A stretch of 64,000 nt of DNA, taken from positions 1,922-65,921 of the forward strand of contig JAWOCM010000069.1 in the NCBI GenBank assembly GCA_046483795.1, in the 5' to 3' direction. This document shows positions 1 through 64,000 of this stretch, piece after piece. The translations under genes were made by a program, and so were the position numbers. The stretch comes from Desulfuromonadales bacterium (GTDB taxonomy: Bacteria > Desulfobacterota > Desulfuromonadia > Desulfuromonadales > JAWOCM01). How positions within the stretch are numbered: position 1 is the first letter of the stretch; each line of letters opens with the position of its first letter. Below the pieces are notes generated by a model. That model did no database searches and had not been told where the DNA came from. It saw only the letters and a list, made by a program, of their open reading frames with translations.

Positions 1-710
1 TTCAGGGGGTGTTTGACAACTGGCCCACCGGAGACTTCGATCGGCAGACCATCCCGCCGGTGGATGCTGAATCGCAGGGGCAGGTCGTGGTGGCGACCAA
101 GGAGATCCCCCAGACGACGATCGTCATGGGGCATCTCGGTATCGACAAGGACGATCCGGACCTGTTCCCGGTGCGGGTCATGAATTACATTCTCGGCGGC
201 AGCGGCTTCAATTCACGCTTGATGCGCGAGGTCCGGTCCAACAGGGGATTGGCCTATTCCGTCTACTCCCGCTATCAGGCCGGCCGGCGCCTGCCGGGGA
301 TGTTCGTCGCCGGCAGTGAAACCGGCAATGCCACAACGATCGAGGTGGTCCGGCTGATGCGTCGTATCATGAAGCAGATGAGACAGGAGCCTGTCTCCGG
401 GGAGGAACTGGAACTGGCCAAAGAAAGCCTGGTCAACTCCTTTGTCTTTGCGTTCACAGATATGCATTCGGTCGTCGCCCGCAAAATGCGTCTCGATCAT
501 TTCGATTATCCCGAGGACTACCTGGAGACTTACCGGGAACGGGTTGCTGCCGTCACAGCCGAGGATGTTCTTCGGGTCGCTCAAGCCCATATCCATCCTG
601 ATCATTTGAAAATCGTTCTTGTCGGTTCTCCCGATGAATTCGAGACGCCCGTCGATTCCCTCGATTTCCCTGTCGAGGAGGTTTCAATCAAGGGGGAAGA
701 GAACAATTGA
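1..710 (+). CDS. M16 (pitrilysin/insulinase) family zinc peptidase, C-terminal part; 5' end outside window
   Basis: Reading frame 3 is open to the left edge. The translation GHLGIDKDDPDLFPVRVMNYILGGSGFNSRLMREVRSNRGLAYSVYS matches the conserved Peptidase_M16 C-terminal core. Confidence 0.8.
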   Translation, partial: QGVFDNWPTGDFDRQTIPPVDAESQGQVVVATKEIPQTTIVMGHLGIDKDDPDLFPVRVMNYILGGSGFNSRLMREVRSNRGLAYSVYSRYQAGRRLPGMFVAGSETGNATTIEVVRLMRRIMKQMRQEPVSGEELELAKESLVNSFVFAFTDMHSVVARKMRLDHFDYPEDYLETYRERVAAVTAEDVLRVAQAHIHPDHLKIVLVGSPDEFETPVDSLDFPVEEVSIKGEENN

Positions 711-815
711 AAGAAGTAAACGATACAGGAATGTTCATTTAATTGAAAAAGCCTCGTTTTATGTTCTAATAGAATCATGATTTGAAAGGTCTTATCGACC
801 GGTTCAGGAGGGCTC

Positions 816-1211
816 ATGCAGATTGATGTTCTTGTATTGATTATCACTGTGGCAGTCGTTGTCGTTGCACTGTTTCTCATCCCCACCCTTATTCAGATTA
901 AAGCGACCGCTCAGCGGATGGAACGTTTGGCGGAAGAAGCCGAACGCGAGATCATTCCTGTCGCACGCCAGCTCAGGGAAACCTCGGAGCATTTAAACAA
1001 AATATCGCGTGATGCCGGTCGTGGTTTTGAAGAACTGGAGCCCTTTATCGAGTCGATAGGCGACGTGGGTCAGTTCCTGCATCGATTTACCGGGGTGGCT
1101 CGAGGCGAGCTGGGGCAGTCGACCGGCAATGTCCTCGGTCTTTGGCTCGGGTTAAGAGCAGCCAGCAAAGTCCTGCTCAAGGATCTTCATAAAACCAAAA
1201 AAGGAGAGTGA
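816..1211 (+). CDS. DUF948 domain membrane protein
   Basis: N-terminal TM helix (VLVLIITVAVVVVALFLIPTLIQI) followed by a coiled region, typical of DUF948. It overlaps the next gene by 4 bp, so the two are probably an operon. Confidence 0.7.
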   Translation: MQIDVLVLIITVAVVVVALFLIPTLIQIKATAQRMERLAEEAEREIIPVARQLRETSEHLNKISRDAGRGFEELEPFIESIGDVGQFLHRFTGVARGELGQSTGNVLGLWLGLRAASKVLLKDLHKTKKGE

Positions 1212-1531
1212 TTATGTCAGATGATTGTCGATACGACGGTGGAGGTTCGGGTTTCATGCCATTCATCATGGGAGCAGCCATCGGTGCCGGACTGGCCCTG
1301 GTGTTCGCTCCGCGTTCCGGAGAGGAAACGCGACAAAAGGCGAACGATGTAGCCGATGATGTCCGGGAGAGAGTTCGTAAGATCATCGACGATGCCGAAG
1401 AGCGGATCAAGGAGACTGTCGATGAGAGCCGTGAAAATTTCGATGAAAAGAAAGAGGTCTTTGCTTCGGCCATTGCCGCCGGCAAAGAAGCCTATGAAGA
1501 GGGGCAAAAGAAGCACGAGACTGAAGGCTGA
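1208..1531 (+). CDS. YtxH domain protein (general-stress-like)
   Basis: FIMGAAIGAGLALVFAPRSGEETRQKANDVADDVRERV is the YtxH signature. It is translationally coupled to the DUF948 gene. Confidence 0.75.
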   Translation: MIMSDDCRYDGGGSGFMPFIMGAAIGAGLALVFAPRSGEETRQKANDVADDVRERVRKIIDDAEERIKETVDESRENFDEKKEVFASAIAAGKEAYEEGQKKHETEG

Positions 1532-1543
1532 TCAAATCCCAGG

Positions 1544-1569
1544 AAAAAGCCCACCTCGGTGGGCTTTTT
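1544..1569 (+). terminator. Rho-independent terminator after the DUF948/YtxH pair
   Basis: aaaaagcccac-ctcg-gtgggcttttt: GC-rich stem followed by a T-run. Confidence 0.7.
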
Positions 1570-1594
1570 CATTTCCGGTGCAAAGGCAGGGCGA

Positions 1595-2959
1595 ATGGAC
1601 CTGAAAAAAGCCTGGTCCGACCTGGCTTCTTATCTGAAAAGAGATATCTGGGAGGTCGACGTTAGAGGACTGCGCACCGGTAAGCGCATGGCGATCCGCA
1701 CGTCGCAGGTCGTATCGGTTGTCCTGCGCGATTTTTTCGCCGATCAGTGCGTGGTGCGCGCCGGATCCCTGTCTTTCAACACCCTTCTGGCACTGGTCCC
1801 CCTCCTAGCTCTGATGTTTTCCCTGTTCAAGGGGGTTGGTGGAGTCGAGTCGACCCTGCAGCCATTTTTGGTCGAGCAATTGACACTCGGTTCACCGGAC
1901 ATCAGCGAGCGGATTCTCGGTTACGTCGAAAACATCAGTGCGGGACAAGTCGGTGCCGTCGGACTGGGGGCTCTGATCCTCTCTGTTATTGCCCTGCTGA
2001 ACAATGTCGAGAAAAGTTTCAATCATGTCTGGGGAGTGAAGGAGACCAGGCCGTTCTTCCGAGTTTTCGCCTACTATTCGTCTTTGGTCATCGTGGGTCC
2101 GGTTTTCCTAATGGCCGCCATTTCGATGACGACTTCCCTGAAAAATCAGGCTTTCGTCCAGATTCTGCTTGATCAACCCGTTGTCGGAACAACGGCATAC
2201 CTTCTCTTCCAGATCGTCCCCTTTCTGGTCATGTGGTTTTTTTTCACCTTTATCTATCTTTTTATTCCCAACCTGAAGGTTAACCTGAGCGCTGCCGTTA
2301 TCGGCGGAATTTGCGCCGGCACTCTCTGGATTCTCACCCAGGGACTTTACGTCGATCTGCAGATCGGAGTCTCCCGTTACAACGCCATTTACGGAACGAT
2401 GGCAGCGTTGCCGATCCTGATGATCTGGATATTTATCTCCTGGCTGATCGTTTTTCTCGGCCTGGAGATGACCTATGTGTTCCAGAATCTCTCAAGCATT
2501 CGTCGGGAATATCGCGGCGAGAGAGCAAATTTTGCAAGCCGCGAAATGGTGGCACTGACCCTTCTTCTGGTTATTACCCGGAATTTCTATGCCGGCGGGA
2601 AACCCTGGAGTCTTGAAGAGTTGTCACGGATGCTTGATATTCCTCCCCGACTGGGGCGAAGCATGGTCAACGAGTTGGTCGATCTGGGGTATTTGAGCGA
2701 GGCACGCACTTCGGAAAAGGGGGACTTCGGATATCAGCCGGCCCGAGCTCCCGATCAAGTCACTGTTTTCGAAGTTCTACAGGCTCTGCGGGAGGATGGA
2801 TCCCGTTTCGTCAGGCAGCGTTCGCAGTCTGAATTCCGTCTGGTCAGTTCGATCGAGGATAAACTAAAGGAGGTCGACCGGCAGGCCCTTGATGGAATGA
2901 CCCTTCTCGATCTGGCGCAGTCGAGTATGGAGAGCGAGGAGCAAGAGGCCGGAAGCTGA
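1595..2959 (+). CDS. YihY/BrkB family inner-membrane protein with C-terminal Rrf2-like winged-helix extension
   Basis: Multi-TM core (SLSFNTLLALVPLLALMFSLF...YGTMAALPILMIWIFISWLIVFLGLE) typical of YihY. The ATG at 1595 is preferred over 1559 because 1559 lies inside the upstream terminator hairpin. The C-terminal part resembles Rrf2/IscR-type wHTH. Confidence 0.8.
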   Translation: MDLKKAWSDLASYLKRDIWEVDVRGLRTGKRMAIRTSQVVSVVLRDFFADQCVVRAGSLSFNTLLALVPLLALMFSLFKGVGGVESTLQPFLVEQLTLGSPDISERILGYVENISAGQVGAVGLGALILSVIALLNNVEKSFNHVWGVKETRPFFRVFAYYSSLVIVGPVFLMAAISMTTSLKNQAFVQILLDQPVVGTTAYLLFQIVPFLVMWFFFTFIYLFIPNLKVNLSAAVIGGICAGTLWILTQGLYVDLQIGVSRYNAIYGTMAALPILMIWIFISWLIVFLGLEMTYVFQNLSSIRREYRGERANFASREMVALTLLLVITRNFYAGGKPWSLEELSRMLDIPPRLGRSMVNELVDLGYLSEARTSEKGDFGYQPARAPDQVTVFEVLQALREDGSRFVRQRSQSEFRLVSSIEDKLKEVDRQALDGMTLLDLAQSSMESEEQEAGS

Positions 2960-3002
2960 TCAAGAACGTCCGTTGGAGACTTTAGAGAAGAAGTTTTGAA
3001 GT

Positions 3003-3713
3003 TTACCAGGTTTCCAGGGAAAAGGAGCCGTTCTCAAGAACGGCATAGGAGTATTGGTCGATCCAGTCTCCCAGGGCGATGATCGTGCCTTCGGGGGTTT
3101 TTTGTATAAAGGGAGTATGAAAATGCCCCGAAATAACGCCGTCGAAACCTTCTGTCAGTTTTCTCTCACCGAAGGCCGAAACCATCTCTCTTGCGCTGTG
3201 CCTGTTGTTATAGGAAGAATGTTTCTTCTGGCTCTGGCGGCTTCCCCATCTGGCGATGGACCAGGCCAGGTCAGGGGGGATCAGGCTTTTCAGGATTTTG
3301 AAAGGACGACTTCGAAGGAGCCGGCGCAACAGGCGGTAGCCTTTATCTGATGTGTCGATCAGATCGCCGTGAATGATCAGCAGGCACTGGTTTTCAACCT
3401 CGATTTCTCCGCCGTCGGGAAAGATTCTGGCCTCGAGAACCTTTTCGAAATAAGGGCCGAGATGGAAATCGTGATTGCCTTCAACATAGACGATTTCGGT
3501 GCCGGTTTCCTTGAGGCGGCGCAGGGCGTCCAGGACAGGAACGTAGGGAGAAAAGACGATGTGCCGGTATCCGATCCAGAATTCGAAGATATCCCCGAGA
3601 AGGAAAAGAGTTCGCGTTTTTCCTTGCAGGCTGTTCAGAAAATCGAGGAAGCAACGGTAATTTTCCGAAGCGGGATCGGCCAGATGGGCATCTGCGACAA
3701 AGACGTCTTTCAT
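3003..3713 (-). CDS. lpxH: UDP-2,3-diacylglucosamine diphosphatase (LpxH-type calcineurin-like phosphoesterase)
   Basis: N-terminus MKDVFVADAHL...LFLLGDIFEFWIGY...VEGNHDFHLG carries the LpxH metallophosphoesterase motifs. Confidence 0.8.
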   Translation of the reverse strand: MKDVFVADAHLADPASENYRCFLDFLNSLQGKTRTLFLLGDIFEFWIGYRHIVFSPYVPVLDALRRLKETGTEIVYVEGNHDFHLGPYFEKVLEARIFPDGGEIEVENQCLLIIHGDLIDTSDKGYRLLRRLLRSRPFKILKSLIPPDLAWSIARWGSRQSQKKHSSYNNRHSAREMVSAFGERKLTEGFDGVISGHFHTPFIQKTPEGTIIALGDWIDQYSYAVLENGSFSLETW

Positions 3714-3970
3714 AGCTCGAAACTATAATCCTGGGCCTTGAAAATGTCAAGATTGGCAGCCTGTGTCGAATCGCAGGCGGTTGAAGGCTGGGGCGTATTT
3801 TACAGACAATTTTCCCTCTGAAGTGGGGTCTGAAAGCCTGAAGACTTGTCCCGAATGGCAAGGGCGGTTATGATGCAGCCGGGATTGCGATCAGAGGGTT
3901 GATCCCGCATGGGCTTAACTAGTATCAAGGCGTGCTTCAGGCGGTTTGGAATGATCCAGGAGAACCTCCC

Positions 3971-4435
3971 ATGAAACGCAAACCGATCATTGCCGTTATC
4001 GGAGCCGGTCAGGCCAGCCGCTCCGGGTATGAAAGGGCCCGTGAAGTCGGGCGGCAGATCGCAGCCAGCGGGGCCGTCCTTATTAGCGGAGGGCTCGGCG
4101 GTATCATGGAGGCGGCCAGTCGGGGGTGCTCGGAGGCCGGCGGGATGGTTGTCGGCATATTGCCGGGCTCCGAGGCCGAAGAGGCCAACGATTACGTCCA
4201 GATTGCCCTGCCGACCAACCTTGGACATGCCCGGAATATCGTTATCGCCCATTCGGCCAACGCCCTGGTTGCCGTCGAGGGGGAATACGGTACCCTTTCG
4301 GAAATGGCTGTGGCGTTGAAACTGGGACGGCCTGTCGTGACCCTTGATTGCCGCTGGGAAATCGAAGGTGCCGTACCCGCGGCCACTCCAGTCGAGGCAG
4401 TCAGTATTGCCCTGGAAAGGATGAATCATAAGTGA
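3971..4435 (+). CDS. TIGR00725-family (LOG/SLOG-like Rossmann) protein
   Basis: PIIAVIGAGQAS...GAVLISGGLGGIMEAASRGCSEAGGMVVGILPG...ALVAVEGEYGTLSE. The ATG at 3971 has a GGAGAA ribosome-binding site. Confidence 0.75.
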   Translation: MKRKPIIAVIGAGQASRSGYERAREVGRQIAASGAVLISGGLGGIMEAASRGCSEAGGMVVGILPGSEAEEANDYVQIALPTNLGHARNIVIAHSANALVAVEGEYGTLSEMAVALKLGRPVVTLDCRWEIEGAVPAATPVEAVSIALERMNHK

Positions 4436-5523
4436 GTACCGATAACGGCAAAGAAGAAAAGGAAAATAAAGAGAAGAGCAAAGAGAAGGAAAACATGGTG
4501 CGTTCCCGGCACATCTCCAGCGAACTGCTCGACTGGATTGTCGGCAAACGTCGCATCCTCATCGTCGCTCACGACAATCCAGATCCGGATTCCCTGGCGT
4601 CGGCCTATGCCCTTCGTCACCTCTTTCTCGTCAAGACAGGACGGGAGTCGACCATTGCCTTCGGTGGCATCATCGGGAGAGGGGAAAACCGGGTGATGGT
4701 GGAGAAACTGGAAATCAAAGCGATACCCATCGAGAACGTCGATCTGGCCAGCTACGATGTCATCTGCCTTGTCGATACTCAGCCTGGATCGGGCAACAAT
4801 TCTTTCCCTGCTGACCGGGACGTGCATGTCGTCATCGACCATCATCCGGAGCGAGAGCAAACCAGGCACTGCCGTTGGGCTGACATTCGTCCCGAGTACG
4901 GTGCCAGCGCGACGATCCTTTTCGAATACCTCCTCAGCCAGGAAGTCTATTTCGGCACCAAGCTGGCAACCACCCTGTTTTATGCGATCAAGTCCGAAAC
5001 CCAGGACCTGGGGAGGGAGTGGACCAAGGCCGACCGTGATGCCTATCTGCATTTGCTTCGTCGGTCGAACAACAGAATCCTTTACGACATCACCCATCCA
5101 AAGGCGCCGAGGGGTTATTTTTTGTTTTTCAACAAGGCCCTGGAAAATGCACGGCTCTATGACAAGGTTCTGGTCTTCAACCTTTACGATATCGACAATC
5201 CGGATATGGTTTCTGAAATGGCCGATTTTCTGCTGCGTATGGAGGGGGTCGAAGTTACGCTCGGCATGGGACGATTCAAGAAACAGGTTATTGTTTCGAT
5301 GCGAACGAGCGACCCGGATCTCAACGCCGGCGCAGTCGTCCAGAGAGTTCTCGATGGCCTCGGAACGGCCGGCGGCCATGGCATGATCGCAGGAGGCCAG
5401 ATCGTTCCTCAGGAGGGGAGTGATGCAGTGCTTCGAGAACTGCAGTCCTCCCTGACCACTCGTCTGCTCAAGGCCCTTGACATGCCTGTCGTCAAGGGAA
5501 AAAAACTCATCACGGATTCATAG
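4432..5523 (+). CDS. DHH/DHHA1 family phosphoesterase
   Basis: ILIVAHDNPDPDSLASAYAL, VVIDHHPE and a C-terminal GTAGGHGMIAGG (DHHA1 GGGH-like) motif. The GTG start overlaps the upstream stop; an alternative ATG lies at 4495. Confidence 0.8.
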   Translation: MSTDNGKEEKENKEKSKEKENMVRSRHISSELLDWIVGKRRILIVAHDNPDPDSLASAYALRHLFLVKTGRESTIAFGGIIGRGENRVMVEKLEIKAIPIENVDLASYDVICLVDTQPGSGNNSFPADRDVHVVIDHHPEREQTRHCRWADIRPEYGASATILFEYLLSQEVYFGTKLATTLFYAIKSETQDLGREWTKADRDAYLHLLRRSNNRILYDITHPKAPRGYFLFFNKALENARLYDKVLVFNLYDIDNPDMVSEMADFLLRMEGVEVTLGMGRFKKQVIVSMRTSDPDLNAGAVVQRVLDGLGTAGGHGMIAGGQIVPQEGSDAVLRELQSSLTTRLLKALDMPVVKGKKLITDS

Positions 5524-5635
5524 TCGACCTCCCCCTCTTCGCGTTTCCCCTTTCGATCCCGCAGCTCCTTTATCCGTTTTTCAGGGCTGTGGCTTGGATT
5601 GGCATGTTTCGCCATGCAGAGGATTGGTCTTCGCA

Positions 5636-5665
5636 TTGACAGATTCGCGCAGATTGCGGTATAAA
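5636..5665 (+). promoter_or_regulatory. Candidate sigma70-type promoter for the amidase-rph-rdgB genes
   Basis: TTGACA-18 nt-TATAAA, about 30 nt upstream of the 5694 start codon. Confidence 0.3.
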
Positions 5666-5693
5666 CGGAGCTCTTCCTCAAGCCGGAGAGATC

Positions 5694-6773
5694 ATGATTC
5701 GATATATCTTTTTTTTGTGTATTTTCCTGTCAAGTGCCGCTTCGGCAATGGCGGCCATAGAACTGGGCCGTGAAGGCGATAAATTGCAACGGATCGAGGA
5801 GGTCTATCTTCTCGATGGAACCCACTACCTCGATATAGAAGAAGTGTTCGATGCGCTCGATATCAAGGGGGACTGGGATTCGGTCGAGCATGTGTACCGC
5901 TTTCGTACCGATGTGGGCCAGGCACAGTTCTATCCCGGTGGCGACTATCTCGTCGTCGGCCAACGGTATATCCCGCTCGACCATTCGCCCCGGTTCATCG
6001 ACGGTCGACTGCGAATTCCCGAGGAATTCGTCACTGTTCACCTTTCCAATCTGGTCGATGATCCCATTCACTACCGGAATTTCGATCCGCCCGAAGTCAG
6101 CGAGCCGGATGAGAAGGGGGGGATCGACGGTCTTTTTTCCTTTCTGCTGCGCAAAAAGGAAAAGAAAGCCGAAAACCCCATATCCCGCGCCCTGGCCATC
6201 GACCCAGGCCATGGCGGGACTGACCCCGGCGTGTTCGTTTCCTCGGGTGTTAAAGAGAAAAATGTGAACCTCGCAGTCGCCGAAGAACTGGAAAAGCTGG
6301 TCAAGATGGAACTCGGCATTCCGGTTTATCTCACCCGGGATCGGGATTATCGCTTAAGCCGCAAAAAGCGTTTCGAGACTGCGGCCCGTCCCGGGGTCGA
6401 TGCCTTTATCCTGTTGCATGCCCAGGCTTCTTTCGATTCGGCATTGAGCGGGGTGACACTTGTGGTTCGCTCCGACATGACGGATGGCACTACTGCCACT
6501 CCGAAAATACAGGATGGAAACAGCAGGAAGTTGGCCGAAGAAATAAAAGCGGCACTTGAATCGCGCGGCTTTGTGGTCAATGGAATAATCGAAGCGCCGC
6601 TGCTGCCGTTGGGACGCGGTAACCTCCCGACCGTTCTGGTTGAAATGGGTTATCTTTCGAATCCCGAAGACCTGCGGCGTTTGCAAAATCCAGAGCAGCA
6701 GCAAAGCTTGGCCCATGCTCTTTTTGACGGCGTCAGAAAGTTCAACACCACAACGAAGGAGGCCGGACAGTGA
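5694..6773 (+). CDS. N-acetylmuramoyl-L-alanine amidase (AmiC-like, with N-terminal AMIN-like region)
   Basis: Signal peptide followed by [15 protein letters not shown]...FILLHAQAS...[12 protein letters not shown], the Amidase_3 motifs. Confidence 0.85.
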
Positions 6774-7504
6774 GCAGTAGCGTCGCAAACCGTACCGATG
6801 GCCGTTCGGCTGACGAGATACGCCAGGTTAGTTTCGAGCGCAACTTTACTCGTTATGCCGAAGGATCGGTTCTGGTCTGTTTCGGAGAAACACGGGTTCT
6901 GTGTAATGCTTCCGTGGAAGAATCGGTCCCATCCTTCATGCGGGGACAGGGACGAGGCTGGGTGACTGCCGAATACTCGATGCTGCCGCGGGCGACACAC
7001 ACTCGATCCGTCCGCGAGGCGGCAAAAGGCAAGATCGGGGGGCGGACCCAGGAGATTCAGCGCCTGATAGGGCGTTCCCTCAGGGCTGTTGTCGATCTGG
7101 AAGCTCTCGGAGAGCGCAGCATTCTCATCGATTGCGATGTCATCCAGGCTGACGGGGGAACCCGGACGGCTGCCATCACCGGTGCCTATGTCGCCCTTTG
7201 CGATGCGATCGCGACACTGCTGAAAGACGACCTGATTGCCTCCAGTCCGCTCAAAGACAACGTCAGCGCCGTCAGTGCCGGTATTGTCGGCGGAGAACCG
7301 ATCCTCGACCTCAATTATCAGGAAGACTTTGCTGCAGATGTCGACATGAACTTTGTCATCACCGGCAGCGGGAAGTTTGTCGAGGTGCAAGGCACCGCGG
7401 AGGAAGAGCCTTTTTCCCAGTCGCAACTCGACGCCCTGAGCCACCTGGCTCGATGTGGGTGCGGAAAACTGGCCGATTTGCAGAATCGAGCGCTGGAGGA
7501 CTAG
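6770..7504 (+). CDS. rph: Ribonuclease PH
   Basis: [44 protein letters not shown]...[23 protein letters not shown]. Confidence 0.95.
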
Positions 7505-7505
7505 C

Positions 7506-8093
7506 GTGAAACTGGTGATAGCGACCCGCAATAAAGGAAAAATGCGGGAAATACGTCAGATTCTCGAAGATATCGATGTCGAAATACTGAGCATCGAAAA
7601 TTTCTCCGGCCTGCCTGAAGTTGTCGAAGATGGCGATACATTTTCTGCCAATGCCCGGAAAAAAGCGGCCACCATAGCCCGGTTGAGCGGATGTCTGACC
7701 CTTGCCGATGATTCCGGATTGAGTGTTGATGCGCTTGAGGGAAAGCCGGGGGTTCTGTCCGCCCGATACGCCGGTGAGGACGCCACCGACGCTGAGAATA
7801 ACCGTAAACTGCTCGAAGATCTTGCCGGGATTCCACCTGAACGTCGCCAGGGAGCTTTTTACTGCGTCATGGCCCTTTGTCGGGCCGATGGTGACTGTCG
7901 AACTTTCTCCGGGAAGCTCGAAGGAGAAATCATTGGCAATCCGCGGGGAAATAGTGGGTTCGGCTATGACCCGCTATTTCTGGTCCCTGAATACGACAGG
8001 ACTCTGGCGGAACTTCCCCTTGAAACGAAAAACCGAATCAGTCATCGGGGACGGGCTCTCAGGCAGGTCGCCAACTATCTGAAGCATCCTTAA
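7506..8093 (+). CDS. rdgB: RdgB/HAM1 non-canonical purine NTP pyrophosphatase
   Basis: [16 protein letters not shown]...[25 protein letters not shown]...GFGYDPLF...SHRGRAL. GTG start immediately after the rph stop. Confidence 0.9.
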
Positions 8094-8193
8094 TGGGTGA
8101 ATTTTCTTGCTGGAAATTCCCTCGAAGCATGTCATAATGTTAAGAAATTTAATTCGCCCGTACAATAACGTCAAAAATCCAAGGAGGTCAAAG

Positions 8194-8505
8194 ATGAAAA
8201 ATGTCATCAAAACACTCGTTACCTGCTCAGCCCTTCTGCTGCTGCTCTCGGCTTGTGCCGCCCCGTCTCTCAATGACGAGGATCGCAATCTTCTGAATCA
8301 GGCCATTGATTCCAGCCAGGATGCCCAGGAGGCTTCGACGCAGGCCACTGACTCGGCCAACCAGGCTGAGGAATCCGCCAACCAGGCGCAAAGTGCCGCT
8401 GACCGCGCAGAAGCTGCTGCAGTCAGAGCTGAAGATGGCGCAACGCAGGCTGAGGACAGCGCACAGAAGGCGGAAGAAGCTTTCGAGATGAGCCTGTCCA
8501 AGTAA
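8194..8505 (+). CDS. Alanine-zipper (Lpp/Braun-like) lipoprotein
   Basis: AAGGAGG ribosome-binding site 6 nt upstream of the ATG. Signal peptide with lipobox LLSAC. The mature part is an A/Q/E/S-rich coiled coil ending in ...MSLSK (C-terminal Lys). Confidence 0.75.
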   Translation: MKNVIKTLVTCSALLLLLSACAAPSLNDEDRNLLNQAIDSSQDAQEASTQATDSANQAEESANQAQSAADRAEAAAVRAEDGATQAEDSAQKAEEAFEMSLSK

Positions 8506-8542
8506 TTCTAGGCACTTACATTTCAGGTCCAACAAGTTGAAC

Positions 8543-8584
8543 CAAGAAGCCGCGAAGCCCTCCGAAAAGCTTCGCGGCTTCTTG
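8543..8584. terminator. Bidirectional hairpin between convergent genes
   Basis: Perfect 16-bp stem caagaagccgcgaagc / gcttcgcggcttcttg with a 10-nt loop, lying between the two stop codons. Confidence 0.7.
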
Positions 8585-8589
8585 TATCT

Positions 8590-9567
8590 TCAGCTTCTTT
8601 CTCTCGGTCCGGGCTGACGATCCTTTCCAATACGTCCGGCCGGCGGCGATCGGGAAATCGGGACGGGAAACCCCTGCTGCTGATCCAGCGCCCCTCGTAA
8701 GGTCTTGCGATTTATGCTGTACGGCCAGTTCAGATCGTCCACCTGCTTTTCGATCTCGACGATCAGATCTTCCCTGCTGAATCTTTCCAGATAATCCGGA
8801 TGTATTTCCAGCCATAGCGTATCATCCCGAATACCGACCTTGGCCGGTTGATAGACAACCCTGACCGGTGTGCCAAGCTTCACCTTGCCGAAGAGGTCTT
8901 TGATATCTTCGGGATAAAGACGGATGCAGCCATGACTGACCCGCCGGCCGATGCCGTAAGGTTTATTGGTGCCGTGGATCCCGTGGCCTCGCGGTGTAAA
9001 GCGCAACCAGTAATCACCCAGGGGATTGTCTGGCCCTGGAGGTATGAAGGCCGGTTTATCCGGTTGCTCAGCCCGGACAGATTCAGGCACCCGCCAGGTG
9101 GGGCGGCTCACTCTCTGGATGATTCCGAACTCTCCCTCAGGCGTTTCGGTGCCTTGCTTCCCGATGCCCACCGGATAGATACGGACTTTGTAAAGCCCGT
9201 TCGACTCCCAGATGAGATAAAGTCGATGTTCTGCCAGATTTATGGTGATGCCTGGCCGGGGGGGGGAGGTGAGGATGGACGCATAAGGAAGAACGATGGG
9301 TTGGCCCGCCGGCGGACGCCAGGGATCGATGCCCGGATTGGCCTGAACGAGGCCGAGATAGCCAAGTCCCATGTAACGGGCCACCTTGATGAGATTGTCG
9401 CCGTCGTCCAGGAAGTAACGCTGATTTTTCCCTATGACCGGGGCCGGACTCTGGCCGACGAGAAAGGATTCTCCTTCGGGGCGGGGATACCACCCTTGGG
9501 CCGTTGTTGCGGCAAGAAACAGGGAAGAACAGAAAAAAAAGAAAAAGGATATACGCATAAACTCCAT
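8590..9567 (-). CDS. L,D-transpeptidase (YkuD domain)
   Basis: HGIHGTNKPYGIGRRVSHGCIRLYPEDI contains the catalytic SHGC motif. A signal peptide (MEFMRISFFFFFCSSLFLAATTAQG) favours a start at 9567 or 9558 over 9675. Confidence 0.85.
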   Translation of the reverse strand: MEFMRISFFFFFCSSLFLAATTAQGWYPRPEGESFLVGQSPAPVIGKNQRYFLDDGDNLIKVARYMGLGYLGLVQANPGIDPWRPPAGQPIVLPYASILTSPPRPGITINLAEHRLYLIWESNGLYKVRIYPVGIGKQGTETPEGEFGIIQRVSRPTWRVPESVRAEQPDKPAFIPPGPDNPLGDYWLRFTPRGHGIHGTNKPYGIGRRVSHGCIRLYPEDIKDLFGKVKLGTPVRVVYQPAKVGIRDDTLWLEIHPDYLERFSREDLIVEIEKQVDDLNWPYSINRKTLRGALDQQQGFPVPISRSPPAGRIGKDRQPGPRERS

Positions 9568-9862
9568 TCCTGAGGGTAAGGGGTTGTCGATAAAAATATC
9601 ATGGCATTCGCGCCAGGCAAAGACAAGAATGAGGAAAGTGCGCAAGTTCGTAAACTTGACAGTTTCCCGGGACAATGGTAAAAACGGCTGGTTTTATCAT
9701 CGACGCCGATCAGATCCGTGATGTCGGAGGCGGCATGTCGTGGCCTTCCCTTTAGACCGCAAGCGGATACTGACGCAAGGTCGCTGCATTTTTTAACGAA
9801 TTGTTTAAAGAATCTGTTCCATTCGAAATTTTCGGGTGGTCATCACACAGGAGGACAAAAAC

Positions 9863-10276
9863 ATGGAAAAAACATTCGCCATTATCAAGCCTGATGCTTT
9901 TGCCGCCGGGTATGCCGGCAGGATCATCAGCCGTATTTATGAAGAGGGTTTCAAGGTTGTCGGCCTCAAAAAACTCTTCCTGAGCAAGACCGAAGCCGAG
10001 GGTTTCTACCATGTCCACAAGGAGCGTCCCTTTTTCGGTGAACTGACAGACTTCATGAGCGGCGGTTCCTGTGTCGTCATGGTTCTTGAAGCTGAAGATG
10101 CGGTCAGGAAATGGCGCGATCTCATGGGCGCCACCAATCCTGCCGAAGCAGCCGAAGGTACGCTGCGCAAAGAGTTTGGTGCTTCTATCGGCGAGAACGC
10201 TGTTCATGGCTCCGATGCACCGGAGACCGCCTCTTTCGAAATCGGATACTTTTTCTCCGGGCTTGAATTGCTTTAA
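9863..10276 (+). CDS. ndk: Nucleoside-diphosphate kinase
   Basis: [12 protein letters not shown]...[14 protein letters not shown] ribosome-binding site precedes the ATG at 9863. Confidence 0.95.
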
Positions 10277-10365
10277 TCTTCCGGTGACTTTCAACTTGTT
10301 CCATCATAGCCCTTCGGATACAATCAGGAGGGCTATTTTTATACATAAACCAGGCAGGATCCGAT

Positions 10366-11415
10366 TTGCAGGACAAGGTTGATCTTAAAAATTTCGATCA
10401 GAACGATCTCGTCGGGTTTCTTTCCGGTCTGGGGAAGGAACGCTTCAGGGCCGGTCAGATTTTCCGCTGGATCTATCAGCGCGGGGTGACCTCTTTCGCT
10501 GCGATGACCGATCTCTCCAAGGATTTCCGCGGTGAACTTGAGCAGCGAGCGACTATATCCGACTGGATTCCGGAGGCTGTTGAAACAAGTCAGGACGGCA
10601 CGAGCAAGCTGCTTTTCCGGCTGGACGACGGTCAGGCTGTGGAGTCAGTACGCATTCCCATGGAAGGCGGGCGCACGACCCTGTGCATATCGACCCAGGT
10701 CGGTTGCGCCATGCGCTGTTCCTTCTGTCTGACCGGTGCTTTCGGGCTGGTGCGCAATCTGACAGCGGCCGAGATCGTCAATCAGGTCTGTTCGGCGGCC
10801 AGAGAGGGACACATCAACAACATCGTCCTCATGGGAATGGGCGAGCCTCTGGACAATCTCGACAACGTTGTCAAGGCCGTCTCCATCCTCAACGAAGACA
10901 ACGGTTTCGGTTTCGGCGCGCGCAAAGTGACCCTTTCTACTTCCGGACTGGTGCCGGCAATGCGGGAGCTGGCACAGCGCGTCCGGGTCAATCTGGCGGT
11001 GTCGCTCAATGCCACAACCGATGAGGTGCGAGACCGTCTGATGCCGATCAATCGGCGGTATCCTCTGCGTGAACTGATGTCCGCGTGCCGCGATTTTCCT
11101 CTGCCCCCAAGCCAGCGGATCACCTTCGAATACATCCTCATACAGGGCGTGAACGACAGCGTTGCGGATGCCAGGCGCCTTGTGAAGCTGCTGCACGGCA
11201 TCAAAGCCAAGGTCAATCTGATCCCGTTCAACGAGCACGAGGGGTCGGCTTTTCTCTCCCCCTCCGAAGATGCTTTGCAGGATTTTCAAAGTTGTCTGCT
11301 CGATCGCAATATCGTCGCAATCCGGCGGTCGAGCAAAGGCCAGGATATCTCAGCCGCCTGTGGTCAGCTCAAGGGCCGGCTCGACAAGGAGCAGGAGAAA
11401 CTTCCGGCTCCCTGA
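10366..11415 (+). CDS. rlmN: 23S rRNA/tRNA m2A2503 methyltransferase RlmN (radical SAM)
   Basis: [14 protein letters not shown]...[20 protein letters not shown]...LMGMGEPL...VNLIPFN. Confidence 0.95.
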
Positions 11416-11431
11416 ACATTTTTTCAGATTC

Positions 11432-11466
11432 CCCGGTCTTTTACAGTCAGCGGGCCGGGTTTTTTT
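11432..11466 (+). terminator. Candidate intrinsic terminator after rlmN
   Basis: cccggtc...ggccggg stem followed by seven T. Confidence 0.45.
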
Positions 11467-11480
11467 GGGAGGTTATCGAC

Positions 11481-12344
11481 ATGTCGCAACCTGTTTTCGG
11501 CGTCATCGGGGGCAGCGGTCTCTATGAGATCGAGGGACTGACCGATGTTCGAGAAGAGAAAGTTACCACTCCTTTTGGTGAACCGTCCGATTCGTTTATC
11601 ACCGGAGATCTGCATGGGGTGAAGATGGTTTTCCTTCCCCGTCATGGCCGGGGGCATCGTTATCTGCCTTCGGAAGTGCCTTATCGCGCCAATATTTACG
11701 GATTGAAGAAAATGGGCGTCGAGAGGATCATTTCTGTTTCTGCAGTCGGCAGCATGAAGGAAGAGATCGCCCCGGGACACATCGTGATCCCCGATCAGTT
11801 TTTCGATCGCACCCAGGGCAAGCGTGATTCGACTTTTTTCGGCAACGGCATTGCCGGACATGTCCAGTTCGCCGACCCGCTGTGCCAGGAGCTTTCCGGA
11901 GTGCTGGCTGAAGCAGCCCGGGAAGTGGGAGCTTCCGTTCATGAAGGCGGAACCTATATCTGCATCGAGGGGCCGAATTTCTCGACCCGGGCCGAATCGA
12001 AAATTTACCGCAGCTGGGGTGTCGACGTCATCGGGATGACCAATATTCCCGAAGCACGCCTCGCCAGGGAAGCGGAGATATGTTACGGCACCGTAGCCCT
12101 GGCCACCGATTACGACTGCTGGCACGACGGCCATGATGACGTCTCCGTGGAGGCGGTCCTGCAGATTATCAAGCAGAATGTCGCAAAGGCCCGTCTTATC
12201 ATCGATGCGACGGTTAAGCAGATGAGCGAGGAACGCTCCTGTGAATGCACAGAGGCTCTCAAATATGCCGTTATGACCGATCCGGCCCTGATTCCCGACG
12301 AAACGAGAAAGAACTTATCGCTTCTGTTGGATAAATATCTCTAG
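11481..12344 (+). CDS. mtnP: S-methyl-5'-thioadenosine phosphorylase
   Basis: MSQPVFGVIGGSGLY...FLPRHGRGHRYLPSEVPYRANIYGLKKMGV...GMTNIPEARLAREAEICY. The ATG at 11481 has a GGGAGG ribosome-binding site. The 11085 track start is an out-of-context extension through rlmN. Confidence 0.9.
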   Translation: MSQPVFGVIGGSGLYEIEGLTDVREEKVTTPFGEPSDSFITGDLHGVKMVFLPRHGRGHRYLPSEVPYRANIYGLKKMGVERIISVSAVGSMKEEIAPGHIVIPDQFFDRTQGKRDSTFFGNGIAGHVQFADPLCQELSGVLAEAAREVGASVHEGGTYICIEGPNFSTRAESKIYRSWGVDVIGMTNIPEARLAREAEICYGTVALATDYDCWHDGHDDVSVEAVLQIIKQNVAKARLIIDATVKQMSEERSCECTEALKYAVMTDPALIPDETRKNLSLLLDKYL

Positions 12345-12499
12345 AAAATGGTTCCGGACTCTTGCCTGAGTGAACTTTGTTTGATTAAACTGTTGGAAGA
12401 AACAATGAAACAGTAGATAAGCCTGGCCTATACCCATGGCGGCGGTCGGTTCGCGTCCTTCCATCCTGAGAATCCGGTCTGGTCATCAGGGAGAGTCCT

Positions 12500-13495
12500 A
12501 TGTTCCACTGGCGAAAAGAGATAGAAAAGATTGATGTTCCGGCAGAGAGAATTGTGCATCTGATGCATTCTCTCGGGACCGTCCAGGTCGCTCATCCCGG
12601 CCATCCAACGCAGATGGCTGAAGCTTATCTCTGTGCGTTTGCGACCAAAAAAGGCTATCGTGTTTCGGCCGTCTTGAAAATGCTCTCAAGCCAGGTGCTC
12701 GCTTTTTACTTTAATGAGGGGGGAGAGTTACCGAATGCTGCCCTGGGAAAAGCTGTTGAAGAAGGCCGGCGATTTCTTGAGACAATGGGTTTTTTCCTTG
12801 CTGATGATGATGAATTTGCCAGGTTGAAAGGCGCAAAAAAGACTGAATACTGGAACAGGCATATCCTCAAAACGGGGGCATTCCGGGGCCGCGTTCTTCC
12901 GGAAGAAAAAACGGCTGCCGCCCCGCCGGCAGACAGCGAAGAACCGGAAAGAGTTGCGGAAGTTGAGGAATTAGAAGAGGTTGAAGACGTTGAGCAGATA
13001 GACGAGGCCGAAGAGAAGCGCAAGGCCGAAGAGGAGCGCAAGGCCGAGGAGAAGCGCAAGGCCGAGGAGAAGCGCAAGGCCGAAGAGGAGCGCAAGGCCG
13101 AGGAGGAGCGCAAGGCTGAAGAGGAGCGCAAGGCTGAAGAGGAGCGCAAGGCTGAAGAGGAGCGCAAGGCTGAAGAGGAGCGCAAGGCTGAGGAGGAGCG
13201 CAAGGCTGAGGAGGAGCGCAAGGCTGAGGAGGAGCGCAAGGCTGAGGAGGAGCGCAAGGCTGAGGAGGAGCGCAAGGCCGAGGAGAAACGCAAGGCCGAG
13301 GAGAAACGCAAGGCCGAGGAGAAACGCAAGGCCGAGGAGAAACGCAAGGCCGAGGAGAAACGCAAGGCCGAGAAGGAACGCAAGGCCGAGAAGGAACGCA
13401 AGGCCGAGAAGGAGCGCAAGGCCGAAGGGGCAGGGATGGAAAAAGAGAAAGAGCTTATTCGCGAGAAACTCGGTCGCTTATTGGCATCATTTTAG
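12500..13495 (+). CDS. Hypothetical protein: unrecognised about 165-aa N-terminal domain plus long ER/K (EERKAE)n repeat tract
   Basis: Long ORF ending 10 nt before the next gene. The C-terminal 140 aa are hexapeptide repeats. Confidence 0.6.
   Translation: MFHWRKEIEKIDVPAERIVHLMHSLGTVQVAHPGHPTQMAEAYLCAFATKKGYRVSAVLKMLSSQVLAFYFNEGGELPNAALGKAVEEGRRFLETMGFFLADDDEFARLKGAKKTEYWNRHILKTGAFRGRVLPEEKTAAAPPADSEEPERVAEVEELEEVEDVEQIDEAEEKRKAEEERKAEEKRKAEEKRKAEEERKAEEERKAEEERKAEEERKAEEERKAEEERKAEEERKAEEERKAEEERKAEEERKAEEERKAEEKRKAEEKRKAEEKRKAEEKRKAEEKRKAEKERKAEKERKAEKERKAEGAGMEKEKELIREKLGRLLASF
13009..13422 (+). repeat. About 23 tandem copies of an 18-bp in-frame unit (gag-gag/aaa-cgc-aag-gcy-gar)
   Basis: Direct reading shows blocks of EEKRKA, EEERKA (11 consecutive), EEKRKA (5) and EKERKA (3). 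The copies differ mainly at synonymous gcc/gct and gaa/gag positions. Confidence 0.95.
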
Positions 13496-13504
13496 GAGCT
13501 AGGT

Positions 13505-14266
13505 GTGAAAAATATTGTTTATTTCCCTTTATTATTTCTGCTGCTGGTATCTTTAATCGGTTGCAGCAGTTCCAGCAAATCCAATACGACCCAAAATGAA
13601 GCAGAAGTTCATTTTACGCTCGGCGTGTCTTACCTGCGCGAACCCAATCCGACTTTGGCTCTTAAGGAGTTCTTGAAGGCATCCGAGATCAAACCAGAGA
13701 GTCCGAAAATTCAGAATGGTCTCGGGCAGGCCTATTTTATGAAAAAAGCTTACGACAAGGCGGAAAAACACTTTCTCAGGGCCATTGAGCTGACACCGGA
13801 CAATCCACAGTTTCATAACAACCTGGCGGCGCTTTATCTGGACATGAACCGCTTTGATGATGCGATGGTCCATTTTCAGCAGGCTTCGGATAATCTCCTC
13901 TTCCAACGTCCGGAAGTCGCCCTGACAGGACTGGGTCTTGCTCATTACAAAAAAAGTAATTACCGTGAGGCTGCACGCGCTTACAAAAAAGCACTGGATG
14001 CGAATCCTCGCTATTACAGAGCCCACTTTCACCTCGGCGAGGCCTATTATGCTCTCGATAAAGTCGCTCTGGCTATTGACGAATTTCGTGAAGCCCTCCG
14101 GATTGTTCCCGAAAATCCGCGGATCCAGTATCGCCTGGCGTTGGCCCTTGTGAAGGCCAGAAAGACAGACGAAGCCAGGCTGCTTTTTCAGAAAATAGTC
14201 TCATCTGTCCCCAATTCGGAGCTCGGTCGGAATTCTCTCAACTACCTGCAAATCCTGGAAAAATAG
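13505..14266 (+). CDS. TPR-repeat lipoprotein, PilW/PilF-like (type IV pilus biogenesis/stability family)
   Basis: GTG start. Lipobox LVSLIGCSS. Repeated TPR motifs (AxxxFxxAlxxxPxxxxaxxxLg). Confidence 0.7.
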   Translation: MKNIVYFPLLFLLLVSLIGCSSSSKSNTTQNEAEVHFTLGVSYLREPNPTLALKEFLKASEIKPESPKIQNGLGQAYFMKKAYDKAEKHFLRAIELTPDNPQFHNNLAALYLDMNRFDDAMVHFQQASDNLLFQRPEVALTGLGLAHYKKSNYREAARAYKKALDANPRYYRAHFHLGEAYYALDKVALAIDEFREALRIVPENPRIQYRLALALVKARKTDEARLLFQKIVSSVPNSELGRNSLNYLQILEK

Positions 14267-14296
14267 TTTACTGGTCGGCGTTGACATGCTCCTTGC

Positions 14297-14326
14297 AAAG
14301 AGGCCTCTGAGAAGGGGCCTCTTTTG
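14297..14326 (+). terminator. Intrinsic terminator after the TPR gene
   Basis: agaggcc / ggcctct stem followed by tttt. Confidence 0.5.
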
Positions 14327-14359
14327 TGATGTATCGCCGCCGCGAGGAGAGACGGTTCT

Positions 14360-15175
14360 ATGAATGGAGTTTCAGACCGACAATCGCTGGAAGCCTTTGT
14401 TGATTTCCTGCAGGAAGACCCACTGGATACAGCGATTATTCTGGGGTCCGGCCTGGGGAGTCTGGCCGATCGCGTCGCGCAGGCTCGTATTATCGCCTAC
14501 GAAGATATCCCTGGATTCCCTTCTGCTCAAGTCGCCGGACACGGTGGGCGGCTCGTGCTGGGCAGTCTCGGGGCAAAGCGGGTCGCTGTTTTTCAGGGAC
14601 GTTTCCATCTATATGAAGGATATACAGCCAGAGAAGCGGTGATCAACGTCATCCTGGCTCACGCTCTGGGTTGTCGCCGGATCCTTCTTTCCTGCGCTGC
14701 CGGCGGTGTCTGTCCTGATTTCAGGGCCGGCGATTTCATGATCGTCAAAGATCATATCAATCTCCTGGGTGACAATCCGCTCCGGGGCCGGACACGCGAG
14801 CCTTTTGTCGATCTCTCCGAATTGTACAAATTCTCATTTTTGCAGCAGCTGCAGGAATGTGCCCTGGAGAATAAAATCCGCCTTCAAAGCGGGATTCTGA
14901 CGGCTCTGCCCGGTCCGTCTTACGAGACACCGGCCGAGATACGAATGGTTGAGCGTCTTGGCGGCGATGCCGTCTCCATGTCGACTGTACCGGAGGCCAT
15001 CATGTCCAGATACCTCGGCCTGGAGGTTGCCGCTCTGGCTTTTATTTCCAACAGGGCGGCCGGATTATCGGATGAGCTCCTGACGCATCGGGACGTTCTG
15101 GCTCGCGCCCGGCAGGGGAGCAGCGATTTTTGCACTTTGGCCTGTCGAATGCTGGATCTTTGGGGCACAGAGTAA
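14360..15175 (+). CDS. Purine-nucleoside phosphorylase (trimeric PNP/PunA type)
   Basis: IILGSGLG...GFPSAQVAGHGGRLVLG...FQGRFHLYEGY...GPSYETPAEIRM...GGDAVSMSTVPE. Confidence 0.9.
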   Translation: MNGVSDRQSLEAFVDFLQEDPLDTAIILGSGLGSLADRVAQARIIAYEDIPGFPSAQVAGHGGRLVLGSLGAKRVAVFQGRFHLYEGYTAREAVINVILAHALGCRRILLSCAAGGVCPDFRAGDFMIVKDHINLLGDNPLRGRTREPFVDLSELYKFSFLQQLQECALENKIRLQSGILTALPGPSYETPAEIRMVERLGGDAVSMSTVPEAIMSRYLGLEVAALAFISNRAAGLSDELLTHRDVLARARQGSSDFCTLACRMLDLWGTE

Positions 15176-15281
15176 CGACAGTCCGGATATTATTTAAACA
15201 ATTTCAGAGGCAGATGTTGCCCCTCCTCTTTAAGTGTCCGAATTTATTAGAAAAAATTGTCTGGTTTGATTTGAGGCTATC

Positions 15282-15309
15282 TTGACACCCCGTCGCGGCA
15301 TGCTAGACT
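15282..15309 (+). promoter_or_regulatory. Candidate sigma70-type promoter
   Basis: TTGACA-16 nt-TAGACT, about 30 nt upstream of the response-regulator start. Confidence 0.3.
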
Positions 15310-15339
15310 ATTTTCAAAATAGCGATGGAGTAAAATCTT

Positions 15340-15714
15340 TTGGGTGCCAAGAATAAAAGTATACTTATCGTCGATGATGAGGAAAATGCGCGAATGGGCT
15401 TGAGCGAGCTTCTCGCCCAGGAAGGCTATGGAGTTGACGCTGTTGCCGATGGCAATGACGCCCTGGAATATTTGAGTAAAAAAAACGCCAGTCTGGTCAT
15501 TACGGATATACGGATGCCCGGTATGGACGGGATGTCCTTCCTGCGTGAACTCAATCGTCGTTTCCCGGAAACGGATGTCATTATGATGACAGCCTACGGA
15601 GGTGTGGAAACCTATCTGGAGGCGATGAATCTGGGGGCCTTCGAATACATCAACAAGCCGGTCAGGCTGGACGAACTGAAATCGGTCATGAAGAAGGTAT
15701 TCAACCGGCAGTGA
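15340..15714 (+). CDS. Single-domain response regulator (receiver)
   Basis: ILIVDDEENAR...LVITDIRMPGMDG...MMTAYG...INKP. TTG start. Confidence 0.85.
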   Translation: MGAKNKSILIVDDEENARMGLSELLAQEGYGVDAVADGNDALEYLSKKNASLVITDIRMPGMDGMSFLRELNRRFPETDVIMMTAYGGVETYLEAMNLGAFEYINKPVRLDELKSVMKKVFNRQ

Positions 15715-15766
15715 TTCCTTTGAAAGGGGCGGTTGGCCGGCAAACTCAATTCATCAGGAGAGGGAT

Positions 15767-16213
15767 ATGAAAGAACTCAAAGCCATAGTGTTCGCCACCG
15801 ATTTCTCGGAAAGCTCTGATTTCTCTTTCGATTACGCATTTTCATTAACCAAGAAATACAATGCCAGCCTGTATGTTGTCCACGTCATCAATGAACCGGT
15901 GGACTTGCGTGGGTTTTATGTTCCTCATATGTCCTTCGACAAACTCGAAGAGGAGATAGAGGAAGGAGCGCAGAAAATGATGGACAAATTCTGTCGGACC
16001 CATATCAAGGATTACGACAATTACGAGTCTGCCATCCTTCCCGGGATCCCCCATGAGGAAATCATCAACAAGGCGCAGGAGGTTGATGCCGATCTGATCG
16101 TCATGGGAACCCATGGCCGCACCGGCATCGACCATGTCCTTTTCGGCAGTACCGCAGAAAAAGTGGTGCGTAAATCTCCTGTTCCCGTTATGACGGTGCG
16201 CATTCAGGAATAA
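15767..16213 (+). CDS. Universal stress protein (UspA family)
   Basis: IVFATDFSESS...LYVVHV...LIVMGTHGRTGIDHVLFGSTAEKVVRKSPVPVMTV. Confidence 0.9.
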   Translation: MKELKAIVFATDFSESSDFSFDYAFSLTKKYNASLYVVHVINEPVDLRGFYVPHMSFDKLEEEIEEGAQKMMDKFCRTHIKDYDNYESAILPGIPHEEIINKAQEVDADLIVMGTHGRTGIDHVLFGSTAEKVVRKSPVPVMTVRIQE

Positions 16214-16241
16214 ACGGCCTGCAAAGACCGGCAAGACAGAA

Positions 16242-16270
16242 AGGCGACCGCTCCGGTCGCCTTTTTCTTT
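16242..16270 (+). terminator. Intrinsic terminator after usp
   Basis: aggcgaccg-ctc-cggtcgcct followed by tttttcttt. Confidence 0.7.
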
Positions 16271-16364
16271 GAAGTTTGCATGGTTCGGAGTCTTGTCAAA
16301 ATTCACAGGGCAAGGTATTCTACGGGACGATTTCGCCTGACATGAACGAGGCGCGGAGACGAAT

Positions 16365-17537
16365 ATGAGCAGCAAGATTCTGGTCGTGGACGATGAAAAA
16401 GTCATCCTCGATCTGACCTCGATTATCCTCACGGCCAAGGGCTTCGATGTTCTGACGGCAGAAAACGGTCAGGAGGGGCTCGAGCGTATTGCAGAAGAAC
16501 AACCCGATCTGGTGTTGCTCGATTATATGATGCCGGGAATGGACGGCATGACAGCTTTGCGTGAAATCCGCGTTCGCTTTCCGGATGTTTACGTCATCAT
16601 GTTTACGGGCAAGGGCAGTGAGGAAATTGCCGTTGATCTGATGAAAGCCGGCGCATCCGACTATATTCTCAAGCCCTTCAGTAATCAGGATCTGCTGGAT
16701 CGTATTGAGAATGTTTTGAGGATTCGACGCATTGAAATTCATAACCGTCAGTTGCGCGAAGAACGTGAACACCTGCTGCGTGAGATCGAGGAATGGAATC
16801 AGGAGCTCGAAGCACGGGTCGAGCAGAAAAGTGCCGAACTGAAACAGGCCCATGCAGAGATTGTGCAAACGGAAAAATTGGCCGCTCTTGGTCACCTGGC
16901 CGGAGGCATGGCCCATGAGATCCGCAACCCCCTCAATTCCATCAATCTTTTCACCCAGATCCTTAAATCCTCCTGTCCTCCAGAAGACGGCAACCTGGTC
17001 TATATCGACAAAATATTCCAGGAAGTCGATCGCATTGACGATATATTGATCAAGCTGCTGCATGCCAGTAAGAGACCCCGCTTCCAACTGGAATCTCTGG
17101 ATGTCACCGATGTTATCGAGCATGTTCTGGAGTCTTTCGGTGAGCAGACCAGGTCGCAGAATATCGAAATCGACAAGGATTATTCTCCGGGATTGCAGCC
17201 GATTATGGCCGATCCCACTGAAATCGAGCAGGTCTTCAGCAATCTCTTTTCCAACTCCATTTATGAAATATCCGGCGGTGGGCGGATTGCTGTCAAACTG
17301 TGGCAGGATGATGAAGATGTTCACGTCGTCGTTTCCGACAGCGGCGGAGGCATCCCGCCCGAAAATCTCAATACCATCTTCGACCCGTTCTTTACCACCA
17401 AGGAGAAAGGGACCGGGTTCGGCCTTTCCGTGGTTCTGCGGATCATAAAAGCTTATGGCGGCAAGATTTCCGTTGACAGCACGCCGGGCGAGGGCACCAC
17501 ATTCAATATCAGGCTTCCCCGGACCCCGCGGGATTGA
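16365..17537 (+). CDS. Hybrid sensor histidine kinase (N-terminal receiver, coiled coil, HisKA, HATPase_c)
   Basis: ILVVDDEKV...[11 protein letters not shown]; H-box [13 protein letters not shown]; ATP lid DSGGGIP...GTGFGLSV. Confidence 0.9.
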
Positions 17538-17550
17538 TCGGCAAGGCGCC

Positions 17551-19143
17551 ATGGCATTACAGGTAAGGGAGATTTCGCTGGGGCTCGAGCAGGATGAAAC
17601 ACATCTTCGGCTCAAAGTGGCGAATGCCCTCGGGCTCGACCCTGAAGAAATCGACAACCTGTCGATCGTGCGAGTCTCTTTCGATGCGCGCCGCAAGCCC
17701 AGAATTTACAAGATCTATACGGTTCAGTTCACCGTTGAGAACGAGCAGGCTCTTTTAACGCGTCAGTCCCGTAATCAGAGGTTGCAGAAGGTTGCACGCC
17801 CTGAGTTGCCGGATCTGCCACCGGTTCCGACACCGCGCCGGGCTATGGTTGTCGGGATGGGACCGGCCGGTCTTTTCGCGGCGCTTCGCCTGGCTCGCCA
17901 GGGAGTCAGTGTGTGCCTGATCGAACGAGGACGACCGGTGGAAAGCCGCGTCCGGGACGTGAGAGGGTTCTGGTCGGGCGGGGAGCTTGATCCTGTCAGC
18001 AACGTTCAGTTCGGAGAAGGCGGTGCAGGAACCTTTTCCGACGGCAAACTGACGACACGCATCAATCACCCCTGGATGCGTTTCGTCCTCCAGACGCTCG
18101 TAGGATTCGGGGCCCCGGAGGAGATCCTGGTGCAGTCCAAACCGCATATCGGCACCGATCGTCTGCGGCTGGTGCTGATCAATTTCCGCCAGGCCCTGAA
18201 GGAACTCGGCGTGGAGATCCGTTACGAGAGCCGCCTCACCGGTTTCGTTCAGAAGCAGAACACGTTGCAGGCCGCAATCGTTAACGAGACAGAGGAGTTT
18301 CCCTGCGATACACTGGTGCTCGCCCCCGGCCACAGTGCCCGGGACACCTACAGCATGCTCGATACTTCGGGTGTCGCCATGGAGGCCAAACCCTTTGCCG
18401 TAGGGGTGAGGGTGGAACACCCCGCTGAGCTGATCAACGCCATCCAGTTCGGCCACCCGAACCATCCGCAGTTGCCGGCAGCCGAATACGCCCTGACCTT
18501 CAATGATCGCGAAACAGGTCGCGGAACCTATTCTTTCTGTATGTGCCCGGGCGGCGAGGTTGTCAATGCCTCTTCCGAGGCCGGTGCTCTTGTGGTCAAC
18601 GGCATGAGTTCTCTGGCTCGGGCCGGGTCCACGTCCAACAGCGCCCTGGTCGTGACAGTGCGGCAGGACGACCTGCCCGGTGAGTCACCTCTGGCCGGCG
18701 TCCGGTTTCAACGCGAATGGGAACGTCTGGCTTTTCAGACAGGCGGTGGCGGTCATCTGGCACCGGCCGAGAATATGATGGCCTTTCTCGGCCGTGGCAA
18801 GGGCCCCATCCGCTCTACCTGCCGCCCCGGCATTGCAGAGGCTTCTCTGCAGGAGACTCTGCCCGGTTTCGTTGTCGACGGCTTGCGCAGGGCCCTGCCG
18901 CATTTCGACCGCCGAATGCGCGGATTCGTCACTGCAGAAGCGACACTGATCGGGGTCGAAACGCGAACATCGTCGCCGGTGTGGATCTTGCGAAATGAAG
19001 AAGGAGAGTCGATCTCCCACCAGGGGCTTTTCCCCTGCGGAGAAGGGGCCGGATATGCAGGCGGCATCATGAGCGCGGCTCTTGACGGATTGCGTACAGC
19101 CGGCCATGTTGTTGATAAACCCGTGACAGGAGAAAAAATTTGA
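17551..19143 (+). CDS. NAD(P)/FAD-dependent oxidoreductase (COG2509-type uncharacterised FAD-dependent dehydrogenase)
   Basis: The ATG at 17551 lies after the kinase stop. Dinucleotide fold VVGMGPAGLFAALRLARQG...ERG, then FGEGGAGTFSDGKL and GEGAGYAGGIMSAALDG. Confidence 0.8.
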   Translation: MALQVREISLGLEQDETHLRLKVANALGLDPEEIDNLSIVRVSFDARRKPRIYKIYTVQFTVENEQALLTRQSRNQRLQKVARPELPDLPPVPTPRRAMVVGMGPAGLFAALRLARQGVSVCLIERGRPVESRVRDVRGFWSGGELDPVSNVQFGEGGAGTFSDGKLTTRINHPWMRFVLQTLVGFGAPEEILVQSKPHIGTDRLRLVLINFRQALKELGVEIRYESRLTGFVQKQNTLQAAIVNETEEFPCDTLVLAPGHSARDTYSMLDTSGVAMEAKPFAVGVRVEHPAELINAIQFGHPNHPQLPAAEYALTFNDRETGRGTYSFCMCPGGEVVNASSEAGALVVNGMSSLARAGSTSNSALVVTVRQDDLPGESPLAGVRFQREWERLAFQTGGGGHLAPAENMMAFLGRGKGPIRSTCRPGIAEASLQETLPGFVVDGLRRALPHFDRRMRGFVTAEATLIGVETRTSSPVWILRNEEGESISHQGLFPCGEGAGYAGGIMSAALDGLRTAGHVVDKPVTGEKI

Positions 19144-20273
19144 AGCGCATCTATGTAGAGAATATAAGCGAGAGGGATCTTGTTGAAAGCCCTTTTCTGG
19201 TTCGCAGCAAAACGACGGCCATGGCCAAAAACGGTAAGCCCTACCTGACCCTGAAGCTCATGGACAAGACAGGAGAGGTCGAGGGACGTGTCTGGGATCG
19301 CGTCGACGAGTTCTCTTCCCGGTTCGACAAGGATGATTTTATTCACGTCCGGGCCAAGGCCAGCGTCTATATGGGCAAGATGCAGTTGATCGTACAGGAC
19401 TTGCGGCGGGTCGAGGATACGGAGATCGAAATCGGTGATTTTCTCCCCGTTTCCGAGCAGGCTGTGGACGAGATGATCGCGCAGCTTCGCAGCATGGTCG
19501 AGTCTCTGGAGAATCGGCACTTGCGAGCCCTGATGGAAACCTTTCTTGATGACGAGCAGTTTATGGCCATGTTCAGCCGGGCTCCCGCTGCCAAGGGGAT
19601 GCATCATGCGTACCTGGGGGGATTGCTCGAGCACAGCCTGGCGGTCGCTTCGCTGGCACAGGACATCAGCGGACGTTATACGGAGATCGACCGCGATCTT
19701 CTGATAACCGGCGCCTTGTTGCACGATGTCGGCAAGGTGGCCGAGTTGTGCTATGACCGGGGCTTCGATTATACAGATGCGGGCAAACTGCTCGGACATA
19801 TCGTTATGGGTGTCGAGATGGTCGATGACAAGATCCGTTCCCTGCCCGAATTTCCCGCGCAGTTGAAAACCCTGGTCAAGCATCTGCTTTTATCGCATCA
19901 CGGCCAGTACGACTACGGCTCACCCAAACGGCCCAAGACGCTCGAGGCTGTTGTTCTCAACTTTGTCGACGACCTCGATTCCAAGATCAACGGAGTGAGT
20001 TCGCATATAGCGAAAGAGGCGTCGAACCCGGAATCATGGACAAGTTATCACCGCTTGTACGATCGTTATTTCTTCAAGGGCCCTCCGGCCGGTGACGACG
20101 AAACAGAAAGCAATCTGCGGGATCTGCCGCAGCCTCCCGAGAAGAAAGAGAAACGGACATCGGAGGAGAAGGCTGAAAGAAAAACCGATCGGCGGGGGCG
20201 TTCGGGCTTTACCCTTGCAGACCAGCTCAACGGAAAGAGCCTCGATCTTTTTTCAGAAAAAAACGAGGGCTAG
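19140..20273 (+). CDS. YhaM-like 3'-5' exoribonuclease (OB-fold plus HD domain) with charged C-terminal tail
   Basis: The OB region (KNGKPYLTLKLMDKTGEVEGRVWD) and HD domain (HHAYLGGLLEHSL...LLHDVGK...SHHG) are both present. TTG start overlaps the upstream stop. Confidence 0.8.
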   Translation: MKRIYVENISERDLVESPFLVRSKTTAMAKNGKPYLTLKLMDKTGEVEGRVWDRVDEFSSRFDKDDFIHVRAKASVYMGKMQLIVQDLRRVEDTEIEIGDFLPVSEQAVDEMIAQLRSMVESLENRHLRALMETFLDDEQFMAMFSRAPAAKGMHHAYLGGLLEHSLAVASLAQDISGRYTEIDRDLLITGALLHDVGKVAELCYDRGFDYTDAGKLLGHIVMGVEMVDDKIRSLPEFPAQLKTLVKHLLLSHHGQYDYGSPKRPKTLEAVVLNFVDDLDSKINGVSSHIAKEASNPESWTSYHRLYDRYFFKGPPAGDDETESNLRDLPQPPEKKEKRTSEEKAERKTDRRGRSGFTLADQLNGKSLDLFSEKNEG

Positions 20274-20333
20274 TCTAAGGGCTTCGGGCGTCAACTTCTG
20301 AGGCAGCCCTACAGAGAATAATGGAGTTTTGTC

Positions 20334-20966
20334 ATGGAAATCAGGAAACTGGTCGTCGGCCCGCTGCAGGTAAACTGTTATTTCGTGGCCTGTCCGCACA
20401 GCAAACAGGCTGCAGTGATCGATCCTGGCGACGATGCAGGCGCGATTGCATCCGCGATAGAGGAAGAGGGCTGGACGCTGGTCAAAGTCATCAACACTCA
20501 TGGCCATTTCGATCACATCGGCGGAAATCGCCGGTTGATTGAGCAATCCGGAGCCGAACTGCTGATTCACGAGGCCGATGCTCCACTTTTGTCCCAGGCC
20601 GAATCACATGCCCGCATATACGGGCTGCAGACCGAACCCTCGCCGGAACCGAACCGTCTTCTCAAGGCGGGGGATGTCGTAGAGGTCGGAGAGCGGGTTT
20701 TCGACGTTCTACACACGCCGGGACATTCTCCGGGCGGGATTTGCCTGTCCGCTTCCGGCCACCTGTTTTGCGGCGATACGCTTTTTGCGGGTTCCGTCGG
20801 CAGAACCGACCTGCCGGGGGGTGATTTTGCGCAGCTTGCCGACTCCATTCGCCGGAACCTCTGGGGATTGCCCGACGAGACAGTCGTGCATCCCGGCCAT
20901 GGCCCCGATACGACGATCGGGCGGGAGAGGACCTCGAATCCTTTTGTTGGCGAAGGCGCATCATAA
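20334..20966 (+). CDS. MBL-fold metallo-hydrolase (glyoxalase II-like)
   Basis: VINTHGHFDHIGG...HTPGHSPGG...GDTLFAGSVGRTD...HPGHG. Confidence 0.9.
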   Translation: MEIRKLVVGPLQVNCYFVACPHSKQAAVIDPGDDAGAIASAIEEEGWTLVKVINTHGHFDHIGGNRRLIEQSGAELLIHEADAPLLSQAESHARIYGLQTEPSPEPNRLLKAGDVVEVGERVFDVLHTPGHSPGGICLSASGHLFCGDTLFAGSVGRTDLPGGDFAQLADSIRRNLWGLPDETVVHPGHGPDTTIGRERTSNPFVGEGAS

Positions 20967-21001
20967 CCCGCTGAAACGGCGGAGAAGCCGGGAGAAGACC
21001 G

Positions 21002-22204
21002 ATGCTGAAAGGGAAAAAGATCGTTCTGGGCGTCACTGGGGGAATCGCTGTCTACAAGGCCGTTGAACTCCTTCGGCTCTATATGAAGGCCGGGGCCGAG
21101 GTTCACGTCGTCATGTCGGGCAGCGCTCGTGAATTCGTCACGCCGCTGACCTTTCAGACTCTCAGCGGCCATCCGGTTCATACCGACCTTTTCAGCCTTT
21201 ATCAGGAAAGCGAGATCGGGCACATCTCCCTGGCCGACCGGGCCGATGTTTTCGTGGTGGCTCCGGCGACGGCCAATATCATCGGCAAGGTGGCTAACGG
21301 ACTCGCTGATGATCTTCTGTCGACGACTCTTATGGCGACCAAAGCGCCGGTTCTTTTCGTGCCGGCTATGAACGTCAATATGTTCGAAAATGCCGCCTAC
21401 CGAAAGAATGAAGAGCGCCTGGTCGAGCTCGGCTGCCATGTCATGGAGCCGCTGAGCGGTTATCTGGCTTGCGGTTGGGAGGGAAAGGGGAAATTCCCCG
21501 ATCCGTCAGCTGTTTTCGAGGAGACTCTGCGGATCCTCTCACCCTCGGATCTGGAGGGTGAAACGGTACTTGTCACGGCGGGGCCGACCTGTGAAAAGAT
21601 CGACCCGATACGATTCGTCAGCAACTTTTCCTCAGGGAAAATGGGGTATGCCATCGCCCGTGCCGCGCGAAACCGGGGTGCGAAGGTTACACTGGTCAGC
21701 GGACCGACCTGTCTCGCCCCGCCCTGCGGCGTTGAAATGGTTCCGGTGACCACCGCCAACGAGATGCGCGACGAGGTACTAAAACGAATCGAAGGCGCCA
21801 CCGTTGTGATCAAGGCCGCTGCCGTTGCTGACTACCGTCCGGAGAAAGTTGCCGATAAAAAAATAAAAAAGGAACAGATGGCGGAGATGGTGCTTCGTAT
21901 GGAAAAGAACCCGGATATACTCTCCGAACTGGGCAAGGTTAAAAAAGATCGTCTTGTGGTGGGGTTCGCCGCCGAAACAGGCGATCTGGTAAAGAATGCC
22001 CGGGAGAAACTCCAGCGAAAGAATCTCGATCTCATCGTTGCCAATGATGTGACTGCGGAAGGCGCCGGATTCGACGTCGATACCAACATCGTGCGTTTTC
22101 TCTTTCCCGACGGGAGAATGGAAGAATTCCCGCAAATGAGTAAAGCCGAAGTCTCCGAAAAGCTCCTCGATGCGGTGTGCCGAATGATTGAAAAGAAAAA
22201 GTAG
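21002..22204 (+). CDS. coaBC: Bifunctional phosphopantothenoylcysteine decarboxylase / phosphopantothenate-cysteine ligase
   Basis: KKIVLGVTGGIAVYKA...VAPATANIIGKVANGLADDLL...RFVSNFSSGKMG...AAAVADYRP. Confidence 0.95.
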   Translation: MLKGKKIVLGVTGGIAVYKAVELLRLYMKAGAEVHVVMSGSAREFVTPLTFQTLSGHPVHTDLFSLYQESEIGHISLADRADVFVVAPATANIIGKVANGLADDLLSTTLMATKAPVLFVPAMNVNMFENAAYRKNEERLVELGCHVMEPLSGYLACGWEGKGKFPDPSAVFEETLRILSPSDLEGETVLVTAGPTCEKIDPIRFVSNFSSGKMGYAIARAARNRGAKVTLVSGPTCLAPPCGVEMVPVTTANEMRDEVLKRIEGATVVIKAAAVADYRPEKVADKKIKKEQMAEMVLRMEKNPDILSELGKVKKDRLVVGFAAETGDLVKNAREKLQRKNLDLIVANDVTAEGAGFDVDTNIVRFLFPDGRMEEFPQMSKAEVSEKLLDAVCRMIEKKK

Positions 22205-22207
22205 GGT

Positions 22208-23119
22208 TCAGACTTCTTCGGAGAGCATTTCAAGGAGAAGGTCCGGACGGGTGATACTCTCTCGAAAGTGCTTTTTGAAACCCCTGACGATTTGAATCCC
22301 TTCCTGCTCCGGTAATTTGCCGTCGAGCCAGAGCAGGTTCAGATTCTTCCGGATCATTTTCGCGGCGTTGATCGCTCTTTCGCCGGTCGGGTCGGCTCTG
22401 AGATAGGGGCTTTCCTCCATGTCAGCCAAGGTGCTGAGAGACGCCTGCTGAGCCAGTTCAAGGTACTCGCGGGCATCCTTCTCCAGAGCCCATTTTGATG
22501 TTTCCGAGTACGACTTAAGAACCTTCTGCCACTGTTCCAGGCGTGATACGAGCATGATCGAGTTGAAAAGTCGTTTGTTGGTCGCAAACGAAAAAAGGGT
22601 CTCCGACAGAACGCTTCTCATTAACCGATCGTTTTCGGAAAAATCTTTATTGGCGAGTTCCCGGGCTTTCTGCCATGTTTGAGGGCGGACCATCGACTCG
22701 TAGCGCATCTCCCAGTAGGTGTGCTTGAGAAGCACAGTATTGAAGGTTCTCACCATCTTGAAGGGGACGTAATAGGAGTGAGCGACCGTGTCGGCTCCGA
22801 GGTGGCAGAAATAGCCCAGGGCGCAGGCCTTTTGCTGGTCTGTAACGGATTTGTCGAGGATTTTTCGCCCCATGCGCCAGGAATGGCAATGCTGGAGGTA
22901 ATGGGTGAATTTCTTCCCCAGGGTAATATCGGCACTGATGCAGCCGTAGAGAAAATCGTGGGGATGTGCGGACAGAAGAGTCCGCAAGGCAACGGGAAGG
23001 CGCCCCATGTTTTCGAGGACGAAGTTCCCGACCTCGAGGTGGATGCCTGCTCCCCACGCCAGCGCTTTTTCCGGCAGTAACAGAAAGGCCGCAGTGGCCA
23101 CAAATATGTGAAAAGCCAT
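22208..23119 (-). CDS. Zinc-dependent phospholipase C-like family protein
   Basis: Signal-like N-terminus, then WGAGIHLEVG...HPHDFLYGCISADI...FCHLGADTVAHSY, histidine-rich motifs of the Zn_dep_PLPC fold. It is convergent with coaBC with only 3 nt between the stop codons. Confidence 0.6.
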   Translation of the reverse strand: MAFHIFVATAAFLLLPEKALAWGAGIHLEVGNFVLENMGRLPVALRTLLSAHPHDFLYGCISADITLGKKFTHYLQHCHSWRMGRKILDKSVTDQQKACALGYFCHLGADTVAHSYYVPFKMVRTFNTVLLKHTYWEMRYESMVRPQTWQKARELANKDFSENDRLMRSVLSETLFSFATNKRLFNSIMLVSRLEQWQKVLKSYSETSKWALEKDAREYLELAQQASLSTLADMEESPYLRADPTGERAINAAKMIRKNLNLLWLDGKLPEQEGIQIVRGFKKHFRESITRPDLLLEMLSEEV

Positions 23120-23180
23120 AATGTGTTGTCCTTGTTTATTGCAAAAGTCTAGTCCACGACAGAAGGGTTGTAAAGAACAG

Positions 23181-23909
23181 ATGCCCGAACGAAGCAGACA
23201 ACAACTCGCCGAATGCCTGGCCCAGACCCGAGCCCTGCTGGAGGATTTCGCGGCACTGGGGCTGGACGATCTCTACCCTCTGCAGACCAGTCCGAATTCA
23301 CAGGGCACTGATTCGGACAACAGCACTTCCTCTTCTGGTTCGAGGGAGGAAAAAGGGAAGAGGCTGGAGGACATTCGCAAGGAAATAGCCGATTGCCGTC
23401 GTTGCCCCCTATGCAAGAATCGCAATAACGTCGTCTTCGGTGTCGGCGATCCCGATGCGGACATTGTCTTTGTCGGGGAAGCGCCCGGACGGGAAGAGGA
23501 TCTCAAGGGAGAGCCCTTTGTCGGCGAAGCCGGCCGCCTGCTCGATAGAATCCTCAATGCCATGGGCACAGATCGTCAGCATGTCTATATCTGCAACGTC
23601 GAAAAATGCAAGCCTCCTGAAAATCGGGACCCATCAGCCGGGGAAATCGAGGCATGCGAACCTTACCTCAAACGCCAGCTGTCTGTCATCAGACCCCGGG
23701 TCATCGTGGCTTTGGGTCGCTTTGCCGCCCAGACCCTTCTCAAATGTGATACGCCTATCGGAAAGTTGCGGGGAAAATGGCATGAGTATGAAGGTATTTT
23801 CCTGTTGCCAACCTATCATCCCGCTTTCCTGTTGAGGAACCCTTCGGCCAAAAGAGAGGCCTGGGAGGACATGAAACAGGTGATGAAACAACTGCGGGAG
23901 AGGATCTGA
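23181..23909 (+). CDS. Uracil-DNA glycosylase, family 4
   Basis: CRRCPLCKNRNNVVFGVGDPDADIVFVGEAPGREEDLKGEPFVGEAGRLL...PTYHPAFLLRNP. The start is ambiguous (23121 or 23181). Confidence 0.9.
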   Translation: MPERSRQQLAECLAQTRALLEDFAALGLDDLYPLQTSPNSQGTDSDNSTSSSGSREEKGKRLEDIRKEIADCRRCPLCKNRNNVVFGVGDPDADIVFVGEAPGREEDLKGEPFVGEAGRLLDRILNAMGTDRQHVYICNVEKCKPPENRDPSAGEIEACEPYLKRQLSVIRPRVIVALGRFAAQTLLKCDTPIGKLRGKWHEYEGIFLLPTYHPAFLLRNPSAKREAWEDMKQVMKQLRERI

Positions 23910-23910
23910 T

Positions 23911-24675
23911 TTGTCGAGAAATGTCCTCCGTCTCGAAAATGTGACAAAGCGACGGCTCTCGGTTGAGGGAGACCGGATCGTCTTGTTGCGGTCGATCGAT
24001 TTTGCTGTGGAGGATGGTCGCTTTACGGCGATAGTGGGACCTTCCGGCGGAGGGAAGAGTACCCTTTTGCGGTTGCTGAACCGACTCGACGATCCCACGG
24101 AGGGCCGAATTCTTTTCAATGACCAGGATATAACCGCCATCGATCCCTTGTCATTGCGACGCCGGATCGGCCTGGTTCTGCAAAAGCCCTACATGTTCGA
24201 GGGGACGGTCCGGACGAATCTGCTACAGCCGTTTATATATTCGGGGAAAACCGCAACTTTTCCTCCCGACCAAAAGCTTCTTCAAACCCTTGATATCTGC
24301 CAGTTGCCCGACGATATTCTGGACAAGACAGCTCGAAATCTCTCCCTCGGCCAGCAACAGCGTGTGAGTCTGGCGAGGACTCTGATCCTCGACCCCGAAG
24401 TGCTTCTTCTCGACGAGCCGACCAGCGCTCTCGATCGCCCGACGGCGGACCGCCTGGGAGAAACGTTTAAGCAAATAGGGTCCAGGTTGGATCTGACCAT
24501 TGTCATGGTCACGCACGATCTGCGATTGGCCGGTCGGGTTGCCGAGCAGCTCGCTTACCTCGAGAGAGGGGAAATGCTTGAACACGGGCCGGCCGACCGG
24601 TTGCTGGTACACCCGCAAAGTGAAGAATTCCAGGCATTTCTTGCTGATCCTTTTGCAGTGGAAGGGCGGGAATAA
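23911..24675 (+). CDS. fetA: ABC transporter ATP-binding protein, FetA/YbbL-like
   Basis: Walker A GPSGGGKST, signature LSLGQQQRVSLAR, Walker B LLLDEPTSALD. Paired with a UPF0014 permease. Confidence 0.8.
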   Translation: MSRNVLRLENVTKRRLSVEGDRIVLLRSIDFAVEDGRFTAIVGPSGGGKSTLLRLLNRLDDPTEGRILFNDQDITAIDPLSLRRRIGLVLQKPYMFEGTVRTNLLQPFIYSGKTATFPPDQKLLQTLDICQLPDDILDKTARNLSLGQQQRVSLARTLILDPEVLLLDEPTSALDRPTADRLGETFKQIGSRLDLTIVMVTHDLRLAGRVAEQLAYLERGEMLEHGPADRLLVHPQSEEFQAFLADPFAVEGRE

Positions 24676-25469
24676 TGGACGTGACCGGCATCATCGATCT
24701 CCAGCTGTCCGATCTCTTTCTGGTCTATGGCCTGGTGATTCTCGCCATCGGACTCGGTCGGCTTCAGCAGGTCGGCCAGGAAAAAGAAATACTGATCGCT
24801 TCGGTGCGGATGGTTGTCCAGTTGCTGGCGGTCGGTTACGTTCTCAAGGCCGTTTTTACCTTGCGAACCCCCGCCCCCATCATTCTGCTGCTCGTCGTCA
24901 TGGCTCTTTTCGCTGTGCAAACCGTCGGCTCCCGGGTCAAGTATCGCATGCCGCGGTTTTACCGCGTGGTAGGGGCCGCCATTTTTATCGGTTGCGGCGG
25001 AGCGACGTTCTTTCTGTGCAATCTGGTCATCGCAGTGGAACCATGGTTCGATCCCCAGTATCTGATCCCGCTGGCAGGAATGATTATAGGCAACTCGATG
25101 ACCGGTGCCAGCCTTGCCGCCGAGCGTCTGGCTTCGGAAATTCGCGAACGAAGAGATGAAATCGAGACGGCGCTCTGCCTGGGGGCCAGCGCGCACCAGG
25201 CTGCCAGAGAAACTGTGCGCAATGCTTTCCGGGCGGCGCTGATTCCGTCGATCAATTCAATGGCGGCGATGGGTATTGTCTTTTTGCCTGGAATGATGAC
25301 CGGCCAGATCCTTTCCGGAACGGAACCGGTTGTGGCCGTCAAATACCAGATCGCTATCATGTGCGTGATTACGGGAAGCGTTGCCGTGACTGCCCTTTTG
25401 ATTGTGGTACAGGGATACCGGGGTTACTTTACGGATGCTCACCAGTTGATCATCGATTTCGTGCGCTGA
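24675..25469 (+). CDS. fetB: Iron-export ABC permease FetB/YbbM (UPF0014)
   Basis: Multi-TM protein with IPLAGMIIGNSMTGASLA...ALIPSINSMAAMGIVFLPGMMTGQIL. Its start overlaps the fetA stop. Confidence 0.8.
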   Translation: MDVTGIIDLQLSDLFLVYGLVILAIGLGRLQQVGQEKEILIASVRMVVQLLAVGYVLKAVFTLRTPAPIILLLVVMALFAVQTVGSRVKYRMPRFYRVVGAAIFIGCGGATFFLCNLVIAVEPWFDPQYLIPLAGMIIGNSMTGASLAAERLASEIRERRDEIETALCLGASAHQAARETVRNAFRAALIPSINSMAAMGIVFLPGMMTGQILSGTEPVVAVKYQIAIMCVITGSVAVTALLIVVQGYRGYFTDAHQLIIDFVR

Positions 25470-25503
25470 AAAGAGGTTGAAGACAGGTGGGAAGGGACTC
25501 CAT

Positions 25504-25538
25504 AAAAAAAGCTCCGTGGCGGGATCCACGGAGCTTTT
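25504..25538. terminator. Bidirectional intrinsic terminator (fetB / csp)
   Basis: aaaaaaa-gctccgtgg-cgggat-ccacggagc-tttt. Confidence 0.75.
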
Positions 25539-25563
25539 CAGCTTCAGGCGGGATGTTTCTGCC

Positions 25564-25764
25564 TTACACTTTGCTGACGTTGGCGGCCTGAGGGCCTTTG
25601 GGGCCGTCAATTATTTCGAAATTGACCGTCTCTCCCTCGGCCAGAGATTTGAATCCTTCTCCCTGGATGGCGGAAAAATGGACGAATACATCGGCACCAC
25701 CGTCCTGCTCAATGAAACCGAAACCCTTTGCGTCATTAAACCATTTGACAACACCTTCAGACAT
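25564..25764 (-). CDS. Cold-shock protein (CspA family)
   Basis: [33 protein letters not shown]: the RNP1 and RNP2 motifs. Confidence 0.95.
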
Positions 25765-25987
25765 TATTCCTTACTCCCTCTTTCTTTCCCGGTTGGTCCG
25801 GGGTAGTACGTGACTTGCCTCCAAGTCACCAGTTTCTCCTGCGTTACCCCTGGCAAAGCAGGCCGTTGGTCCCTTCCGGACGTCGATATGGTTCGCCCGG
25901 AATTCGCTATTAGAGCTTTGTAACACAAGTCAGAAGATTTCGCCACTTTCCGGAAGATTTTTTTTACTGCCGAGGACGAATTCTCAC

Positions 25988-26017
25988 GAATAAAAGCCTC
26001 CTGGAAGCCAGGAGGCC
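25988..26017 (-). terminator. Intrinsic terminator of the upstream csp copy
   Basis: On the minus strand: gcctcctgg-cttc-ccaggaggc followed by ttttatt. Confidence 0.7.
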
Positions 26018-26044
26018 TTGGGGGGCTGTTACCGGTTCTGGCCG

Positions 26045-26245
26045 TCAAATCTTGACCACATTTGATGCCTGAGGACCTTTCTGGCCTTCAGTGATATCGA
26101 AAGAGACACGGTCGCCTTCTTCGAGGGTCTTGAACCCTTCGCCCTGGATACCCGAAAAATGGACGAAGACATCCGGACCGTCCTCCTGCTCGATAAAACC
26201 GAAACCTTTCGCCTCGTTGAACCATTTCACTGTTCCTTCTGCCAT
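26045..26245 (-). CDS. Cold-shock protein (CspA family), second tandem copy
   Basis: [33 protein letters not shown]. Confidence 0.95.
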
Positions 26246-26549
26246 TGCAGCTTACTCCTTCTGACACGGTTCGCGTGTCTGCTCGGGAATGAACGCCCTG
26301 GGGGCAACCGTTCGCGCCCCTTGGGGGCCTTATCCCGTTTCTGTCAAAAGTGTTTCCCCATGAGAGGAAGTCTACCAAAGGCTTCTGTCGCTGTCATCCG
26401 ACATTCGTTAAAATGGCCAAACGGGAAGAAAAAAATAAAAGGCAACCCAGACCGCCTTTTTGCTTGGATTGCAGGCCATTTTGTCCTATACTGGATAGGT
26501 TTGGCACTGAAGCGGTGTCGTCTCAACTTTCAGGGAGCAGGTACAAGGA

Positions 26550-28373
26550 ATGTCGGAAACTATTCGTAACATCGCAATTATTGCCCATGTTGACCACGGC
26601 AAGACCACACTGGTCGATGCCATGCTCAAACAGTCGGGCGTGTTCCGCACCAATGAAGTCGTTGCCGACCGGGTCATGGATCGCAACGATCTGGAGCGTG
26701 AACGGGGGATTACCATCCTCTCTAAAAATCTTTCGATCCACCGCGGCGGACTCAAGATCAACATCGTCGATACCCCCGGCCACGCCGATTTCGGCGGCGA
26801 AGTCGAGCGGGTTCTGAAGATGGTCGACTCGGTTCTGTTGCTGGTTGACGCCTTTGACGGGCCGATGCCGCAAACCCGTTTCGTTCTCAAGAAATCTCTC
26901 GATCTCGGTCACCGGCCGATCGTCGTTATAAACAAGATCGACCGTCCGGGAGCACGTCCCGAAGCGGTTGTCGATATGGTTTTCGACCTCTTCTGTGAAC
27001 TTGACGCAGATGAGCACCAGCTCGATTTCCCGATCGTATACGCCAGTGCCAAAGAGGGATTCTCCAGACTGGATCTGGAAGAGGAGACGACGAATCTCGA
27101 TTCCCTTTTCACCACCATTCGCGAGCGTCTCAGTCCCCCTGCAGGAGATCCGGAAGCCGACTTTCAGATGCTGGTCACCACGATCGATTACAACGATTAC
27201 ATCGGCCGTATCGCCACAGGGAAAATATCCAACGGTCGGGTCAAGGGCGGGGATCATGTTTCGTTGATGCAGCGTGACGGAACGATGAAAAAAGGACGTA
27301 TCTCAAAGCTGATCGGCTACGATGGGCTCAAACAGGTCGAGCTCGACAGTGCCGTCGCAGGGGACATCGTCACCATCGCCGGATTCGAAGATGTCGGTAT
27401 CGGCGATACTTTCACCTGTGTCGAGCGGCCCGAAGCCTTGCCTTACGCTGCCGTCGACGAGCCGACCCTGTCGATGAACTTCATGGTCAACGACTCTCCC
27501 TTTGCAGGACGCGAGGGCAAATACGTCACCTCCCGCAATATTCGGGATCGCCTGACGAAGGAGCTGCGCACCAATGTCTCCCTGAGGGTTGAGGATACCG
27601 AGAACACGGATACGTTCAAGGTGTCCGGACGCGGCGAACTGCACCTGTCGATCCTTATCGAAAACATGCGCCGCGAGGGCTTCGAGTTGGCCGTGTCCAA
27701 GCCTGAGGTCATTTTTCGCGATATCGACGGTGTCAAGAGCGAGCCGATGGAGTATCTGAGCATCGATGTCCCCGAAGAGCACCAGGGCACGGTGATCGAA
27801 AAGCTCGGTACCCGAAAGGCGGAAATGGTGTCCATGCTGCCCATGGACGGCATCGTGCGCATCGAGTTCATTATCCCGGCGCGCGGACTGATCGGATTCC
27901 GCACCGAGTTTCTCACCGACACGCGCGGCACCGGCGTCATGAACCATATCTTCCACGAATACGCCCCCTACAAGGGCACGATCGGCGGACGGGGCAACGG
28001 AGTTCTGGTGGCCATGGAGGACGGGGAGACGGTCGCTTTTTCCCTGTTCAATCTTCAGGATCGCGGGATCCTTTTTGTCGCTCCCGGGACAGCCGTGTAT
28101 GAAGGTATGATTCTCGGTCAGCACGCCAAGGAAAATGACCTGGTCGTCAACCCCTGCAAGGGGAAGAAGCTCACCAACGTGCGTGCGTCCGGCAGCGACG
28201 AGACCATCCGACTGACGCCGCCGAATATTCTGACCCTCGAGCAGGCGCTGGAGTATATCGACGACGATGAATTGGTCGAGATTACTCCGGAATCGATTCG
28301 GCTTCGCAAAAAGCGATTGAACGAAACCGACCGCAAACGTTCGGCCAAACAGAAGAAGGTTCACGCAGCCTGA
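26550..28373 (+). CDS. typA: Translational GTPase TypA/BipA
   Basis: [19 protein letters not shown]...[17 protein letters not shown]...VINKIDR, and the full 607-aa length typical of the family. Confidence 0.95.
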
Positions 28374-28401
28374 TTTGATCGACGAATAAAGAGAAACCGA
28401 A

Positions 28402-28430
28402 GCCGTCCCCCAACAGGGACGGCTTTTTTT
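28402..28430 (+). terminator. Intrinsic terminator after typA
   Basis: gccgtccc-ccaaca-gggacggc followed by ttttttt. Confidence 0.8.
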
Positions 28431-28581
28431 AACCTTTTTGTTGGTCACTTGACACTGTCATAGTTGAAAAGGTATGAATACATGAAGACGTTTTATTGAA
28501 TCATGTGTCTTTTCATGTTCTGTTTCGGACTTGAAAAGACATTCCATGTTTATTCCCCTCGTTACTTGATAGGAGGATACA

Positions 28582-29349
28582 ATGAACAGAGTCGTATTTT
28601 CCCTGATTGCTCTTGCGGTGCTACTTGTTATGATCGCTCCCGCCATGGGTGCAGACCTTGCAACCTTGCAAGACAAGGGAACCATCAGTTTCGCGATGAG
28701 CGGACAGTACCCCCCCTTCAACTTCGTGGACGAGGACAACGAACTGGCCGGTTTCGACGTGCAGATCTGCAGCGAGATCGCCGGGCGGATGAATCTTGAG
28801 CCTCGTCCTGTATCCACCGCCTGGGACGGGATCGTCGCCGGTCTGCTGGCGGGCAAATACGACCTGATCTGCGGCAGCATGGCCATCACCGAGAAGCGGC
28901 TCGAAGCACTCGATTTTTCCGACCCCTACTACCGTTCCGGCGCCCAGCTCTTCGTGCGAGAAGGATCTCCCTATGATTCGGTGGATGCGCTGGAAGACAA
29001 GAAGATCGGGGTGACTTTGGGCACGACCTACGAGGAGTGGGTCCGGGACAACGTATCGAATGTCAAGGTGCGGACCTACAAGGGGGTTCCCGACATGGTG
29101 ATGGAGCTCTCCTCGGGCCGCCTCGACGGATTCATCACCGACCGGATCGTTGGAGCAATGGCGATCGACGAAAAAGGCGCACCCATTGAGATGGCCGGCC
29201 CGCTTCTCTATGAGGAGCGCATGGGGATCGCTGCACCCAAGGGCACCCCCGAACTTGTTGAGGCCATCAACGAAGCGCTGGAAAGCATGAAAGAGGACAG
29301 CACCTATCGCGAAATCAGCATGAAGTGGTTGAAGATCGACGCGCGGTAA
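28582..29349 (+). CDS. Polar amino-acid ABC transporter substrate-binding protein
   Basis: Signal peptide, then GTISFAMSGQYPPFNFVDEDNELAGFDVQI...WDGIVAGLLAGKYDLICGSMAIT (SBP_bac_3). Confidence 0.9.
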   Translation: MNRVVFSLIALAVLLVMIAPAMGADLATLQDKGTISFAMSGQYPPFNFVDEDNELAGFDVQICSEIAGRMNLEPRPVSTAWDGIVAGLLAGKYDLICGSMAITEKRLEALDFSDPYYRSGAQLFVREGSPYDSVDALEDKKIGVTLGTTYEEWVRDNVSNVKVRTYKGVPDMVMELSSGRLDGFITDRIVGAMAIDEKGAPIEMAGPLLYEERMGIAAPKGTPELVEAINEALESMKEDSTYREISMKWLKIDAR

Positions 29350-29436
29350 TCCCCAGATTCCCACCATGAAAGCCGTCCCGTTCAGCACTCCTGCCGTACG
29401 GGGCGGCCCTTTTTATTCACAAGGGACTGCTATTTT

Positions 29437-30093
29437 ATGCTGGATTGGTCGATCATTATCCACTACTTCCCCTTTCTGCTGAAAGGGGCTCTGCTGACCC
29501 TGCAAATCTCTGTTATCTCCCTGGCGCTGGGCCTGGTCATTGGTTTGATCGCGGCCCTGTCCATTCTTTCCAAAAACTGGTTGCTGCATTTCCCTGGACG
29601 TTTCTATGTCTGGATCATTCGCTCTACGCCCCTGCTGGTTCAGCTTTTTCTCATCTATTTCGGTCTGCCCCAGTTCGGAATCGACCTGAGCCCGTTCTGG
29701 TCGGGCGTACTCGCGCTGGCGCTCAACACCGGCGCGTACAACGCCGAGACGATTCGCGGCGGAATCATCTCCGTTCCGCACGGTCAGGTGGAGGCGGCGC
29801 GCTCCCTCGGTATGAGCGCCAGGCTGACCATGCGCCGCATCGTGCTGCCCCAGGCCATGAAACTGATCATCCCGCCGCTGGGCAACAACTTTGTCATCCT
29901 GATCAAGGATACGTCGCTGGTTTCCACCATCACCCTTGTGGAGTTGACTCTCACCGCCCAGCGGCTGATCGGCTCCACCTACAAGCCCTTCGAAATGTAT
30001 CTGATGGCAGCCGTTCTCTACGCCGTGCTTACCACATCAGCCAGCGTCCTGCTCGCACAGTTCGAAAAGCGGACCATGAAGGGGGTCGCATGA
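29437..30093 (+). CDS. Amino-acid ABC transporter permease (HisMQ family)
   Basis: [17 protein letters not shown]...[14 protein letters not shown]...EAARSLGMS. Confidence 0.9.
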
Positions 30094-30872
30094 ACGCAGT
30101 CGACGCCGGCAGCCAGGACAAGGGGACAATGATCACCCTGCGCGGCCTTTGCAAGACGTTCGACCGGGATGAAGTGCTCAGTGATATCGATCTCGATGTC
30201 GTCCGCAGCGAGGTGCTGGTGATCATAGGGCCGAGCGGTTCGGGCAAGAGTACGCTGCTGCGCTGCATCAATCACCTGGAAACGCCCACTTCCGGAGAAG
30301 TTGTCGTGGATGGCCAACGGGTCAACCGTGACGATCTCTCCCCCCGGGCCTTTCAGGCTCACCTCAACAGGGTCCGCACTCATATGGGGATGGTCTTCCA
30401 GCACTTCAACCTGTTCCCCCACAAGACGGTGCTCGGGAATATTGTTGAGGCCCCGGTTCAGGTGCTGAACCGTCCCCGCTCTGAGGCCGAGAAGGATGCG
30501 ATGGAATTGCTCGAAAAGGTCGGTATGGTCGACAAACGCGACGCCTACCCGGCCCAGCTCTCCGGTGGACAGCAGCAACGCGTGGCGATCGCCCGGGCCC
30601 TCGCCATGAAACCTTCGGTCATGCTCTTTGACGAGGTGACCAGCGCTCTTGACCCCGAGCTGGTGGGAGAGGTCCTGCGGGTCATGGAAGATCTGGCCGC
30701 GGAGGGGATGACTATGCTGGTCGTGACCCACGAGATGGGCTTCGCGGAAAGGGTCGCCGATCGACTGGTATTTATGGCCGAAGGTCGTATCGTCGAACAG
30801 GGCAAGCCCGCTGATATTTTCAGTGCGCCTCAGGAGAAACGCACCCGTCAGTTCCTTGCAGAGGTGCTTTAA
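30090..30872 (+). CDS. Amino-acid ABC transporter ATP-binding protein (GlnQ-like)
   Basis: The ATG at 30090 overlaps the permease stop. [43 protein letters not shown]. The 29445 track start is a spurious extension. Confidence 0.9.
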
Positions 30873-30877
30873 CTTGC

Positions 30878-31012
30878 GCATCCGGCTGCCGGGATTTGCG
30901 CCAGCTGGAGCATCGAGGCTACGTCATGGAACACGGTGCCATCGCCCTGAGTGACGAGACCGACAAGCTGCTCGATAGCGAGGAGGTGAGAACCGCCTCC
31001 CTCGGTTTGTAG
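30878..31012 (+). pseudogene. Remnant of the 3' end of a LivF-type (branched-chain amino-acid ABC ATPase) gene
   Basis: In-frame translation ...DLRQLEHRGYVMEHGAIALSDETDKLLDSEEVRTASLGL* resembles a LivF C-terminus (GYVLENGRIV...EVRxAYLG). There are no upstream ATPase motifs and no credible start. It begins right after the glnQ-like stop and keeps a terminator. Confidence 0.5.
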
Positions 31013-31028
31013 GGCTTCTGAACAAGAC

Positions 31029-31067
31029 AAAAAAAGAGCGCGGGAGTTTATCCCGCGCTCTTTTTTT
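31029..31067. terminator. Bidirectional intrinsic terminator (hcp copy 1 / LivF remnant)
   Basis: aaaaaa-agagcgcggga-gttta-tcccgcgctct-tttttt. Confidence 0.8.
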
Positions 31068-31100
31068 GCGACAGGCATGGCGTGCCCAGTGGCCAATAGC

Positions 31101-32741
31101 TTAGCCCAGACAGGCCTGCATATCCTCCTCAACGGTTCCGATGGGGGCTATGTTGAAATTCTCCACCAGAAAGTTGAGTACATTCGGGGTGACGAAAGCC
31201 GGCAGGGTCGGGCCGAGCTTGATGTCCTGAATCCCCAGAGACAGAAGGCTCAGAAGTACGACGACCGCCTTCTGCTCATACCAGGAGAGAATGAAGGAGA
31301 GCGGCAGGTCATTGACGCCGCAGTCGAAGGCGTCGGCCAGGGCCAGGGCGATCTGCACGGCGCTGTAGGCGTCGTTGCACTGTCCGACATCGAGCAGACG
31401 CGGGATGCCGCCGATATCGCCAAGGTCCATCTTGTTGAACCGGTACTTGCCGCAGGCCAGGGTGAGAATGACCGTGTTGCTCGGCAGCTTCTCGGCGAAT
31501 TCGGTATAGTAGTTGCGCCCCGGCTTGGCGCCGTCGCATCCGCCGATGACAAAAAAGCGCTGGATGTCTCCCGATTTGACGGCATCGATCACCTTGTCGG
31601 CCACACCAAGGACGGCATTGTGTCCGAACCCGACCGTGATGTCTTTGTCGGGTCTCTCCGGGACATTGTCGCTGGCGAGGGCCTTGTCGATGACCTCTGA
31701 AAAGTCCCATCCCTCGACATGCTTCACTCCGGGCCACTGCACCCGGCCCCAGGTGTAGAGACGATCCTTGTAGACATCGCCCGGACGCTGGATGCAGTTG
31801 GTGTTGAAGATGATGGCGCCGGGAAAATCGGGAAATTCCTTGATCTGGTTCTGCCACGCGCTGCCGTAATTGCCGACCAGGTGCGGATACTTCTTGAGGC
31901 CGGGATAGCCGTGGGCCGGCAGCATCTCGACGTGCGTATAGACGTTGATCCCCTTGCCCTCGGTCTGCTTGAGCAGTTCCTCGAGCATCCTCATGTCGTG
32001 ACCGGAGACGAGAATGCCTTTGCCGGCCTTCGTGCCGATATTGACCGGCGTCGGCACAGGGTGCTCGTAATTGTCGGTGTGGGCTTCGTTGAGCAGGCCC
32101 ATCCCCTTGATGTTCATCTTGCCGCATTCCATGGCAAGATTGACGTAGTCCATCAGGCCCAGATTCCTGTTGAGAATCGAGGCCAGCGCCTTGTGCAGGA
32201 AGCCGTAGATCTCGTCGTCGTCGCGGCCGAGAATATGGGCGTGGTCGGTGTAGGCCGACATCCCCTTGCAGCCGTAGAGAAGAATATCCTGGGCCGATTT
32301 GACATCGGGATCGATGCTCGGATCTTTCACACCGTGCTGGCGCCCGAGATGGATCATCTGCGCAATGCTCCCCGGTATCGGCCAGTCCTGCGCCGCTTCC
32401 GGAACGTCTCCGGCAAACGGTTCGCCATTGGCTTTCTCGAACATGGCTTTGGCCCGGTCCCGCATGTCGACGGTTTTCTCTGCCACCTTCGCGAGGTTTT
32501 CGGGATCGAAGTCCACATTGGTGACGGTACTGAACAGGGCCTCGACAAGATGGACATCGATATCCCTGTCGAACGCCCCTTTTCCCCGGGCCATGTGAGC
32601 CCAGAAGGACATTCCCTTGAGGCCCCAGACGATAAGATCCTGAAGGGCGGCAGCGTCGGGCTTCTTGCCGCAAACACCGATCTTGGTGCATCCCGTTCCA
32701 TTGGCCGCCTGCTCGCACTGATAGCAAAACATCTCTTCCAT
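31101..32741 (-). CDS. hcp: Hydroxylamine reductase / hybrid-cluster protein
   Basis: MEEMFCYQCEQAANGTGCTKIGVCGK... and C-terminal ...GQCNDAYSA...LSWYEQKAV. A GGAGGA ribosome-binding site lies 7 nt before the ATG at 32741; the 32780 start is unlikely. Confidence 0.95.
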   Translation of the reverse strand: MEEMFCYQCEQAANGTGCTKIGVCGKKPDAAALQDLIVWGLKGMSFWAHMARGKGAFDRDIDVHLVEALFSTVTNVDFDPENLAKVAEKTVDMRDRAKAMFEKANGEPFAGDVPEAAQDWPIPGSIAQMIHLGRQHGVKDPSIDPDVKSAQDILLYGCKGMSAYTDHAHILGRDDDEIYGFLHKALASILNRNLGLMDYVNLAMECGKMNIKGMGLLNEAHTDNYEHPVPTPVNIGTKAGKGILVSGHDMRMLEELLKQTEGKGINVYTHVEMLPAHGYPGLKKYPHLVGNYGSAWQNQIKEFPDFPGAIIFNTNCIQRPGDVYKDRLYTWGRVQWPGVKHVEGWDFSEVIDKALASDNVPERPDKDITVGFGHNAVLGVADKVIDAVKSGDIQRFFVIGGCDGAKPGRNYYTEFAEKLPSNTVILTLACGKYRFNKMDLGDIGGIPRLLDVGQCNDAYSAVQIALALADAFDCGVNDLPLSFILSWYEQKAVVVLLSLLSLGIQDIKLGPTLPAFVTPNVLNFLVENFNIAPIGTVEEDMQACLG

Positions 32742-33089
32742 TTGGCGTTCCTCCGTTTCGTAAGTGAAAATTAACCGCAAAGGGCTGCGTGATGATATAT
32801 CTATTTTTGAACTCCTAACAGATTTTCACCTATTGTCCACCTTCAGAAGCGGGGTCTTTTGAAAGAGTGCGGAATCTCGTTAGTGCATCATCGTTTCTGT
32901 AAAATTCACCGAGGCTGACAAAAAGAAAGGCCACGATTGTCCTCTTGGTCACTTTGCCGAGATTGACAGAAAGTGATTCCTGAATAAAATATAATAAAAT
33001 GGAGCGTCCATTCGGAAACTCCGGCCGGACGCAGGGTTGTTCCCATAGCAGAAAAGGGGTATACACAAAAAGCAGGGGGGTGAAAGGAT

Positions 33090-33293
33090 ATGAGTGAAAA
33101 TCCGCTTTACATCGAGGTCATTCTCGATGACGGACAGTATTCCCGGATATCTCCGCAAGCTCTGGACGCACTGCTCAAGCGCAAGCGAGTAAGAAAATTC
33201 CATCGCGCGGAGGGCTGGGCGGAGGTCGGAAGGTCTCCCTTGAGGAGCAAGCATGGAAATCCCTTCTATGCCGGTCCAGAGCGTCGCCACTGA
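33090..33293 (+). CDS. Small (67 aa) conserved hypothetical protein, resembles the Geobacter 'GSU3473 family' (assignment from memory)
   Basis: Purine-rich ribosome-binding site ggggggtgaaagg. The sequence PLYIEVILDDGQYSRISPQALDALLKRKRVRKFHRAEGWAEVGRSPLR...YAGPERR fits the pattern of that small-protein family. Confidence 0.5.
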   Translation: MSENPLYIEVILDDGQYSRISPQALDALLKRKRVRKFHRAEGWAEVGRSPLRSKHGNPFYAGPERRH

Positions 33294-33386
33294 TTTTTTT
33301 GCTTTCGCCCCGATATCCAGACATTCAGAATGCCCCCCGGGGAAATGTATGCTCTCGCCGTCGTCAGGGATACAAAGTTCACTGGA

Positions 33387-33422
33387 CAAAAAAGAGCGCG
33401 GGATCACTCCCGCGCTCTTTTT
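33387..33422. terminator. Bidirectional intrinsic terminator (hcp copy 2 / small ORF)
   Basis: aaaaaa-agagcgcggga-tcac-tcccgcgctct-tttt. The stem is identical to the one at 31035-31061. Confidence 0.8.
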
Positions 33423-33446
33423 ACTCCTTCAAGCTATCACTCCGCC

Positions 33447-35060
33447 TTAGCCGAGAATCTGTTTGAGGTCCTCTTCGGCCGTGCCGATCGGGCCGATATT
33501 GAAATTCTCGACCAGGTAGTTGAGCACGTTCGGGGTGACGAAGGCCGGCAGGGACGGGCCGATCTTGATGTCCTTGATCCCCAGGTGCAGCAGGGTCAGA
33601 AGGATGGCGACCGCCTTCTGTTCGTACCATGAGAGGATCATGGAAAGCGGCAGGTCGTTGACTCCGCATTCGAAGGCATCGGCCAGGGCCAGGGCGATCT
33701 GGATGGCACTGTAGGCATCGTTGCATTGTCCGACATCGAGAAGGCGCGGGATGCCGCCGATATCGCCAAGGTCCATCTTGTTGAAGCGGTACTTGCCGCA
33801 GGCCAGGGTGAGAATGACCGTGTCCTTCGGCGCTTTTTCGGCGAATTCGGTGTAATAGTTCCGTCCCGACTTGGCGCCGTCGCAGCCTCCGACGAGGAAA
33901 AAGTGCTTGATGTCGCCGGCCTTGACGGCATCGATCACCTTGTCGGCCACACCCAGCACCGCGTTGTGACCGAAGCCGGTGAGGATCTCCTGTCCCGGCT
34001 TCTCCTCGAATCCCTCGTACTCTTTCGCCTTGGCGATCACGTCGGAGAAGTCGAAGCCGTCGATGTGCTTGACGTCGGGCCACTGGGTCAGGCCCCAGGT
34101 GAAGAGGCGGTCCTTGTAGCTGTCAGCCGGGCGCTGGATGCAGTTGGTGTTGAAGATAATGGCGCCGGGGAACTCGGGAAGCTCCCTGGCCTGGTCCTGC
34201 CAGGCACCGCCGAAATTGCCGGCCAGGTGGTCGTACTTCTTCAATCCGGGATAGCCGTGGGCGGGAATCATCTCACCGTGGGTATAGATGTTGATGCCGG
34301 TGCCTTCAGTCTGCTTGAGCAGCTCTTCGAGCATTCGCAGATCGTGACCGGAGACGAGAATAGCCTTGCCGGCTTTGGTTCCGAGTTGAACCGGGGTCGG
34401 CTCGGGGTGGCCGTAAGCCTCCACGTGCGCCTTGTTGAGCAGTTCCATGGTGACCAGGTTGATGCGGCCGCATTCCATTGCCAGACCGACTGCGGTGTTC
34501 AGGTCCATCGACGTGTCGAGGGTGGCGGCCAGGGCCTTGTGGGTGAAGGCATAGACCTCTTCGCTTTCGCTGCCCAGGGTCAGAGCGTGCTCCGCGTAGG
34601 CGGCATAACCCTTGATGCCGTAGATGAGCATTTCGACGACCGACTTGACGTCGGGATCGAGCGTATCGTTCTTGACGCCGTGCTCCTCGCCCTGACGCAC
34701 GAGGCCGGTGGTGTCGTCGGCGGGCTGCCAGGAAGCGGCGGCCGGAACGGTCCCTGTTGCTGAGCCGGCCAAAGCCTTTGCAGTCTCGCGGATTTTAACG
34801 CTTTCACGCACGACACGGGCCACGTCTTCGGCGTCGAAGTCGACGTTGGTGACGGTGGTGAAGAGTCCCTTGATCATGAAGCGGTCAATCTCCGGGTCTT
34901 TTTTGCCTTCCTGCCGCGCTTTGTCGGCCCAGAACGCAACCCCCTTGAGACTGTAGATGAGAAGGTCCTGCAGGGCCGCGACATCGGGTTGTTTACCGCA
35001 GACCCCGATCTGGGTGCAGCCTGTGCCATGGGCGGCCTGCTCACATTGATAACAGAACAT
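33447..35060 (-). CDS. hcp: Hydroxylamine reductase / hybrid-cluster protein, second paralog
   Basis: MFCYQCEQAAHGTGCTQIGVCGK... An AAGGAGG ribosome-binding site precedes the ATG at 35060; the 35123 start adds an unlikely 21-aa extension. Confidence 0.95.
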   Translation of the reverse strand: MFCYQCEQAAHGTGCTQIGVCGKQPDVAALQDLLIYSLKGVAFWADKARQEGKKDPEIDRFMIKGLFTTVTNVDFDAEDVARVVRESVKIRETAKALAGSATGTVPAAASWQPADDTTGLVRQGEEHGVKNDTLDPDVKSVVEMLIYGIKGYAAYAEHALTLGSESEEVYAFTHKALAATLDTSMDLNTAVGLAMECGRINLVTMELLNKAHVEAYGHPEPTPVQLGTKAGKAILVSGHDLRMLEELLKQTEGTGINIYTHGEMIPAHGYPGLKKYDHLAGNFGGAWQDQARELPEFPGAIIFNTNCIQRPADSYKDRLFTWGLTQWPDVKHIDGFDFSDVIAKAKEYEGFEEKPGQEILTGFGHNAVLGVADKVIDAVKAGDIKHFFLVGGCDGAKSGRNYYTEFAEKAPKDTVILTLACGKYRFNKMDLGDIGGIPRLLDVGQCNDAYSAIQIALALADAFECGVNDLPLSMILSWYEQKAVAILLTLLHLGIKDIKIGPSLPAFVTPNVLNYLVENFNIGPIGTAEEDLKQILG

Positions 35061-35233
35061 GTTTTCCTCCTTGGTGGTTGGTGTGGTTTTGGATTTTTTG
35101 CTTAGAAAATCGAAAAGACCCATTTTGCTTCTCCTCTTCCTTTGTGGGAGTCCAGGTTTTTGGTAAGGTATAATTTACGTAATCAGCTCGTGTTGACTGT
35201 GCTGTACCTTAGAGCCTTTTCTGCACCGTCGCT

Positions 35234-35247
35234 TTGACGCAGGTCAA
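35234..35247. promoter_or_regulatory. Perfect FNR/CRP-family-type palindrome TTGAC-N4-GTCAA in the hcp2/asmA divergent region
   Basis: TTGACgcagGTCAA. On the minus strand it is followed by exactly 22 nt and then TAAGGT (35211-35206), which is class II (-41.5) geometry relative to hcp copy 2. Confidence 0.45.
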
Positions 35248-35362
35248 GATTCGAAAAAAAAAGAATAATAACAGCCATTGCCTGCCGGTCCTGACCATAG
35301 CAGCCTTGGCAGGAAGCCTTTTAGAAGTCCTGATTTTCATTCCAGACTGGAGAAGACTGCGC

Positions 35363-37750
35363 ATGCGTAACAAATGGGTGAAGATTTCGGCGATAATCGC
35401 CGGCGTCGTGATCGTCCTGATTGCGACTCTGCTTGTTCTCGCCAACATCCTGATTACTCCGGAGCGGGTGCGCTCGGCTGTTCTGCCGATTGCGGAGGAT
35501 TATCTGGATCGTCCTGTCGAGCTGGAAAAGATCGAGGTCGGTCTCTTCTCCGGTATCTCCTGCCGCGGTCTCGTCATCGGCGAAAAGCAGGGGGAGGGCA
35601 ATTTCATCGAGGCCGATACGCTGGTATTGCGCTATCGGTTCTGGCCCCTGCTGTTCGGTCGGGTGATGATCGACGAAGCGACTCTGAACCAGCCTGTTAT
35701 CCGCATGGTGCGCAATCCCGAAGGGCGCTTCAGTTTTGACGATCTGCTCGAATCGGGCGAAAGTGGAGGTGGCGAAGACACATCGGCCTCTTCACAAGGC
35801 GAGGACGGGTCACCGGTCGATCTGCTGGTGACCCACCTGACGGTCCGCAAAGGTCAACTCGAATTTACCGATCATGCTGTTCGCCCGGATCAGGCGGTCG
35901 TGACGCGCCTTGCCGATCTGAATCTTTCGGCACAGGCCTTGTCGCTGGGAAAAGAGTTCCCCCTCACCCTCGACTTTCTGCTCAACGATGCGCCGGTGTC
36001 GTGGGACGGATCGGTCGATCCGGCTGGCAGTGGGATCGCCGGTCAGCTTCAGGTTTCGGGGCTTGCGGGTGCTCCCCTGGCTCCCTATGTGGACGACGCC
36101 TTCCCCGGGGAACTCCGGTCCTTTCAACTCGATGCCGATCTGCATCTCGACGGGGATCGGCAGGCAATGACGAGCCGCGGGAATATCCTCCTTGATAAGA
36201 TCGGCATGACCCTCGAGGCCCTGCCCGAGGCTCCGATCGAAGATGCGCGTCTGGAACTCGATCACGATCTGACTGTCAATCTGGAGCAGGAAAAAGTCAC
36301 CATTCGTTCATTTCGCGCTGAATATAACCGGCTGGAACTCCAGACGCAGGATGCCCTTTTCGATTACAGTGCTACTCCTGAACTCGATATGGGACTGCAT
36401 CTGCCGAAGCGTTCCGCATCGGATCTCGTCTCTGCGCTGCCGGCGAGACTGGCGAAGCAGATGGACGATCTCGCCCCTTCCGGAAACATTGAAGCAAAGG
36501 TGCAACTTTCCGGGAAGGTATCGAGCCTGAAAACTCTGATTGCCGACGGATCCATTATCCTGGAGCAGGCAGGTCTGAGCGTCGGTCATCTGAAACCGCG
36601 GCTGAGCGGTACCGTTCATCTGGAGAAGGACGAACTGAGTGGCCGAAAAATGCAGCTGGATGCGGGCGGGAGCCGATTTGTTTTCGACCTCACAGCGCAG
36701 AGACTCTTCGATGAAATCAAATATGTCACAACGCAGATTCAATCTGACGAAGTCGATTTTACAGCCTTTACGCCACCCGAGAATGAACCGTCCGGTTCGT
36801 CAAAACGCAACACTGCGGGAGCTGGCGGTGCCGAAAAGGGTGGAAATCAGGTCGGTCCCTTCAAACTGCCTCTGGAGTTGGAGGGCACAATCCGGATCGC
36901 AGAGGGGCGATACAAGAATCTCGATCTGAAAGATATCCGGCTCGACTGGAATTTGAATGACAATCACCTTCAATTGGAGGATATCGCAGCCGTCGTTGCC
37001 TCGGGAAGTCTGGCAGGAAAGGCGAATATCGATCTGGGGCGCAAGGGACTCCGATACGATGCGGATATCCAGGTGAAAGAGGTTGTTGCCAACGAGTTGG
37101 TCACCGCCCTGGCTCCCCGGGCAGCCGAAACAGTTTTCGGAGAGTTGAACCTGTCGTCGAATCTGAACGGTTCCGGGACACAGATTTCGGAGATCAAGCG
37201 AAATCTGGTCGGTGAAGGAAACTTTGCAATCCTCCAGGGCAGATTGACCGGAGCCGGCGTCATGAAGGGTCTGGCCGACTTCCTCGATCTGAAGGACTTG
37301 CGTGTTTTCCGCTTTGATCGCGGGGACGGCACCTTCAATATCAGCGGTGGCGACCTTTTTCTTGATGCGACCTTCGACGGTTCGAAAGCCCGCCTGCAGC
37401 CCAACGGTCGCATCGGACTGGATCATTCGCTCGATCTGTCGGTTAAGACATTTCTCTCCCCTCAGAACACGAAAAAGTTGGCCGGAAGGGGAACCCTGGG
37501 CGAAGTGATCGCCGATGATCAGGGGTGGGGCCTGGTGCCCCTCAAGATCACCGGCAAACTGGCGGATCCTTCCGTTTCCCTGGATCGAAAGGCCTTGTCC
37601 GAGCAGGTCAAAAAGGGGGCCGAAAGAAAGTTGCGGGAGAAGGTTCAGGAGAAGATATTCGGAAAAAATGGCGAATCGGAAGAAAATGGCGAGGAAAAAC
37701 CGGAAAAGAAATTACTTGAGGATACCCTGCGGGGAATTTTCAGAAATTGA
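35363..37750 (+). CDS. AsmA family outer-membrane biogenesis protein
   Basis: N-terminal anchor KISAIIAGVVIVLIATLLVLA, an AsmA N-domain, and a C-terminal AsmA_2-like region (GEGNFAILQGRLTG...GTFNISGGDLFLD). Start at the ATG at 35363. Confidence 0.85.
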   Translation: MRNKWVKISAIIAGVVIVLIATLLVLANILITPERVRSAVLPIAEDYLDRPVELEKIEVGLFSGISCRGLVIGEKQGEGNFIEADTLVLRYRFWPLLFGRVMIDEATLNQPVIRMVRNPEGRFSFDDLLESGESGGGEDTSASSQGEDGSPVDLLVTHLTVRKGQLEFTDHAVRPDQAVVTRLADLNLSAQALSLGKEFPLTLDFLLNDAPVSWDGSVDPAGSGIAGQLQVSGLAGAPLAPYVDDAFPGELRSFQLDADLHLDGDRQAMTSRGNILLDKIGMTLEALPEAPIEDARLELDHDLTVNLEQEKVTIRSFRAEYNRLELQTQDALFDYSATPELDMGLHLPKRSASDLVSALPARLAKQMDDLAPSGNIEAKVQLSGKVSSLKTLIADGSIILEQAGLSVGHLKPRLSGTVHLEKDELSGRKMQLDAGGSRFVFDLTAQRLFDEIKYVTTQIQSDEVDFTAFTPPENEPSGSSKRNTAGAGGAEKGGNQVGPFKLPLELEGTIRIAEGRYKNLDLKDIRLDWNLNDNHLQLEDIAAVVASGSLAGKANIDLGRKGLRYDADIQVKEVVANELVTALAPRAAETVFGELNLSSNLNGSGTQISEIKRNLVGEGNFAILQGRLTGAGVMKGLADFLDLKDLRVFRFDRGDGTFNISGGDLFLDATFDGSKARLQPNGRIGLDHSLDLSVKTFLSPQNTKKLAGRGTLGEVIADDQGWGLVPLKITGKLADPSVSLDRKALSEQVKKGAERKLREKVQEKIFGKNGESEENGEEKPEKKLLEDTLRGIFRN

Positions 37751-37806
37751 CAACCGGTCTGACCAAATGCTAATCAATTGTTATTCTTACAGGAGGAGTT
37801 TATTTC

Positions 37807-38307
37807 ATGACAGGAATTGAAGATTTCAGCGGTTTTGAAGTGATCAGGGCAGCCATGGAGGTGGAGAAGAAGGGGCATCGGTTTTACACGACCATGGCCG
37901 AGCGGGCTGACAATGCGATCACCAAGGAAGTATTCTCCTGGCTTGCCCAGGACGAAGTGCAACACTTGAAAACCCTCGAAGAGCTCGTGCCCAAATATCA
38001 GGAAGGGGCCTTCTGGGATGCGGAAGAGGAGTTTCTGCCCTATCTGCGGCGTTTTTCCGAGCAAGAGATTTTTCCCTCTCCCGAGCGACTGGAATCGGTC
38101 CTCAAGGAGAAGGATTCCGATCTCAAGGCTCTGGAGCTGGCTATCCATGCCGAAGAGAAATTCGCCGAATATTTTCACAGAGCTGAGGACAAGGCCCGGA
38201 CCGAGGAAGGCAAGGACGCTTTTTCCTGGCTGGCTGCGGAGGAAGATCGCCACGCCGCAGTTCTCATTGAGCGCCGGGACAAGATAAAAAAAGCCCTCCA
38301 TGGCTGA
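37807..38307 (+). CDS. Ferritin-like di-iron (rubrerythrin-family) domain protein
   Basis: Two E...ExxH pairs: EVEKKG / QDEVQHL and AEEKFAEYF / AEEDRHA. Confidence 0.75.
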   Translation: MTGIEDFSGFEVIRAAMEVEKKGHRFYTTMAERADNAITKEVFSWLAQDEVQHLKTLEELVPKYQEGAFWDAEEEFLPYLRRFSEQEIFPSPERLESVLKEKDSDLKALELAIHAEEKFAEYFHRAEDKARTEEGKDAFSWLAAEEDRHAAVLIERRDKIKKALHG

Positions 38308-38325
38308 CTGACAGAGAGGAGGACG

Positions 38326-38901
38326 ATGATGCCGACAAAAGTCCCCGAATTCGCCAAGGGTGACCTGATGATGATTGTCGATGTGCAGAAAGATTTCTGC
38401 CCCGGCGGTGCTCTTCCCATAGAGGGGGGGGACGAGATCGTTCCGGTCATCAATCTCTGGATGCGGGCCGCCCTTGATGACGGTATCCCCGTTTATGTCT
38501 CCCGCGACTGGCATCCCCGATGTCATGTCAGCTTTGAGCAGAGCGGAGGAAAGTGGCCGCCGCACTGCATTCAGGATACTGACGGCGCCCGGTTTCATAC
38601 CGGCCTCGAAGTGCCCCACGATGCGGTGCTGATCTCCAAGGGAACCCGGTTCGACAAGGATCAGAATTCGGTATTCGACCAGACCGGTCTGGCAGAATGG
38701 CTGCGCCGGCATGACATCGAAAGAATTTTTATCGGCGGGCTGGCACAGGATGTCTGCGTGCTTGCCTCTGTGCTGGATGGTCTGGATGCCGGGTTCGACA
38801 TGCAACTGATCAAAAACGCGACCAGGCCTGTCGATCCGGAGATGGGCGACGAAGCGATGGAAAAAATGCGGCAAAAAGGGTGCTCGTTTATCGGGGCGTG
38901 A
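38326..38901 (+). CDS. pncA: Nicotinamidase / isochorismatase-family hydrolase
   Basis: MMIVDVQKDFCPGGALP...SRDWHP...HC...FIGGLAQDVCV. Confidence 0.85.
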   Translation: MMPTKVPEFAKGDLMMIVDVQKDFCPGGALPIEGGDEIVPVINLWMRAALDDGIPVYVSRDWHPRCHVSFEQSGGKWPPHCIQDTDGARFHTGLEVPHDAVLISKGTRFDKDQNSVFDQTGLAEWLRRHDIERIFIGGLAQDVCVLASVLDGLDAGFDMQLIKNATRPVDPEMGDEAMEKMRQKGCSFIGA

Positions 38902-38928
38902 CGGCGAGTGTAAAAAAGCCTTGCATTT

Positions 38929-39162
38929 TCAGGTTCTTGACGAAGTTCCCTCAGTCAAGAATTTCAGGGCCAGCAACACAAGCGGCAAGGAATGGAAAAG
39001 TAGATCGAATATATCGATCCCCCTCGTCAGGCGCCCATCCAGCAGCATGCGAATTTTTTCCGTCAGATGAGGTTCGGGGCTGAAGGGCGCCAGGCCGAGC
39101 AGCAGAGCCGCCACCGCAAGCTGCGGATAACTCAAGTGCTTGAGAAGTGGCAAAGGTTTCAA
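38929..39162 (-). CDS. Small hypothetical membrane protein (77 aa)
   Basis: Two predicted hydrophobic helices (LAVAALLLGLAPF; LLFHSLPLVLLAL). No family was recognised. Confidence 0.4.
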   Translation of the reverse strand: MKPLPLLKHLSYPQLAVAALLLGLAPFSPEPHLTEKIRMLLDGRLTRGIDIFDLLFHSLPLVLLALKFLTEGTSSRT

Positions 39163-39187
39163 TGATTTCTCCAGGAGCCGCGTTGCC

Positions 39188-40579
39188 TTATCCGACCTCG
39201 TTGTATTCCCTCACCCGGAACTCCACACCCAGCTCATCTGCGACCTGCCGGCAGGCCCCGATGTCGATGCCCGGAAGGGTGACCGCGCTGGCGGTGACTT
39301 CCGGGATATGCTCGGTGGCCGACCGCAGGAAGTCCTTCACGGCATCATAAGCTCGATTGCCGAACTGGGAGCGACATATCTCCTGATAGGTTTCCGAATC
39401 GGGAGCATTGAGTGAAACCGATATCGCATCGACCAGACCGGCCAGCTCGGGCAATACATTGCGTCCGTGAACCAGATTGGCCTGCCCGTCGGTGTTGATG
39501 CGTACCCGACAGCCTTTCTGCTTCACCCATTCGGCGACCTCTTTGACGACTTCGAGCCTGAGAAGAGGTTCGCCGTAACCGCAAAATACGATTTCCTCGT
39601 AGGATGCAGGGTCTCCGATAGCTCGTTTGATCTCCCCGACGGAAGGTTCCTTCTCGAGCTTGAGATGGTGCCCTTTCACCACGAAATCCTCAAATTTTGC
39701 GCAGAATGTGCAGGCGTTGGTGCAGCGGTTGGTGATGTTCAGATACAGCGCGTTGCGGATGCGGTATGCGATCCGGCTGCTCTGATCGACCTCACCGATG
39801 CCGAAAAGGTCGTACGCGTTCAGGTTGGTGATGCGTGAGATGTCCTCGATAGAAAGACCCTTGATTTCGGCCAGCTTTTGGGCCGTGTGACGGACATGGG
39901 CCGGTTCGTTGCGTTTGCCCCGGTATTGCTGCGGAGAGAGGTAGGGACAGTCGGTTTCGACCAGCACATGCTCGGCCGGAATGACCTGTGCCACATTGCG
40001 AAGGGTGTCGTTTTTAGGATAAGTCAGCGGGCCGGCAAAGGAGATATGCAGTCCCAGGTCTATGCAGGCCCGCGCCAGTTCGACATCACCGCTGAAGCAG
40101 TGCATCACGCCCCCGATTTCGCCGGCATTCTCCTCCCGCAGGATCTGCAGAGTTTCATCGTGCGCATCGCGGTCGTGGACGATGATCGGCAGGCTCACCT
40201 CCCTGGCCAGACGGATCTGCTGACGGAAAGCCTGGCGCTGCTTGTTGCGGGGACTGCGGTCCCGGTAGAAGTCGAGGCCTATTTCCCCGATTGCAACGAC
40301 CTTGTCCTCGGCGGCGAGCCGTTTCAACTCATCGAGGATCTGAGGAGTCACGGATTCGGCATCATGGGGATGGATGCCGACCGCCGCGTAGATCATGCTG
40401 TCTGTCATGGACAGGGCCACGCTTTCGCGCGAACTCTCCATGTCACACCCGATGGTCAGGATATGGCTGATGCCCGATTGCAGGGCGCGCCCGATGATCT
40501 CCCGGCGGTCGGAATCGTATTGCCCGCTGTCGAGGTGGGCGTGGGTGTCGATCAGGGGGGGCATGGAAGCGTTGCTCAT
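39188..40579 (-). CDS. Fusion protein: TatD-family metal-dependent hydrolase (N) plus TatD-associated radical SAM domain (C)
   Basis: N-terminal part: LIDTHAHLD...AVGIHPHDA...GEIGLDFY...IVHDRDAH...HCFSG...ETDCPYL. C-terminal part: LNITNRCTNACTFCAKF (CxxxCxxC)...FCGYGEPL. One uninterrupted ORF; start probably the ATG at 40579. Confidence 0.85.
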   Translation of the reverse strand: MSNASMPPLIDTHAHLDSGQYDSDRREIIGRALQSGISHILTIGCDMESSRESVALSMTDSMIYAAVGIHPHDAESVTPQILDELKRLAAEDKVVAIGEIGLDFYRDRSPRNKQRQAFRQQIRLAREVSLPIIVHDRDAHDETLQILREENAGEIGGVMHCFSGDVELARACIDLGLHISFAGPLTYPKNDTLRNVAQVIPAEHVLVETDCPYLSPQQYRGKRNEPAHVRHTAQKLAEIKGLSIEDISRITNLNAYDLFGIGEVDQSSRIAYRIRNALYLNITNRCTNACTFCAKFEDFVVKGHHLKLEKEPSVGEIKRAIGDPASYEEIVFCGYGEPLLRLEVVKEVAEWVKQKGCRVRINTDGQANLVHGRNVLPELAGLVDAISVSLNAPDSETYQEICRSQFGNRAYDAVKDFLRSATEHIPEVTASAVTLPGIDIGACRQVADELGVEFRVREYNEVG

Positions 40580-40651
40580 CGTTGCTCCAAAGTAAAAATA
40601 GCGTGACAAGTAACGAGTGACGTCGGGTTTACACGTCACACGACACCGTCT

Positions 40652-42184
40652 TTATTCCGGCGCGATCCGGGGAAAAAGCGGTGGTGCTTTCTCGACCCTG
40701 GTGCCCGGCTCCAGTACGCCCCAGTCGATTCCCTTTGCCAGGGGGCGTTCGATGCTTTCCACAGCCAGGGTTTTAAGAATGCTCTTTCCGCTGTGGGGCA
40801 TGAAGGGGGTGATGAGCAGGGCGATGACCCTCAGCCCTTCGATCAGGTTGTACATGATCGTTCCCAGACGCTCCTTCTGGCTTTCGTCCTTGGCCAGGGT
40901 CCAGGGCGCGGTCTCGTCGATATACTTGTTGGCGGCGCTGATCAGTTCCCAGACCGATTGCAGGGCCTTGTTGAAGGCCAGATCGTCCATGTGCGCATCA
41001 AAGGCGTTGAACGCCAGCTTGAATCGCAGCGTGAATTTCTCGTCGAGCTCGTTCTCTTCCGCCGGTGCAGGGAGCACGCCCTGGAAGTACTTTCCGAGCA
41101 TCGCCGTCGAGCGGCTGAGCAGGTTTCCGAGATCGTTGGCAAGATCGGAGTTGATGCGATTGATCAGCGCCGAATGGGAAAAGTCGCCGTCGAGGCCGAA
41201 GGGGACTTCCCGCAAGAGGAAGTAACGAATGGCATCGACCCCGTATTTCTCGACCAGCATGTTCGGCTCGACGACATTGCGAAGGCTCTTGCTCATTTTC
41301 TGGCCTTCGACAGTCCACCAGCCGTGCGCGAAGATCTTCTTCGGCAGGGGAAGTCCGGCCGCCATCAGGAAGGTCGGCCAGTATACGGTGTGGAACCGCA
41401 GAATGTCCTTGCCGATCACGTGCGCATCTGCCGGCCAGAACTTGGCGACATTTCCGTCGGGATCATCCGGGTAACCCAGAGCGGTGATGTAGTTGGTCAG
41501 GGCATCGAACCACACATAAATGACGTGTTTTTCATCTCCCGGCACCGGAATGCCCCAGGAGAACGTCGTGCGCGAAATGGAGAGGTCGCGAAGGCCCTCC
41601 CTGACGAAGCTGAGAATTTCGTTGCGGCGACTGCGGGGCTGAATGAAGTCCGGATTTTCCTCGATGTGCCTGGCCAGCTGCTCCTGGTATTTGCTCATGC
41701 GGAAGAAGTAGGAGGACTCCTTGAGTTTGTCCGTCGGTCGGCCGCAGTCGGGGCAGGTCCCGTCGATCAGGTTGGTCTCAGTCCAGAAGGTTTCACAGGG
41801 AGTGCAGTACCAGTCCTCGTATTCTCCCAGGTAGATATCGCCCTTCGCCTGAATCTTGCGGAAAAGATCATGAACTCCCTTGAGATGCCTCTCCTGGCTG
41901 GTGCGGATAAAGTCGTCATGGGATATCTCCAGTTTGTCCCACAGGGACTGAAACCGCTTGACCACACGGTCAGCCAGTTCAAGAGGGGTTTCTCCCTGTG
42001 CTTGCGCGGCCTTCTCGACTTTCTGACCGTGCTCGTCCGTCCCGGTAAGGAAGAAGACATCGAAGCCGCGAGAGCGCTTGTAGCGTGCCAGAACGTCGCA
42101 GGCCAGCGTGGTATAGGCGTGGCCGATGTGAGGGACATCGTTGACGTAATAAATAGGGGTCGTGACGTAGAAGCTTTCGCTCAT
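40652..42184 (-). CDS. metG: Methionine-tRNA ligase (short form)
   Basis: FYVTTPIYYVNDVPHIGHAYT...CPDCG...KMSKSLRN. Confidence 0.95.
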   Translation of the reverse strand: MSESFYVTTPIYYVNDVPHIGHAYTTLACDVLARYKRSRGFDVFFLTGTDEHGQKVEKAAQAQGETPLELADRVVKRFQSLWDKLEISHDDFIRTSQERHLKGVHDLFRKIQAKGDIYLGEYEDWYCTPCETFWTETNLIDGTCPDCGRPTDKLKESSYFFRMSKYQEQLARHIEENPDFIQPRSRRNEILSFVREGLRDLSISRTTFSWGIPVPGDEKHVIYVWFDALTNYITALGYPDDPDGNVAKFWPADAHVIGKDILRFHTVYWPTFLMAAGLPLPKKIFAHGWWTVEGQKMSKSLRNVVEPNMLVEKYGVDAIRYFLLREVPFGLDGDFSHSALINRINSDLANDLGNLLSRSTAMLGKYFQGVLPAPAEENELDEKFTLRFKLAFNAFDAHMDDLAFNKALQSVWELISAANKYIDETAPWTLAKDESQKERLGTIMYNLIEGLRVIALLITPFMPHSGKSILKTLAVESIERPLAKGIDWGVLEPGTRVEKAPPLFPRIAPE

Positions 42185-42243
42185 GCTTCTCTCCTGTACG
42201 TGAAAGTCAGTGTGGTCGTAGCAATCAAAAACGCGGTGATCGA

Positions 42244-43299
42244 TTATTTTGAGGGAGAACGATCCGGGGGGGCACTTTGTTCCCCTCCCTTTCTACGGGG
42301 TTTTCTCCTGCGTCGACGGCGTTTTTTCTTCTCCGGTTTTTCCTCCTGCTTCACCTCCGGTTTACCGGTCGGGGCAGGGGCTTTTGTCTTTTCGTCGCTT
42401 TCTTCAGCAGGTCGGCCCTGTTTCTTCTGCTCCCTGCGAGGAGGGGCACTCGGCCGGGATTTCTTCTCTTCCTTTTCAGCCTCCCGGATTGGCGGCGCCT
42501 CTGCGTGCTCCCTGATTTCCTCAAGGGTCAGCTCGACGATCGAATTATCTGCTGTTCGAACCCGGACCGTCTGGTTGAGTACATTCTGTTTGATGACTTC
42601 AGCCTCTTTGCCCGCGTAGCGGATTTTTTTTCCGCTTTTAGGAAGCGCTTTCTTCAGGGAGCAGTAGGTTTCGAATTCATATCCCAGGCAGCACAGAAGG
42701 CGTCCGCACTGACCGGAAATTTTACTCGGATTCAATGCCAGACCCTGCTCCTTGGCCATTTTGACCGAGACGGGCTGAAAATCACGCAAAAAAGTGCAGC
42801 AACAGAGCTCGCGACCGCAAATGCCTATGCCACCGGTGATCTTGGCCTCGTCGCGAACCCCGATCTGCCGCATTTCAATACGGGTATGGAAGTGCTGGGC
42901 CAGGTCCTTGACCAGATCCCTGAAATCGATGCGGCCGTCAGCGGTGAAATAGAAAACGATCTTGGAACCGTCGAAAACATATTCGGCACGGACCAGTTTC
43001 ATCTCCATTTTGCGTTCCTGAATACGCTGCATGCAGTAGCGGTAAGCCGCTTCCTCGCGCTCGAGGAATTTGTCTGCCGCATCCAGATCTTTTTCAGTGG
43101 CCTTGCGCTGGACACCCTTGAGTGAATTGGGCAGTTGTTTTTTGGGGACCTCCCGCGGAGCAATGACGACGGTCCCCAGCGTGCGTCCGCGGTCGGTTTC
43201 CACAACCACAGCGTCTCCGGTTTCCAGTTCAAGATCCCCCGCATGAAAATCGTAAAGCTTTCCTGCCGTGCGGAATTTTATCGAGACGATACGTATCAT
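42244..43299 (-). CDS. PSP1 domain protein (RicT/YaaT-like) with long Lys/Arg/Glu-rich C-terminal tail
   Basis: IVSIKFRTAGKLYDFHAGDLELETGDAVVVETDRG...CGRELCCCTFL...CGRLLCCLGYE. The tail is ...KPEKKKRRRRRRKPRRKGG. Confidence 0.85.
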   Translation of the reverse strand: MIRIVSIKFRTAGKLYDFHAGDLELETGDAVVVETDRGRTLGTVVIAPREVPKKQLPNSLKGVQRKATEKDLDAADKFLEREEAAYRYCMQRIQERKMEMKLVRAEYVFDGSKIVFYFTADGRIDFRDLVKDLAQHFHTRIEMRQIGVRDEAKITGGIGICGRELCCCTFLRDFQPVSVKMAKEQGLALNPSKISGQCGRLLCCLGYEFETYCSLKKALPKSGKKIRYAGKEAEVIKQNVLNQTVRVRTADNSIVELTLEEIREHAEAPPIREAEKEEKKSRPSAPPRREQKKQGRPAEESDEKTKAPAPTGKPEVKQEEKPEKKKRRRRRRKPRRKGGEQSAPPDRSPSK

Positions 43300-43354
43300 A
43301 TGTATTCCTGTGAGTGTATGCCTTACTCCTCACACCTCACCGATTAAAGATTTA

Positions 43355-44323
43355 TCAAGCCGCCAGGCGCATGAGAAGAACTTCCACGGCCAGCTGTCGG
43401 TTGACGTTGCGATCGAGCTGACGCCGGCAGTGGGCTATGGCGTCGAGTTTGTCCATCAGCGACCGGATCGTTTCCCGGCCGGCGACCCTGGAGATTTTTT
43501 CCTGCAGGTCGATATTGACAAGCTCTTTCACCGGTCGGCCATGATGGTGGAGCAGAAGATCGCGAAAGAAAGCCTGGTATATTTCCAGGATGTCCGGGAT
43601 ATGGTCCTTGTCGGCGGACAATTCCTCGGCCATTTCGAATATCGGCAGAATGCTGCCGCTTGAAAGCGCCGTCAGGGATTTAAGCAGCGGGCGGCGTCGC
43701 TCAAGATAAAGCTCCCTGTCCTTGCCGAGGGCCTTTTTGAAACTGCCGTCCGACAGGGCACCGAGAAGGTGGGCCTCCTCTTCGCTGAGCCCCAGCCGAT
43801 CCTCAAGCGTGCTGCGCAGAATCTGCGACGGGATCCGGCCGAACGGCAGGCTCTGGCACCGCGAGCGTATTGTCGGCAGAATCCTCTCGTTCTGTGCGCT
43901 CAAAAGAATAAACAGGGCATTGCCGTTCGGTTCTTCCAGCGTTTTGAGCAGGGCGTTCCCCCCCGCCGGATTCAGTCGATCGGCTCCGTCGATGAGGCAG
44001 ACCTTCCGGGGAGCTTCCAGCGGATGGAAGGCCAGTTCTCGCTGCAGAGCCCGGACCTGCTCGATCTTGATATAGGCTCCATCCGCTTCGAGCAGATGCA
44101 GGTCGGGATGGTTCTGATGGTCGATCTTGCGACAGGCGGTGCAGTTCCCGCAGCCTGTTCCTTCCAGACAGAAGAGCCCTCGCACCAGTGCCAGGGCCAT
44201 AAGGCGTTTGCCGACGCCTTCAGGTCCGTGGAAAAGGTAGGCATGAGCCAGCCGTCTCGATCCCAGGGCGCGTCTCAGGATGTCTTTCTGCTGGTCGTGC
44301 CCAAGAATCTGGGAAAAGGTCAT
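43355..44323 (-). CDS. holB: DNA polymerase III subunit delta'
   Basis: HAYLFHGPEGVGKRLMALAL...CGNCTACRK...HPDLH...LKTLEEP. Confidence 0.9.
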   Translation of the reverse strand: MTFSQILGHDQQKDILRRALGSRRLAHAYLFHGPEGVGKRLMALALVRGLFCLEGTGCGNCTACRKIDHQNHPDLHLLEADGAYIKIEQVRALQRELAFHPLEAPRKVCLIDGADRLNPAGGNALLKTLEEPNGNALFILLSAQNERILPTIRSRCQSLPFGRIPSQILRSTLEDRLGLSEEEAHLLGALSDGSFKKALGKDRELYLERRRPLLKSLTALSSGSILPIFEMAEELSADKDHIPDILEIYQAFFRDLLLHHHGRPVKELVNIDLQEKISRVAGRETIRSLMDKLDAIAHCRRQLDRNVNRQLAVEVLLMRLAA

Positions 44324-44964
44324 GGTTTTTCCCCTGTGCCGAGACAGCGATTGACAATGCGATCAATTCTCGCCGACACTTCGGCGGTGTCGCCCCGGGC
44401 GTCAACAACAAAAAATTGATTTTCGTCTTCCACCAGCTTCAGATACCCCTGCCGGACACGTTCATGAAATCGCAGAGATTCCTGCTCGAAGCGGCCCTCT
44501 CTCATGTCATGCCGGTCATTGCGTTCGATGGCCCGCCGGAGCCCTTCTTCGACAGGCATGTCGAGCAGAATGGTCAGGTCGGGGGTCAGTCCCTTGACAG
44601 CCACACTGTTGAGCGTGTCGATCAACTCCCGATCCAGGCCCCGCCCCTCGCCCTGATAGGCGATGGTGGCGGCGGAGAAGCGATCGCACAGAACGATCTT
44701 TCCGGCGGCAAGGGCGGGCCGGATGACCTCCTCGACATGCTGGGCCCGGGCCGCCGCGTAGAGGAGCAGCTCGGCCCGCGGCGACATCGCTTTGTGGTCG
44801 GGGTTGAGCAGAACGGCCCGGATGGCGTCGGCGATAGGGCACCCGCCGGGTTCCCGGGTTGTCAGTACCGGCACGCCCCTGTTTTGCAGCCGTTGGGCAA
44901 GAAGGTGAATCTGGGTCGTTTTCCCGGACCCTTCGATGCCTTCGAATGTGATAAAAGCAGACAT
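44320..44964 (-). CDS. tmk: dTMP (thymidylate) kinase
   Basis: FITFEGIEGSGKTTQ...TREPGG...DRF. Overlaps holB by 4 nt. The start is 44964 or 44973. Confidence 0.9.
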   Translation of the reverse strand: MSAFITFEGIEGSGKTTQIHLLAQRLQNRGVPVLTTREPGGCPIADAIRAVLLNPDHKAMSPRAELLLYAAARAQHVEEVIRPALAAGKIVLCDRFSAATIAYQGEGRGLDRELIDTLNSVAVKGLTPDLTILLDMPVEEGLRRAIERNDRHDMREGRFEQESLRFHERVRQGYLKLVEDENQFFVVDARGDTAEVSARIDRIVNRCLGTGEKP

Positions 44965-45130
44965 AAATACCAATCTAGTCAGTAAATCAAGCCATTATAG
45001 AAACCCCCATACCTTTTATCAAGGGAAAATCCCATGCGGGACAGCACAGTTGATTGAAATGAACCGTGGAGTTCTGTATAATCACCTCCGGAAGCAGACA
45101 GAGCATTTTACTTTTCTTTAGAGACCTGCA

Positions 45131-45832
45131 ATGACGAGCCCGGAAAATCATCCGCTACCCGATCTCGAGCGACGAATCGGCTATCATTTTGCGGATCCGG
45201 CTATTTTGCTGCAGGCTGTCACCCATAAGTCCCGCAGCAACGAGAAAGCCGGAGCGATGCTGCATAACGAGCGGCTGGAATTTCTCGGCGATGCCGTACT
45301 GGACCTGGTTGTCAGTCAGGATCTTTTCACCCGCTATCCGCAGCTCCCCGAAGGGGAACTGACCAGAATCCGGGCCGAGGCCGTCAGCGAAAAAAGTCTT
45401 GCCTCCCTGGCCAGAGACCTGCATCTCGGCCCCCTGCTGCGCCTGGGCCGCGGCGAATTTCTCAGCGGCGGTGCCGACAAGGACAGCCTGCTGGCTGATG
45501 CGCTGGAGGCCGTCCTGGGGGCTGTATTTCAGGACGGAGGGTACGATCAGGTCCGACAGGTTGTTGAGCCGCTCTTCCGCGAAATCCTCGATCGGTCGGT
45601 CAAACAAGAAACAGGCAGCGATTACAAGACAAGACTTCAGGAGCTGTTTCAGTCCCGATACGGTCACCCCCCTGAATATGTCCTGTCTCGCATCGAGGGA
45701 CCGGATCACCATCGCATTTATACGGTGGATGTTGTTTTCGAGGGGCAATCGATCGGCAGCGGCATGTCAGGCACGAAAAAAGGTGCCGAACAGGCGGCTG
45801 CCGGCGAGGCCCTGCGGCGGCAGGAGGGATGA
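45131..45832 (+). CDS. rnc: Ribonuclease III
   Basis: NERLEFLGDAVLDLVVS...DALEAVLGAVFQDGG, plus a C-terminal dsRBD. Confidence 0.95.
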   Translation: MTSPENHPLPDLERRIGYHFADPAILLQAVTHKSRSNEKAGAMLHNERLEFLGDAVLDLVVSQDLFTRYPQLPEGELTRIRAEAVSEKSLASLARDLHLGPLLRLGRGEFLSGGADKDSLLADALEAVLGAVFQDGGYDQVRQVVEPLFREILDRSVKQETGSDYKTRLQELFQSRYGHPPEYVLSRIEGPDHHRIYTVDVVFEGQSIGSGMSGTKKGAEQAAAGEALRRQEG

Positions 45833-46848
45833 CGCGGGTGCGGATATATCCCTTTTTCATCCCCCATGCCGGCTGCCCTCATAGATGTGTCTTCTGCGAT
45901 CAGGCTCGAACAACCGGACGGGATACCGGACCTGATCCCTCCGATGTGGCCGAGGAACTCGATGCAATGTGCTGCGCAGGAGGAAGAGAAGGGGAGGTCG
46001 CTTTTTACGGGGGATCTTTTACGCTTCTCGATCACAGTTTGCAGTCCGCCTTTCTCGAAGCGGTCCGACCCTTTCTCGAATGCGGAAGAATTTCGGGGAT
46101 TCGCCTGTCCACGCGACCCGACGCTCTCGACGCCGAATCTGTCGCCTTTCTTGTTCGATACGATGTGACAACCGTCGAGATCGGCTGCCAGTCGTTCGAT
46201 GCGGGTGTTCTAGACCGCAGCGGGCGCGGCCATGACAGCCATGTTGCGGCTGAAGCGGTTCGGAGACTGCGAGAGGCCGGCCTGATGGTCGGATTGCAAC
46301 TGATGCCGGGGCTTCCGGGCGCCGATCGTGAAGAGGCGATTGCTTCTCTGGATCAGGCCATCGCTCTTGGCGCCGATTTTCTGAGGATATACCCGACGGT
46401 GGTCTTTGAGGGAACCGTTCTGGCGAAGCTTTATCGCAGGGGGGATTACCGTCCCTGGTCGCTGGATGAAGCCGTCGCGGTGTGTGCTGAAATGTGGCGT
46501 CGCTGCAGTCGGGAAGGCATGCCTGTTATCCGCATGGGACTGCAGAACAGTCCGGAACTTGCAAAGGGGCGGACGATTCTGGCAGGTCCATGGCACCCGG
46601 CTTTCGGCCAACTTGTTCGTTCCCGCATCTGGCTTGATCGCCTGAAGACCGTTGTGAGTCGGACCTCAGGCGGCTGTCTGGAGGTTCATCCCGCGGATAT
46701 GTCAGACGTTTTGGGGCACAAGCGGGAAAACATGACAACTCTCCAGCGGGAGACCGGGTCGTTGGTGATCCGGTCCTCGGCGGAAATTCCCCGGGGACAG
46801 GCGCGGTGGCAGGGACAAATGCTGCCGTCGTTCGACTGCACGGGCTGA
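45829..46848 (+). CDS. Radical SAM protein (ELP3-like radical SAM domain family)
   Basis: IYPFFIPHAGCPHRCVFCDQ is the cluster motif. The ATG overlaps the rnc stop. Confidence 0.8.
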   Translation: MTRVRIYPFFIPHAGCPHRCVFCDQARTTGRDTGPDPSDVAEELDAMCCAGGREGEVAFYGGSFTLLDHSLQSAFLEAVRPFLECGRISGIRLSTRPDALDAESVAFLVRYDVTTVEIGCQSFDAGVLDRSGRGHDSHVAAEAVRRLREAGLMVGLQLMPGLPGADREEAIASLDQAIALGADFLRIYPTVVFEGTVLAKLYRRGDYRPWSLDEAVAVCAEMWRRCSREGMPVIRMGLQNSPELAKGRTILAGPWHPAFGQLVRSRIWLDRLKTVVSRTSGGCLEVHPADMSDVLGHKRENMTTLQRETGSLVIRSSAEIPRGQARWQGQMLPSFDCTG

Positions 46849-46863
46849 AGGAGTTCAACTCAA

Positions 46864-47766
46864 TTGTCTGAAGAGAAGATACATTTCAAGTCCGGTTTCG
46901 TGGCGATTATCGGCCGGCCCAATGTCGGAAAGTCCACCCTGCTCAACAGGATTCTGGGACAAAAGGTTGCCATAACATCCAACAAACCTCAGACGACCCG
47001 CAACCGGATCCTCGGGATCCACAACCTTCCGGATGGCCAGATTCTGTTTCTCGACACTCCGGGCATACACAAGGCCAAGGGGCCGTTCAATAAATACATG
47101 GTCGACCAGGCCCTGTCCAGCTGCAGCGAGGTCGACGCGATCCTGCTTTTGGTCGAGGCCAACGATCGACCGGGCGGCGGCGACGAATACGTACTGAAAT
47201 TGATCGAACGCAGCAAGGCCCCGATTCTTCTGGTGATCAACAAGTGCGATCTGGTGCCCCGTCCGGAACTGCTTCCCCTGATCCAGTCCTGGGCCGAGCG
47301 TTTCCCCTTTCAGGGGATCATTCCTGTTTCGGCGACAAAAGGTGAAGGAGTGGACGATCTAGTCGAGACGATCGGTGGACTTCTGCCCGAAGGCCCGCAA
47401 TATTATTCCGGCGATATGATCACCGACCAGCCTGAACGATTTATCGTCGCAGAGATGATCCGCGAACAGGTTTTTCGACGGACACGGCAGGAGGTTCCTT
47501 ACGGAGTCGGGGTCCAGGTTGAGAGCTTCGAAGAAAAGCCGGAGAAGAACCTGGTCGTCATCAATGCCGTGGTCCAGGTCGAGCGCGAAGCCCATAAGTC
47601 GATTATTCTGGGCAAGCGCGGATCCATGATTCGGACTGTTGGCCAGGCCGCACGCAAGGAAATCGAGAGAATGCTTGGAACAAGGGTCTTCCTGGAGATC
47701 TTTGTCCGGGTCGAGCCGAACTGGACCTCTTCGGCCCGCGGCCTGAGAGAGATGGGCTACGAGTAG
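46864..47766 (+). CDS. era: GTPase Era
   Basis: SGFVAIIGRPNVGKSTLLN...DTPG...NKCD, plus a C-terminal KH domain. TTG start. Confidence 0.95.
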   Translation: MSEEKIHFKSGFVAIIGRPNVGKSTLLNRILGQKVAITSNKPQTTRNRILGIHNLPDGQILFLDTPGIHKAKGPFNKYMVDQALSSCSEVDAILLLVEANDRPGGGDEYVLKLIERSKAPILLVINKCDLVPRPELLPLIQSWAERFPFQGIIPVSATKGEGVDDLVETIGGLLPEGPQYYSGDMITDQPERFIVAEMIREQVFRRTRQEVPYGVGVQVESFEEKPEKNLVVINAVVQVEREAHKSIILGKRGSMIRTVGQAARKEIERMLGTRVFLEIFVRVEPNWTSSARGLREMGYE

Positions 47767-47784
47767 GGGGAAGGCAAAAGCGTT

Positions 47785-47882
47785 TAACGCAAAGGCGCAA
47801 AGAAGAGTCAGGTCAAGCCGCTATGAAAAAGCTTCTTGAATTTCTTTGCGGCTTGATTTTCAACCTCTGCGCCATTGCGTTA
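47785..47882. repeat. Nested imperfect inverted repeat in the era-der spacer
   Basis: The outer arms taacgcaaaggcgcaaag (47785-47802) and ctctgcgccattgcgtta (47865-47882) pair at 16 of 18 positions. The inner arms tcaagccgc (47813-47821) and gcggcttga (47849-47857) pair at 9 of 9. Confidence 0.7.
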
Positions 47883-47912
47883 GTCCCCGGATTCCGTTTT
47901 TTTCAATACTGA
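47823..47912 (+). CDS. Possible 29-codon hydrophobic mini-ORF (MKKLLEFLCGLIFNLCAIALVPGFRFFQY)
   Basis: Read directly from the sequence. There is no strong ribosome-binding site, and coding status is unproven. Confidence 0.15.
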   Translation: MKKLLEFLCGLIFNLCAIALVPGFRFFQY

Positions 47913-47954
47913 TGCGGCAGGCCGCATCAGTGCATCATAAAGGTAGATAAATCA

Positions 47955-49268
47955 ATGTCCGTCGTCGCCATAGTCGGTCGCCCCAATGTGGGGAAATCGA
48001 CCCTGTTCAATCGGATTCTCGGTCAGCGCAAGGCGCTCGTCGACGATTTTCCCGGGGTCACTCGCGATCGCAATTACGCTGAAGTCACGCGCTACGAGAA
48101 GGACTTTACCCTGATCGACACCGGCGGGTTCGAGCCCGTCAGCGAAGATCATCTGCTCAGGCAGATGCGGGAGCAGTCCCAGCTTGCCGTCGAGGAGGCG
48201 GATGTCATCGTTTTCGTTCTCGATGTACGCGAAGGCCTGACCGCTGCAGACCGGGAAGTCGCAGACCAGCTTCGCCAGACGAACAAACCGGTTCTTTATG
48301 TGGTCAACAAGGTCGACGGCGACAAACAGGAAGACCATGCCGCGGAATTCTACGCCCTCGGCATCGACTCTTTTTTCGCCGTTTCCGCCGAACACGGGCG
48401 GGGCCTGGGTGATGTGGTCGATCAGATCGTGAGCCTTCTGCCTGATACGACAAAGCGCAGCCCCGTCGAGGGCGAGACCCGGCTGGCGGTGATAGGTCGG
48501 CCGAACGTCGGCAAATCGTCCCTTGTCAATCGCCTTATCGGATCCGAACGCGTTGTCGCCAACCCTGTTTCAGGAACCACCCGCGACAGCATCGATACGA
48601 GATTCGTGTATAACAGGAACAATTACGTTCTGATCGATACGGCGGGGATCCGGCGAAAGGGCAAGGTCAGTCAGAAGCTGGAAAAATACAGTGTCGTTCA
48701 GGCACTCAAGGCGATGGATCGTGCCCACATTGTTCTCATGATCATCGATGCCGAACAGGGTGTGACCGAGCAGGACGCGACCGTTGCCGGTTATGCCCAT
48801 GAAAAGGGTCGGGCGGTTGTCCTGGTCGTCAACAAGTGGGACCTGGTCGCCAAGGACAATGCGACTATGGGCCGTTACGTCGAGAATCTCCGCCGCTCAT
48901 TCAAGTTTCTGCCTCATACGCCGATCGTTTTCATCTCCGCCCTGACCGGCCAGCGGGTGTCCCGCATCATGGCCGAAGTGGAGAAAGTTGCCGAAGAGTT
49001 CTCGCGAAAGATTTCAACACCGGCGCTCAACAGGGCGGTGCAGAAGGCTGTTGAGGCTCATCCGCCGCCGATGTACCGGGGGCGCCGCCTGAAATTCTTC
49101 TATGCGACGCAATCCGCGGTACGTCCGCCGACCTTTATCATGTTCGTCAGCAGGCCGGAGGGGGTTCATTTTTCTTATCATCGCTTTCTGTCCAACAAGA
49201 TTCGCGATGCTTTCGAACTGAAAAATGTGCCGATCCGTTTGAAATTGCGTCAGCGAGAACGTGACTAG
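47955..49268 (+). CDS. der: Ribosome-biogenesis GTPase Der (EngA)
   Basis: Two G-domains (VAIVGRPNVGKSTLFN and LAVIGRPNVGKSSLVN) plus a C-terminal KH-like domain. Confidence 0.95.
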   Translation: MSVVAIVGRPNVGKSTLFNRILGQRKALVDDFPGVTRDRNYAEVTRYEKDFTLIDTGGFEPVSEDHLLRQMREQSQLAVEEADVIVFVLDVREGLTAADREVADQLRQTNKPVLYVVNKVDGDKQEDHAAEFYALGIDSFFAVSAEHGRGLGDVVDQIVSLLPDTTKRSPVEGETRLAVIGRPNVGKSSLVNRLIGSERVVANPVSGTTRDSIDTRFVYNRNNYVLIDTAGIRRKGKVSQKLEKYSVVQALKAMDRAHIVLMIIDAEQGVTEQDATVAGYAHEKGRAVVLVVNKWDLVAKDNATMGRYVENLRRSFKFLPHTPIVFISALTGQRVSRIMAEVEKVAEEFSRKISTPALNRAVQKAVEAHPPPMYRGRRLKFFYATQSAVRPPTFIMFVSRPEGVHFSYHRFLSNKIRDAFELKNVPIRLKLRQRERD

Positions 49269-49388
49269 GAGCACCACAAAAACCTTTACTAAAGACGTTG
49301 CCTGAGATATGATTAAACCCCGTTTAATTCCAGGCTCTTACGAGCTGTTCCTGCAATTGATGCCGCTTTATCGAGCTGACTGGTTTAT

Positions 49389-50729
49389 ATGAGTCTTGTC
49401 GGAAACCTAGAAGATCTGGGCCTGGGGGAAATCCTCCAGATCGTCAGTCTGAGCCGCAAGTCAGGAGTTCTGTCCCTTCAAACCGATGGCAAAGAAGGGA
49501 AGGTCTTCTTTCGGGACGGGCAGGTCATTCGCGCCAACTCCTCGAGTCGGCGCGAAAACGTCGGGGAACTTCTGCTCAGCCGGGAACTGGTCGACTTTGA
49601 AACCCTCAGGGAGGCTGTTCTCGTTCAGCAACAGGAGGGAGACGACCGCCGCCTCGGCGAGATTCTGTCTGAGAGATTCGACGTGTCCCGCGATGCTATC
49701 GAGACTGCCGTCAGGGAGCAGGTCGAGAAAATCGTTTACAGCTTCTTTTCCTGGTCGGAGGGAACGTTCTCCTTCGATCTGGGTGATACCGAAGACCCGG
49801 GGGAAACGTCATTCAACCCGTTCCAGTTCATGCTGGACCAGGGGCTGAATCCCCAATGGCTTGCCATGGAAGGCAGTCGCCAGCTCGACGAGAAGATACA
49901 TCGCGGTGATCCGCTCGAAGACGAGGAGGAAGAAGGACCGACCTTCGATATCGACGACCTGATATCCCGGAATGCCGATTTTTCTGCGCCTGACCGGTCT
50001 CAATCCGAAGACCATTCCCCGGCTTCGACAAACGATAACGAAGTTTCCCTGAACGGGGGAGGTCCTGAGACAAATATCAGAGACATCGAAGACCAGCCGG
50101 CAGCCGCTCCTGATATCGCTGACGGGGGAGCAGAAGCGGCCTTCAATCTGGGCGCGGAGTTGCGCAGGGAGTTCGGCGAAAAGGATATCGACCCCGCTAG
50201 AGGTGTGGCCTCTCCCGGATTGCATCTGCTGCGCGACATGCTGGTCGAACTTCAGAATCCATCACTCGGAGGAGGGATCATCCTTCTGGTGCTGCGCTTC
50301 GCCAGTGAGCTGATGAACCGGGCGGTTATTTTTGCCGTCAAGGACAAGGAAATCGTCGGTCTCGGTCAGTTCGGCATCCAGGTCGAAGGGGAAAATGCCG
50401 ATGCACGCATCCGCAGGATTCGCCTGTCCACCGAGCAGGACTCCGTCTTCAAGCCCCTCGTCCAGTCCATGACGCCTATGAGGAGTGCCCTGGGTGAGGG
50501 ACCGGTCGATACTTATATCGCAGAGCAACTCGGCGGCGACCGGCCCGAGGAGGTTTTTCTCGGTCCCGTCCTCAGCGAGGGAAAAGTCGTGGCCATACTC
50601 TACGGCGACAACCTTCCCGAGCACACGGAAATCGGCAACACCGAGTCCCTGGAGATTTTTCTCTCCCAGGCCGGCCTGGCCATGGAAAAGGCTATATTGG
50701 AGCGGCGCCTGCGGGTCAACCGCGAATAA
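49389..50729 (+). CDS. DUF4388 domain protein with MshEN/T2SSE_N-like tandem motifs and C-terminal GAF-like domain
   Basis: The N-terminus LVGNLEDLGLGEILQIVSLSRKSGVLSLQ...GKVFFRDGQVI is the DUF4388 signature. Residues 57-109 form two 24-aa motifs separated by a 5-aa spacer. The C-terminal 170 aa look GAF-like. Confidence 0.75.
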   Translation: MSLVGNLEDLGLGEILQIVSLSRKSGVLSLQTDGKEGKVFFRDGQVIRANSSSRRENVGELLLSRELVDFETLREAVLVQQQEGDDRRLGEILSERFDVSRDAIETAVREQVEKIVYSFFSWSEGTFSFDLGDTEDPGETSFNPFQFMLDQGLNPQWLAMEGSRQLDEKIHRGDPLEDEEEEGPTFDIDDLISRNADFSAPDRSQSEDHSPASTNDNEVSLNGGGPETNIRDIEDQPAAAPDIADGGAEAAFNLGAELRREFGEKDIDPARGVASPGLHLLRDMLVELQNPSLGGGIILLVLRFASELMNRAVIFAVKDKEIVGLGQFGIQVEGENADARIRRIRLSTEQDSVFKPLVQSMTPMRSALGEGPVDTYIAEQLGGDRPEEVFLGPVLSEGKVVAILYGDNLPEHTEIGNTESLEIFLSQAGLAMEKAILERRLRVNRE

Positions 50730-50755
50730 CAGAATTCAGGAACGGAGCATCCAGC

Positions 50756-51124
50756 GTGGCACAAAAGATTCTCATCACCGAAGATTCGCCGACGATGCGT
50801 TCCCTGATCGTTTCCACCATCCAGGCGATGGGCGATTACGATATCATCGAAGCGGCGAACGGTTTCGAGGCCCTGCGAGAGTTGCCCCGCAACCAGGTCG
50901 ACCTGGTTATCACGGATATCAACATGCCGGACATCAACGGCCTGGAACTGGTCAGTTTCATCAAGACCAACGATCAGTACAAACAGACTCCCCTCTTTAT
51001 CATCAGTACCGAGAGCAGTGAGCGGGACCGCGACAAAGGCATGAAGCTCGGAGCCGATGCTTATCTTGTCAAGCCGTTTTCCCCTCAGGAACTTCAGAAA
51101 CTGATCAAGCGTTTTCTGGGATAG
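50756..51124 (+). CDS. cheY: CheY-like response regulator
   Basis: ILITEDSPTMR...LVITDINMPDINGLE...STE...YLVKPF. Confidence 0.9.
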   Translation: MAQKILITEDSPTMRSLIVSTIQAMGDYDIIEAANGFEALRELPRNQVDLVITDINMPDINGLELVSFIKTNDQYKQTPLFIISTESSERDRDKGMKLGADAYLVKPFSPQELQKLIKRFLG

Positions 51125-51133
51125 GAGGCCCTT

Positions 51134-53161
51134 GTGGGCGACAAGTCATCTCCAAGTGCCATCAAGGAATTCCTCGGCGAGGCCGAGGAGATTCTCGAAG
51201 AGCTCAACCTCGAGTTGGTCGAACTCGGAGAGCGGGCAGACAGCGGAGAGTCCGATCCGGATCTGCTGAACAGCATTTTTCGCGGCGCTCATTCCATCAA
51301 GGGGCTGGCGGGGATGTTCGGCTTCGATGACATCTCCGAGCTCTCGCACCAGATGGAGAGTCTTCTTGACAATCTGCGCCTCGGTAAAGTCCCCCTCAAT
51401 GAGGTCCTTGTCGAAACACTTTTCGATGCCCTCGAGACTTTGACCCGCATTATTCACGGCAAGGGGGAAAGGGAAGATTTTACGCTGGACTTCACCCCCC
51501 TGGTCGGCCGGTTCGATTCTCTCCTTGGAGGCGGAGGCGGGAGCGACAAGGACGAACTCCTCAAGCAGGTCGATCCGACACTGGTCAGCGTTCTGACAGA
51601 ATTCGAGGAGCACAGACTCCTTGAAAATCTCAGGAATGGACATCATCTTTACCGCATAAAGACCTCTTTTGACCTGGCCAGTTTTGATCAGGATCTTGCC
51701 GCCCTGACCGCCGCACTCAAGAGAGAGGCAGAGGTGATCAGCACCCTTCCGAGTGTCGATGAGAACATGGACGGGGGGATCGCCTTTCAATTGATCGTCG
51801 GCACCGCAGTGACCATGGACAAACTGGTTGAAGCCGCCGACCGGAAAAATCTGGATATCGAAAAACTGGCCGGAAAAGCTGCGGAGGCACCTGTCGAGAG
51901 CGCCGAAGGCGCCTCTCCGGAAGCCCAAGAGGCAGGCCGGAACGCCGTCGAAGAGCACGCGAGTCTGCGCTCGATCAGCCGAACAGTCCGTGTCGATATA
52001 GAAAAGCTCGATGTCCTCATGAATATCGTGGGGGAGCTTGTCCTGTGCAGGGCGGCCATTAACGAGAATTGCGAATCTCTCAAGCAAATCGGCAACGTGG
52101 AAATGGTCTCCGAATTGCAGAAGGCGACGCGCAACCTCGAACGACGCCTCGACGAGTTGCAAAAGGGTGTTATGGAGGTCCGCATGGTCCCTGTCAGCCA
52201 GCTCTTCGACAAAATGGCGCGCATCGTGCGACGGGTCTCCGGTGAATACGGGAAACAGGTCTCACTCGATATCCGGGGCGCCGATACGGAACTCGACAAG
52301 CTGATCGTCGAAGAGTTGTCCGATCCGTTGATGCACATCATCCGCAATGCAGTCGACCACGGCATCGAATCGGCTCACGAGCGTCGTGAGATGGGGAAAC
52401 CGGAAAAGGGGACGATCAGCCTGCGTGCCTCGCAGAAAGGGAACCATGTCGTCCTGGAAATTCAGGACGACGGCCATGGGATCGATATCGACAAAGTGCG
52501 CCAGAGAGCCATAGCCAGAGGGCTGATCTCCGCCGATGCGGACATTTCACGTGCGAAACTCGTCGAACTGATTTTCGAGCCAGGATTCTCAACAATGGAC
52601 GAGGTCAGTGAGCTTTCAGGGCGAGGCGTGGGAATGGATGTTGTTAAAAACAACATCGCTTCCTTGTCCGGCATGATAGAAGTCGACTCTGAATTCGGCA
52701 AGGGCACCACCATGACGATCACCCTGCCGATCACCCTTGCCATTATCAAGGCTTTGATCATTGAGATATGCAACAAGACCTATGCCGTTCCGATCAATTC
52801 AGTGATGGAGACGCTCATGGTCAATGCCGATGATATCCGGACCATAGATCGCCGGGAAGTCTACGAACTTCGCGATTCGACCCTTCCACTGATCCGTCTG
52901 GAGAATGTCTTCGATCTGCCCCGAACCGGCGGGAGCCCGGAGCGCTTCTATATTGTCGTTGTCGGTCTGGCCGAGAAGAAAATCGGTATTATCGTCGATG
53001 AACTGGTCGGCCAGCAGGATGTCGTTATAAAGTCCCTGGGCGAAGCGTTGTCCTTTGTCAAGGGGTTTGCCGGCGCCGCTGATCTGGGCAACCAGAAAAC
53101 GGTTCTTGTCCTCGATGTGGGCGGCCTGATCGGGGATACCCTGAAGGGGGAGGCGGCCTGA
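51134..53161 (+). CDS. cheA: Chemotaxis histidine kinase CheA
   Basis: Hpt motif FRGAHSIKGLAGMFG, dimerisation region, HATPase (DDGHGID...SGRGVGMDVV), and a C-terminal CheW-like domain. AGGAGG ribosome-binding site with a GTG start. Confidence 0.95.
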   Translation: MGDKSSPSAIKEFLGEAEEILEELNLELVELGERADSGESDPDLLNSIFRGAHSIKGLAGMFGFDDISELSHQMESLLDNLRLGKVPLNEVLVETLFDALETLTRIIHGKGEREDFTLDFTPLVGRFDSLLGGGGGSDKDELLKQVDPTLVSVLTEFEEHRLLENLRNGHHLYRIKTSFDLASFDQDLAALTAALKREAEVISTLPSVDENMDGGIAFQLIVGTAVTMDKLVEAADRKNLDIEKLAGKAAEAPVESAEGASPEAQEAGRNAVEEHASLRSISRTVRVDIEKLDVLMNIVGELVLCRAAINENCESLKQIGNVEMVSELQKATRNLERRLDELQKGVMEVRMVPVSQLFDKMARIVRRVSGEYGKQVSLDIRGADTELDKLIVEELSDPLMHIIRNAVDHGIESAHERREMGKPEKGTISLRASQKGNHVVLEIQDDGHGIDIDKVRQRAIARGLISADADISRAKLVELIFEPGFSTMDEVSELSGRGVGMDVVKNNIASLSGMIEVDSEFGKGTTMTITLPITLAIIKALIIEICNKTYAVPINSVMETLMVNADDIRTIDRREVYELRDSTLPLIRLENVFDLPRTGGSPERFYIVVVGLAEKKIGIIVDELVGQQDVVIKSLGEALSFVKGFAGAADLGNQKTVLVLDVGGLIGDTLKGEAA

Positions 53162-53163
53162 CG

Positions 53164-53973
53164 ATGTACGAGAGCTATTACGGTTTCAACGAACGTCCGT
53201 TCAGCAAGACGCCCGACCCGCGTTTCCTGTTCATGAGCAAGGGACACAGGGAGGCTCTGGTTCGTCTTATTTACGCCGTGGAGGAACGCGACCTCATCCT
53301 CTTCACCGGTGAGATCGGTTGCGGCAAGACGACCCTGTCCCGGCGCCTGATGGACGAACTCAATGAGGCCGGCTACCGCATCATCCTTTTTGTCAATCCC
53401 CGCCTTACGCCGATGGAGTTTCTTCGGGCGCTGGCACTGCGGCTCGACGTAGAAGCTCCGGCGGGGGGCAAGACCGACCTGCTGGAACAGATCGGCTCTG
53501 CCCTGTATGCTTTTTATGAACGGGATATCTGCCCTGTCCTGGTCATCGACGAGGCGCAACTGATTCCCCATCGCGAGACCTTCGATGAAATCCGTCTGCT
53601 GACCAATTTCCAGCTGGACGATCAGAACCTTTTGAGCGTGGTCCTGATGGGGCAACCCGAACTTCGAAAACGCCTGGCGCACCGCGTGTATGAGCCTTTG
53701 CGACAGCGTATCGGGATGCAGTTCAATCTGCGGCCTCTTGATCTCGAAGAAACGGCCAGTTACCTCGATTTTCGACTGACGACGGCGGGGGGAGAAGCCG
53801 GATTATTCGAGCCGGGAGCGGTTTCAAGAATCTACGAATATTCCGGAGGAATTCCCAGAAAAATCAACCATGCCGCTTCCCTGGCACTGCTTGAGGGTTT
53901 CGGTCGTGAAGCGTCGAATATCGACGCCGGGATCCTTGACGCCGTCATGGAAGAACTGGTGCTGGTTTCCTGA
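53164..53973 (+). CDS. ExeA/GspA/MshM-like AAA+ ATPase
   Basis: YYGFNERPFSKTPDPRFLFMSKGHREALVRLIYAVEERDLILFTGEIGCGKTTLSRRL...LVIDEAQ...FQLDDQNLLSVVLMGQPEL is the characteristic ExeA N-terminal module. Confidence 0.8.
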   Translation: MYESYYGFNERPFSKTPDPRFLFMSKGHREALVRLIYAVEERDLILFTGEIGCGKTTLSRRLMDELNEAGYRIILFVNPRLTPMEFLRALALRLDVEAPAGGKTDLLEQIGSALYAFYERDICPVLVIDEAQLIPHRETFDEIRLLTNFQLDDQNLLSVVLMGQPELRKRLAHRVYEPLRQRIGMQFNLRPLDLEETASYLDFRLTTAGGEAGLFEPGAVSRIYEYSGGIPRKINHAASLALLEGFGREASNIDAGILDAVMEELVLVS

Positions 53974-53994
53974 AAGGACAGCGGGGTCATTGCA

Positions 53995-54825
53995 ATGTTG
54001 AATCTTTCCGATATACGTAAAAAGGCCGGCAGCAAGGTAAAAAAGAACAAGCGTTCCGAAGGAGACCCGGCCGAAGAGTCTGACAGGGCTTTGTCAACCA
54101 GGGCAACACCCGTCGCGCCGAGCAGTGCCGGGACGCAGACCGGACAGCAGGGCGAAGAGAACGCCTCTTCCGGCACGAATCCGGAGGAAAAGGGGATTTC
54201 GCCGCCAGAAACGAGCTCGTCGACATCGGAATCTTCCGGTCAAGCGTCCGGGAAGCGACCGGAAAGCGCGGGCTTCTCCATGCAAGGGACCACGGATCCG
54301 CTCGAATCCCTTTTCCGTGCCAATCCGGAGTTGGGGCTGGCAACGGAAGAAGCCTATTTCGAAGGACTCGTCGGACAGGACCATGAGACTGAAGAGGCTT
54401 TTCGCCAGCTTCTTTCATTCGCCCTCGGCGAGGAAGAATACGCAGTCGATATCCAGGATGTTCAGGAGATCATCAAGCTGCGTGAGATGACCGATGTTCC
54501 CCGGGTTCCCGACTTCGTCCTGGGGATCATCTCCCTGCGCGGCAATATCATCCCGGTCTTTGATCTCAAGAGGCGCCTGCACCTGGGAACCATAGAGCCG
54601 ACGATCTCGACGCGGATCGTGGTCTGCCGTGCCGGAGGGAAATCTGTCGGCCTGGTCGTCGATAAAATCAACCAGGTGGTTCGCCTGCCTGAAGGGGCCA
54701 TTGAAAAGGTCTCCGGGCTCCTGAGCGGTGTCAATAAAGATCTCGTGGAAGGCGTTGGGCGCTACGAGGGCCGCATGCTTATTCTACTCGACCTGTCTAT
54801 CGTTCTGGCGGTTGAGCAAAGATGA
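53995..54825 (+). CDS. cheW: CheW-domain protein with an about 125-aa disordered S/E/P/G-rich N-terminal extension
   Basis: The C-terminal half LLSFALGEEEYAVDIQDVQEIIKLREMTDVPRVPDFVLGIISLRGNIIPVFDL is a CheW fold. Confidence 0.85.
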   Translation: MLNLSDIRKKAGSKVKKNKRSEGDPAEESDRALSTRATPVAPSSAGTQTGQQGEENASSGTNPEEKGISPPETSSSTSESSGQASGKRPESAGFSMQGTTDPLESLFRANPELGLATEEAYFEGLVGQDHETEEAFRQLLSFALGEEEYAVDIQDVQEIIKLREMTDVPRVPDFVLGIISLRGNIIPVFDLKRRLHLGTIEPTISTRIVVCRAGGKSVGLVVDKINQVVRLPEGAIEKVSGLLSGVNKDLVEGVGRYEGRMLILLDLSIVLAVEQR

Positions 54826-54837
54826 AGGAGGGATTTC

Positions 54838-55212
54838 GTGTCCAAAAAGAAGATTCTGGTCGTCGAAGACGAAGAAAGTCTGTTGAAGCTGGAAAGCATT
54901 TTGCTGACGTCCAAGGGGTACGAAGTCCAGGGAGTGACAACCGGCCAGGCGGCTCTTGATGCCATTGCCGAAGAGAAACCCGACCTGGTTCTGTTGGACA
55001 TCATGCTTCCCGAGATGGACGGATTCGAGGTGTGCCGCCGAATCAAGGAGAATCCCCAAATCAATGACCTGCCCGTTGTCATGCTGACGGCGAAGAAGAG
55101 TCGCGAAGATATGGCGCGCGGACAGCAGGTGGGCGCCGACTGGTACATCACCAAACCTTTCAAGTCGGTCAATGTGATCGAAACGATACAGAGATTTTTG
55201 AATAAAGGATGA
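54838..55212 (+). CDS. Single-domain response regulator
   Basis: ILVVEDEESL...LVLLDIMLPEMDG...MLTAK...YITKPF. GAAGGAGG ribosome-binding site with a GTG start. Confidence 0.9.
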   Translation: MSKKKILVVEDEESLLKLESILLTSKGYEVQGVTTGQAALDAIAEEKPDLVLLDIMLPEMDGFEVCRRIKENPQINDLPVVMLTAKKSREDMARGQQVGADWYITKPFKSVNVIETIQRFLNKG

Positions 55213-55249
55213 TGGCGGTGCCATCCACAGAAGTTTTTTGAAGGTATCC

Positions 55250-55792
55250 ATGATGGAACATCGGCAAAACAGGGAAACACCGGAAGAAGAGACAGGCCGC
55301 AAGGAAATTCAGCTGGCCTGTTTCCGGATCGCAGAGGAAATGTATGCCCTGGATATTATGCGGATCAAAGAAATCATCCGGCCGCAGAAACTGACTCCTG
55401 TTCCCAAAGCTCCGGCTTTCGTGGAAGGTGTCATTAATCTGAGAGGCGCGGTTATCCCGGTCGTCGACCTGAGAAAGCGTTTCGATCAGCCGATCGATCC
55501 GGACAACAGGGCAACACGTATACTGATCTGTACACTTTCCGGAAAAGTGGTGGGTCTTATTGCCGACGAAGTCACAGAGGTACGTCGATATACCCGGCGG
55601 GAAGTGCAGCCGGCTCCTCATTTTCTCAAAGGAAAAGGGGCCGAATATTTTCTCGGCGTCTGTCGTCGGGAAGACGAACTGGTCATGCTCATCGATCTGG
55701 AAAAGATTCTTACCACCGACGAAAAAATCAACCTTGAGAAGGTCGATTCGTTCTCTGGGCATATGCAACCCGCCCCGGGCGATAAAGAGTAG
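55250..55792 (+). CDS. cheW: Chemotaxis coupling protein CheW
   Basis: LACFRIAEEMYALDIMRIKEIIRPQKLTPVPKAPAFVEGVINLRGAVIPVVDL. The ATG at 55250 has a GAAGG ribosome-binding site; the track start at 55238 is a TTG. Confidence 0.9.
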   Translation: MMEHRQNRETPEEETGRKEIQLACFRIAEEMYALDIMRIKEIIRPQKLTPVPKAPAFVEGVINLRGAVIPVVDLRKRFDQPIDPDNRATRILICTLSGKVVGLIADEVTEVRRYTRREVQPAPHFLKGKGAEYFLGVCRREDELVMLIDLEKILTTDEKINLEKVDSFSGHMQPAPGDKE

Positions 55793-55854
55793 CCTGCCCC
55801 TTTTCCGGGAAATCGCCGCTGTCTTTTCAGCAGATTCTTATTGAAGGTATTTCG

Positions 55855-56745
55855 ATGATTGTCAATTGTCCGACGTGTCATGTTCGCATGAAGCTTGATG
55901 CTTCCCGACATGACGGCAAAAGAGTTACAATCCGTTGCAGAAGATGTCGGCACGTATTCAAGACGAACATAGCGACATCCCCCGCCAGTGAAACAGGGCG
56001 GGTTCTTATCGTTCATTCCGACGAGGAACTCTGTGCCACAATCGCCGATATCTTCAGGCGAGAAAATATTCCCTATGATATCTGCCATGATGGCCAGGCG
56101 GCCCTTCGCACCATGGCAGCAAAGCCTCCGGCTGTGGCCCTGATCGATGTCGCTTTGCCGGGATTTTACGCTTTTGAGGTTGTCGAGAAGGTTCGCCGTC
56201 AGCCAGCCCTGCACGATGTCAGGATCATTCTTCTGTCTTCGGTTTATAACAAGGCGGCTTACAAGCGCTCACCCACATCCCTTTTCGGGGCGGACGATTA
56301 TCTCGAAAAGCATCATATATCCGACCAGTTGGTCAGCAAGGTCCGTCGACTGGGAGGGGGTGGCGGCATCTCGAAACCCCGGGAGGCAAATGCCGGGGTG
56401 GAGACAAAACAGAAAGAGGCCGGACCGGAGAATGCCGAGAAAATCAATACCAGGGTCCAGCAGGCGGAAGACCATGAAGTGAGTTCGTCTTCAGCGGATT
56501 CGGGCTGGGAAAAGGCTCGAAGATTGGCCCGTATCATTGTTTCCGATATAGCCCTCTACAACGAGGAACGGGTTGCAGAGGGGATCCGTACCGGAACTTT
56601 TTACCACATTCTGGGGGCTGAAGTGGAAGAGGGGCGACGATTGTTCGCCGAGAGGGTCGCTGAAGATATCCGCAGCAAACAGGATCTTCTTCAGGAGGCT
56701 TTTGACGCTTTCATCGAACGTCGCCAGAATGAACTGCAGAGCTGA
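55855..56745 (+). CDS. MJ0042-type zinc-ribbon plus receiver-like domain plus conserved uncharacterised C-terminal module
   Basis: MIVNCPTCHVRMKLD...IRCRRCRHVFKT (CxxC...CxxC). The receiver-like core is VLIVHSDEE...ALIDVALPG...LLSS...LEK. The C-terminal module is ARRLARIIVSDIALYNEERV... Confidence 0.7.
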   Translation: MIVNCPTCHVRMKLDASRHDGKRVTIRCRRCRHVFKTNIATSPASETGRVLIVHSDEELCATIADIFRRENIPYDICHDGQAALRTMAAKPPAVALIDVALPGFYAFEVVEKVRRQPALHDVRIILLSSVYNKAAYKRSPTSLFGADDYLEKHHISDQLVSKVRRLGGGGGISKPREANAGVETKQKEAGPENAEKINTRVQQAEDHEVSSSSADSGWEKARRLARIIVSDIALYNEERVAEGIRTGTFYHILGAEVEEGRRLFAERVAEDIRSKQDLLQEAFDAFIERRQNELQS

Positions 56746-56759
56746 TAGATGGTGAAGAC

Positions 56760-58772
56760 GTGACGAAAATACAGGATATATCTCATTTGCTGCAATCTCC
56801 CGAAGAAGAGCGCAGATTGCAGGGGCTTCGCGGGCTGGCCGAGAGCACAGAAGAGTTTCCCCGGGAATGGATCTACCAGGCTCTCGGGGACGACTCCTGG
56901 CGAGTGCGCAAGGAAGGGGTGGATCTCTTTTTGAGGCGCCCAGAGAATGCCCGCTTCGCCGACGAGGTGGTAAAACTGCTCCATTCGGAGGAGAATGCCG
57001 GCCTGCGCAATGCTGCGATGGAGATACTTATCCGGCTCGGCCGACAGGCCGTGCCCCATCTGCTGTCTGAAATCGGCACGCAGGATCATGATGTACGCAA
57101 GTTCATTCTTGATATCCTCGGCGAGATCGGCGATCCAGGATGTGTCCCCACCCTGGTAGAGGCCTTGAAAGATCCGGATGAAAATGTCCGCTCCGCCGCC
57201 GCTGAAAATCTCGGCAAACTCAGAGCCTCCGAAGCGATACCGGCGCTTCTGGATGCCATGGAGACGGACGACCTCTGGTTGCGTTTCACTATACTGGAGG
57301 CTTTGGGGCAGATCGGCGGCCAGATCGATGAAGAGCGGCTGCTTCGTTTCAAGGATGAAAGGTTGCTCCGCAAGGCGCTGATCGACTGTCTCGGACGTGT
57401 TGGCTCTGTTTGCGTGGTCCCCGCTATTGTCGAGGCTCTGGACGACGATATGCGCAATGTGCGCGAATCCGCCGTTGTCGCTCTGGCCCGCATCGCCGAG
57501 TCTTATCCCGAGGAGGTTCGCAGATCCCTCTCCGGCGTCCGTCAGACAGCGGCTGCGGACCATATTGCCGAATTGCTCGATCACCAGCAACAGGGGATTC
57601 GCCAGGCGTCGCTAAAGCTTCTGGGCTTTTTGTCGGAGCCACGCTACGCGCCGCGACTGCTCGATCTGCTTGATGACCAGTCCATGGTCGAGTCCGCCAT
57701 GCAGGCCTTGATCGCTATGGGAGCCGACGGGGCGGCCCAACTCGCGTCCATTGTTTCGCCCGAAGAACCCCGTCGGTGTGCCTACGTCTCCTACCTCATC
57801 GGTGAAACCGGCTACGGCGCCGGTCGGGATTTCCTTCTGGCGTCCATCGGTTCCGATGAGGACGAATTGCGGATGGTGGCGCTGCAGGCGCTGGGAAAAA
57901 TCGGGGATGCCTCCTCTATCGCTCCCCTGGTGGAACACCTCGAAAATGAAACCGAGGAAACCCGCCAGGCGGTGCAGACCGCCCTGGAACGTATCGGTCG
58001 ACGCTGCCGACAGGAATTGACCGAAGCGCTTGAGCCGTTACTGGACTCGCAGAATCCGGAATTACGCACCAGCGTCATCATGGTCCTCGGCCAGCTTCTG
58101 GGCGCGGAATTCGAGGACCATGTGATCAGGGCGCTCAAGGACCCATCGCCCGATGTGCGTCGAGCAGCGGTGACCGTTCTTGACGGTCATCCTTACGATG
58201 GCCAGATCCGGGCTCTGAAGATGGCGCTGACGGACGAGGACGCCGAGGTGCGCGCTCAGGCCGCAGAAGTGCTGGGTCGCATCGACGACCCCCAGGCTGT
58301 CGAGGCTCTCGGACTGGCCTGTGGTGACGAAGATATCTGGGTTCGCTCGACGGCCGTGCGTTCTCTGGGGCACTTCGAAAATGACGCAGCCTTTTCCGTT
58401 GTTTCCCGAACGGCCGACGATTCCGTAGGCCTGGTCACTATCGCCGCGCTGGAGACACTGACGGCCATTGATGCCGGTAAAGCCCGTCCTTTACTCCTCG
58501 ACGCTCTTTACCACCGGGATGAGGAAGTGGTCAAGGCCGCCATGCAGCTTCTTTTTTCTTCGGCCTACATGGACTGGTCCCGCGAAGAACGCGAGCATCT
58601 TATCTCCCACCCGCACTGGGACGTTCGCCTGACATTTATCCGCAACCTGTTTGAAACACAGGGTGAGAATTGCCGGAGTCAACTCGTGGAAAGATTGAAG
58701 ATGGAGAGGGAAGAACCGGTAAGACAGGCGATCCAGGAGTGTTTGGCTCTTATGGACAGTTTCGAGGTTTAG
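56760..58772 (+). CDS. HEAT-repeat (PBS-lyase-type) protein, 670 aa
   Basis: More than a dozen repeats of the D.(D).VR..A..ALG.IG pattern, e.g. DPDENVRSAAAENLGKL, DPSPDVRRAAVTVL and DEDAEVRAQAAEVLGRI. Confidence 0.85.
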   Translation: MTKIQDISHLLQSPEEERRLQGLRGLAESTEEFPREWIYQALGDDSWRVRKEGVDLFLRRPENARFADEVVKLLHSEENAGLRNAAMEILIRLGRQAVPHLLSEIGTQDHDVRKFILDILGEIGDPGCVPTLVEALKDPDENVRSAAAENLGKLRASEAIPALLDAMETDDLWLRFTILEALGQIGGQIDEERLLRFKDERLLRKALIDCLGRVGSVCVVPAIVEALDDDMRNVRESAVVALARIAESYPEEVRRSLSGVRQTAAADHIAELLDHQQQGIRQASLKLLGFLSEPRYAPRLLDLLDDQSMVESAMQALIAMGADGAAQLASIVSPEEPRRCAYVSYLIGETGYGAGRDFLLASIGSDEDELRMVALQALGKIGDASSIAPLVEHLENETEETRQAVQTALERIGRRCRQELTEALEPLLDSQNPELRTSVIMVLGQLLGAEFEDHVIRALKDPSPDVRRAAVTVLDGHPYDGQIRALKMALTDEDAEVRAQAAEVLGRIDDPQAVEALGLACGDEDIWVRSTAVRSLGHFENDAAFSVVSRTADDSVGLVTIAALETLTAIDAGKARPLLLDALYHRDEEVVKAAMQLLFSSAYMDWSREEREHLISHPHWDVRLTFIRNLFETQGENCRSQLVERLKMEREEPVRQAIQECLALMDSFEV

Positions 58773-58778
58773 GAGCCG

Positions 58779-59666
58779 ATGCTCTTTCTGACACCAGAAA
58801 TCCCCATGAACGACGAAGAATTCCTTTTATTGAAGGATTTCGTCTATCAGCATTGCGGCCTTCATTTCTCTGCCGATACCAAGTATCTTCTCGAGAAGCG
58901 TCTCGGCAAACGTCTTCAGGCACATCGGCTCAAGAGTTTCAAGGACTACTATTATTTCCTGCGTTACAATCAGAAAAAAGAGGCTGAGCTGGTAGAAGTC
59001 CTGAATGCGCTGACGACGAACGAGACCTATTTTTTTCGAGAGGACTATCAGCTAAAGACGTTCATCGAAGAGATCATTCCCGAAGTCACGGCGCGTCGCA
59101 AACGGGAGGGAAGTCGCAAACTCCGGATCTGGAGCGCCGGGTGCTCCTCCGGCGAAGAGGCCTACACCATTGCCATGCTGCTTCTGGAAAAGCCGGAACT
59201 GAGCGGGTGGGATATCGAGATCATCGGAACAGATATCAGCCAGCGCGTGCTCGGAATGGCCCGCAAGGGGGTTTACGGCCAGCCCTCCTTTCGTACCACC
59301 GACAGCGCCTACTTGCAAAAATATTTCCTGCCGACGGAAGATGGCAAATACCGCATCTGCGACAAGGTCAAGAGTTTGGTCACGATCAGTTATCTCAACC
59401 TCTTCGACCGCTCCCGCGTCGGTCTGCTCGGGCATGTGGATGTCATTTTCTGCCGGAACGTGATCATCTATTTTGATAGTGCCGCCAAAAAAAAGGTGGT
59501 TGAGGGGCTGTACGAACGCTTGCGTCCCGATGGTTTTCTGCTGCTGGGACACTCCGAATCGCTCATGAATATCAGCACGTCTTTTGTTTTGCGTCACTTT
59601 ACCAATGACATGGTCTATCAACGATCTCAGGCGGCACGGTCCGGAAGAGAAGGGGATGAGCGGTGA
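58779..59666 (+). CDS. cheR: Chemotaxis protein methyltransferase CheR
   Basis: TNETYFFRE...LRIWSAGCSSGEEAYTIAMLL...IFCRNVIIYFD. Confidence 0.9.
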   Translation: MLFLTPEIPMNDEEFLLLKDFVYQHCGLHFSADTKYLLEKRLGKRLQAHRLKSFKDYYYFLRYNQKKEAELVEVLNALTTNETYFFREDYQLKTFIEEIIPEVTARRKREGSRKLRIWSAGCSSGEEAYTIAMLLLEKPELSGWDIEIIGTDISQRVLGMARKGVYGQPSFRTTDSAYLQKYFLPTEDGKYRICDKVKSLVTISYLNLFDRSRVGLLGHVDVIFCRNVIIYFDSAAKKKVVEGLYERLRPDGFLLLGHSESLMNISTSFVLRHFTNDMVYQRSQAARSGREGDER

Positions 59667-60760
59667 AGGATATCCGTGTTCTTGTCGTCGACGATTCGGC
59701 ATTCAATCGTCGCACAATCACAAAGATGCTCGACTCCGAAGCGGGGATCGAGGTTGTCGGGTACGCCTCCGACGGCGAGGAAGCCCTGCGAAAGGTCTTC
59801 GATCTGAAACCGGACCTGGTCACCCTCGACCTGGAAATGCCGCGTATGGATGGTTTTACTTTTCTGCGCATCCTGATGAACAACTGTCCGACTCCGGTTA
59901 TTGTCGTTTCGGCTCGAACCCAGGATGAGGATGTCTTCAAGGCACTCGAATTCGGTGCCGTGGAGTTCGTCGCCAAACCATCGGCGCGAATCTCGCCCGA
60001 CCTGATCAATATCCGCAAGGGGCTGGTTCAGAAAGTTTTCGCCGCCGCCGGCACTGATATGGAGAAGGTCCTGGGGAGATCGACCATCAACCCCTCTGTG
60101 GCTCGCAGAACTCCTCAGGTTCGGGCACCGAAGACCCGATCTGTAGCGAGAACCCTGCACAAGTCGGTGGAAGGCAAGGCATCCGTCGTCGTCATCGGAG
60201 CGTCGACCGGCGGTCCTCCCGCCCTTCAGAAAGTCCTGGAGGACATCGACCACATGGAGTCCGTCGCAGTCATTGTCGCCCAGCACATGCCCTCCGGCTT
60301 CACGCGGGCTTTCGCCGACCGGTTGAATCGATTCTGCAGGATGGAAATAAGGGAAGCCCAGACCGGAGACAAAGTACAGCCTCAACGTGTCCTGATAGCT
60401 CCTGGAGGGAAGAATCTTTTTCTTGTCAGACACGGCCGCGATGTTGTGGCGCAGCTTAAGGACCTAAACAGCGAATATCGTTATGTGCCTTCGGTCGATG
60501 CCTTGTTTCAAAGCGCTGCAGGCATCTATGGCAAGGATTTGCTGGGTGTCGTCCTGACAGGGATGGGCAACGACGGAGCATCCGGAGTGCAGAGTATCCG
60601 AAAGGCGGGCGGACAGGTCCTTGCTGAATCGGAAGAGACAAGTGTCGTGTACGGTATGCCCAAAGAGGCCGTTGCCACGGGTTGCGTCGACAGGGAATTG
60701 CCTTTGCGAGAGATCGGAGGAGAGATTGCTCTGCGTTGCCGAAGTCACGAAAATCATTAG
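59663..60760 (+). CDS. cheB: Protein-glutamate methylesterase/glutaminase CheB (receiver plus esterase)
   Basis: VLVVDDSAF...LVTLDLEMPRMDG, then VVIGASTGGPPAL...AQHMP...LTGMGNDG. The GTG start overlaps the cheR stop. Confidence 0.9.
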   Translation: MKDIRVLVVDDSAFNRRTITKMLDSEAGIEVVGYASDGEEALRKVFDLKPDLVTLDLEMPRMDGFTFLRILMNNCPTPVIVVSARTQDEDVFKALEFGAVEFVAKPSARISPDLINIRKGLVQKVFAAAGTDMEKVLGRSTINPSVARRTPQVRAPKTRSVARTLHKSVEGKASVVVIGASTGGPPALQKVLEDIDHMESVAVIVAQHMPSGFTRAFADRLNRFCRMEIREAQTGDKVQPQRVLIAPGGKNLFLVRHGRDVVAQLKDLNSEYRYVPSVDALFQSAAGIYGKDLLGVVLTGMGNDGASGVQSIRKAGGQVLAESEETSVVYGMPKEAVATGCVDRELPLREIGGEIALRCRSHENH

Positions 60761-60837
60761 GAAAAGGTAGATATTTAAAGCTTTTGCTGCTACGATGTGC
60801 CCCCCAAGAGCATTTCTGTGTCTTATAGGAGATCGCG

Positions 60838-61662
60838 ATGCCTGAGAATAAACAAGATAAATCACCGAAGGCGGAAAAAGTCGAAGAGTTTCTTCATATC
60901 TTCAAAAAAGGGGCCGACTTTACGCAGGACCTTCTCAAGGAAAACGAGCGCCTGCGATTCGAGGTCCTCAAACTCGAGGAAGAGAACAGGGATTTGAAGG
61001 AGGTCTCAGGCGGGGATGAAACCGTTTTGCAGAAACGGATTCAGGCGCTGGAGGAAGAAAAACAGGAAATTCTGAACCGTATCAAGAAGGTCGAGGCGGA
61101 AAACATGGATTTCGCCAACCGTTATGTTGATATCGAAAATGAAAACAACATGCTGGCGAACCTCTATATCGCGTCCTATCAGCTTCATTCGACTCTTGAT
61201 TTTCGGGAAGTCCTCCAGATTATTACTGAAATCATCATCAACCTGATCGGGGCCGAAGAGTTCGGAATCCTGTTGCTGGACGAAAAGCAGAACAGGCTTC
61301 AGGCAGTGGCCTCCGAAGGGTTGGAGTTGAGTGATATTCCTGTGGTCGCGCTTGGCCAGGGCCTCATCGGGGAGATTGCCAAGACGGGAGAAAATCATTT
61401 CTTCCAGGAACTGGATAAATACGAAAAGGATATCAACACCCCGATGGTCTGTATCCCGCTGAAGATCAAAGAGCGGGTCATCGGCGTGATTGCGATTTAT
61501 CAGCTCCTGGAGCAGAAAAGTCATTTCGAGGACGTCGATTATGAACTTTTTACGCTGCTGGCCGGACATGCTGCCACAGCAATTTTTTCTTCCAAGCTCT
61601 ATTCCGAATCGGAACGCAAGCTGAGTACAATCCAGGGCTTTATCGATTTAATGACGAAATAA
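60838..61662 (+). CDS. Coiled-coil plus GAF domain protein
   Basis: The N-terminal 100 aa form a heptad-rich coiled coil (LKLEEENRDLKE...LEEEKQEILNRIKKVEAEN), followed by a GAF-like core (LDFREVLQIITEIIINLIGAEEFGILLLDE...PLKIKERVIGVIAIYQL). Confidence 0.8.
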   Translation: MPENKQDKSPKAEKVEEFLHIFKKGADFTQDLLKENERLRFEVLKLEEENRDLKEVSGGDETVLQKRIQALEEEKQEILNRIKKVEAENMDFANRYVDIENENNMLANLYIASYQLHSTLDFREVLQIITEIIINLIGAEEFGILLLDEKQNRLQAVASEGLELSDIPVVALGQGLIGEIAKTGENHFFQELDKYEKDINTPMVCIPLKIKERVIGVIAIYQLLEQKSHFEDVDYELFTLLAGHAATAIFSSKLYSESERKLSTIQGFIDLMTK

Positions 61663-61686
61663 CCTTGAAGGTTCGTGGAGGGATAC

Positions 61687-62064
61687 ATGTCATCATATAA
61701 GGTATTGATTGTCGAAGACTCTCCGACCATGCGCCAGTTGATTGTTTTTGCTCTGAAGCGCATCCGGGGGGTCGAGATAGTCGAGGCGAATGACGGAGTG
61801 GATGGACTGAAGAAAATCTCCAGCGAGAAATTCGATCTGATTTTTACCGACATCAATATGCCGATCATGGATGGCCTTAAATTGGTCAGCCTGGTGAGAA
61901 ATGATCAGAATTACAAGGATGTTCCCATCTGCATCATCACCACTGAAGGGGCCAGTGAAGACCGTGAGCGAGCCCTTGGTCTCGGTGCGAATGATTATAT
62001 CACCAAGCCGATCCAGACAACAAAGATACTCGATGTCGCCAGGCGATTGCTGGCTATGGAATAA
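61687..62064 (+). CDS. cheY: CheY-like response regulator (paralog of 50756-51124)
   Basis: VLIVEDSPTMRQL...LIFTDINMPIMDGL...TTE...YITKP. A GGAGGG ribosome-binding site precedes the ATG at 61687. Confidence 0.9.
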   Translation: MSSYKVLIVEDSPTMRQLIVFALKRIRGVEIVEANDGVDGLKKISSEKFDLIFTDINMPIMDGLKLVSLVRNDQNYKDVPICIITTEGASEDRERALGLGANDYITKPIQTTKILDVARRLLAME

Positions 62065-62089
62065 TCATGCTCTGTTCTGTGTCCGAGCC

Positions 62090-62119
62090 TTGACAACGGT
62101 TCGGCCTTCCGGCTATATA
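62090..62119 (+). promoter_or_regulatory. Candidate sigma70-type promoter for infA
   Basis: TTGACA-18 nt-TATATA. A second TTGACA-18 nt-TAGAAT lies at 62128-62157. Confidence 0.3.
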
Positions 62120-62171
62120 TGCCGCAATTGACAGGGGAAAAAATACTTGAATAGAATGGATGGAGGACCTT

Positions 62172-62390
62172 TTGGCGAAAGAAGAAGCGATTGAAGTTGA
62201 GGGCAAGGTCATTGAGCCCTTGCCTAACGCAATGTTCAAGGTCGAGCTCGATAACGGCCATGTTGTGCTGGCCCATATTTCCGGCAAGATGCGCAAGTTC
62301 TATATTCGCATCCTTCCGGGGGACCGGGTCACTGTTGAACTTTCACCTTACGATTTGAGTCGCGGTCGTATCACCTATCGGGAAAAGTAG
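62172..62390 (+). CDS. infA: Translation initiation factor IF-1
   Basis: (M)[69 protein letters not shown]. The TTG at 62172 lies 5 nt after a GGAGG; the track ATG at 62160 lacks a ribosome-binding site. Confidence 0.9.
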
Positions 62391-62640
62391 CCCGGACTGC
62401 TATCGACGATAAGGAGCCGGAGGAGATCGCTTTTTGCGTTGGCTCCCAAAGACACATCTCTGACAGGAGCCGTCTTCGTGACGATTTTTTACCGGCGCAA
62501 GCCGGTTTTCCTGTTTGTGTCGTCCAGGCTGAGTCCATGAGTTCGCGACTCGACTCATAGACTCGGTGCTGCAGTATCCACTCATCAGAGCGAACGAATA
62601 TCAGTGATTCCGATACAAGAGGGAAGGTAGCGAGACACCC

Positions 62641-64000
62641 ATGAACAAGTCTTATGAGCCGAGGTCGATCGAGGAAAAGTGGCAGAAGATCTGGGAGAAG
62701 CGCAAAGCTTTCAGCGTTTCCGAGGAGGCCGACAAGAGCAAATATTATCTTCTGGAGATGTTCCCCTATCCTTCGGGTCGCATCCATATGGGGCATGTCC
62801 GCAACTATTCCATCGGTGATGTCGTAGCCCGGTTCAAACGTATGCAGGGATTCAACGTCTTGCATCCCATGGGATGGGACGCTTTCGGAATGCCGGCGGA
62901 AAATGCTGCGATACAGCATGGGACCCATCCTGCTGAATGGACCTATGAAAATATCGACAAAATGCGAACCCAGCTCAAGCGCATGGGGCTTTCCTACGAC
63001 TGGGACAGGGAATTCGCCACCTGTGACGTTGATTATTACAAATGGGAACAACTGATTTTTCTGAGAATGCTCGAAAAGGGGCTGGCCTACAAGAAAAGCA
63101 GTTTCGTGAACTGGTGTCCCCTGTGCCAAACGGTTCTTGCCAACGAACAGGTCGAAGACAACGCCTGTTGGCGCTGCGACAGCGAGGTCGAACAGAAGGA
63201 GCTCGAACAGTGGTTTTTCCGTATCACCGCCTATGCCGAAGAGCTCCTCGAATGGACCGACAAGCTTCCCGGCTGGCCGGAGCGTGTTCTGGCCATGCAG
63301 CAGAACTGGATCGGGAAAAGTTACGGGTGCGAGATCGAGTTTCCCGTCGAGGATGCCGATGAAACTGTTCGCGTCTTTACGACCCGCGCCGACACGCTGC
63401 ACGGGGTGACCTTCATGAGCCTTGCGCCGGAGCACCCTCTGGTGGAGAAGCTGACCACGCCTGAGTGGCAGGAGGCTGTCCAGTCTTTTCGTGACAAGGT
63501 CGGGCTTCAGGACAAAGCCCTGCGCACCAGCGATGAGTTGGACAAGGAGGGTGTTTTTACCGGATCGTACTGCTTCCACCCTCTGACAGGGCGAAAGATT
63601 CCTGTCTTTATCGCAAACTTCGTGCTCATGGATTACGGTACCGGTTCCGTTATGGCGGTACCTGCTCACGATCAGCGGGATTTTGAATTTGCCCGCAAAT
63701 ACGATCTTCCTGTGGTCGTCGTTATCCAACCCGAAGGGGAAGATTTAAGCGGGGATTCGCTGGAGAGCGCCTGGACCGGACCCGGAAGACTAATCAATTC
63801 AGACGAGTTCGACGGCCAGGACAATGAAGAGGCGAAGAAGAAAATCGCTGCCCGTCTCGAAAAGAAGGGCAAAGGCCAGGAGACGGTCAACTTCCGCCTG
63901 CGCGACTGGGGAGTGTCCCGCCAGCGCTACTGGGGGACTCCTATCCCGGTGATCTATTGCGACGGATGCGGTACCGTGCCGGTGCCGGAAGCGGACCTGC
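62641..64000 (+). CDS. leuS: Leucine-tRNA ligase, N-terminal part (3' end outside window)
   Basis: Absent from the ORF track because no stop codon lies in the window. Direct translation from the ATG at 62641 gives [24 protein letters not shown]...[27 protein letters not shown]... Confidence 0.9.

Follow-up and report, generated by a model that had tools for sequence, protein, structure and literature searches.

TolA domain II is a long Ala/Lys/Glu-rich helix that spans the periplasm, and Lpp, YscP and FliK are length-variable repeat proteins or protein rulers. To our knowledge, most of the ER/K single alpha-helices that have been characterised are eukaryotic, and the DNA that encodes them is not repetitive. 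ER/K helices act as semi-flexible spacers with a persistence length of ~15 nm, and the AEEEKRK design is an experimentally validated single alpha-helix (PMC5347031). FtsZ combines a globular core with a variable disordered linker and a conserved C-terminal peptide that docks on partners (bioRxiv 10.1101/171280; PMC9586301). Here, we describe gene X (12500–13495, plus strand), an open reading frame with homologs that encodes a protein of 331 aa within the stretch of 64,000 nucleotides that was analysed as a whole (hereafter, the window). Within this gene, an 18-bp unit appears to have given rise very recently to a bacterial ER/K helix, in place of a linker that relatives keep short and disordered.

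An in-frame array of 23 units of 18 bp

Analysis of the window with TRF revealed a single array at 13005–13425, with a period of 18, 23.4 copies, 96% matches, no indels and a score of 604. The remaining TRF rows in the 64 kb comprised only two arrays of ~2 copies each, which places the array in gene X far beyond chance. Read in frame with the ORF (12500–13495), the array resolves into exactly 23 units over 414 bp (13007–13420, plus strand, residues 170–307), whose products are AEEERK (12 units), AEEKRK (eight units) and AEKERK (three units), with the amino-acid variants following one another in blocks of 1, 1, 2, 11, 5 and 3. The synonymous codons are grouped along the array as well. GCT is used in nine consecutive units, of which the first four carry GAA and the next five GAG, while the AAA codon marks the five-unit AEEKRK block and GAA is found in two of the three AEKERK units. 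An earlier note, made from the letters of the sequence, had described 23 copies of 18 bp over 414 bp, the same succession of variant blocks and a blockwise clustering of synonymous choices as the signature of local expansion, and TRF and the unit table bore out all of these; its EEERKA, EEKRKA and EKERKA units are the present AEEERK, AEEKRK and AEKERK in another register.

The near-identical units are arranged head to tail, and their length of 18 bp is a multiple of 3 nt, as in length-variable in-frame repeats. The array could therefore change its length step-wise by slippage, and the encoding of the tract by near-identical 18-bp DNA repeats further indicates that it is evolutionarily young. 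On the complementary strand, the reverse complement of the array gives rise to a 237-aa S/A/L/R-rich ORF (12706–13419, minus strand), which had been considered spurious and which we likewise exclude as a gene. The plus-strand product has homologs that match on either side of the array, and conservation follows the plus strand at both array flanks, so the minus-strand frame is a by-product.

Similar arrays are found in two close relatives, L027 (88% nucleotide identity) and L002 (94%), whose contigs break off within the repeats, so that unit sequences and not copy counts can be compared. The Arg-Lys pair is encoded by CGC-AAG in all 23 window units and by CGA-AAG in every unit seen of L027 and L002, and the arrays of the relatives also contain EEDRKA units. 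The use of a different Arg codon in similar arrays of such close relatives shows that the array turns over, and implies that it does so rapidly. ER/K-type arrays are kept in at least two further close lineages, so the rod itself could be selected and not merely tolerated.

A three-part protein family with an ER/K linker in the window

Gene X is preceded by a Shine-Dalgarno-like GGGAGAG (12489–12495), while the 155-nt gap upstream of X yielded no sigma-70-like promoter. An exhaustive HMMER search for homologs returned 134 representatives at 50% clustering, 76 of them with E ≤ 1e-10, and every named representative belongs to the Desulfuromonadales or the Geobacteraceae. The best homologs reached phmmer E-values down to 2e-30, with 43–46% identity and a domain of ~125 aa. 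A profile search added a further 136 family members, all annotated as hypothetical and all without Pfam domains. In both family alignments, the window sequence is aligned over its whole length, and the members share a layout in which an alpha/beta N-terminal domain (~126 aa) is followed by a hypervariable linker and then by a strictly conserved C-terminal peptide. The orthologs of Geopsychrobacter electrodiphilus and Desulfuromusa kysingii measure 189 aa and 162 aa, respectively.

The family is undescribed. Pfam, NCBIfam and PADLOC returned no family for the N-terminal domain of X or for 41 family members, a word-index protein search with residues 1–152 gave no matches, and a sequence profile search of X against the PDB gave nothing below E=0.19. 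PHROGs returned one weak match (E=0.0006), which is compositional and lies over the charged tract. There was no match to plasmids by megablast and none to Rfam in the window, and the exact gene X protein was absent from the assembly collection. The only curated model matched by X was TolA (TIGR02794, 32.8 bits over residues 136–311 against a cut-off of 59.45). We rejected X as a TolA, as the match is below the cut-off and compositional, and X has neither an N-terminal membrane anchor nor the TolA C-terminal domain.

AlphaFold2, run with a 68-sequence alignment, folds residues 1–126 (12500–12877, plus strand) into six beta-strands followed by three helices, with 10-residue block-mean pLDDT values of 79–97, mostly above 90. 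Conserved motifs in this domain include LPGxPxQ and F(A)ESMGF. Foldseek gave DcrB as the best match in the PDB, at a level that is not significant (E=0.15, TM 0.29), and nothing significant in BFVD; the long helix of the model may hamper a match of the domain. The earlier note had proposed an unrecognised N-terminal domain of ~165 aa. Pfam, NCBIfam, the PDB and Foldseek gave no significant match for it, and its folded part is shorter, at ~126 aa, with residues 127–169 modelled as disordered.

Residues 127–169 (12878–13006, plus strand), assigned from pLDDT and composition as a linker of ancestral type, are acidic with some Pro and Ala, carry a net charge of −13 over residues 136–169 and resemble the linkers of orthologs. 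The AlphaFold2 pLDDT falls below 50 over residues 126–167, which are predicted to be disordered. In 195 short-form family members, the linker has a median length of 25 aa (5th–95th percentile 16–111) and a varied composition, while the linker of the window X extends to 187 aa and is the only mixed-charge (ER/K) linker among the ~195. Unrelated linker repeats are present in other lineages, as (AEPVK)n in P0029 and (ESRPV)n in P0138, and also include (EEV)n in L032 and (AEEIE[QR])x9 in L034. In addition to the short forms, long-form paralogs contain two copies of the X domain joined by a coiled coil of 300–800 aa (hhalign probability 99.8%). As these paralogs carry the domain at both coiled-coil ends, it has repeatedly been placed at the ends of long spacers. 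A profile search for the long-form paralogs returned three fragments only. In L052, the gene of a long-form paralog is split and adjoins transposases.

The C-terminal tail of X, AEGAGMEKEKELIREKLGRLLASF (residues 308–331, 13421–13492, plus strand), was delimited with the 68-sequence alignment and a tail profile of 195 members. It ends in LGRLLASF, in agreement with the family terminal peptide LGR[FL][LF]AS[LMF]-COOH. All sequences of the 68-sequence alignment share G325, and conservation reaches at least 90% at L324, A329 and S330.

Between the linker and the tail, the 138 residues of the tract comprise 58 Glu, 34 Lys, 23 Arg and 23 Ala (83% E/K/R, the rest Ala), with a net charge of −1 and a length of ~20.7 nm at 0.15 nm per residue. 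Per tract residue, we counted 1.08 favourable and 0.22 like-charge i+3/i+4 pairs, and the same metric yields 1.38 and 0 for the AEEEKRK design and 0.49 and 1.44 for (EEKK)n (PMC5347031, PMC5378345). Ala, the sole apolar residue, occurs once per six residues and takes up angular positions of 0, 120 and 240 degrees, which leaves the tract without a hydrophobic seam and with a hydrophobic moment of 0.00. The sequence properties by which ER/K SAH/CSAH are recognised, namely an E/K/R tract of at least ~40 residues, dense i+3/i+4 pairs and no hydrophobic seam, were all found here. AlphaFold2 models residues 170–330 as one helix, with block-mean pLDDT values of 93–98 over residues 181–300. Charged repeats are often drawn as long helices by AlphaFold2, and its confidence is therefore not proof of a helix. 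Taken together, the sequence metrics and the model favour a single alpha-helix, and the most likely fold of the tract is that of a monomeric ER/K single alpha-helix, ~21 nm in length. The domain–rod–tail architecture that had been put forward is borne out by AlphaFold2 and by the family alignment. The suggested rod of about 20 nm agrees with this predicted length, but the separation of the two ends would not be rigid, as ~43 disordered residues precede the rod. DNA binding by the tract, as in the CAF-1 KER helix (PMC10335832), was rejected in view of its net charge of −1 and its 42% Glu.

Neighbouring genes and competing readings of X

A gap of 9 nt separates the stop codon of X from the GTG start codon (13495 to 13505) of a gene for a TPR lipoprotein of 253 aa (13505–14266, plus strand), which was recognised by Pfam TPR families, a signal peptide and the lipobox LIGC, and which matches MFO7983018.1 of a Desulfuromonadales bacterium MAG exactly. 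The TPR lipoprotein gene lies directly downstream of X in 22 of the 22 loci with enough downstream DNA, mostly with an estimated gap between about −4 and 80 nt, and the gene order of the window (ndk, rlmN, mtnP, X, TPR, PNP) is the same in all 22, with mtnP(-pfkB). Relatives also have a Zn-ribbon response regulator gene downstream. Because this ndk-rlmN-mtnP-X-TPR-PNP block is syntenic across one order, the adjacency of X and the TPR gene is not independent evidence of a common function, and it may represent phylogenetic inertia. The TPR lipoprotein scored 111.6 bits against PilW (TIGR02521, cut-off 154) and 95.8 bits against Tgl (NF033762, cut-off 225). Both scores are below the NCBIfam cut-offs and, with the lipobox and TPR repeats present, point to a resemblance to the PilW/PilF and Tgl pilotins only. 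The earlier note had placed a PilW/PilF-like TPR lipoprotein gene 10 nt downstream of X and had asked whether orthologs of X always precede it; the 22 loci answered this in the affirmative and the tight adjacency held, while the gap was corrected to 9 nt and the likeness of the neighbour to PilW/PilF is a resemblance only. A Pfam scan of 34 window ORFs revealed no type IV pilus gene, and a search of the TPR protein against genome contigs gave hits to generic TPR proteins of unrelated phyla only. X itself has no signal peptide or transmembrane segment, and its N-terminal residues belong to strand 1 in the AlphaFold2 fold.

On balance, we lean towards a reading in which X is a two-ended cytoplasmic adaptor or tether with a drifting spacer, which is here an ER/K rod. 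The cytoplasmic location, the binding of a partner by the tail, the tether role and the single-helix fold are features that we infer. The two functional ends would be the ~126-aa alpha/beta domain and the ~20-residue C-terminal peptide, and the sequence and length of the spacer between them would drift freely. In the window's lineage, slippage or unequal exchange of the 18-bp unit would have generated the 138-residue AEE[E/K]RK tract, and its folding as a monomeric ER/K single alpha-helix would replace the short, disordered spacer that is usual in the family with a semi-flexible rod ~21 nm long, or ~1.4 persistence lengths. Such a rod may extend the reach between the two ends of X and reduce their effective local concentration. 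The tract would be constrained to remain in frame, charged and soluble, with its exact length probably unconstrained; the only exchanges seen among its units are between E and K. X and the TPR lipoprotein gene would share a transcript and would probably also be coupled in translation.

Several other explanations were weighed against this account, two of which concern the array and the tract themselves. The array might be real while its window length is only what the assembly estimated, with copies collapsed or expanded, as three contigs from other samples (L001, L002 and L027) begin or stop within the array and identical five-unit blocks give rise to exact repeats of 86 nt. We consider this unlikely, as the array is composed of nine distinct unit types that are ordered and joined at unique block junctions, and its longest exact internal repeat is those 86 nt, so that it can be resolved by longer reads or k-mers (150-nt reads or k above 86 can cross it). 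Moreover, L001 is 100% identical to window positions 13384–14294 and confirms the 3′ junction in an independent sample. A dimeric or trimeric coiled coil, acting as an oligomerisation domain, would be in line with the A/L/E/K-rich classical coiled coils that the long-form paralogs have between their two domain copies, and charged helices are often mistaken for coiled coils. Here, however, the lone apolar residue, the missing seam and the zero hydrophobic moment, together with a six-residue periodicity that is out of register with heptads, led us to reject this highly improbable option.

The remaining explanations concern what the rod and the tail would do. As a length-tuned ruler, the rod would fix a distance within a machine of the envelope or pilus to which the TPR lipoprotein also belongs, with the copy number tuning this distance between strains. 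The rod-like tract of ~21 nm, the tight pairing with the TPR lipoprotein gene, the retention of ER/K arrays in close relatives despite DNA turnover and an in-frame 18-bp unit that permits steps of 0.9 nm would all suit such a device. However, the linkers of same-locus orthologs range over 16–111 aa (5th–95th percentile) with unrelated and mostly disorder-type compositions, and the 43 disordered residues that join the helix to the N-terminal domain mean that the end-to-end distance of X is not rigidly set; together, these two properties make a precise ruler unlikely. X also lacks an export signal while the TPR protein is a lipoprotein, the scores of that neighbour lie under both the PilW and Tgl cut-offs, and the scanned window ORFs include no pilus gene. 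The ruler idea of the earlier note is thereby weakened, with no ER/K linker in the other 195 short-form members and linkers that are mostly short and varied, and we regard it as improbable. It is very doubtful that X and the TPR lipoprotein form a Desulfuromonadales-specific two-gene module across the envelope, with a spacer selected as tunable in length and stiffness and a rod changing in slippage steps of 0.9 nm. The tail, in turn, might be a membrane-targeting amphipathic helix similar to those of MinD and FtsA, which would make X a peripheral inner-membrane protein with its N-terminal domain up to ~20–25 nm into the cytoplasm, and which is compatible with the spacer reading. Across 195 members, the tail displays a heptad-like hydrophobic stripe (positions −19, −16, −12, −8, −5, −4 and −1) flanked by conserved Arg, it is located at the extreme C-terminus behind a flexible or variable linker, and its hydrophobic moment of 0.33–0.43 compares with 0.27 and 0.57 for the targeting sequences of MinD and FtsA. 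Nevertheless, the tail is conserved in individual residues, with an invariant Gly, a near-invariant Arg (position −6), Ala (−3) and Ser (−2), which is more typical of a protein-docking peptide such as the FtsZ C-terminal peptide than of a helix that binds lipid generically, and the coiled-coil paralogs have a second domain in place of the tail. A membrane helix is therefore possible but doubtful.

Relation to known systems

X represents a known ER/K motif in an uncharacterised family and is not a new kind of system, and the finding has no bearing on a long-standing open question. It provides a natural comparison of a disordered with a rod-like spacer within one orthologous protein, as well as a simple hexad, (AEEERK)n, for testing heptad design rules. 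It also points to an unannotated family that is widespread in the Desulfuromonadales and Geobacteraceae and whose coiled-coil paralogs bear the domain at each end.

Read as a two-ended adaptor or tether, X shares with FtsZ a three-part logic of a conserved fold, a length-variable linker and a short conserved terminal helix or peptide. The two are nevertheless unrelated in sequence and fold, and the linker of the window X is a predicted helical rod, whereas that of FtsZ is a disordered chain. With TolA, X has in common a charged, Ala-containing helical spacer. The array of X is like Lpp, YscP and FliK in its near-identical units of a multiple of 3 nt, but the linker length of X orthologs is not conserved, which argues against a ruler-like constraint. 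The closest likeness is to the ER/K helices of myosins VI and X and of the AEEEKRK and AEEEKKK designs, with which the tract shares a composition of E/K/R and Ala, an i+3/i+4 charge network and the absence of a seam, and its 138 residues fall inside the 40–200 residues reported for such helices; its expected role, that of a semi-flexible spacer, is likewise the same. In contrast to the heptad and octad ER/K helices, the tract has a period of six and forms fewer salt-bridge pairs (1.08 per residue vs 1.38 in the AEEEKRK design). It further differs from the known ER/K helices in that it is bacterial and predicted to be cytoplasmic, its helicity is a prediction, and its relatives use short disordered linkers in the same place.

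The 18-bp array and its assembly support

Tandem Repeats Finder placed one array at 13005-13425 (period 18, 23.4 copies, 96% matches, no indels, score 604), which is far beyond chance, since the only other arrays in the whole 64 kb window were two of about two copies each. The array resolves into exactly 23 units (13007-13420) in frame with gene X, an ORF at 12500-13495 (+) with an ATG start and GGGAGAG upstream. The encoded hexads are AEEERK (12 units), AEEKRK (8) and AEKERK (3), in amino-acid blocks of 1, 1, 2, 11, 5 and 3, as an earlier note on this DNA had described. At the DNA level, nine unit types can be distinguished, and adjacent units agree in their synonymous codons: nine units in a row have GCT, the five-unit AEEKRK block has AAA, and two AEKERK units have GAA. 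Such agreement between neighbours is what local stepwise duplication leaves behind, and bears out the blockwise expansion proposed in that note. The variable positions of the unit comprise three synonymous and two non-synonymous sites, both of the latter being E/K exchanges, and the 138 array codons contain no other residue type, no stop and no frameshift. As so few events underlie it, this restriction to E/K change argues weakly for constraint. A 237-aa ORF on the complementary strand (12706-13419, -), previously called fake, was rejected as a mirror artefact: homology lies on the plus strand, where it flanks the array on both sides.

The longest exact repeat inside the array is 86 nt, so that longer reads or k-mers are able to span the array. 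In three other samples, contigs break off inside it: L001 (SRR31818008) begins within the last array units and matches window positions 13384-14294 at 100% identity, L002 (SRR34348026; 94% identical) begins inside its own array, and L027 (Ga0102925_1026985; 88% identical) terminates inside its own. These contigs lend independent support to the array and to its 3' junction; the count of 23 is that of the window assembly. Because contigs of three public metagenome samples break inside the array, public protein sets systematically lack X-like genes or list them in truncated form; the 331-aa X protein itself has no exact match in a collection of 15 billion proteins.

The X family and its linker

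Residues 1-152 of X had no match in Pfam or NCBIfam, and a word-index protein search with them found nothing. HMMER, run exhaustively on 1.84 billion cluster representatives, matched 134 proteins at E<=1e-3 (a set that includes P0097, apparently spurious); of these, 76 reached E<=1e-10, and the best showed 43-46% identity over residues 1 to ~140. A profile search added 136 proteins, none with a Pfam domain; the named ones, all annotated "hypothetical protein", belong to Geopsychrobacter, Desulfuromusa or genomes of uncultured relatives. Comparison of 41 members with Pfam and NCBIfam, together with a PDB profile search, PADLOC and PHROGs, returned nothing consistent. On sequence grounds, X is assigned to a real but undescribed family.

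Alignments revealed three parts: an N-terminal domain of ~125 aa, a linker of highly variable length and composition, and a C-terminal peptide. Residues F2, Q29, Q38, G75, G89, F92, E94, M96, G97, F98 and L100 of the domain are invariant in 68 sequences, and the peptide follows [ED][ED]Lxx[LR]Rx[RK]xLxxLGR[FL][LF]AS[MLF]-COOH, in which Gly (G325 in X) is invariant. Using the 68-sequence alignment, AlphaFold2 modelled the domain at 10-residue block-mean pLDDT of 79-97, mostly above 90, with predicted strands at 2-8, 18-24, 28-30, 38-48, 53-61 and 67-72 and helices at 79-95, 104-108 and 112-126. Foldseek detected no structural neighbour at a significant level (best PDB match DcrB, E=0.15, TM 0.29; nothing in BFVD); the long helix of the model used as query may have made it less sensitive.

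The domain also occurs in multi-domain paralogs, none annotated (P0088, P0095, P0098, P0116, P0117, P0120, P0121, P0124, P0128, P0130, P0134, P0135; P0008, P0075, P0090), where profile-profile comparison supports homology (probability 99.8%, E=1.3e-28). In some, 570-1081 aa long, an A/L/E/K-rich coiled coil of 300-800 residues separates two X-type domains, one at either terminus, and the tail is missing; further paralogs string together three or four domain copies and finish with the tail motif. A Geobacteraceae MAG is the source of one long paralog. In contig L052 (7001-8981), a long-form paralog is divided between neighbouring ORFs of 172 and 483 aa that directly follow two DDE transposase genes; a frameshift or a misassembly may account for the split.

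Among 195 short-form members (one domain, linker and canonical tail), the linker has a median length of 25 aa (5th-95th percentile 16-111, maximum 224) and a mean composition of ~12% acidic, 14% basic, 14% Pro and 14% Ala. That of X, with 187 aa, 40% acidic and 33% basic, is the sole mixed-charge linker among them, and its residues 127-169, just upstream of the array, resemble an ordinary family linker (net charge -13 over 136-169). Elsewhere, unrelated tandem repeats fill the same linker: (AEPVK)n in P0029, (ESRPV)n in P0138, (EEV)x8.6 from a 9-bp unit in locus L032 (775-851) and (AEEIE[QR])x9.1 from an 18-bp unit in locus L034 (3249-3412). Since several lineages carry repeats there, the linker is a recurrent site of repeat expansion. 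The L034 unit begins GCCGAGGAR, as the window unit does, and a common ancestry of the two 18-bp units is possible.

ER/K-type arrays were identified in two close relatives. L027 (RlmN 96%, MtnP 94% and X N-terminal domain 86% identical to the window) holds at least 5.7 units of AEEDRK, and the array end of L002, whose TPR protein is 92% identical, reads ...ERKAEEERKA. Arg-Lys is encoded by CGC-AAG in all 23 window units and by CGA-AAG in every unit seen in L027 and L002. As this difference is fixed across all units, each lineage's array was rebuilt or homogenised since divergence, with its ER/K character kept. From these comparisons, we interpret the ER/K tract as a lineage-specific filling of the hypervariable linker.

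A predicted single alpha-helix

The tract is 83% E/K/R, the remainder Ala, with a net charge of -1. Counted per residue, it has 1.08 favourable i+3/i+4 pairs and 0.22 like-charge ones; computed alike, the AEEEKRK design, a stable monomeric helix by experiment (PMC5347031), scores 1.38 and 0, and (EEKK)n, reported as non-helical (PMC5347031, PMC5378345), 0.49 and 1.44. A coiled coil would be the alternative helical arrangement. Owing to the six-residue period, Ala, the only apolar residue, falls at 0, 120 and 240 degrees (hydrophobic moment 0.00), and the lack of a hydrophobic seam argues against it. The K:R ratio of 34:23 lies on the favourable side, because Arg-rich designs reportedly aggregate and Lys-rich ones do not (PMC5347031). 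In line with a single helix, AlphaFold2 modelled residues 170-330 as one continuous helix (block-mean pLDDT 93-98 over 181-300) behind a segment, 126-167, with pLDDT below 50; the helix, unlike the N-terminal domain, was also modelled without the alignment. The ER/K single helix claimed in the earlier note is therefore supported as a prediction. At 0.15 nm per residue, the tract measures 20.7 nm, ~1.4 times the persistence length of ~15 nm quoted for such helices (PMC5347031), and would be a semi-flexible rod rather than a rigid bar. We consider it a predicted ER/K single-helix spacer. Its bacterial origin, hexad periodicity, encoding by DNA repeats and place in an undescribed family make it unusual.

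Genomic context and a proposed adaptor role

The window gene order runs DHH phosphoesterase, AmiC-type amidase, RNase PH, Ham1/RdgB, small lipoprotein, L,D-transpeptidase (- strand), ndk, rlmN, mtnP, X, TPR lipoprotein (13505-14266, +), purine nucleoside phosphorylase (PNP), response regulator, Usp, hybrid kinase, FAD protein and HD protein. The block is common to Geopsychrobacter electrodiphilus and several multi-megabase and MAG contigs; in those relatives (including L023-L026 and L053), an extra gene, pfkB, separates mtnP from X, and one for a Zn-ribbon response regulator separates the TPR gene from PNP. The corresponding window gaps (12345-12499 and 14267-14359) contain neither, and pfkB is missing in L027 too. 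Nucleoside-salvage genes (mtnP, pfkB, PNP) surround X and the TPR gene.

The small predicted lipoprotein (8194-8505, +, in ORF 8107-8505, MKNVIKTLVTCSALLLLLSAC...) has no Pfam match; its mature part is repetitive, Ala/Gln/Glu/Ser-rich and probably helical, with a 21-bp repeat (2.2 copies, 8341-8387), and is reminiscent of Lpp-type helical lipoproteins. Elsewhere, the window encodes two hybrid-cluster (Prismane) proteins (31101-32780, -; 33447-35123, -) with an unannotated 152-aa ORF between them (32949-33407, -), an 838-aa AsmA/DUF748-family protein (35234-37750, +) and a CheA-type histidine kinase with Hpt, H-kinase_dim, HATPase_c and CheW domains (51134-53161, +). No Pfam match was found for ORFs 37774-38874 (-, 366 aa) and 40793-42619 (+, 608 aa) at an E cut-off of 1e-6, or for 3800-4429 (-, 209 aa) at 1e-5.

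An orthologous TPR lipoprotein gene (38-51% identical, nearly all with signal peptide and Cys) lies directly 3' of X in 22/22 genome and metagenome loci with enough downstream DNA, at a gap of about -4 to 80 nt in most and often 10 nt. Given this constant adjacency and small gap, the two genes are likely co-transcribed and translationally coupled. As synteny within a single order covers the whole block, finding the two genes side by side gives no independent support for a common function. X lacks both a signal peptide and a transmembrane segment, its N-terminus forming strand 1 of the predicted fold, whereas the TPR protein is exported.

The earlier interpretation, a rod that might serve as an envelope or pilus-associated ruler or tether, stands in part: the helix and the TPR linkage hold, and the ruler and pilus roles do not. 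Some Gammaproteobacteria have an ndk-rlmN-pilW arrangement. With 111.6 for PilW (curated cut-off 154) and 95.8 for Tgl (curated cut-off 225), the TPR protein falls short of both models, and no pilus gene occurs among 34 window ORFs scanned. Against a ruler stand the 16-111 aa range (5th-95th percentile) and varied composition of orthologous linkers, and exact length is probably not critical. The ER/K arrays persisting in close relatives leave room for selection on the rod itself.

We propose that X could act as a two-ended adaptor: its N-terminal domain would bind one target, and its C-terminal peptide a second one, more likely a protein than the membrane. The repeated placement of the domain at the ends of long spacers fits such a bridging or tethering role. 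The linker would need to be soluble and non-sticky, nothing more, which would explain its drift and repeat expansions. In the window lineage, expansion of the 18-bp unit would have yielded an ER/K helix that lengthens the reach to ~21 nm, plus a 43-residue flexible joint, and reduces the effective concentration between the two ends. A parallel is the FtsZ C-terminal peptide, a docking peptide that follows a variable linker (bioRxiv 10.1101/171280; PMC9586301): the X tail likewise displays residue-specific conservation and is preceded by a variable linker.

Follow-up and report, generated by a model that had tools for sequence, protein, structure and literature searches.

A chemosensory gene cluster among housekeeping genes

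The window, by which we mean the whole 64-kb stretch of DNA that was analysed, contains 13 forward-strand ORFs at 49389-62064. Together they form a chemosensory-type cluster, whose genes are numbered g1 to g13 below and listed with their flanks.

46864..47766, +, era, upstream flank, outside the system (NCBIfam GTPase Era, 376 bits, cut-off 237)
47955..49268, +, der/engA, upstream flank (NCBIfam TIGR03594 Der, 593 bits)
49389..50729, +, g1, PATAN (DUF4388) protein with a tandem MshEN-like insert, followed in the description by an acidic linker and, at the C-terminus, a divergent GAF-like domain (Pfam DUF4388, 110 bits)
50756..51124, +, g2, CheY-like single-domain receiver (Response_reg, 98 bits)
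51134..53161, +, g3, CheA histidine kinase, P1/P3/P4/P5 (Pfam Hpt, H-kinase_dim, HATPase_c and CheW domains)
53164..53973, +, g4, ExeA-like AAA+ ATPase, ATPase domain only (AAA_22, 88 bits)
53995..54825, +, g5, CheW with an N-terminal extension (CheW domain at residues 138-271 of 276)
54838..55212, +, g6, single-domain receiver (Response_reg, 104 bits)
55238..55792, +, g7, second CheW (CheW, 134 bits)
55855..56745, +, g8, zinc ribbon, atypical receiver and helical C-terminal domain (Response_reg 43.5 bits, Zn_ribbon_4 30.2 bits)
56760..58772, +, g9, 670-aa HEAT-repeat protein (HEAT_2, 259 bits in 8 stretches)
58779..59666, +, g10, CheR methyltransferase (CheR, 196 bits, plus CheR_N)
59663..60760, +, g11, CheB methylesterase with receiver (CheB_methylest, 207 bits, plus Response_reg; NCBIfam CheB 395 bits, cut-off 293)
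60838..61662, +, g12, coiled-coil N-terminus followed by GAF (GAF_3 and GAF_2)
61675..62064, +, g13, CheY-like single-domain receiver (Response_reg, 102 bits)
62160..62390, +, infA, downstream flank (TIGR00008 IF-1, 128 bits)
62641..64000, +, 5' part of leuS, running off the window, downstream flank (TIGR00396 leuS_bact, 680 bits)

The ORF coordinates bear out the original prediction of 13 same-strand genes lying -4 to 77 nt apart, with successive gaps of 26, 9, 2, 21, 12, 25, 62, 14, 6, -4, 77 and 12 nt. The sequence is consistent with the proposed single operon and no more than that; promoter- and terminator-like sites occur at a frequency that does not exceed that of shuffled sequence. A strong sigma-70-like site at 62128-62157 precedes infA. 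The housekeeping borders, der on one side and infA-leuS on the other, were confirmed by NCBIfam equivalog models for Era, Der, IF-1 and LeuRS. Pfam likewise agreed with the predicted domain content, apart from the C-terminal GAF of g1 in the window copy.

The catalytic and phospho-acceptor motifs of the Che core are intact. In g2 the E/D-D pair, D57, S87, Y106 and K109 are all present, and the phospho-site residues of g6 and g13 are canonical. Identity to relatives is 61-83% for g2 and 59-88% for g13, and that of g6 is 63-85% among Desulfuromonadales-type loci. CheA contains H53 and the N, G1, F and G2 boxes. The CheR translation contains the SAGCSSGEEAYT motif, and that of CheB contains GASTGGP, AQHMP and GMGNDG, so the signature motifs predicted for both adaptation enzymes (SAGCSSGEEAYT, GASTGGP and GMGNDG) are retained. 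The N-terminal extension of g5 is a low-complexity stretch of ~130 residues.

The ATPase g4 has the Walker A motif GEIGCGKT and the Walker B motif VLVIDE. It is 72-95% identical to its best 120 database relatives and 55% identical to its Nitrospirota counterparts. Its match to the PEP-CTERM-associated ATPase model TIGR03015 (223 bits) lies under the cut-off of 324.5. ExeA and GspA are names carried by g4 relatives (NCBI-sourced: ExeA family). Relatives outside such clusters are 500-800 aa long, and g4 is missing the C-terminal part of long ExeA-like proteins. In g8 the CxxC...CxxC cysteines are invariant across 25 homologues, whereas H-S replaces the acidic D12-D13 pair of the receiver, which retains D57. 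The AF2 model of g8 (pLDDT 81.5) contains a helical bundle at residues 191-295; this C-terminal helical domain is conserved, and a comparison of g8 with the PDB recognised no fold other than the receiver. The GAF domain of g12 matches PDB entries 5w10 (1.2e-8) and 3oov (1.9e-6). With 59-61% identity to Nitrospirota orthologues (59% in L014, 60% in L162) and long invariant stretches in the alignment, g12 is among the most conserved components of the cluster.

The first gene was predicted to encode a DUF4388/GAF protein. The DUF4388 part stands, while 0 Pfam families were detected at the C-terminus of the window copy; GAF is supported there through the 6 of 9 orthologues whose C-termini match GAF_2 (best E = 1.4e-5). 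An MshEN-like tandem motif is inserted in the PATAN domain at residues 57-80 and 88-111. The MshEN-like protein of the original prediction is therefore present as a match, but at 25 bits it falls below the curated cut-off of 38 for NCBIfam c-di-GMP_motif, which 5/9 orthologues match (best E = 7.5e-9). Most g1 orthologues, including those in Geobacter metagenome-assembled genomes (MAGs), have a PATAN-REC architecture, and this internal receiver is absent from window g1.

Conservation of the cluster in two phyla

Gene order and flanks (era/der ... infA/leuS) are alike in ~20 Desulfuromonadales/Geobacter loci, era included. Examples with identical order and flanks are L004, L007, L009, L010, L121, L150, L160 and L161, at 33-88% identity per protein, and the Geobacter MAG loci L005 and L010 preserve the 12-13-gene order in full, with identities of 33-80%. 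The published order in G. sulfurreducens is engA GSU2225, GSU2224, CheY GSU2223, CheA GSU2222 (EsnC), ATPase GSU2221 and CheW GSU2220 (EsnB) (PMC5585712, PMC8242959), which equals der-g1-g2-g3-g4-g5 of the window. By position, g1, g3, g4 and g5 are thus orthologues of GSU2224, GSU2222 (EsnC), GSU2221 and GSU2220 (EsnB). We based orthology to GSU2210-2224 and to Che8 on published gene order and the Geobacter MAG loci rather than on reciprocal best hits. [quoted passage not shown]

The mcp-less 'beta group' of Tran et al. 2008 is conserved in delta-proteobacteria and has been linked to extracellular matrix (PMC2577667); its 'cluster 5' probably corresponds to GSU2210-2224. The che8 cluster is also conserved in G. 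sulfurreducens (PMC2330069). The original prediction did not recognise the combination as a characterised system, but the literature already contains it, both as the mcp-less 'beta group' (PMC2577667) and as che8-like (PMC2330069), and mutant phenotypes exist for orthologues of g1, g3, g4 and g5 (PMC5585712, PMC8242959). The cluster is therefore of an already described system type and not a new kind. What is known of its function comes from genetic phenotypes.

Clusters of this kind also occur in Nitrospirota (L162, L163, L085, L091, L099 and others). These share the PATAN-CheY-CheA-AAA_22-CheW-...-CheW-HEAT-CheR-CheB-ccGAF-CheY order with the window at 26-66% identity per protein. Orthology is position-specific: the first Nitrospirota CheY shares 61% identity with g2, and the final one shares 66% with g13. 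The full Nitrospirota order is PatA_N-CheY-CheA-AAA_22-CheW-MCP-CheW-HEAT-CheR-CheB-GAF-CheY. An MCP lies between the two CheW genes in 22/42 informative loci, the remaining cluster being unchanged, and this MCP-bearing sister architecture is new in this analysis. The window organism and these MCP-bearing relatives are members of different phyla.

The Nitrospirota MCP, with a sensor-HAMP-MCPsignal architecture and often a C-terminal Phosphonate-bd domain, occupies the position of g6, which was not found in L005, L145 or the MCP-bearing loci. The MCP-bearing clusters usually lack g8 and differ from the window in their flanks, while the HEAT protein g9 is common to both variants. A REC-GGDEF or GGDEF gene adjoins the cluster in L091 and L014; such linkage is rare (2-3 of ~25 loci).

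Receptor and output of the pathway

As predicted, no MCP is encoded in the cluster. When the whole window was probed by tblastn with an MCP signalling hairpin, the best E was 0.26, the MCPsignal model matched none of the cluster proteins, and none of the ~20 Desulfuromonadales-type loci contains an MCP. This absence could mean that g12, g9 or g1 scaffolds CheA and CheW and serves as the CheR/CheB substrate, and g12, with its coiled coil and its 59-61% identity across phyla, would be a candidate. We nevertheless consider such a receptor-independent array highly improbable. In Nitrospirota, g12, g9 and g1 occur alongside an MCP within the cluster and are therefore no substitutes for it. Moreover, no cluster protein matches MCPsignal, CheR and CheB retain canonical catalytic motifs, and in G. 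sulfurreducens the unlinked class-40H MCP EsnA contacts EsnB and EsnC, the positional orthologues of CheW g5 and CheA g3, in two-hybrid assays and shares their mutant phenotype (PMC5585712). Of the two inputs originally proposed, the non-MCP scaffold is thus not supported, given the Nitrospirota form and EsnA, and an unlinked MCP is the most probable.

Since the MCP-bearing Nitrospirota clusters keep the PATAN, AAA+, HEAT and ccGAF genes, the system depends on an MCP. By the same token, the accessory proteins are integral parts and not passengers, even though an MCP is embedded in the relatives. That g1, g4, g9 and g12 are conserved alongside the Che core in both phyla identifies them as integral subunits.

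We estimate at roughly 80% the probability that the cluster represents, in the Desulfuromonadales, the alternative-function pathway known as Che8 / Geobacter 'beta-group' / Esn, with its receptor encoded elsewhere in the genome. The proposed non-motility role is supported in that this is a non-flagellar chemosensory pathway. Published evidence on positional orthologues consists of mutant phenotypes and the MCP-CheW/CheA two-hybrid contacts (PMC5585712). Deletion of esnB or esnC abolishes electrode colonisation, GSU2221 insertions are deleterious on electrodes, and the pathway partner EsnD is a diguanylate cyclase (PMC5585712). An esnB insertion shifts a cyclic-dinucleotide reporter in the direction that a drop in c-di-GMP would produce (PMC8835794), and a GSU2224 insertion leads to aggregation and oxygen tolerance (PMC8242959).

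If these results transfer to the window organism, as we infer, one or more unlinked MCPs would nucleate an array with CheW g5 and g7 and CheA g3, as the class-40H GAF receptor EsnA would in G. sulfurreducens, and CheR g10 and CheB g11 would adapt the MCP by methylation. CheA would phosphorylate the receivers g2, g6 and g13, CheB, and an unlinked EsnD-type receiver-diguanylate cyclase, and the output would be colonisation of surfaces and production of matrix under c-di-GMP control rather than flagellar switching. Among the accessory proteins, g1 may be a c-di-GMP-responsive or localisation adaptor, g4 an ATP-driven assembly or remodelling factor, g12 a small-molecule input and g9, by analogy with M. 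xanthus Che7, a scaffold that binds CheY~P.

Two other outputs were weighed against c-di-GMP synthesis. It is rather doubtful that the main output is transcriptional, with CheA acting on an orphan CheY-like regulator and/or g8 acting on a sigma factor. The sole output reported for M. xanthus Che8 is transcriptional, via an orphan CheY: CheA8 has been implicated as the kinase of MXAN_4468, an orphan receiver with effects on HrcA and groEL transcription (PMC9040617). Nitrospirota also have g8-like genes away from che clusters, and in 11/11 informative loci the gene that follows belongs to the sigma-70 family. Such adjacency is circumstantial, however; most MCP-bearing clusters lack g8, its receiver lacks the D12-D13 pair, and no sigma factor gene was found near the cluster within the window.

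That the main output is control of a motility or secretion machine, of the type IV pilus or type II secretion-like kind, reached through the PATAN protein g1 and the ATPase g4, seems quite unlikely. The ExeA/GspA names of g4 relatives hint at it, as do the cyanobacterial PATAN response regulators of Che-like systems that bind the pilus motor PilB1 and the NCBIfam match of g1, MshEN-type motifs being typical of T2SS/T4P ATPase N-termini (bioRxiv 10.1101/2021.06.11.447907). However, pil or gsp genes flank 0 of the loci examined, and g4 corresponds only to the ATPase part of long proteins of the ExeA type. The phenotypes published so far bear on colonisation of electrodes, on aggregation and on levels of cyclic dinucleotides, although pili could act downstream of these (PMC5585712, PMC8835794, PMC8242959).

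Comparison with known chemosensory systems

The G. sulfurreducens cluster differs from that of the window in the receiver of its g1-type protein, to judge from the Geobacter MAGs, and its receptor EsnA is a GAF protein, unlike the sensor-HAMP-MCP-PBP receptor of Nitrospirota. M. xanthus Che8 (MXAN_4751-4759) has no mcp, as in the window. Taken from its far end, Che8 runs CheY-CheA-CheW-CheW-(two non-che genes)-CheR-CheB-CheY, which parallels g2-g3-g5-g7-(g8, g9)-g10-g11-g13, but locus-tag adjacency leaves no ATPase gene between CheA8 and CheW8b, unlike in the window (PMC3945109). M. xanthus Che7 also has a HEAT-repeat protein, the partner of CheY7 (PMC9040617), but its cluster includes its own Mcp7 (PMC3945109). 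Relative to Che7, the window cluster adds the PATAN, AAA+, Zn-ribbon-REC and ccGAF genes.

The Pseudomonas Wsp system couples an MCP/CheW/CheA array, adapted by CheR/CheB, to a REC-GGDEF enzyme, whose phosphorylation by the array promotes biofilm formation. The pathway proposed here would follow the same logic. The Wsp operon encodes its own MCP (WspA) and cyclase (WspR), and Wsp is not known to have PATAN, AAA+, HEAT or GAF accessory proteins. Cyanobacterial Tax/Pix systems of the PatA type (PATAN-REC) have PATAN (PF14332) at the head of a Che-like operon, as does the window with g1, which lacks REC and carries a GAF-like C-terminus and an MshEN-like insert.

Gene content and borders of the cluster

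With a probability of roughly 0.8, the chemosensory cluster at 49389-62064 is of the Che8/beta/Esn kind (Esn being a Geobacter sulfurreducens pathway) and, as part of the same claim, depends on a methyl-accepting chemotaxis protein (MCP). An ORF map of the window bore out the 13 plus-strand genes originally predicted there, here called g1 to g13, which are separated in order by 26, 9, 2, 21, 12, 25, 62, 14, 6, -4, 77 and 12 nt. Their predicted domain content was also recovered by Pfam, apart from a GAF label on the C-terminus of g1.

Genes of the cluster and their Pfam assignments
g1, 49389-50729, plus strand: PATAN protein, DUF4388/PATAN at 110 bits, 446 aa
g2, g6 and g13, plus strand: CheY-like receivers, one receiver domain each and nothing else
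g3, plus strand: CheA with Hpt, dimerisation, HATPase_c and CheW domains
g4, plus strand: ExeA-like AAA+ ATPase, AAA_22, 269 aa
g5, plus strand: CheW, the domain at residues 138-271 of 276
g7, plus strand: CheW
g8, plus strand: zinc ribbon plus receiver
g9, plus strand: HEAT-repeat protein, HEAT_2 at 259 bits
g10, plus strand: CheR
g11, plus strand: receiver plus CheB
g12, plus strand: coiled-coil GAF protein (ccGAF), GAF, with GAF_3 at E = 1.2e-17

The translations of g10 and g11 contain the CheR and CheB signature motifs that had been named for them. CheA g3 has an intact phospho-histidine and intact N, G1, F and G2 boxes, and both the Walker A and Walker B motifs are intact in the ATPase g4. 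The phospho-site residues are all intact in the receivers of g2, g6, g11 and g13, while in the g8 receiver the D12-D13 pair has become H-S. The predicted absence of an MCP extended to the whole 64-kb window, in which a tblastn search with a signalling-hairpin probe gave a best E-value of 0.26. None of the 13 genes is a linked MCP gene, a flagellar gene or a gene for CheZ, CheC, CheX, CheD or CheV, so the cluster does not qualify as an F-class chemotaxis operon. NCBIfam equivalog models identified the housekeeping borders as predicted, with Era and Der upstream and IF-1 and LeuRS downstream.

Promoter and terminator scans found such sites to be no commoner in the window than in shuffled sequence, and comparison of the entire window with Rfam returned no riboswitch or other RNA, and thus no c-di-GMP or cGAMP riboswitch 5' of g1. 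A single operon from g1 to g13 is therefore plausible from the gene arrangement rather than demonstrated. A near-consensus sigma-70-like promoter (62128-62157; TTGACA, 18 nt, TAGAAT) lies just 5' of infA and suggests that infA is transcribed from this site independently of the che operon. The GC content is 0.48 at 61000-62000, in g12 and g13, compared with 0.54-0.60 over the other cluster genes; g12 and g13 nonetheless belong to the best-conserved proteins encoded there.

Conservation of gene order and an MCP-bearing architecture in Nitrospirota

We collected loci with related clusters (designated L followed by a number) by searching genome contigs with a g8 alignment and metagenomes with a g12 alignment, and then compared them gene by gene. 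The genome-contig scan contributed at least 22 true loci among the matches listed, one of its patterns also matching generic receivers. The sequence comparisons cover Geobacter and Desulfuromonadales MAGs; the model strains G. sulfurreducens and Myxococcus xanthus were compared by published gene order. The conservation check proposed with the original prediction was positive for Desulfuromonadales/Geobacter-type loci, in which the order from g1 to g13 and the era/der and infA/leuS flanks were identical (examples are L004, L007, L009, L010, L121, L138, L150, L154, L160 and L161). Two clusters of this type, L005 and L145, lack only g6, the receiver gene that otherwise separates the two CheW genes.

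Per-protein identity ranges in the genome-scan loci alone (metagenome loci go beyond some of them)
g6: 71-85%
g13: 79-82%
g2: 67-78%
g4: 60-71%
g12: 66-68%
g10: 57-69%
g3: 47-64%
g8: 35-47%
g9: 33-45%

When the metagenome scan was ranked on a Nitrospirota g12 sequence, numerous loci appeared in which the genes run CheY-CheA-AAA_22-CheW-MCP(-MCP)-CheW-HEAT-CheR-CheB-ccGAF-CheY. This MCP-bearing sister architecture of the cluster is a new comparative result. An MCP lies between the CheW genes in 22 of the 42 loci that span the CheW-to-HEAT interval, a proportion that reflects a sample biased by the ranking and not a natural frequency. Most of the 22 lack g6 and g8, and none is flanked by infA/leuS. 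The MCP-less loci (19-20 of the 42) have g8 and usually g6.

The embedded MCPs consist of HAMP and MCPsignal domains, many with a sensor domain and a C-terminal Phosphonate-bd domain, which is periplasmic-binding-protein-like. The 120 best relatives of one embedded MCP share this architecture, and those with names are from Nitrospirota or Thermodesulfovibrio. The C-terminus is an unusual position for a ligand-binding module.

Phosphonate-bd domains at MCP-bearing loci
L091:2663-5515, L099:2552-5437, L100:2662-5553, L115:2955-5477, L124:977-3502 and L086:422-3265: MCP with Phosphonate-bd after the signalling hairpin
L014:932-1885 and L102:921-1880: Phosphonate-bd as a separate gene just 5' of the MCP gene

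Further signalling genes accompany two MCP-bearing loci. One encodes a sCache-HAMP-PAS-HisKA-HATPase-REC hybrid kinase between the MCP and HEAT genes (L102:3510-5960), and at another a second CheA gene and one more MCP gene follow the cluster at a distance of about 2 kb (L131:13043-16514).

Two long contigs carry the full Nitrospirota cluster, each headed by a 374-aa PatA_N (PATAN) protein. The first CheY of this cluster shares 61% identity with g2 against 42% with g13, and the last shares 66% with g13 against 47% with g2. Judged from these sequences, orthology between the Nitrospirota and window clusters is position-specific. Identity to the window was 60% for ccGAF, 55% for both the ATPase and CheR, 41% for CheA and 26% for HEAT.

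An MCP embedded in the Nitrospirota clusters indicates a system built to work with an MCP. The PATAN, AAA+, HEAT and ccGAF proteins are integral to it, since they persist with or without the embedded MCP. Unrelated passengers were ruled out as an account of the accessory genes, because the same order is co-conserved across two phyla. The idea of g12 as a cryptic MCP was also rejected, given that it has no MCPsignal match and that a real MCP stands alongside it in Nitrospirota.

The accessory proteins and candidate outputs

The designation of g1 as a DUF4388/GAF protein held for DUF4388 and failed for GAF in the window copy, whose C-terminus matched no Pfam family. GAF_2 matched the C-terminal domains of six of nine g1 orthologues (best E = 1.4e-5), so the C-terminus may be assigned to GAF by homology only. 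Profile-profile comparison of this region with the g12 GAF domain (hhalign) was negative, and its best match in a PDB profile search, 3oov, was marginal (E = 0.12). For g12, in contrast, the GAF assignment is clear, with GAF structures in the PDB matched in addition to the GAF_3 model. The MshEN-like feature named in the original prediction lies in g1; an MshEN c-di-GMP-binding domain would call for tandem 24-residue RLGxx(L/V/I)(L/V/I)xxG... motifs and a score above the curated cut-off of the model. Two tandem motif-like stretches are present, one at residues 57-80, with N replacing R and E replacing G, and one at residues 88-111; the score against NF053729 was 25 bits, below the cut-off of 38. 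This model matched five of the nine orthologues (best E = 7.5e-9) and did not match the Nitrospirota orthologues.

Most g1 orthologues are about 565 aa long with a PATAN-REC-GAF-like layout, and six of the nine keep the internal receiver (for example L004:3321-5012, L005:3672-5363, L009:3219-4925 and L010:3338-5038). In the 446-aa window copy, the receiver has given way to an acidic low-complexity linker. Although g1 shares the PATAN domain (110 bits) with PatA-type PATAN-REC regulators, the missing receiver sets it apart from them. A single-sequence AlphaFold2 model of g1 was unusable (pLDDT 35.7).

A database search with the ATPase g4 gave 4852 relatives at E <= 1e-20. Identity to g4 is 72-95% among the best 120, whose named members come from Desulfuromonas, Geoalkalibacter and Desulfuromonadales MAGs; this places the window in an uncultured Desulfuromonadales. 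Against TIGR03015, the XrtA/PEP-CTERM-associated ATPase family, g4 scored 223 bits, below the family threshold of 324.5. It comprises the ATPase domain only, in 269 aa, whereas relatives at about 40% identity are mostly 400-800 aa long. Assignment to the ExeA/GspA secretin-assembly ATPases or to TIGR03015 was rejected on this sub-threshold score and on the absence of the full-length architecture. g4 is thus best described as ExeA-like rather than ExeA.

At E <= 1e-5 the family of g8 comprises 1341 proteins. In the alignment of g8 homologues, the CxxC...CxxC cysteines are invariant, as is HxD where a DD pair would be expected, and a helical C-terminal domain is conserved. A confident AlphaFold2 model (pLDDT 81.5) matched only receiver domains in the PDB by Foldseek, with nothing found for the helical C-terminal domain. 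Outside che clusters, a sigma-70 family gene lies 3' of the g8-like gene at all 11 informative Nitrospirota loci, with about 0.2-1.3 kb between where the g8-like match ends and where the sigma-70 match starts.

Loci with a g8-like gene followed by a sigma-70 family gene
L008, L011-L013, L015, L016 and L019-L023; for example L020:10001-11305, then 11500-12465

This adjacency hints at a transcription-related role for g8 and is the basis for an alternative in which the output of the cluster is transcriptional. Other loci point to c-di-GMP.

GGDEF genes at MCP-bearing loci
L091:11601-12572: REC-GGDEF diguanylate cyclase gene directly 3' of the last CheY
L014:1-279: GGDEF gene fragment directly 5' of the first CheW
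L088:~7002-7490, minus strand: third candidate

GGDEF linkage at two to three of about 25 MCP-bearing loci is weak support. If EsnD, the diguanylate cyclase of Geobacter, and the MshEN-like stretches of g1 are considered as well, the model that needs the fewest assumptions is a c-di-GMP output, possibly with feedback, of which we infer the feedback step.

Relation to the beta-group, Che8 and Esn pathways

Tran et al. (2008) defined the 'beta group' of che clusters, which is kept among delta-proteobacteria including M. xanthus and for which preliminary knockouts point to extracellular matrix regulation (PMC2577667). The window has the composition that defines this group, namely CheA, two CheW, CheR, CheB, at least two CheY and no mcp gene (PMC2577667). 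We infer that their 'cluster 5' is GSU2210-2224, because it is mcp-less and che8-like and the alpha group is excluded by an HD-domain gene (PMC2577667). Conservation of the M. xanthus che8 cluster in G. sulfurreducens was reported by Thomas et al. (2008) (PMC2330069).

In G. sulfurreducens, deletion of GSU2220 (esnB, the CheW gene) or GSU2222 (esnC, the CheA gene) abolishes electrode colonisation while Fe(III) oxide reduction is kept (Chan et al. 2017, PMC5585712). Insertions in GSU2221 are harmful on electrodes (PMC5585712). The same phenotype as in the esnB and esnC deletions is associated with EsnA (GSU1704), an unlinked class-40H MCP with a GAF sensor that contacts EsnB and EsnC in two-hybrid assays, and the diguanylate cyclase EsnD (GSU3376) is part of the network (PMC5585712). 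A cyclic-dinucleotide reporter in an esnB insertion mutant shifts in the direction expected for less c-di-GMP (PMC8835794). A strain with a Tn5 insertion in GSU2224, the positional orthologue of g1, aggregates and tolerates oxygen (PMC8242959). In 2026 the Esn network was still termed 'suggested'. The function of M. xanthus Che8 is still termed unknown, with CheA8 implicated in the phosphorylation of an orphan CheY-like protein that regulates groEL transcription (PMC9040617).

In the MCP-dependent reading, the array would be formed by one or more unlinked 40H-type MCPs with the two CheW proteins (g5 and g7) and CheA g3, and CheR and CheB would adapt the unlinked MCP. Phosphorylated CheA would pass its phosphoryl group to the three CheY-like receivers, CheB and an unlinked REC-GGDEF protein, and the output would be c-di-GMP-dependent matrix production and surface colonisation. 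Roles for the accessory proteins are proposed with low confidence: g1 might be a c-di-GMP or localisation adaptor, g9 a scaffold that binds phosphorylated CheY, as reported for the Che7 HEAT protein, g4 an ATP-dependent factor in assembly or remodelling, and g12 a ligand input. The interpretation in the original prediction is partly supported by these results; an unknown receptor-free machine is not. This removes a false lead, as the cluster appears to be a further copy of a pathway needed for electrode colonisation in Geobacter.

A broader reading, to be taken as a whole, is doubtful. It holds that PATAN(MshEN-like)-GAF, ExeA-like AAA+, HEAT and ccGAF proteins form a conserved accessory set, which would define a distinct chemosensory array class in Desulfuromonadota, Nitrospirota and probably Myxococcota. 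c-di-GMP from the output cyclase of the pathway would act back on the array via the PATAN insert, and remodelling or positioning of the array would fall to the ATPase. The receptor of the Desulfuromonadales form would be 'outsourced', with a CheY-like receiver in the MCP slot and the zinc-ribbon pseudo-receiver added. If true, such outsourcing could allow several unlinked receptors to use the array.

Across phyla, conservation of the accessory proteins is as tight as that of the Che core, and the MCP-embedded Nitrospirota and MCP-less Desulfuromonadales forms provide a natural experiment in how an array acquires or relocates its receptor. A candidate c-di-GMP site in the PATAN protein would, if real, complete a feedback circuit in a pathway that bears on bioelectrochemical biofilms. 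The modest interest of the cluster lies in its strongly conserved accessory proteins and in the contrast between MCP-in and MCP-out forms, rather than in the absence of a receptor gene.

Among known systems, M. xanthus Che7 combines a HEAT partner with an Mcp7-type receptor in the cluster, whereas the window has the HEAT protein and no MCP. Che8 (MXAN_4751-4759) is described without Mcp8 by Moine et al. (2014) (PMC3945109), and its gene order mirrors g13 to g2 of the window (PMC3945109). The published G. sulfurreducens order is engA (GSU2225), a 'response regulator' (GSU2224), CheY (GSU2223), CheA (GSU2222), ATPase (GSU2221) and CheW (GSU2220) (PMC5585712, PMC8242959). This is exactly the order from der through g1, g2, g3, g4 and g5 in the window, which also occurs in the Geobacter MAG loci L005 and L010. 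The combination of genes, not recognised as a characterised system in the original prediction, has been published as the beta-group/Che8 type, with mutant phenotypes in Geobacter.

Follow-up and report, generated by a model that had tools for sequence, protein, structure and literature searches.

Overall, the analysis shows that residues 57-119 of a 446-aa protein encoded in the window (the whole 64-kb stretch of DNA analysed here) are an alpha-clip, in which two helical hairpins form a four-helix bundle inserted between the strands of a PATAN domain, and that the bundle, though diverged, is truly homologous to MshEN_N, a c-di-GMP-binding module. The protein itself is a REC-less orthologue of Geobacter sulfurreducens GSU2224 and stands at the head of an esn-type chemosensory operon. 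As an explanation of the whole, we tentatively prefer that the diverged MshEN_N alpha-clip of this GSU2224 orthologue would most likely dock a cyclic dinucleotide. The parts of the protein are as follows.

49389..50729, + strand: open reading frame of the PATAN(alpha-clip)-linker-GAF-like protein, 446 aa
49389..49556, + strand: PATAN core, N-terminal part (AF2, pLDDT ~90; Pfam DUF4388)
49557..49628, + strand: alpha-clip repeat 1, residues 57-80 (sequence, AF2, family alignment)
49629..49649, + strand: spacer QQEGDDR, residues 81-87 (7 residues, read from the DNA)
49650..49721, + strand: alpha-clip repeat 2, residues 88-111 (sequence, AF2, family alignment)
49722..49907, + strand: PATAN core, C-terminal part (Pfam DUF4388; AF2)
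49908..50210, + strand: acidic low-complexity linker (homologue sequences, precomputed Pfam)
50211..50726, + strand: GAF-like C-terminal domain (AF2, Foldseek)

The N-terminal region belongs to PF14332 (DUF4388/PatA_N), which Pfam matches with E 1.1e-31 and 109.9 bits against a cut-off of 25, over residues 5-169 and profile positions 2-121 of 122; the alignment takes in about 45 extra residues that span both repeats. In the AF2 model the N-terminal part of the core consists of strand 2-6, helix 12-22 and strands 26-32, 35-42 and 45-51, and the C-terminal part of the end of alpha4, strand 126-131, a low-confidence loop and helix 155-172. The four helices 58-64, 70-83, 89-97 and 101-119 (pLDDT ~90) sit between strand 45-51 and strand 126-131. 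The earlier note had the repeats flanked by DUF4388, whereas the Pfam span and the AF2 topology place them inside it. Compared with the PATAN alpha-clip as described, two antiparallel helical hairpins lie inside PATAN in both, with no essential difference, and the protein is thus a member. A relation of DUF4388 to PilZ had also been proposed, and finds no match here: no PilZ family was hit in Pfam at E<=10 with the whole protein or residues 51-119, the first 50 Foldseek matches include no PilZ structure, and nothing in the PDB matches the PATAN core. Judged by its predicted fold, the C-terminal domain is GAF-like, as the note had supposed: for an AF2 model of moderate confidence (pLDDT 67), the Foldseek top 50 are GAF domains throughout (best E 2.9e-6, TM 0.5-0.6); its sequence matches nothing in Pfam or the PDB, and GAF is seen by the fold search only. 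At the position of the linker most orthologues carry a REC domain, which is absent from the 446-aa protein, so that, unlike for GSU2224, no phospho-acceptor role is possible for it. A truncated or frameshifted REC protein was considered and rejected, since REC-less relatives (411-447 aa) occur on several independent contigs. The protein is 100% identical to one of a Desulfuromonadales MAG.

Repeat 1 reads NVGELLLSRELVDFETLREAVLVQ and forms helices alpha1 (58-64) and alpha2 (70-83), with key residues N57, V58, G59, L73, V77 and Q80, while repeat 2 reads RLGEILSERFDVSRDAIETAVREQ and forms alpha3 (89-97) and alpha4 (101-119), with key residues R88, L89, G90, I104, V108 and Q111. The earlier note gave repeat 1 at the right residues and repeat 2 with the right letters, but placed repeat 2 at residues 86-109, ended it at 49715, which is 6 nt short of 49721, and counted exactly five residues, QEGDD, in the spacer; the DNA across the end of repeat 1 and the spacer (cag caa cag gag gga gac gac cgc) gives seven, QQEGDDR. 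The strict MshEN_N motif is RLGxx(L/V/I)(L/V/I)xxG(L/V/I)(L/V/I)xxxxLxxxLxxQ in two 24-residue copies with a 5-residue spacer, and its regular expression has no match in the protein. The deviations listed by the note are right in that register, with R1 replaced by Asn and G10 by Glu in repeat 1, and G10 by Phe and L11 by Asp in repeat 2. Against the relaxed motif of Wang et al. 2016, [RKPN]hGxxhhxx[GAS]hhxxxxhxxxhxx[QNKRYWST], repeat 1 fails at position 10 (E) only, and repeat 2 at positions 7 (S), 10 (F) and 11 (D). Gly3 (G59, G90) and Gln24 (Q80, Q111) are kept in both repeats, and so is the hydrophobic triad at positions 2, 17 and 21 (V58/L73/V77 and L89/I104/V108), with Val or Ile in place of Leu; both turn glycines are gone (E66, and D98 after F97). 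The 5-residue spacer is not strictly defining for MshEN_N, because the c-di-GMP binder PilF GSPII-C and the G. metallireducens PilB have seven residues there.

The homology of the bundle to MshEN_N is carried by several searches, which uphold the relationship proposed in the earlier note. An HMM built independently from 13 MshEN_N sequences, none from the family of the protein studied here, finds among 526 six-frame segments of the window the 49389-50729 reading frame alone, with E 3.9e-5 (next best 1.3), and the real segment scores 22.9 bits while the maximum in 5000 shuffles is 12.4 (0/5000 reach the real score). In the PDB, the best matches of a single-sequence search are all PilF GSPII domains, and the family profile matches the PilF N-terminus (E 5e-5) and, with E from 1.9e-4 to 6e-4, three PilB entries; with the G. 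metallireducens PilB it gives a gap-free alignment in which both spacers have seven residues. By hhalign, the probability against the independent MshEN_N alignment is 97% (E 8.7e-11). With the AF2 model (pLDDT 86.6), the top two Foldseek matches are c-di-GMP-bound PilF GSPII-B structures (9glg_A and 8pdk_A), at rmsd 1.2-1.3 Å over 57-58 columns, 33-35% identity and probability 1.00; that E is no better than 0.06-0.08 reflects the shortness of the match, which covers about 58 columns out of the 138-139 residues of GSPII-B. The MshEN_C/T2SSE_N1 subdomain is absent, the bundle running back into PATAN strand 126-131. The direct profile check that the note had suggested gives a divided answer: T2SSE_N (PF05157) has no Pfam match at E<=10 with the whole protein or residues 51-119, and NCBIfam NF053729 (MshE-related c-di-GMP motif), with its curated cut-off of 38 bits, scores the whole protein at 25.0 bits (E 1.2e-5) and the isolated clip at 30.0 bits (E 3.3e-7), both below cut-off, whereas the other profile tests are significant. 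Other members do better with NF053729, namely 39.2 bits for P0007 of the same family and about 54 for the distant PATAN clips P0257 and P0260, which pass.

Compared with MshEN_N (V. cholerae MshE, 5HTL; T. thermophilus PilF GSPII-B, 8PDK/9GLG, and GSPII-C), the clip is alike in its two 24-residue repeats, in Gly3 and Gln24 of both, and in hydrophobic residues at positions 2, 6, 7, 17 and 21. It is unlike them in having Asn at position 1 of repeat 1, no turn Gly10 in either repeat (in its family the repeat-2 Gly is at position 11, after a conserved Phe), a spacer of seven residues rather than five and a score under the NCBIfam cut-off, and in lying within a PATAN domain, while MshEN_N precedes MshEN_C/T2SSE_N1 and the ATPase. 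The PATAN-clip/MshEN relationship is already in the literature, by the alpha-clip description of 2006 and the MshEN tables of 2016. In the summary given by bioRxiv 10.1101/2021.06.11.447907, the alpha-clip insertion in PATAN is credited to Makarova, Koonin, Haselkorn & Galperin 2006, and GspE/PilB ATPase N-termini are noted to bear alpha-clip repeats. The supplement of Wang et al. 2016 has PATAN-clip proteins of M. xanthus and S. aurantiaca in its MshEN tables, with MXAN_3211 (named a PATAN protein in bioRxiv 10.1101/2024.03.11.584430), MXAN_4438, MXAN_4739 and MXAN_6627 as listed examples and MXAN_1145 as a predicted non-binder. Like the protein studied here, these have the segment from residue ~50-60 on, followed by a ...Y-x-h-F-x-W-x-x-G-T-h-x-F strand; unlike it, they are of other subfamilies, and those listed are predicted MshEN only. 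Fusions of MshEN_N with CheA and CheX are also known.

The conservation of the contact residues was examined in 171 distinct clips of the family of the window's protein and in 146 more distant PATAN clips, the profile search having given 10,116 representative PATAN-clip clusters at 50% identity. On these alignments, Gly3, Gln24, the hydrophobic positions and the repeat-2 Arg1 appear among the most conserved residues of the clip in the family, and are lost in more distant PATAN clips. In repeat 1 of the 171 clips, G3 is kept in 100%, Q24 in 99%, and L17 and L21 in 87% each, with Asn at position 1 in 97%; in repeat 2, R1 is kept in 89%, G3 in 99%, I17 in 95%, V21 in 92% and Q24 in 96%. The spacer has seven residues in 166/171 and eight in 5/171. 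Among the 146 distant clips only 54-71% keep G3 and Q24, and therefore the fold does not require them.

These patterns make cyclic-dinucleotide binding by the alpha-clip plausible, at somewhat under even odds by our own estimate, because the contact residues are kept and near-invariant, and what deviates is the turns, the spacer and the Asn at position 1. The residues retained would represent every nucleotide-contacting class of MshE and PilF, namely Gly3, Gln24, the hydrophobic 2/17/21 and the repeat-2 Arg1. Since they are retained in the family and lost in distant clips, the clip most likely would still dock one cyclic dinucleotide, either c-di-GMP or possibly 3',3'-cGAMP, over the N-terminal ends of alpha1 and alpha3, with an affinity probably lower than that of canonical MshEN. 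Previous work on MshEN_N bears on the deviations. PilF GSPII-C, with seven spacer residues and a Pro at position 1, binds c-di-GMP at ~0.46 uM, and Lys and Leu occupy position 1 in GSPII-B. Affinity falls only ~3-fold with Ile at positions 17/21 and <=5-fold when Arg9 or Gln32 is changed; Gly3, whose backbone amides read guanine (O6/N7), is essential, and the G11 and G40 mutants lose binding. Against binding stand the missing Pfam T2SSE_N match and the NCBIfam scores under the cut-off, the loss of both turn glycines, the lack of any GGDEF, EAL or HD-GYP gene in the window and, in repeat 1, Val at positions 2 and 21 and Asn at position 1; when PilF GSPII-A was engineered, a Ser in the first position of repeat II abolished its binding. 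In the searchable literature we found no binding assay of any PATAN alpha-clip, GSU2224 included.

A serious competitor, which we consider quite possible and still short of probable, is that the clip, although homologous to MshEN_N, is a relic that binds no nucleotide or a module for protein interaction. It would offer a rigid helical surface on which the protein dimerises or a partner docks, as has been proposed for PATAN domains that bind PilB1/PilC, and the Gly and Gln residues would serve for helix capping, packing or an interface. The scores below the Pfam and NCBIfam thresholds and the loss of both turn glycines are in its favour, and N57-x-x-D/E60, with N57 97% conserved, resembles a helix capping box. 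Precedent exists in PilF GSPII-A, where even a perfect consensus fails to bind if neighbouring structure covers the site, and the bundle here is embedded in the PATAN core (AF2). The same domain is why we gave up reading binding from the NCBIfam score, the non-binder GSPII-A (54.4 bits) scoring the same as the binder GSPII-C. Wang et al. 2016 also put at least one PATAN-clip protein (MXAN_1145) among the predicted non-binders, and cyanobacterial PATAN regulators work through protein contacts with PilB1/PilC. That Gly and Gln hardly vary speaks only weakly against such a module, because the whole N-terminal domain is very conserved in the family (76% mean column identity). However, the residues lost in the non-binders XpsE and GSPII-A (G3, Q24) are all kept in the window's protein, G3 and Q24 are lost in many distant clips but not in the GSU2224 family, and the AF2 model superposes closely on ligand-bound GSPII-B.

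It is improbable that the asymmetric half-sites, Asn in repeat 1 and Arg in repeat 2, make the clip a receptor that recognises 3',3'-cGAMP over c-di-GMP. The N/R asymmetry is kept across the family, which among the best genome matches is limited to the Desulfuromonadales/Geobacterales. 3',3'-cGAMP is a prominent second messenger in such Geobacter-type bacteria. MshEN_N binds cGAMP weakly (Kd 3.3e-4 M) and c-di-AMP not at all; but no MshEN-type domain is known to favour cGAMP, Gly3 in both repeats reads guanine O6/N7 where adenine would clash, and the proposal is purely speculative. That amphipathic Leu/Gly/Gln hairpins mimic the motif by accident would agree with the failure of the strict expression and the missing Pfam T2SSE_N match, yet it is scarcely credible and was rejected in view of the HMM E value and the shuffles, the hhalign probability, the profile matches to the PDB being specific to PilB/PilF N-termini, the Foldseek rmsd of 1.2 Å, and the distant PATAN clips at 54 bits, over the NCBIfam cut-off.

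The genomic context of the gene is given below.

46864..49268, + strand: era and der (engA) GTPase genes, upstream (conserved synteny; PMC8242959)
50756..51124, + strand: CheY-like receiver, GSU2223 equivalent (Pfam Response_reg; synteny)
51134..53161, + strand: CheA, EsnC/GSU2222 equivalent
53164..53973, + strand: AAA_22 ATPase, GSU2221 equivalent (synteny; PMC5585712)
53995..54825, + strand: CheW-like scaffold, EsnB/GSU2220 equivalent (synteny)
54838..62064, + strand: rest of the operon, with CheY, CheW, Zn-ribbon-REC, HEAT-repeat, CheR, CheB, coiled-coil-GAF and REC genes

The gene is thus the first of a Che-type operon, as the earlier note had it. By tblastn synteny, the order era-der-PATAN-CheY-CheA-AAA ATPase-CheW is shared by six Geobacter-group genomes and Geothermobacter, with N-terminal domains 57-62% identical in the Geobacter-group genomes, and the order of the remaining operon genes is identical in Geothermobacter. 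The gene order is common to the window and the G. sulfurreducens GSU2224/esn cluster GSU2220-2224, the numbering of the GSU2225-2220 synteny following PMC8242959 and PMC5585712. In Geobacter, as distinct from the organism of the window, a GSU2224 Tn mutant has an oxygen-tolerant biofilm and esnABCD are linked to electrode colonisation, and one component of the Esn network is EsnD, a receiver-diguanylate cyclase that makes c-di-GMP (PMC5585712). No GGDEF, EAL or HD-GYP gene is present in the 64-kb window; the motif matches seen there were rejected as spurious or of other families (prismane, MetRS, GAF protein). The cyanobacterial PatA-type (PATAN-REC) proteins PixG/PilG/PixE are alike in that an alpha-clip PATAN gene heads a Che-like operon (Tax/Pix) and is followed by a single-domain CheY, whereas the domain order here is PATAN-(REC)-GAF-like and the cyanobacterial proteins act on type IV pilus PilB1/PilC; the characterised regulators bind PilB1/PilC, and nucleotide involvement is not known for them (bioRxiv 10.1101/2021.06.11.447907).

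On the preferred reading of a clip that docks a cyclic dinucleotide, binding would alter the way in which the PATAN/GAF-like regulator interacts with its chemosensory-pathway partner, and may provide a feedback input to the pathway, because the Geobacter pathway works with EsnD. That the GSU2224-family alpha-clip is a working receptor of c-di-GMP, or of cGAMP by way of its unequal Asn/Arg half-sites, closing a feedback loop from EsnD output to the chemosensory array is possible, with the chances leaning clearly against it. If true, this would be the first PATAN domain acting as a second-messenger sensor, the loop would touch the control of electrode and biofilm colonisation in Geobacter-type bacteria, and the REC-less variants would have no inputs other than the nucleotide and the GAF-like domain. 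In practice, residues 1-175, or GSU2224, are a well-defined target for a binding assay. Should the clip bind c-di-GMP, a nucleotide would feed directly into the Esn pathway of Geobacter, and PATAN proteins in their thousands would be candidates for second-messenger receptors.

The 446-aa PATAN protein (PATAN being DUF4388, renamed PatA_N in newer Pfam releases) and its surroundings are laid out as follows.

Features of the PATAN gene and its neighbourhood (window positions)
46864-49268, plus strand: era and der (ribosome-associated GTPases), directly upstream of the PATAN gene
49389..50729, plus strand: ORF of the 446-aa PATAN protein
residues 57-80, plus strand: repeat 1, NVGELLLSRELVDFETLREAVLVQ, from the translated ORF
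residues 88-111, 49650-49721, plus strand: repeat 2, RLGEILSERFDVSRDAIETAVREQ, from the DNA reading
49908-50210, residues ~174-274, plus strand: acidic low-complexity linker, replacing the REC of most orthologues
49389-62064, plus strand: 13-gene chemosensory operon, CheR and CheB included
55855-58772, plus strand: Zn-ribbon-REC protein and 670-aa HEAT-repeat protein, within the Che operon
60838-62064, plus strand: coiled-coil and GAF protein (274 aa), then single-domain REC, at the operon end

The earlier note had described a degenerate c-di-GMP-binding (MshEN) double motif here; this reading is sensible, but it had been made before and errs in some particulars. Its repeat 1 agrees with the translated ORF, and its departures from the motif are correctly given (R1 to N and G10 to E in repeat 1, G10 to F and L11 to D in repeat 2). 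However, the codons after repeat 1 read cag caa cag gag gga gac gac cgc cgc ctc ggc, which places repeat 2 at residues 88-111, and the spacer has 7 residues (QQEGDDR) instead of the 5 proposed.

On the whole, this is the PATAN alpha-clip, genuinely homologous to MshEN_N though diverged from it. An independent HMM, built on 13 MshEN_N sequences with none from the family of the protein (its close PATAN relatives), picks only ORF 49389..50729 when run on the window's 526 six-frame segments (E 3.9e-5, runner-up 1.3), and gives the real segment 22.9 bits versus at most 12.4 bits in 5000 shuffles; chance resemblance is ruled out by this window-wide specificity and the shuffles. Five homology tests, by NCBIfam, single-sequence PDB, family profile, hhalign and Foldseek, are concordant. 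In NCBIfam, residues 59-111 match NF053729 ('cyclic di-GMP-binding domain, MshE-related'); the whole protein scores 25 bits (E 1.2e-5) and the clip by itself 30 bits (E 3.3e-7), each short of the curated 38-bit cut-off, and the NfrB models rank next. The profile search proposed in the earlier note gives a match at this sub-threshold level in NCBIfam; T2SSE_N is absent from the Pfam matches even at E<=10. The best single-sequence PDB matches are all GSPII domains of T. thermophilus PilF (E 0.03-0.9). The family profile matches PilF (5.1e-5), G. metallireducens PilB (1.9e-4, aligned without gaps and with a spacer likewise of 7 residues) and another PilB (5.9e-4), and more weakly M. xanthus PilB (0.015) and V. 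cholerae MshE (0.12). By hhalign, residues 56-111 match the independent MshEN_N alignment with 97% probability (E 8.7e-11).

The sole Pfam match of the protein is DUF4388 (E 1.1e-31), covering residues 5-169 on a profile of 122 positions, so the repeats lie within this domain as an insertion rather than being flanked by it as suggested before. The AlphaFold2 model of residues 1-175 (39 orthologues as input, pLDDT 86.6) has a strand at 2-6, a helix at 12-22 and strands at 26-32, 35-42 and 45-51, then helices at 58-64, 70-83, 89-97 and 101-119, followed by a strand at 126-131 and a helix at 155-172. In this model the four-helix segment 58-119 is the 'alpha-clip', an insertion of PATAN described by Makarova et al. 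2006 according to the summary in bioRxiv 10.1101/2021.06.11.447907, which gives it as two repeated antiparallel helical hairpins, found too at the N-terminus of the GspE/PilB ATPases. In the structural comparison proposed earlier, the top two Foldseek PDB matches, 9glg and 8pdk, are c-di-GMP-bound PilF GSPII-B, superposed at an rmsd of 1.2-1.3 Å over 57-58 columns with 33-35% identity and probability 1.0. The remainder of the domain has no PDB match by Foldseek, and the supposed PilZ relationship of DUF4388 finds no support, with PilZ absent from Pfam at E<=10 and from the Foldseek PDB list.

The relationship of PATAN clips to MshEN is already published. The supplement of Wang et al. 2016 (PMC5013675) tabulates 'MshEN' segments for M. 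xanthus and S. aurantiaca (for example MXAN_4438, 4739, 6627, 1145 and STAU_5589), which start near residue 50-60 and lead into a ...YxhFxWxxGTh.. strand, as in the window's protein. MXAN_3211, named a PATAN protein in other literature, is in the predicted-binder column and MXAN_1145 in the predicted non-binder column; fusions of MshEN_N with CheA, CheX and REC are also reported there. No binding test on any PATAN clip was found in the literature searched.

The protein is a REC-less GSU2224 orthologue heading an operon of the type of the G. sulfurreducens electrode-sensing network (esn). As the earlier note had it, the PATAN gene stands first, with the Che genes downstream on the same strand at gaps of at most 106 nt: CheY, CheA, AAA_22 ATPase, CheW, CheY, CheW, Zn-ribbon-REC, HEAT-repeat protein, CheR, CheB, coiled-coil-GAF protein and REC. 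The 120-nt gap after der shows no terminator-like site and one weak promoter-like site (49285-49313). A scan of a species-representative genome collection finds 298 relatives, and the order era-der-PATAN-CheY-CheA-ATPase-CheW is kept in Geothermobacter and in Geobacter, Geotalea, Citrifermentans, Geomonas and Geomobilimonas genomes. In G. sulfurreducens, GSU2225 (EngA), GSU2224 ('response regulator') and GSU2223 (CheY) match der-PATAN-CheY, while GSU2222 (CheA, EsnC), GSU2221 (ATPase) and GSU2220 (CheW, EsnB) match CheA-ATPase-CheW at 51134-54825. The Zn-ribbon-REC/HEAT-repeat pair is present in Geothermobacter too (L001 16759-19638), and this recalls Cpc7, the HEAT-repeat output protein of Che7 in M. 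xanthus. Oxygen-tolerant biofilms result from a Tn insertion in GSU2224 (PMC8242959); electrode colonisation requires EsnABC and the receiver-diguanylate cyclase EsnD, and GSU2221 mutants are likewise defective on electrodes in a Tn-Seq screen (PMC5585712). Since the operon has no MCP and the 64-kb window no GGDEF/EAL/HD-GYP gene, the genes for the receptor and for any cyclase output must lie in other parts of the genome, as do esnA and esnD in Geobacter. Elsewhere in the window, the minus strand carries two closely spaced paralogues (31101-32780, 33447-35123) that encode hybrid-cluster (prismane) proteins of 558-559 aa.

A Desulfuromonadales MAG encodes a protein with 100% identity to the window's protein. 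About 90% of its 120 closest relatives have 550-580 aa, with REC between PATAN and the C-terminal domain, whereas in the window's protein, as in relatives of 411-447 aa scattered among the others, this position is taken by the acidic linker; this scatter suggests repeated REC loss or two coexisting forms. Neither Pfam nor the PDB gives a sequence match for the C-terminal ~175 residues, and the 50 best Foldseek matches of their model (pLDDT 67, moderate confidence) are all GAF domains, the best at E 2.9e-6. Counting this GAF-like C-terminus, the operon has two GAF-type domains.

In MshE and PilF, position 1 of each repeat stacks on the base, position 2 forms a hydrophobic triad with positions 17 and 21 of the opposite repeat, the backbone amides of Gly3 and the following residue read the guanine, Gln24 contacts ribose and phosphate, and Gly10 serves turns only. 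Gly3 mutants lose binding, and in MshE changes of Arg1 or Gln24 cost at most 5-fold; Ile at 17/21 costs about 3-fold. PilF GSPII-B binds at 6 nM with Lys and Leu at position 1, and GSPII-C at ~0.46 uM with Pro there and a 7-residue spacer. The known non-binders, XpsE and GSPII-A, are precisely those without G3 or Q24. The corresponding contact set is N57/V58/G59/L73/V77/Q80 and R88/L89/G90/I104/V108/Q111. Among 171 distinct family clips, repeat 1 keeps G3 in 100%, Q24 in 99%, N1 in 97% and L17 and L21 in 87% each, repeat 2 keeps G3 in 99%, Q24 in 96%, R1 in 89%, I17 in 95% and V21 in 92%, and the spacer has 7 residues in 166 and 8 in 5. G3 and Q24 are kept in just 54-71% of 146 distant PATAN-clip representatives (from a search giving 10,116 clusters at E<=1e-3), therefore the fold does not require them; this dispensability, with their loss in non-binders, favours a kept ligand site. 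Judged from these residues, the clip may bind a cyclic dinucleotide, with a chance somewhat below even.

A clip that is purely structural or made for protein interaction has nearly the same chance. The retention of G3 and Q24 in both repeats speaks against it. As for points against binding, position 1 of repeat 1 is Asn, and engineered GSPII-A lost binding when position 1 of its repeat II was Ser; the GSPII-A study also shows that neighbouring structure can block even a perfect motif. The protein lacks both turn glycines, with E at repeat-1 position 10 and D at repeat-2 position 11 (each in ~6-7% of the family, where G is found in 73% and 68%, respectively). The PATAN N-terminal domain is highly conserved throughout, which weakens the conservation argument for a ligand site, and the PATAN domains characterised so far work through protein contacts. 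The NF053729 score is rejected as a proxy for binding, the non-binder GSPII-A having 54.4 bits versus 54.3 for the binder GSPII-C; the window's clip reaches 30 and P0007, a family member, 39.2, distant PATAN clips that look canonical reach ~54, and one degenerate distant clip has 21. Among the distant representatives, P0257 and P0260 have near-canonical MshEN repeats, with Gly10 in both, a 7-residue spacer and ~54 bits, over the cut-off. For a first binding assay, clips of this type would be preferable to the window's protein.
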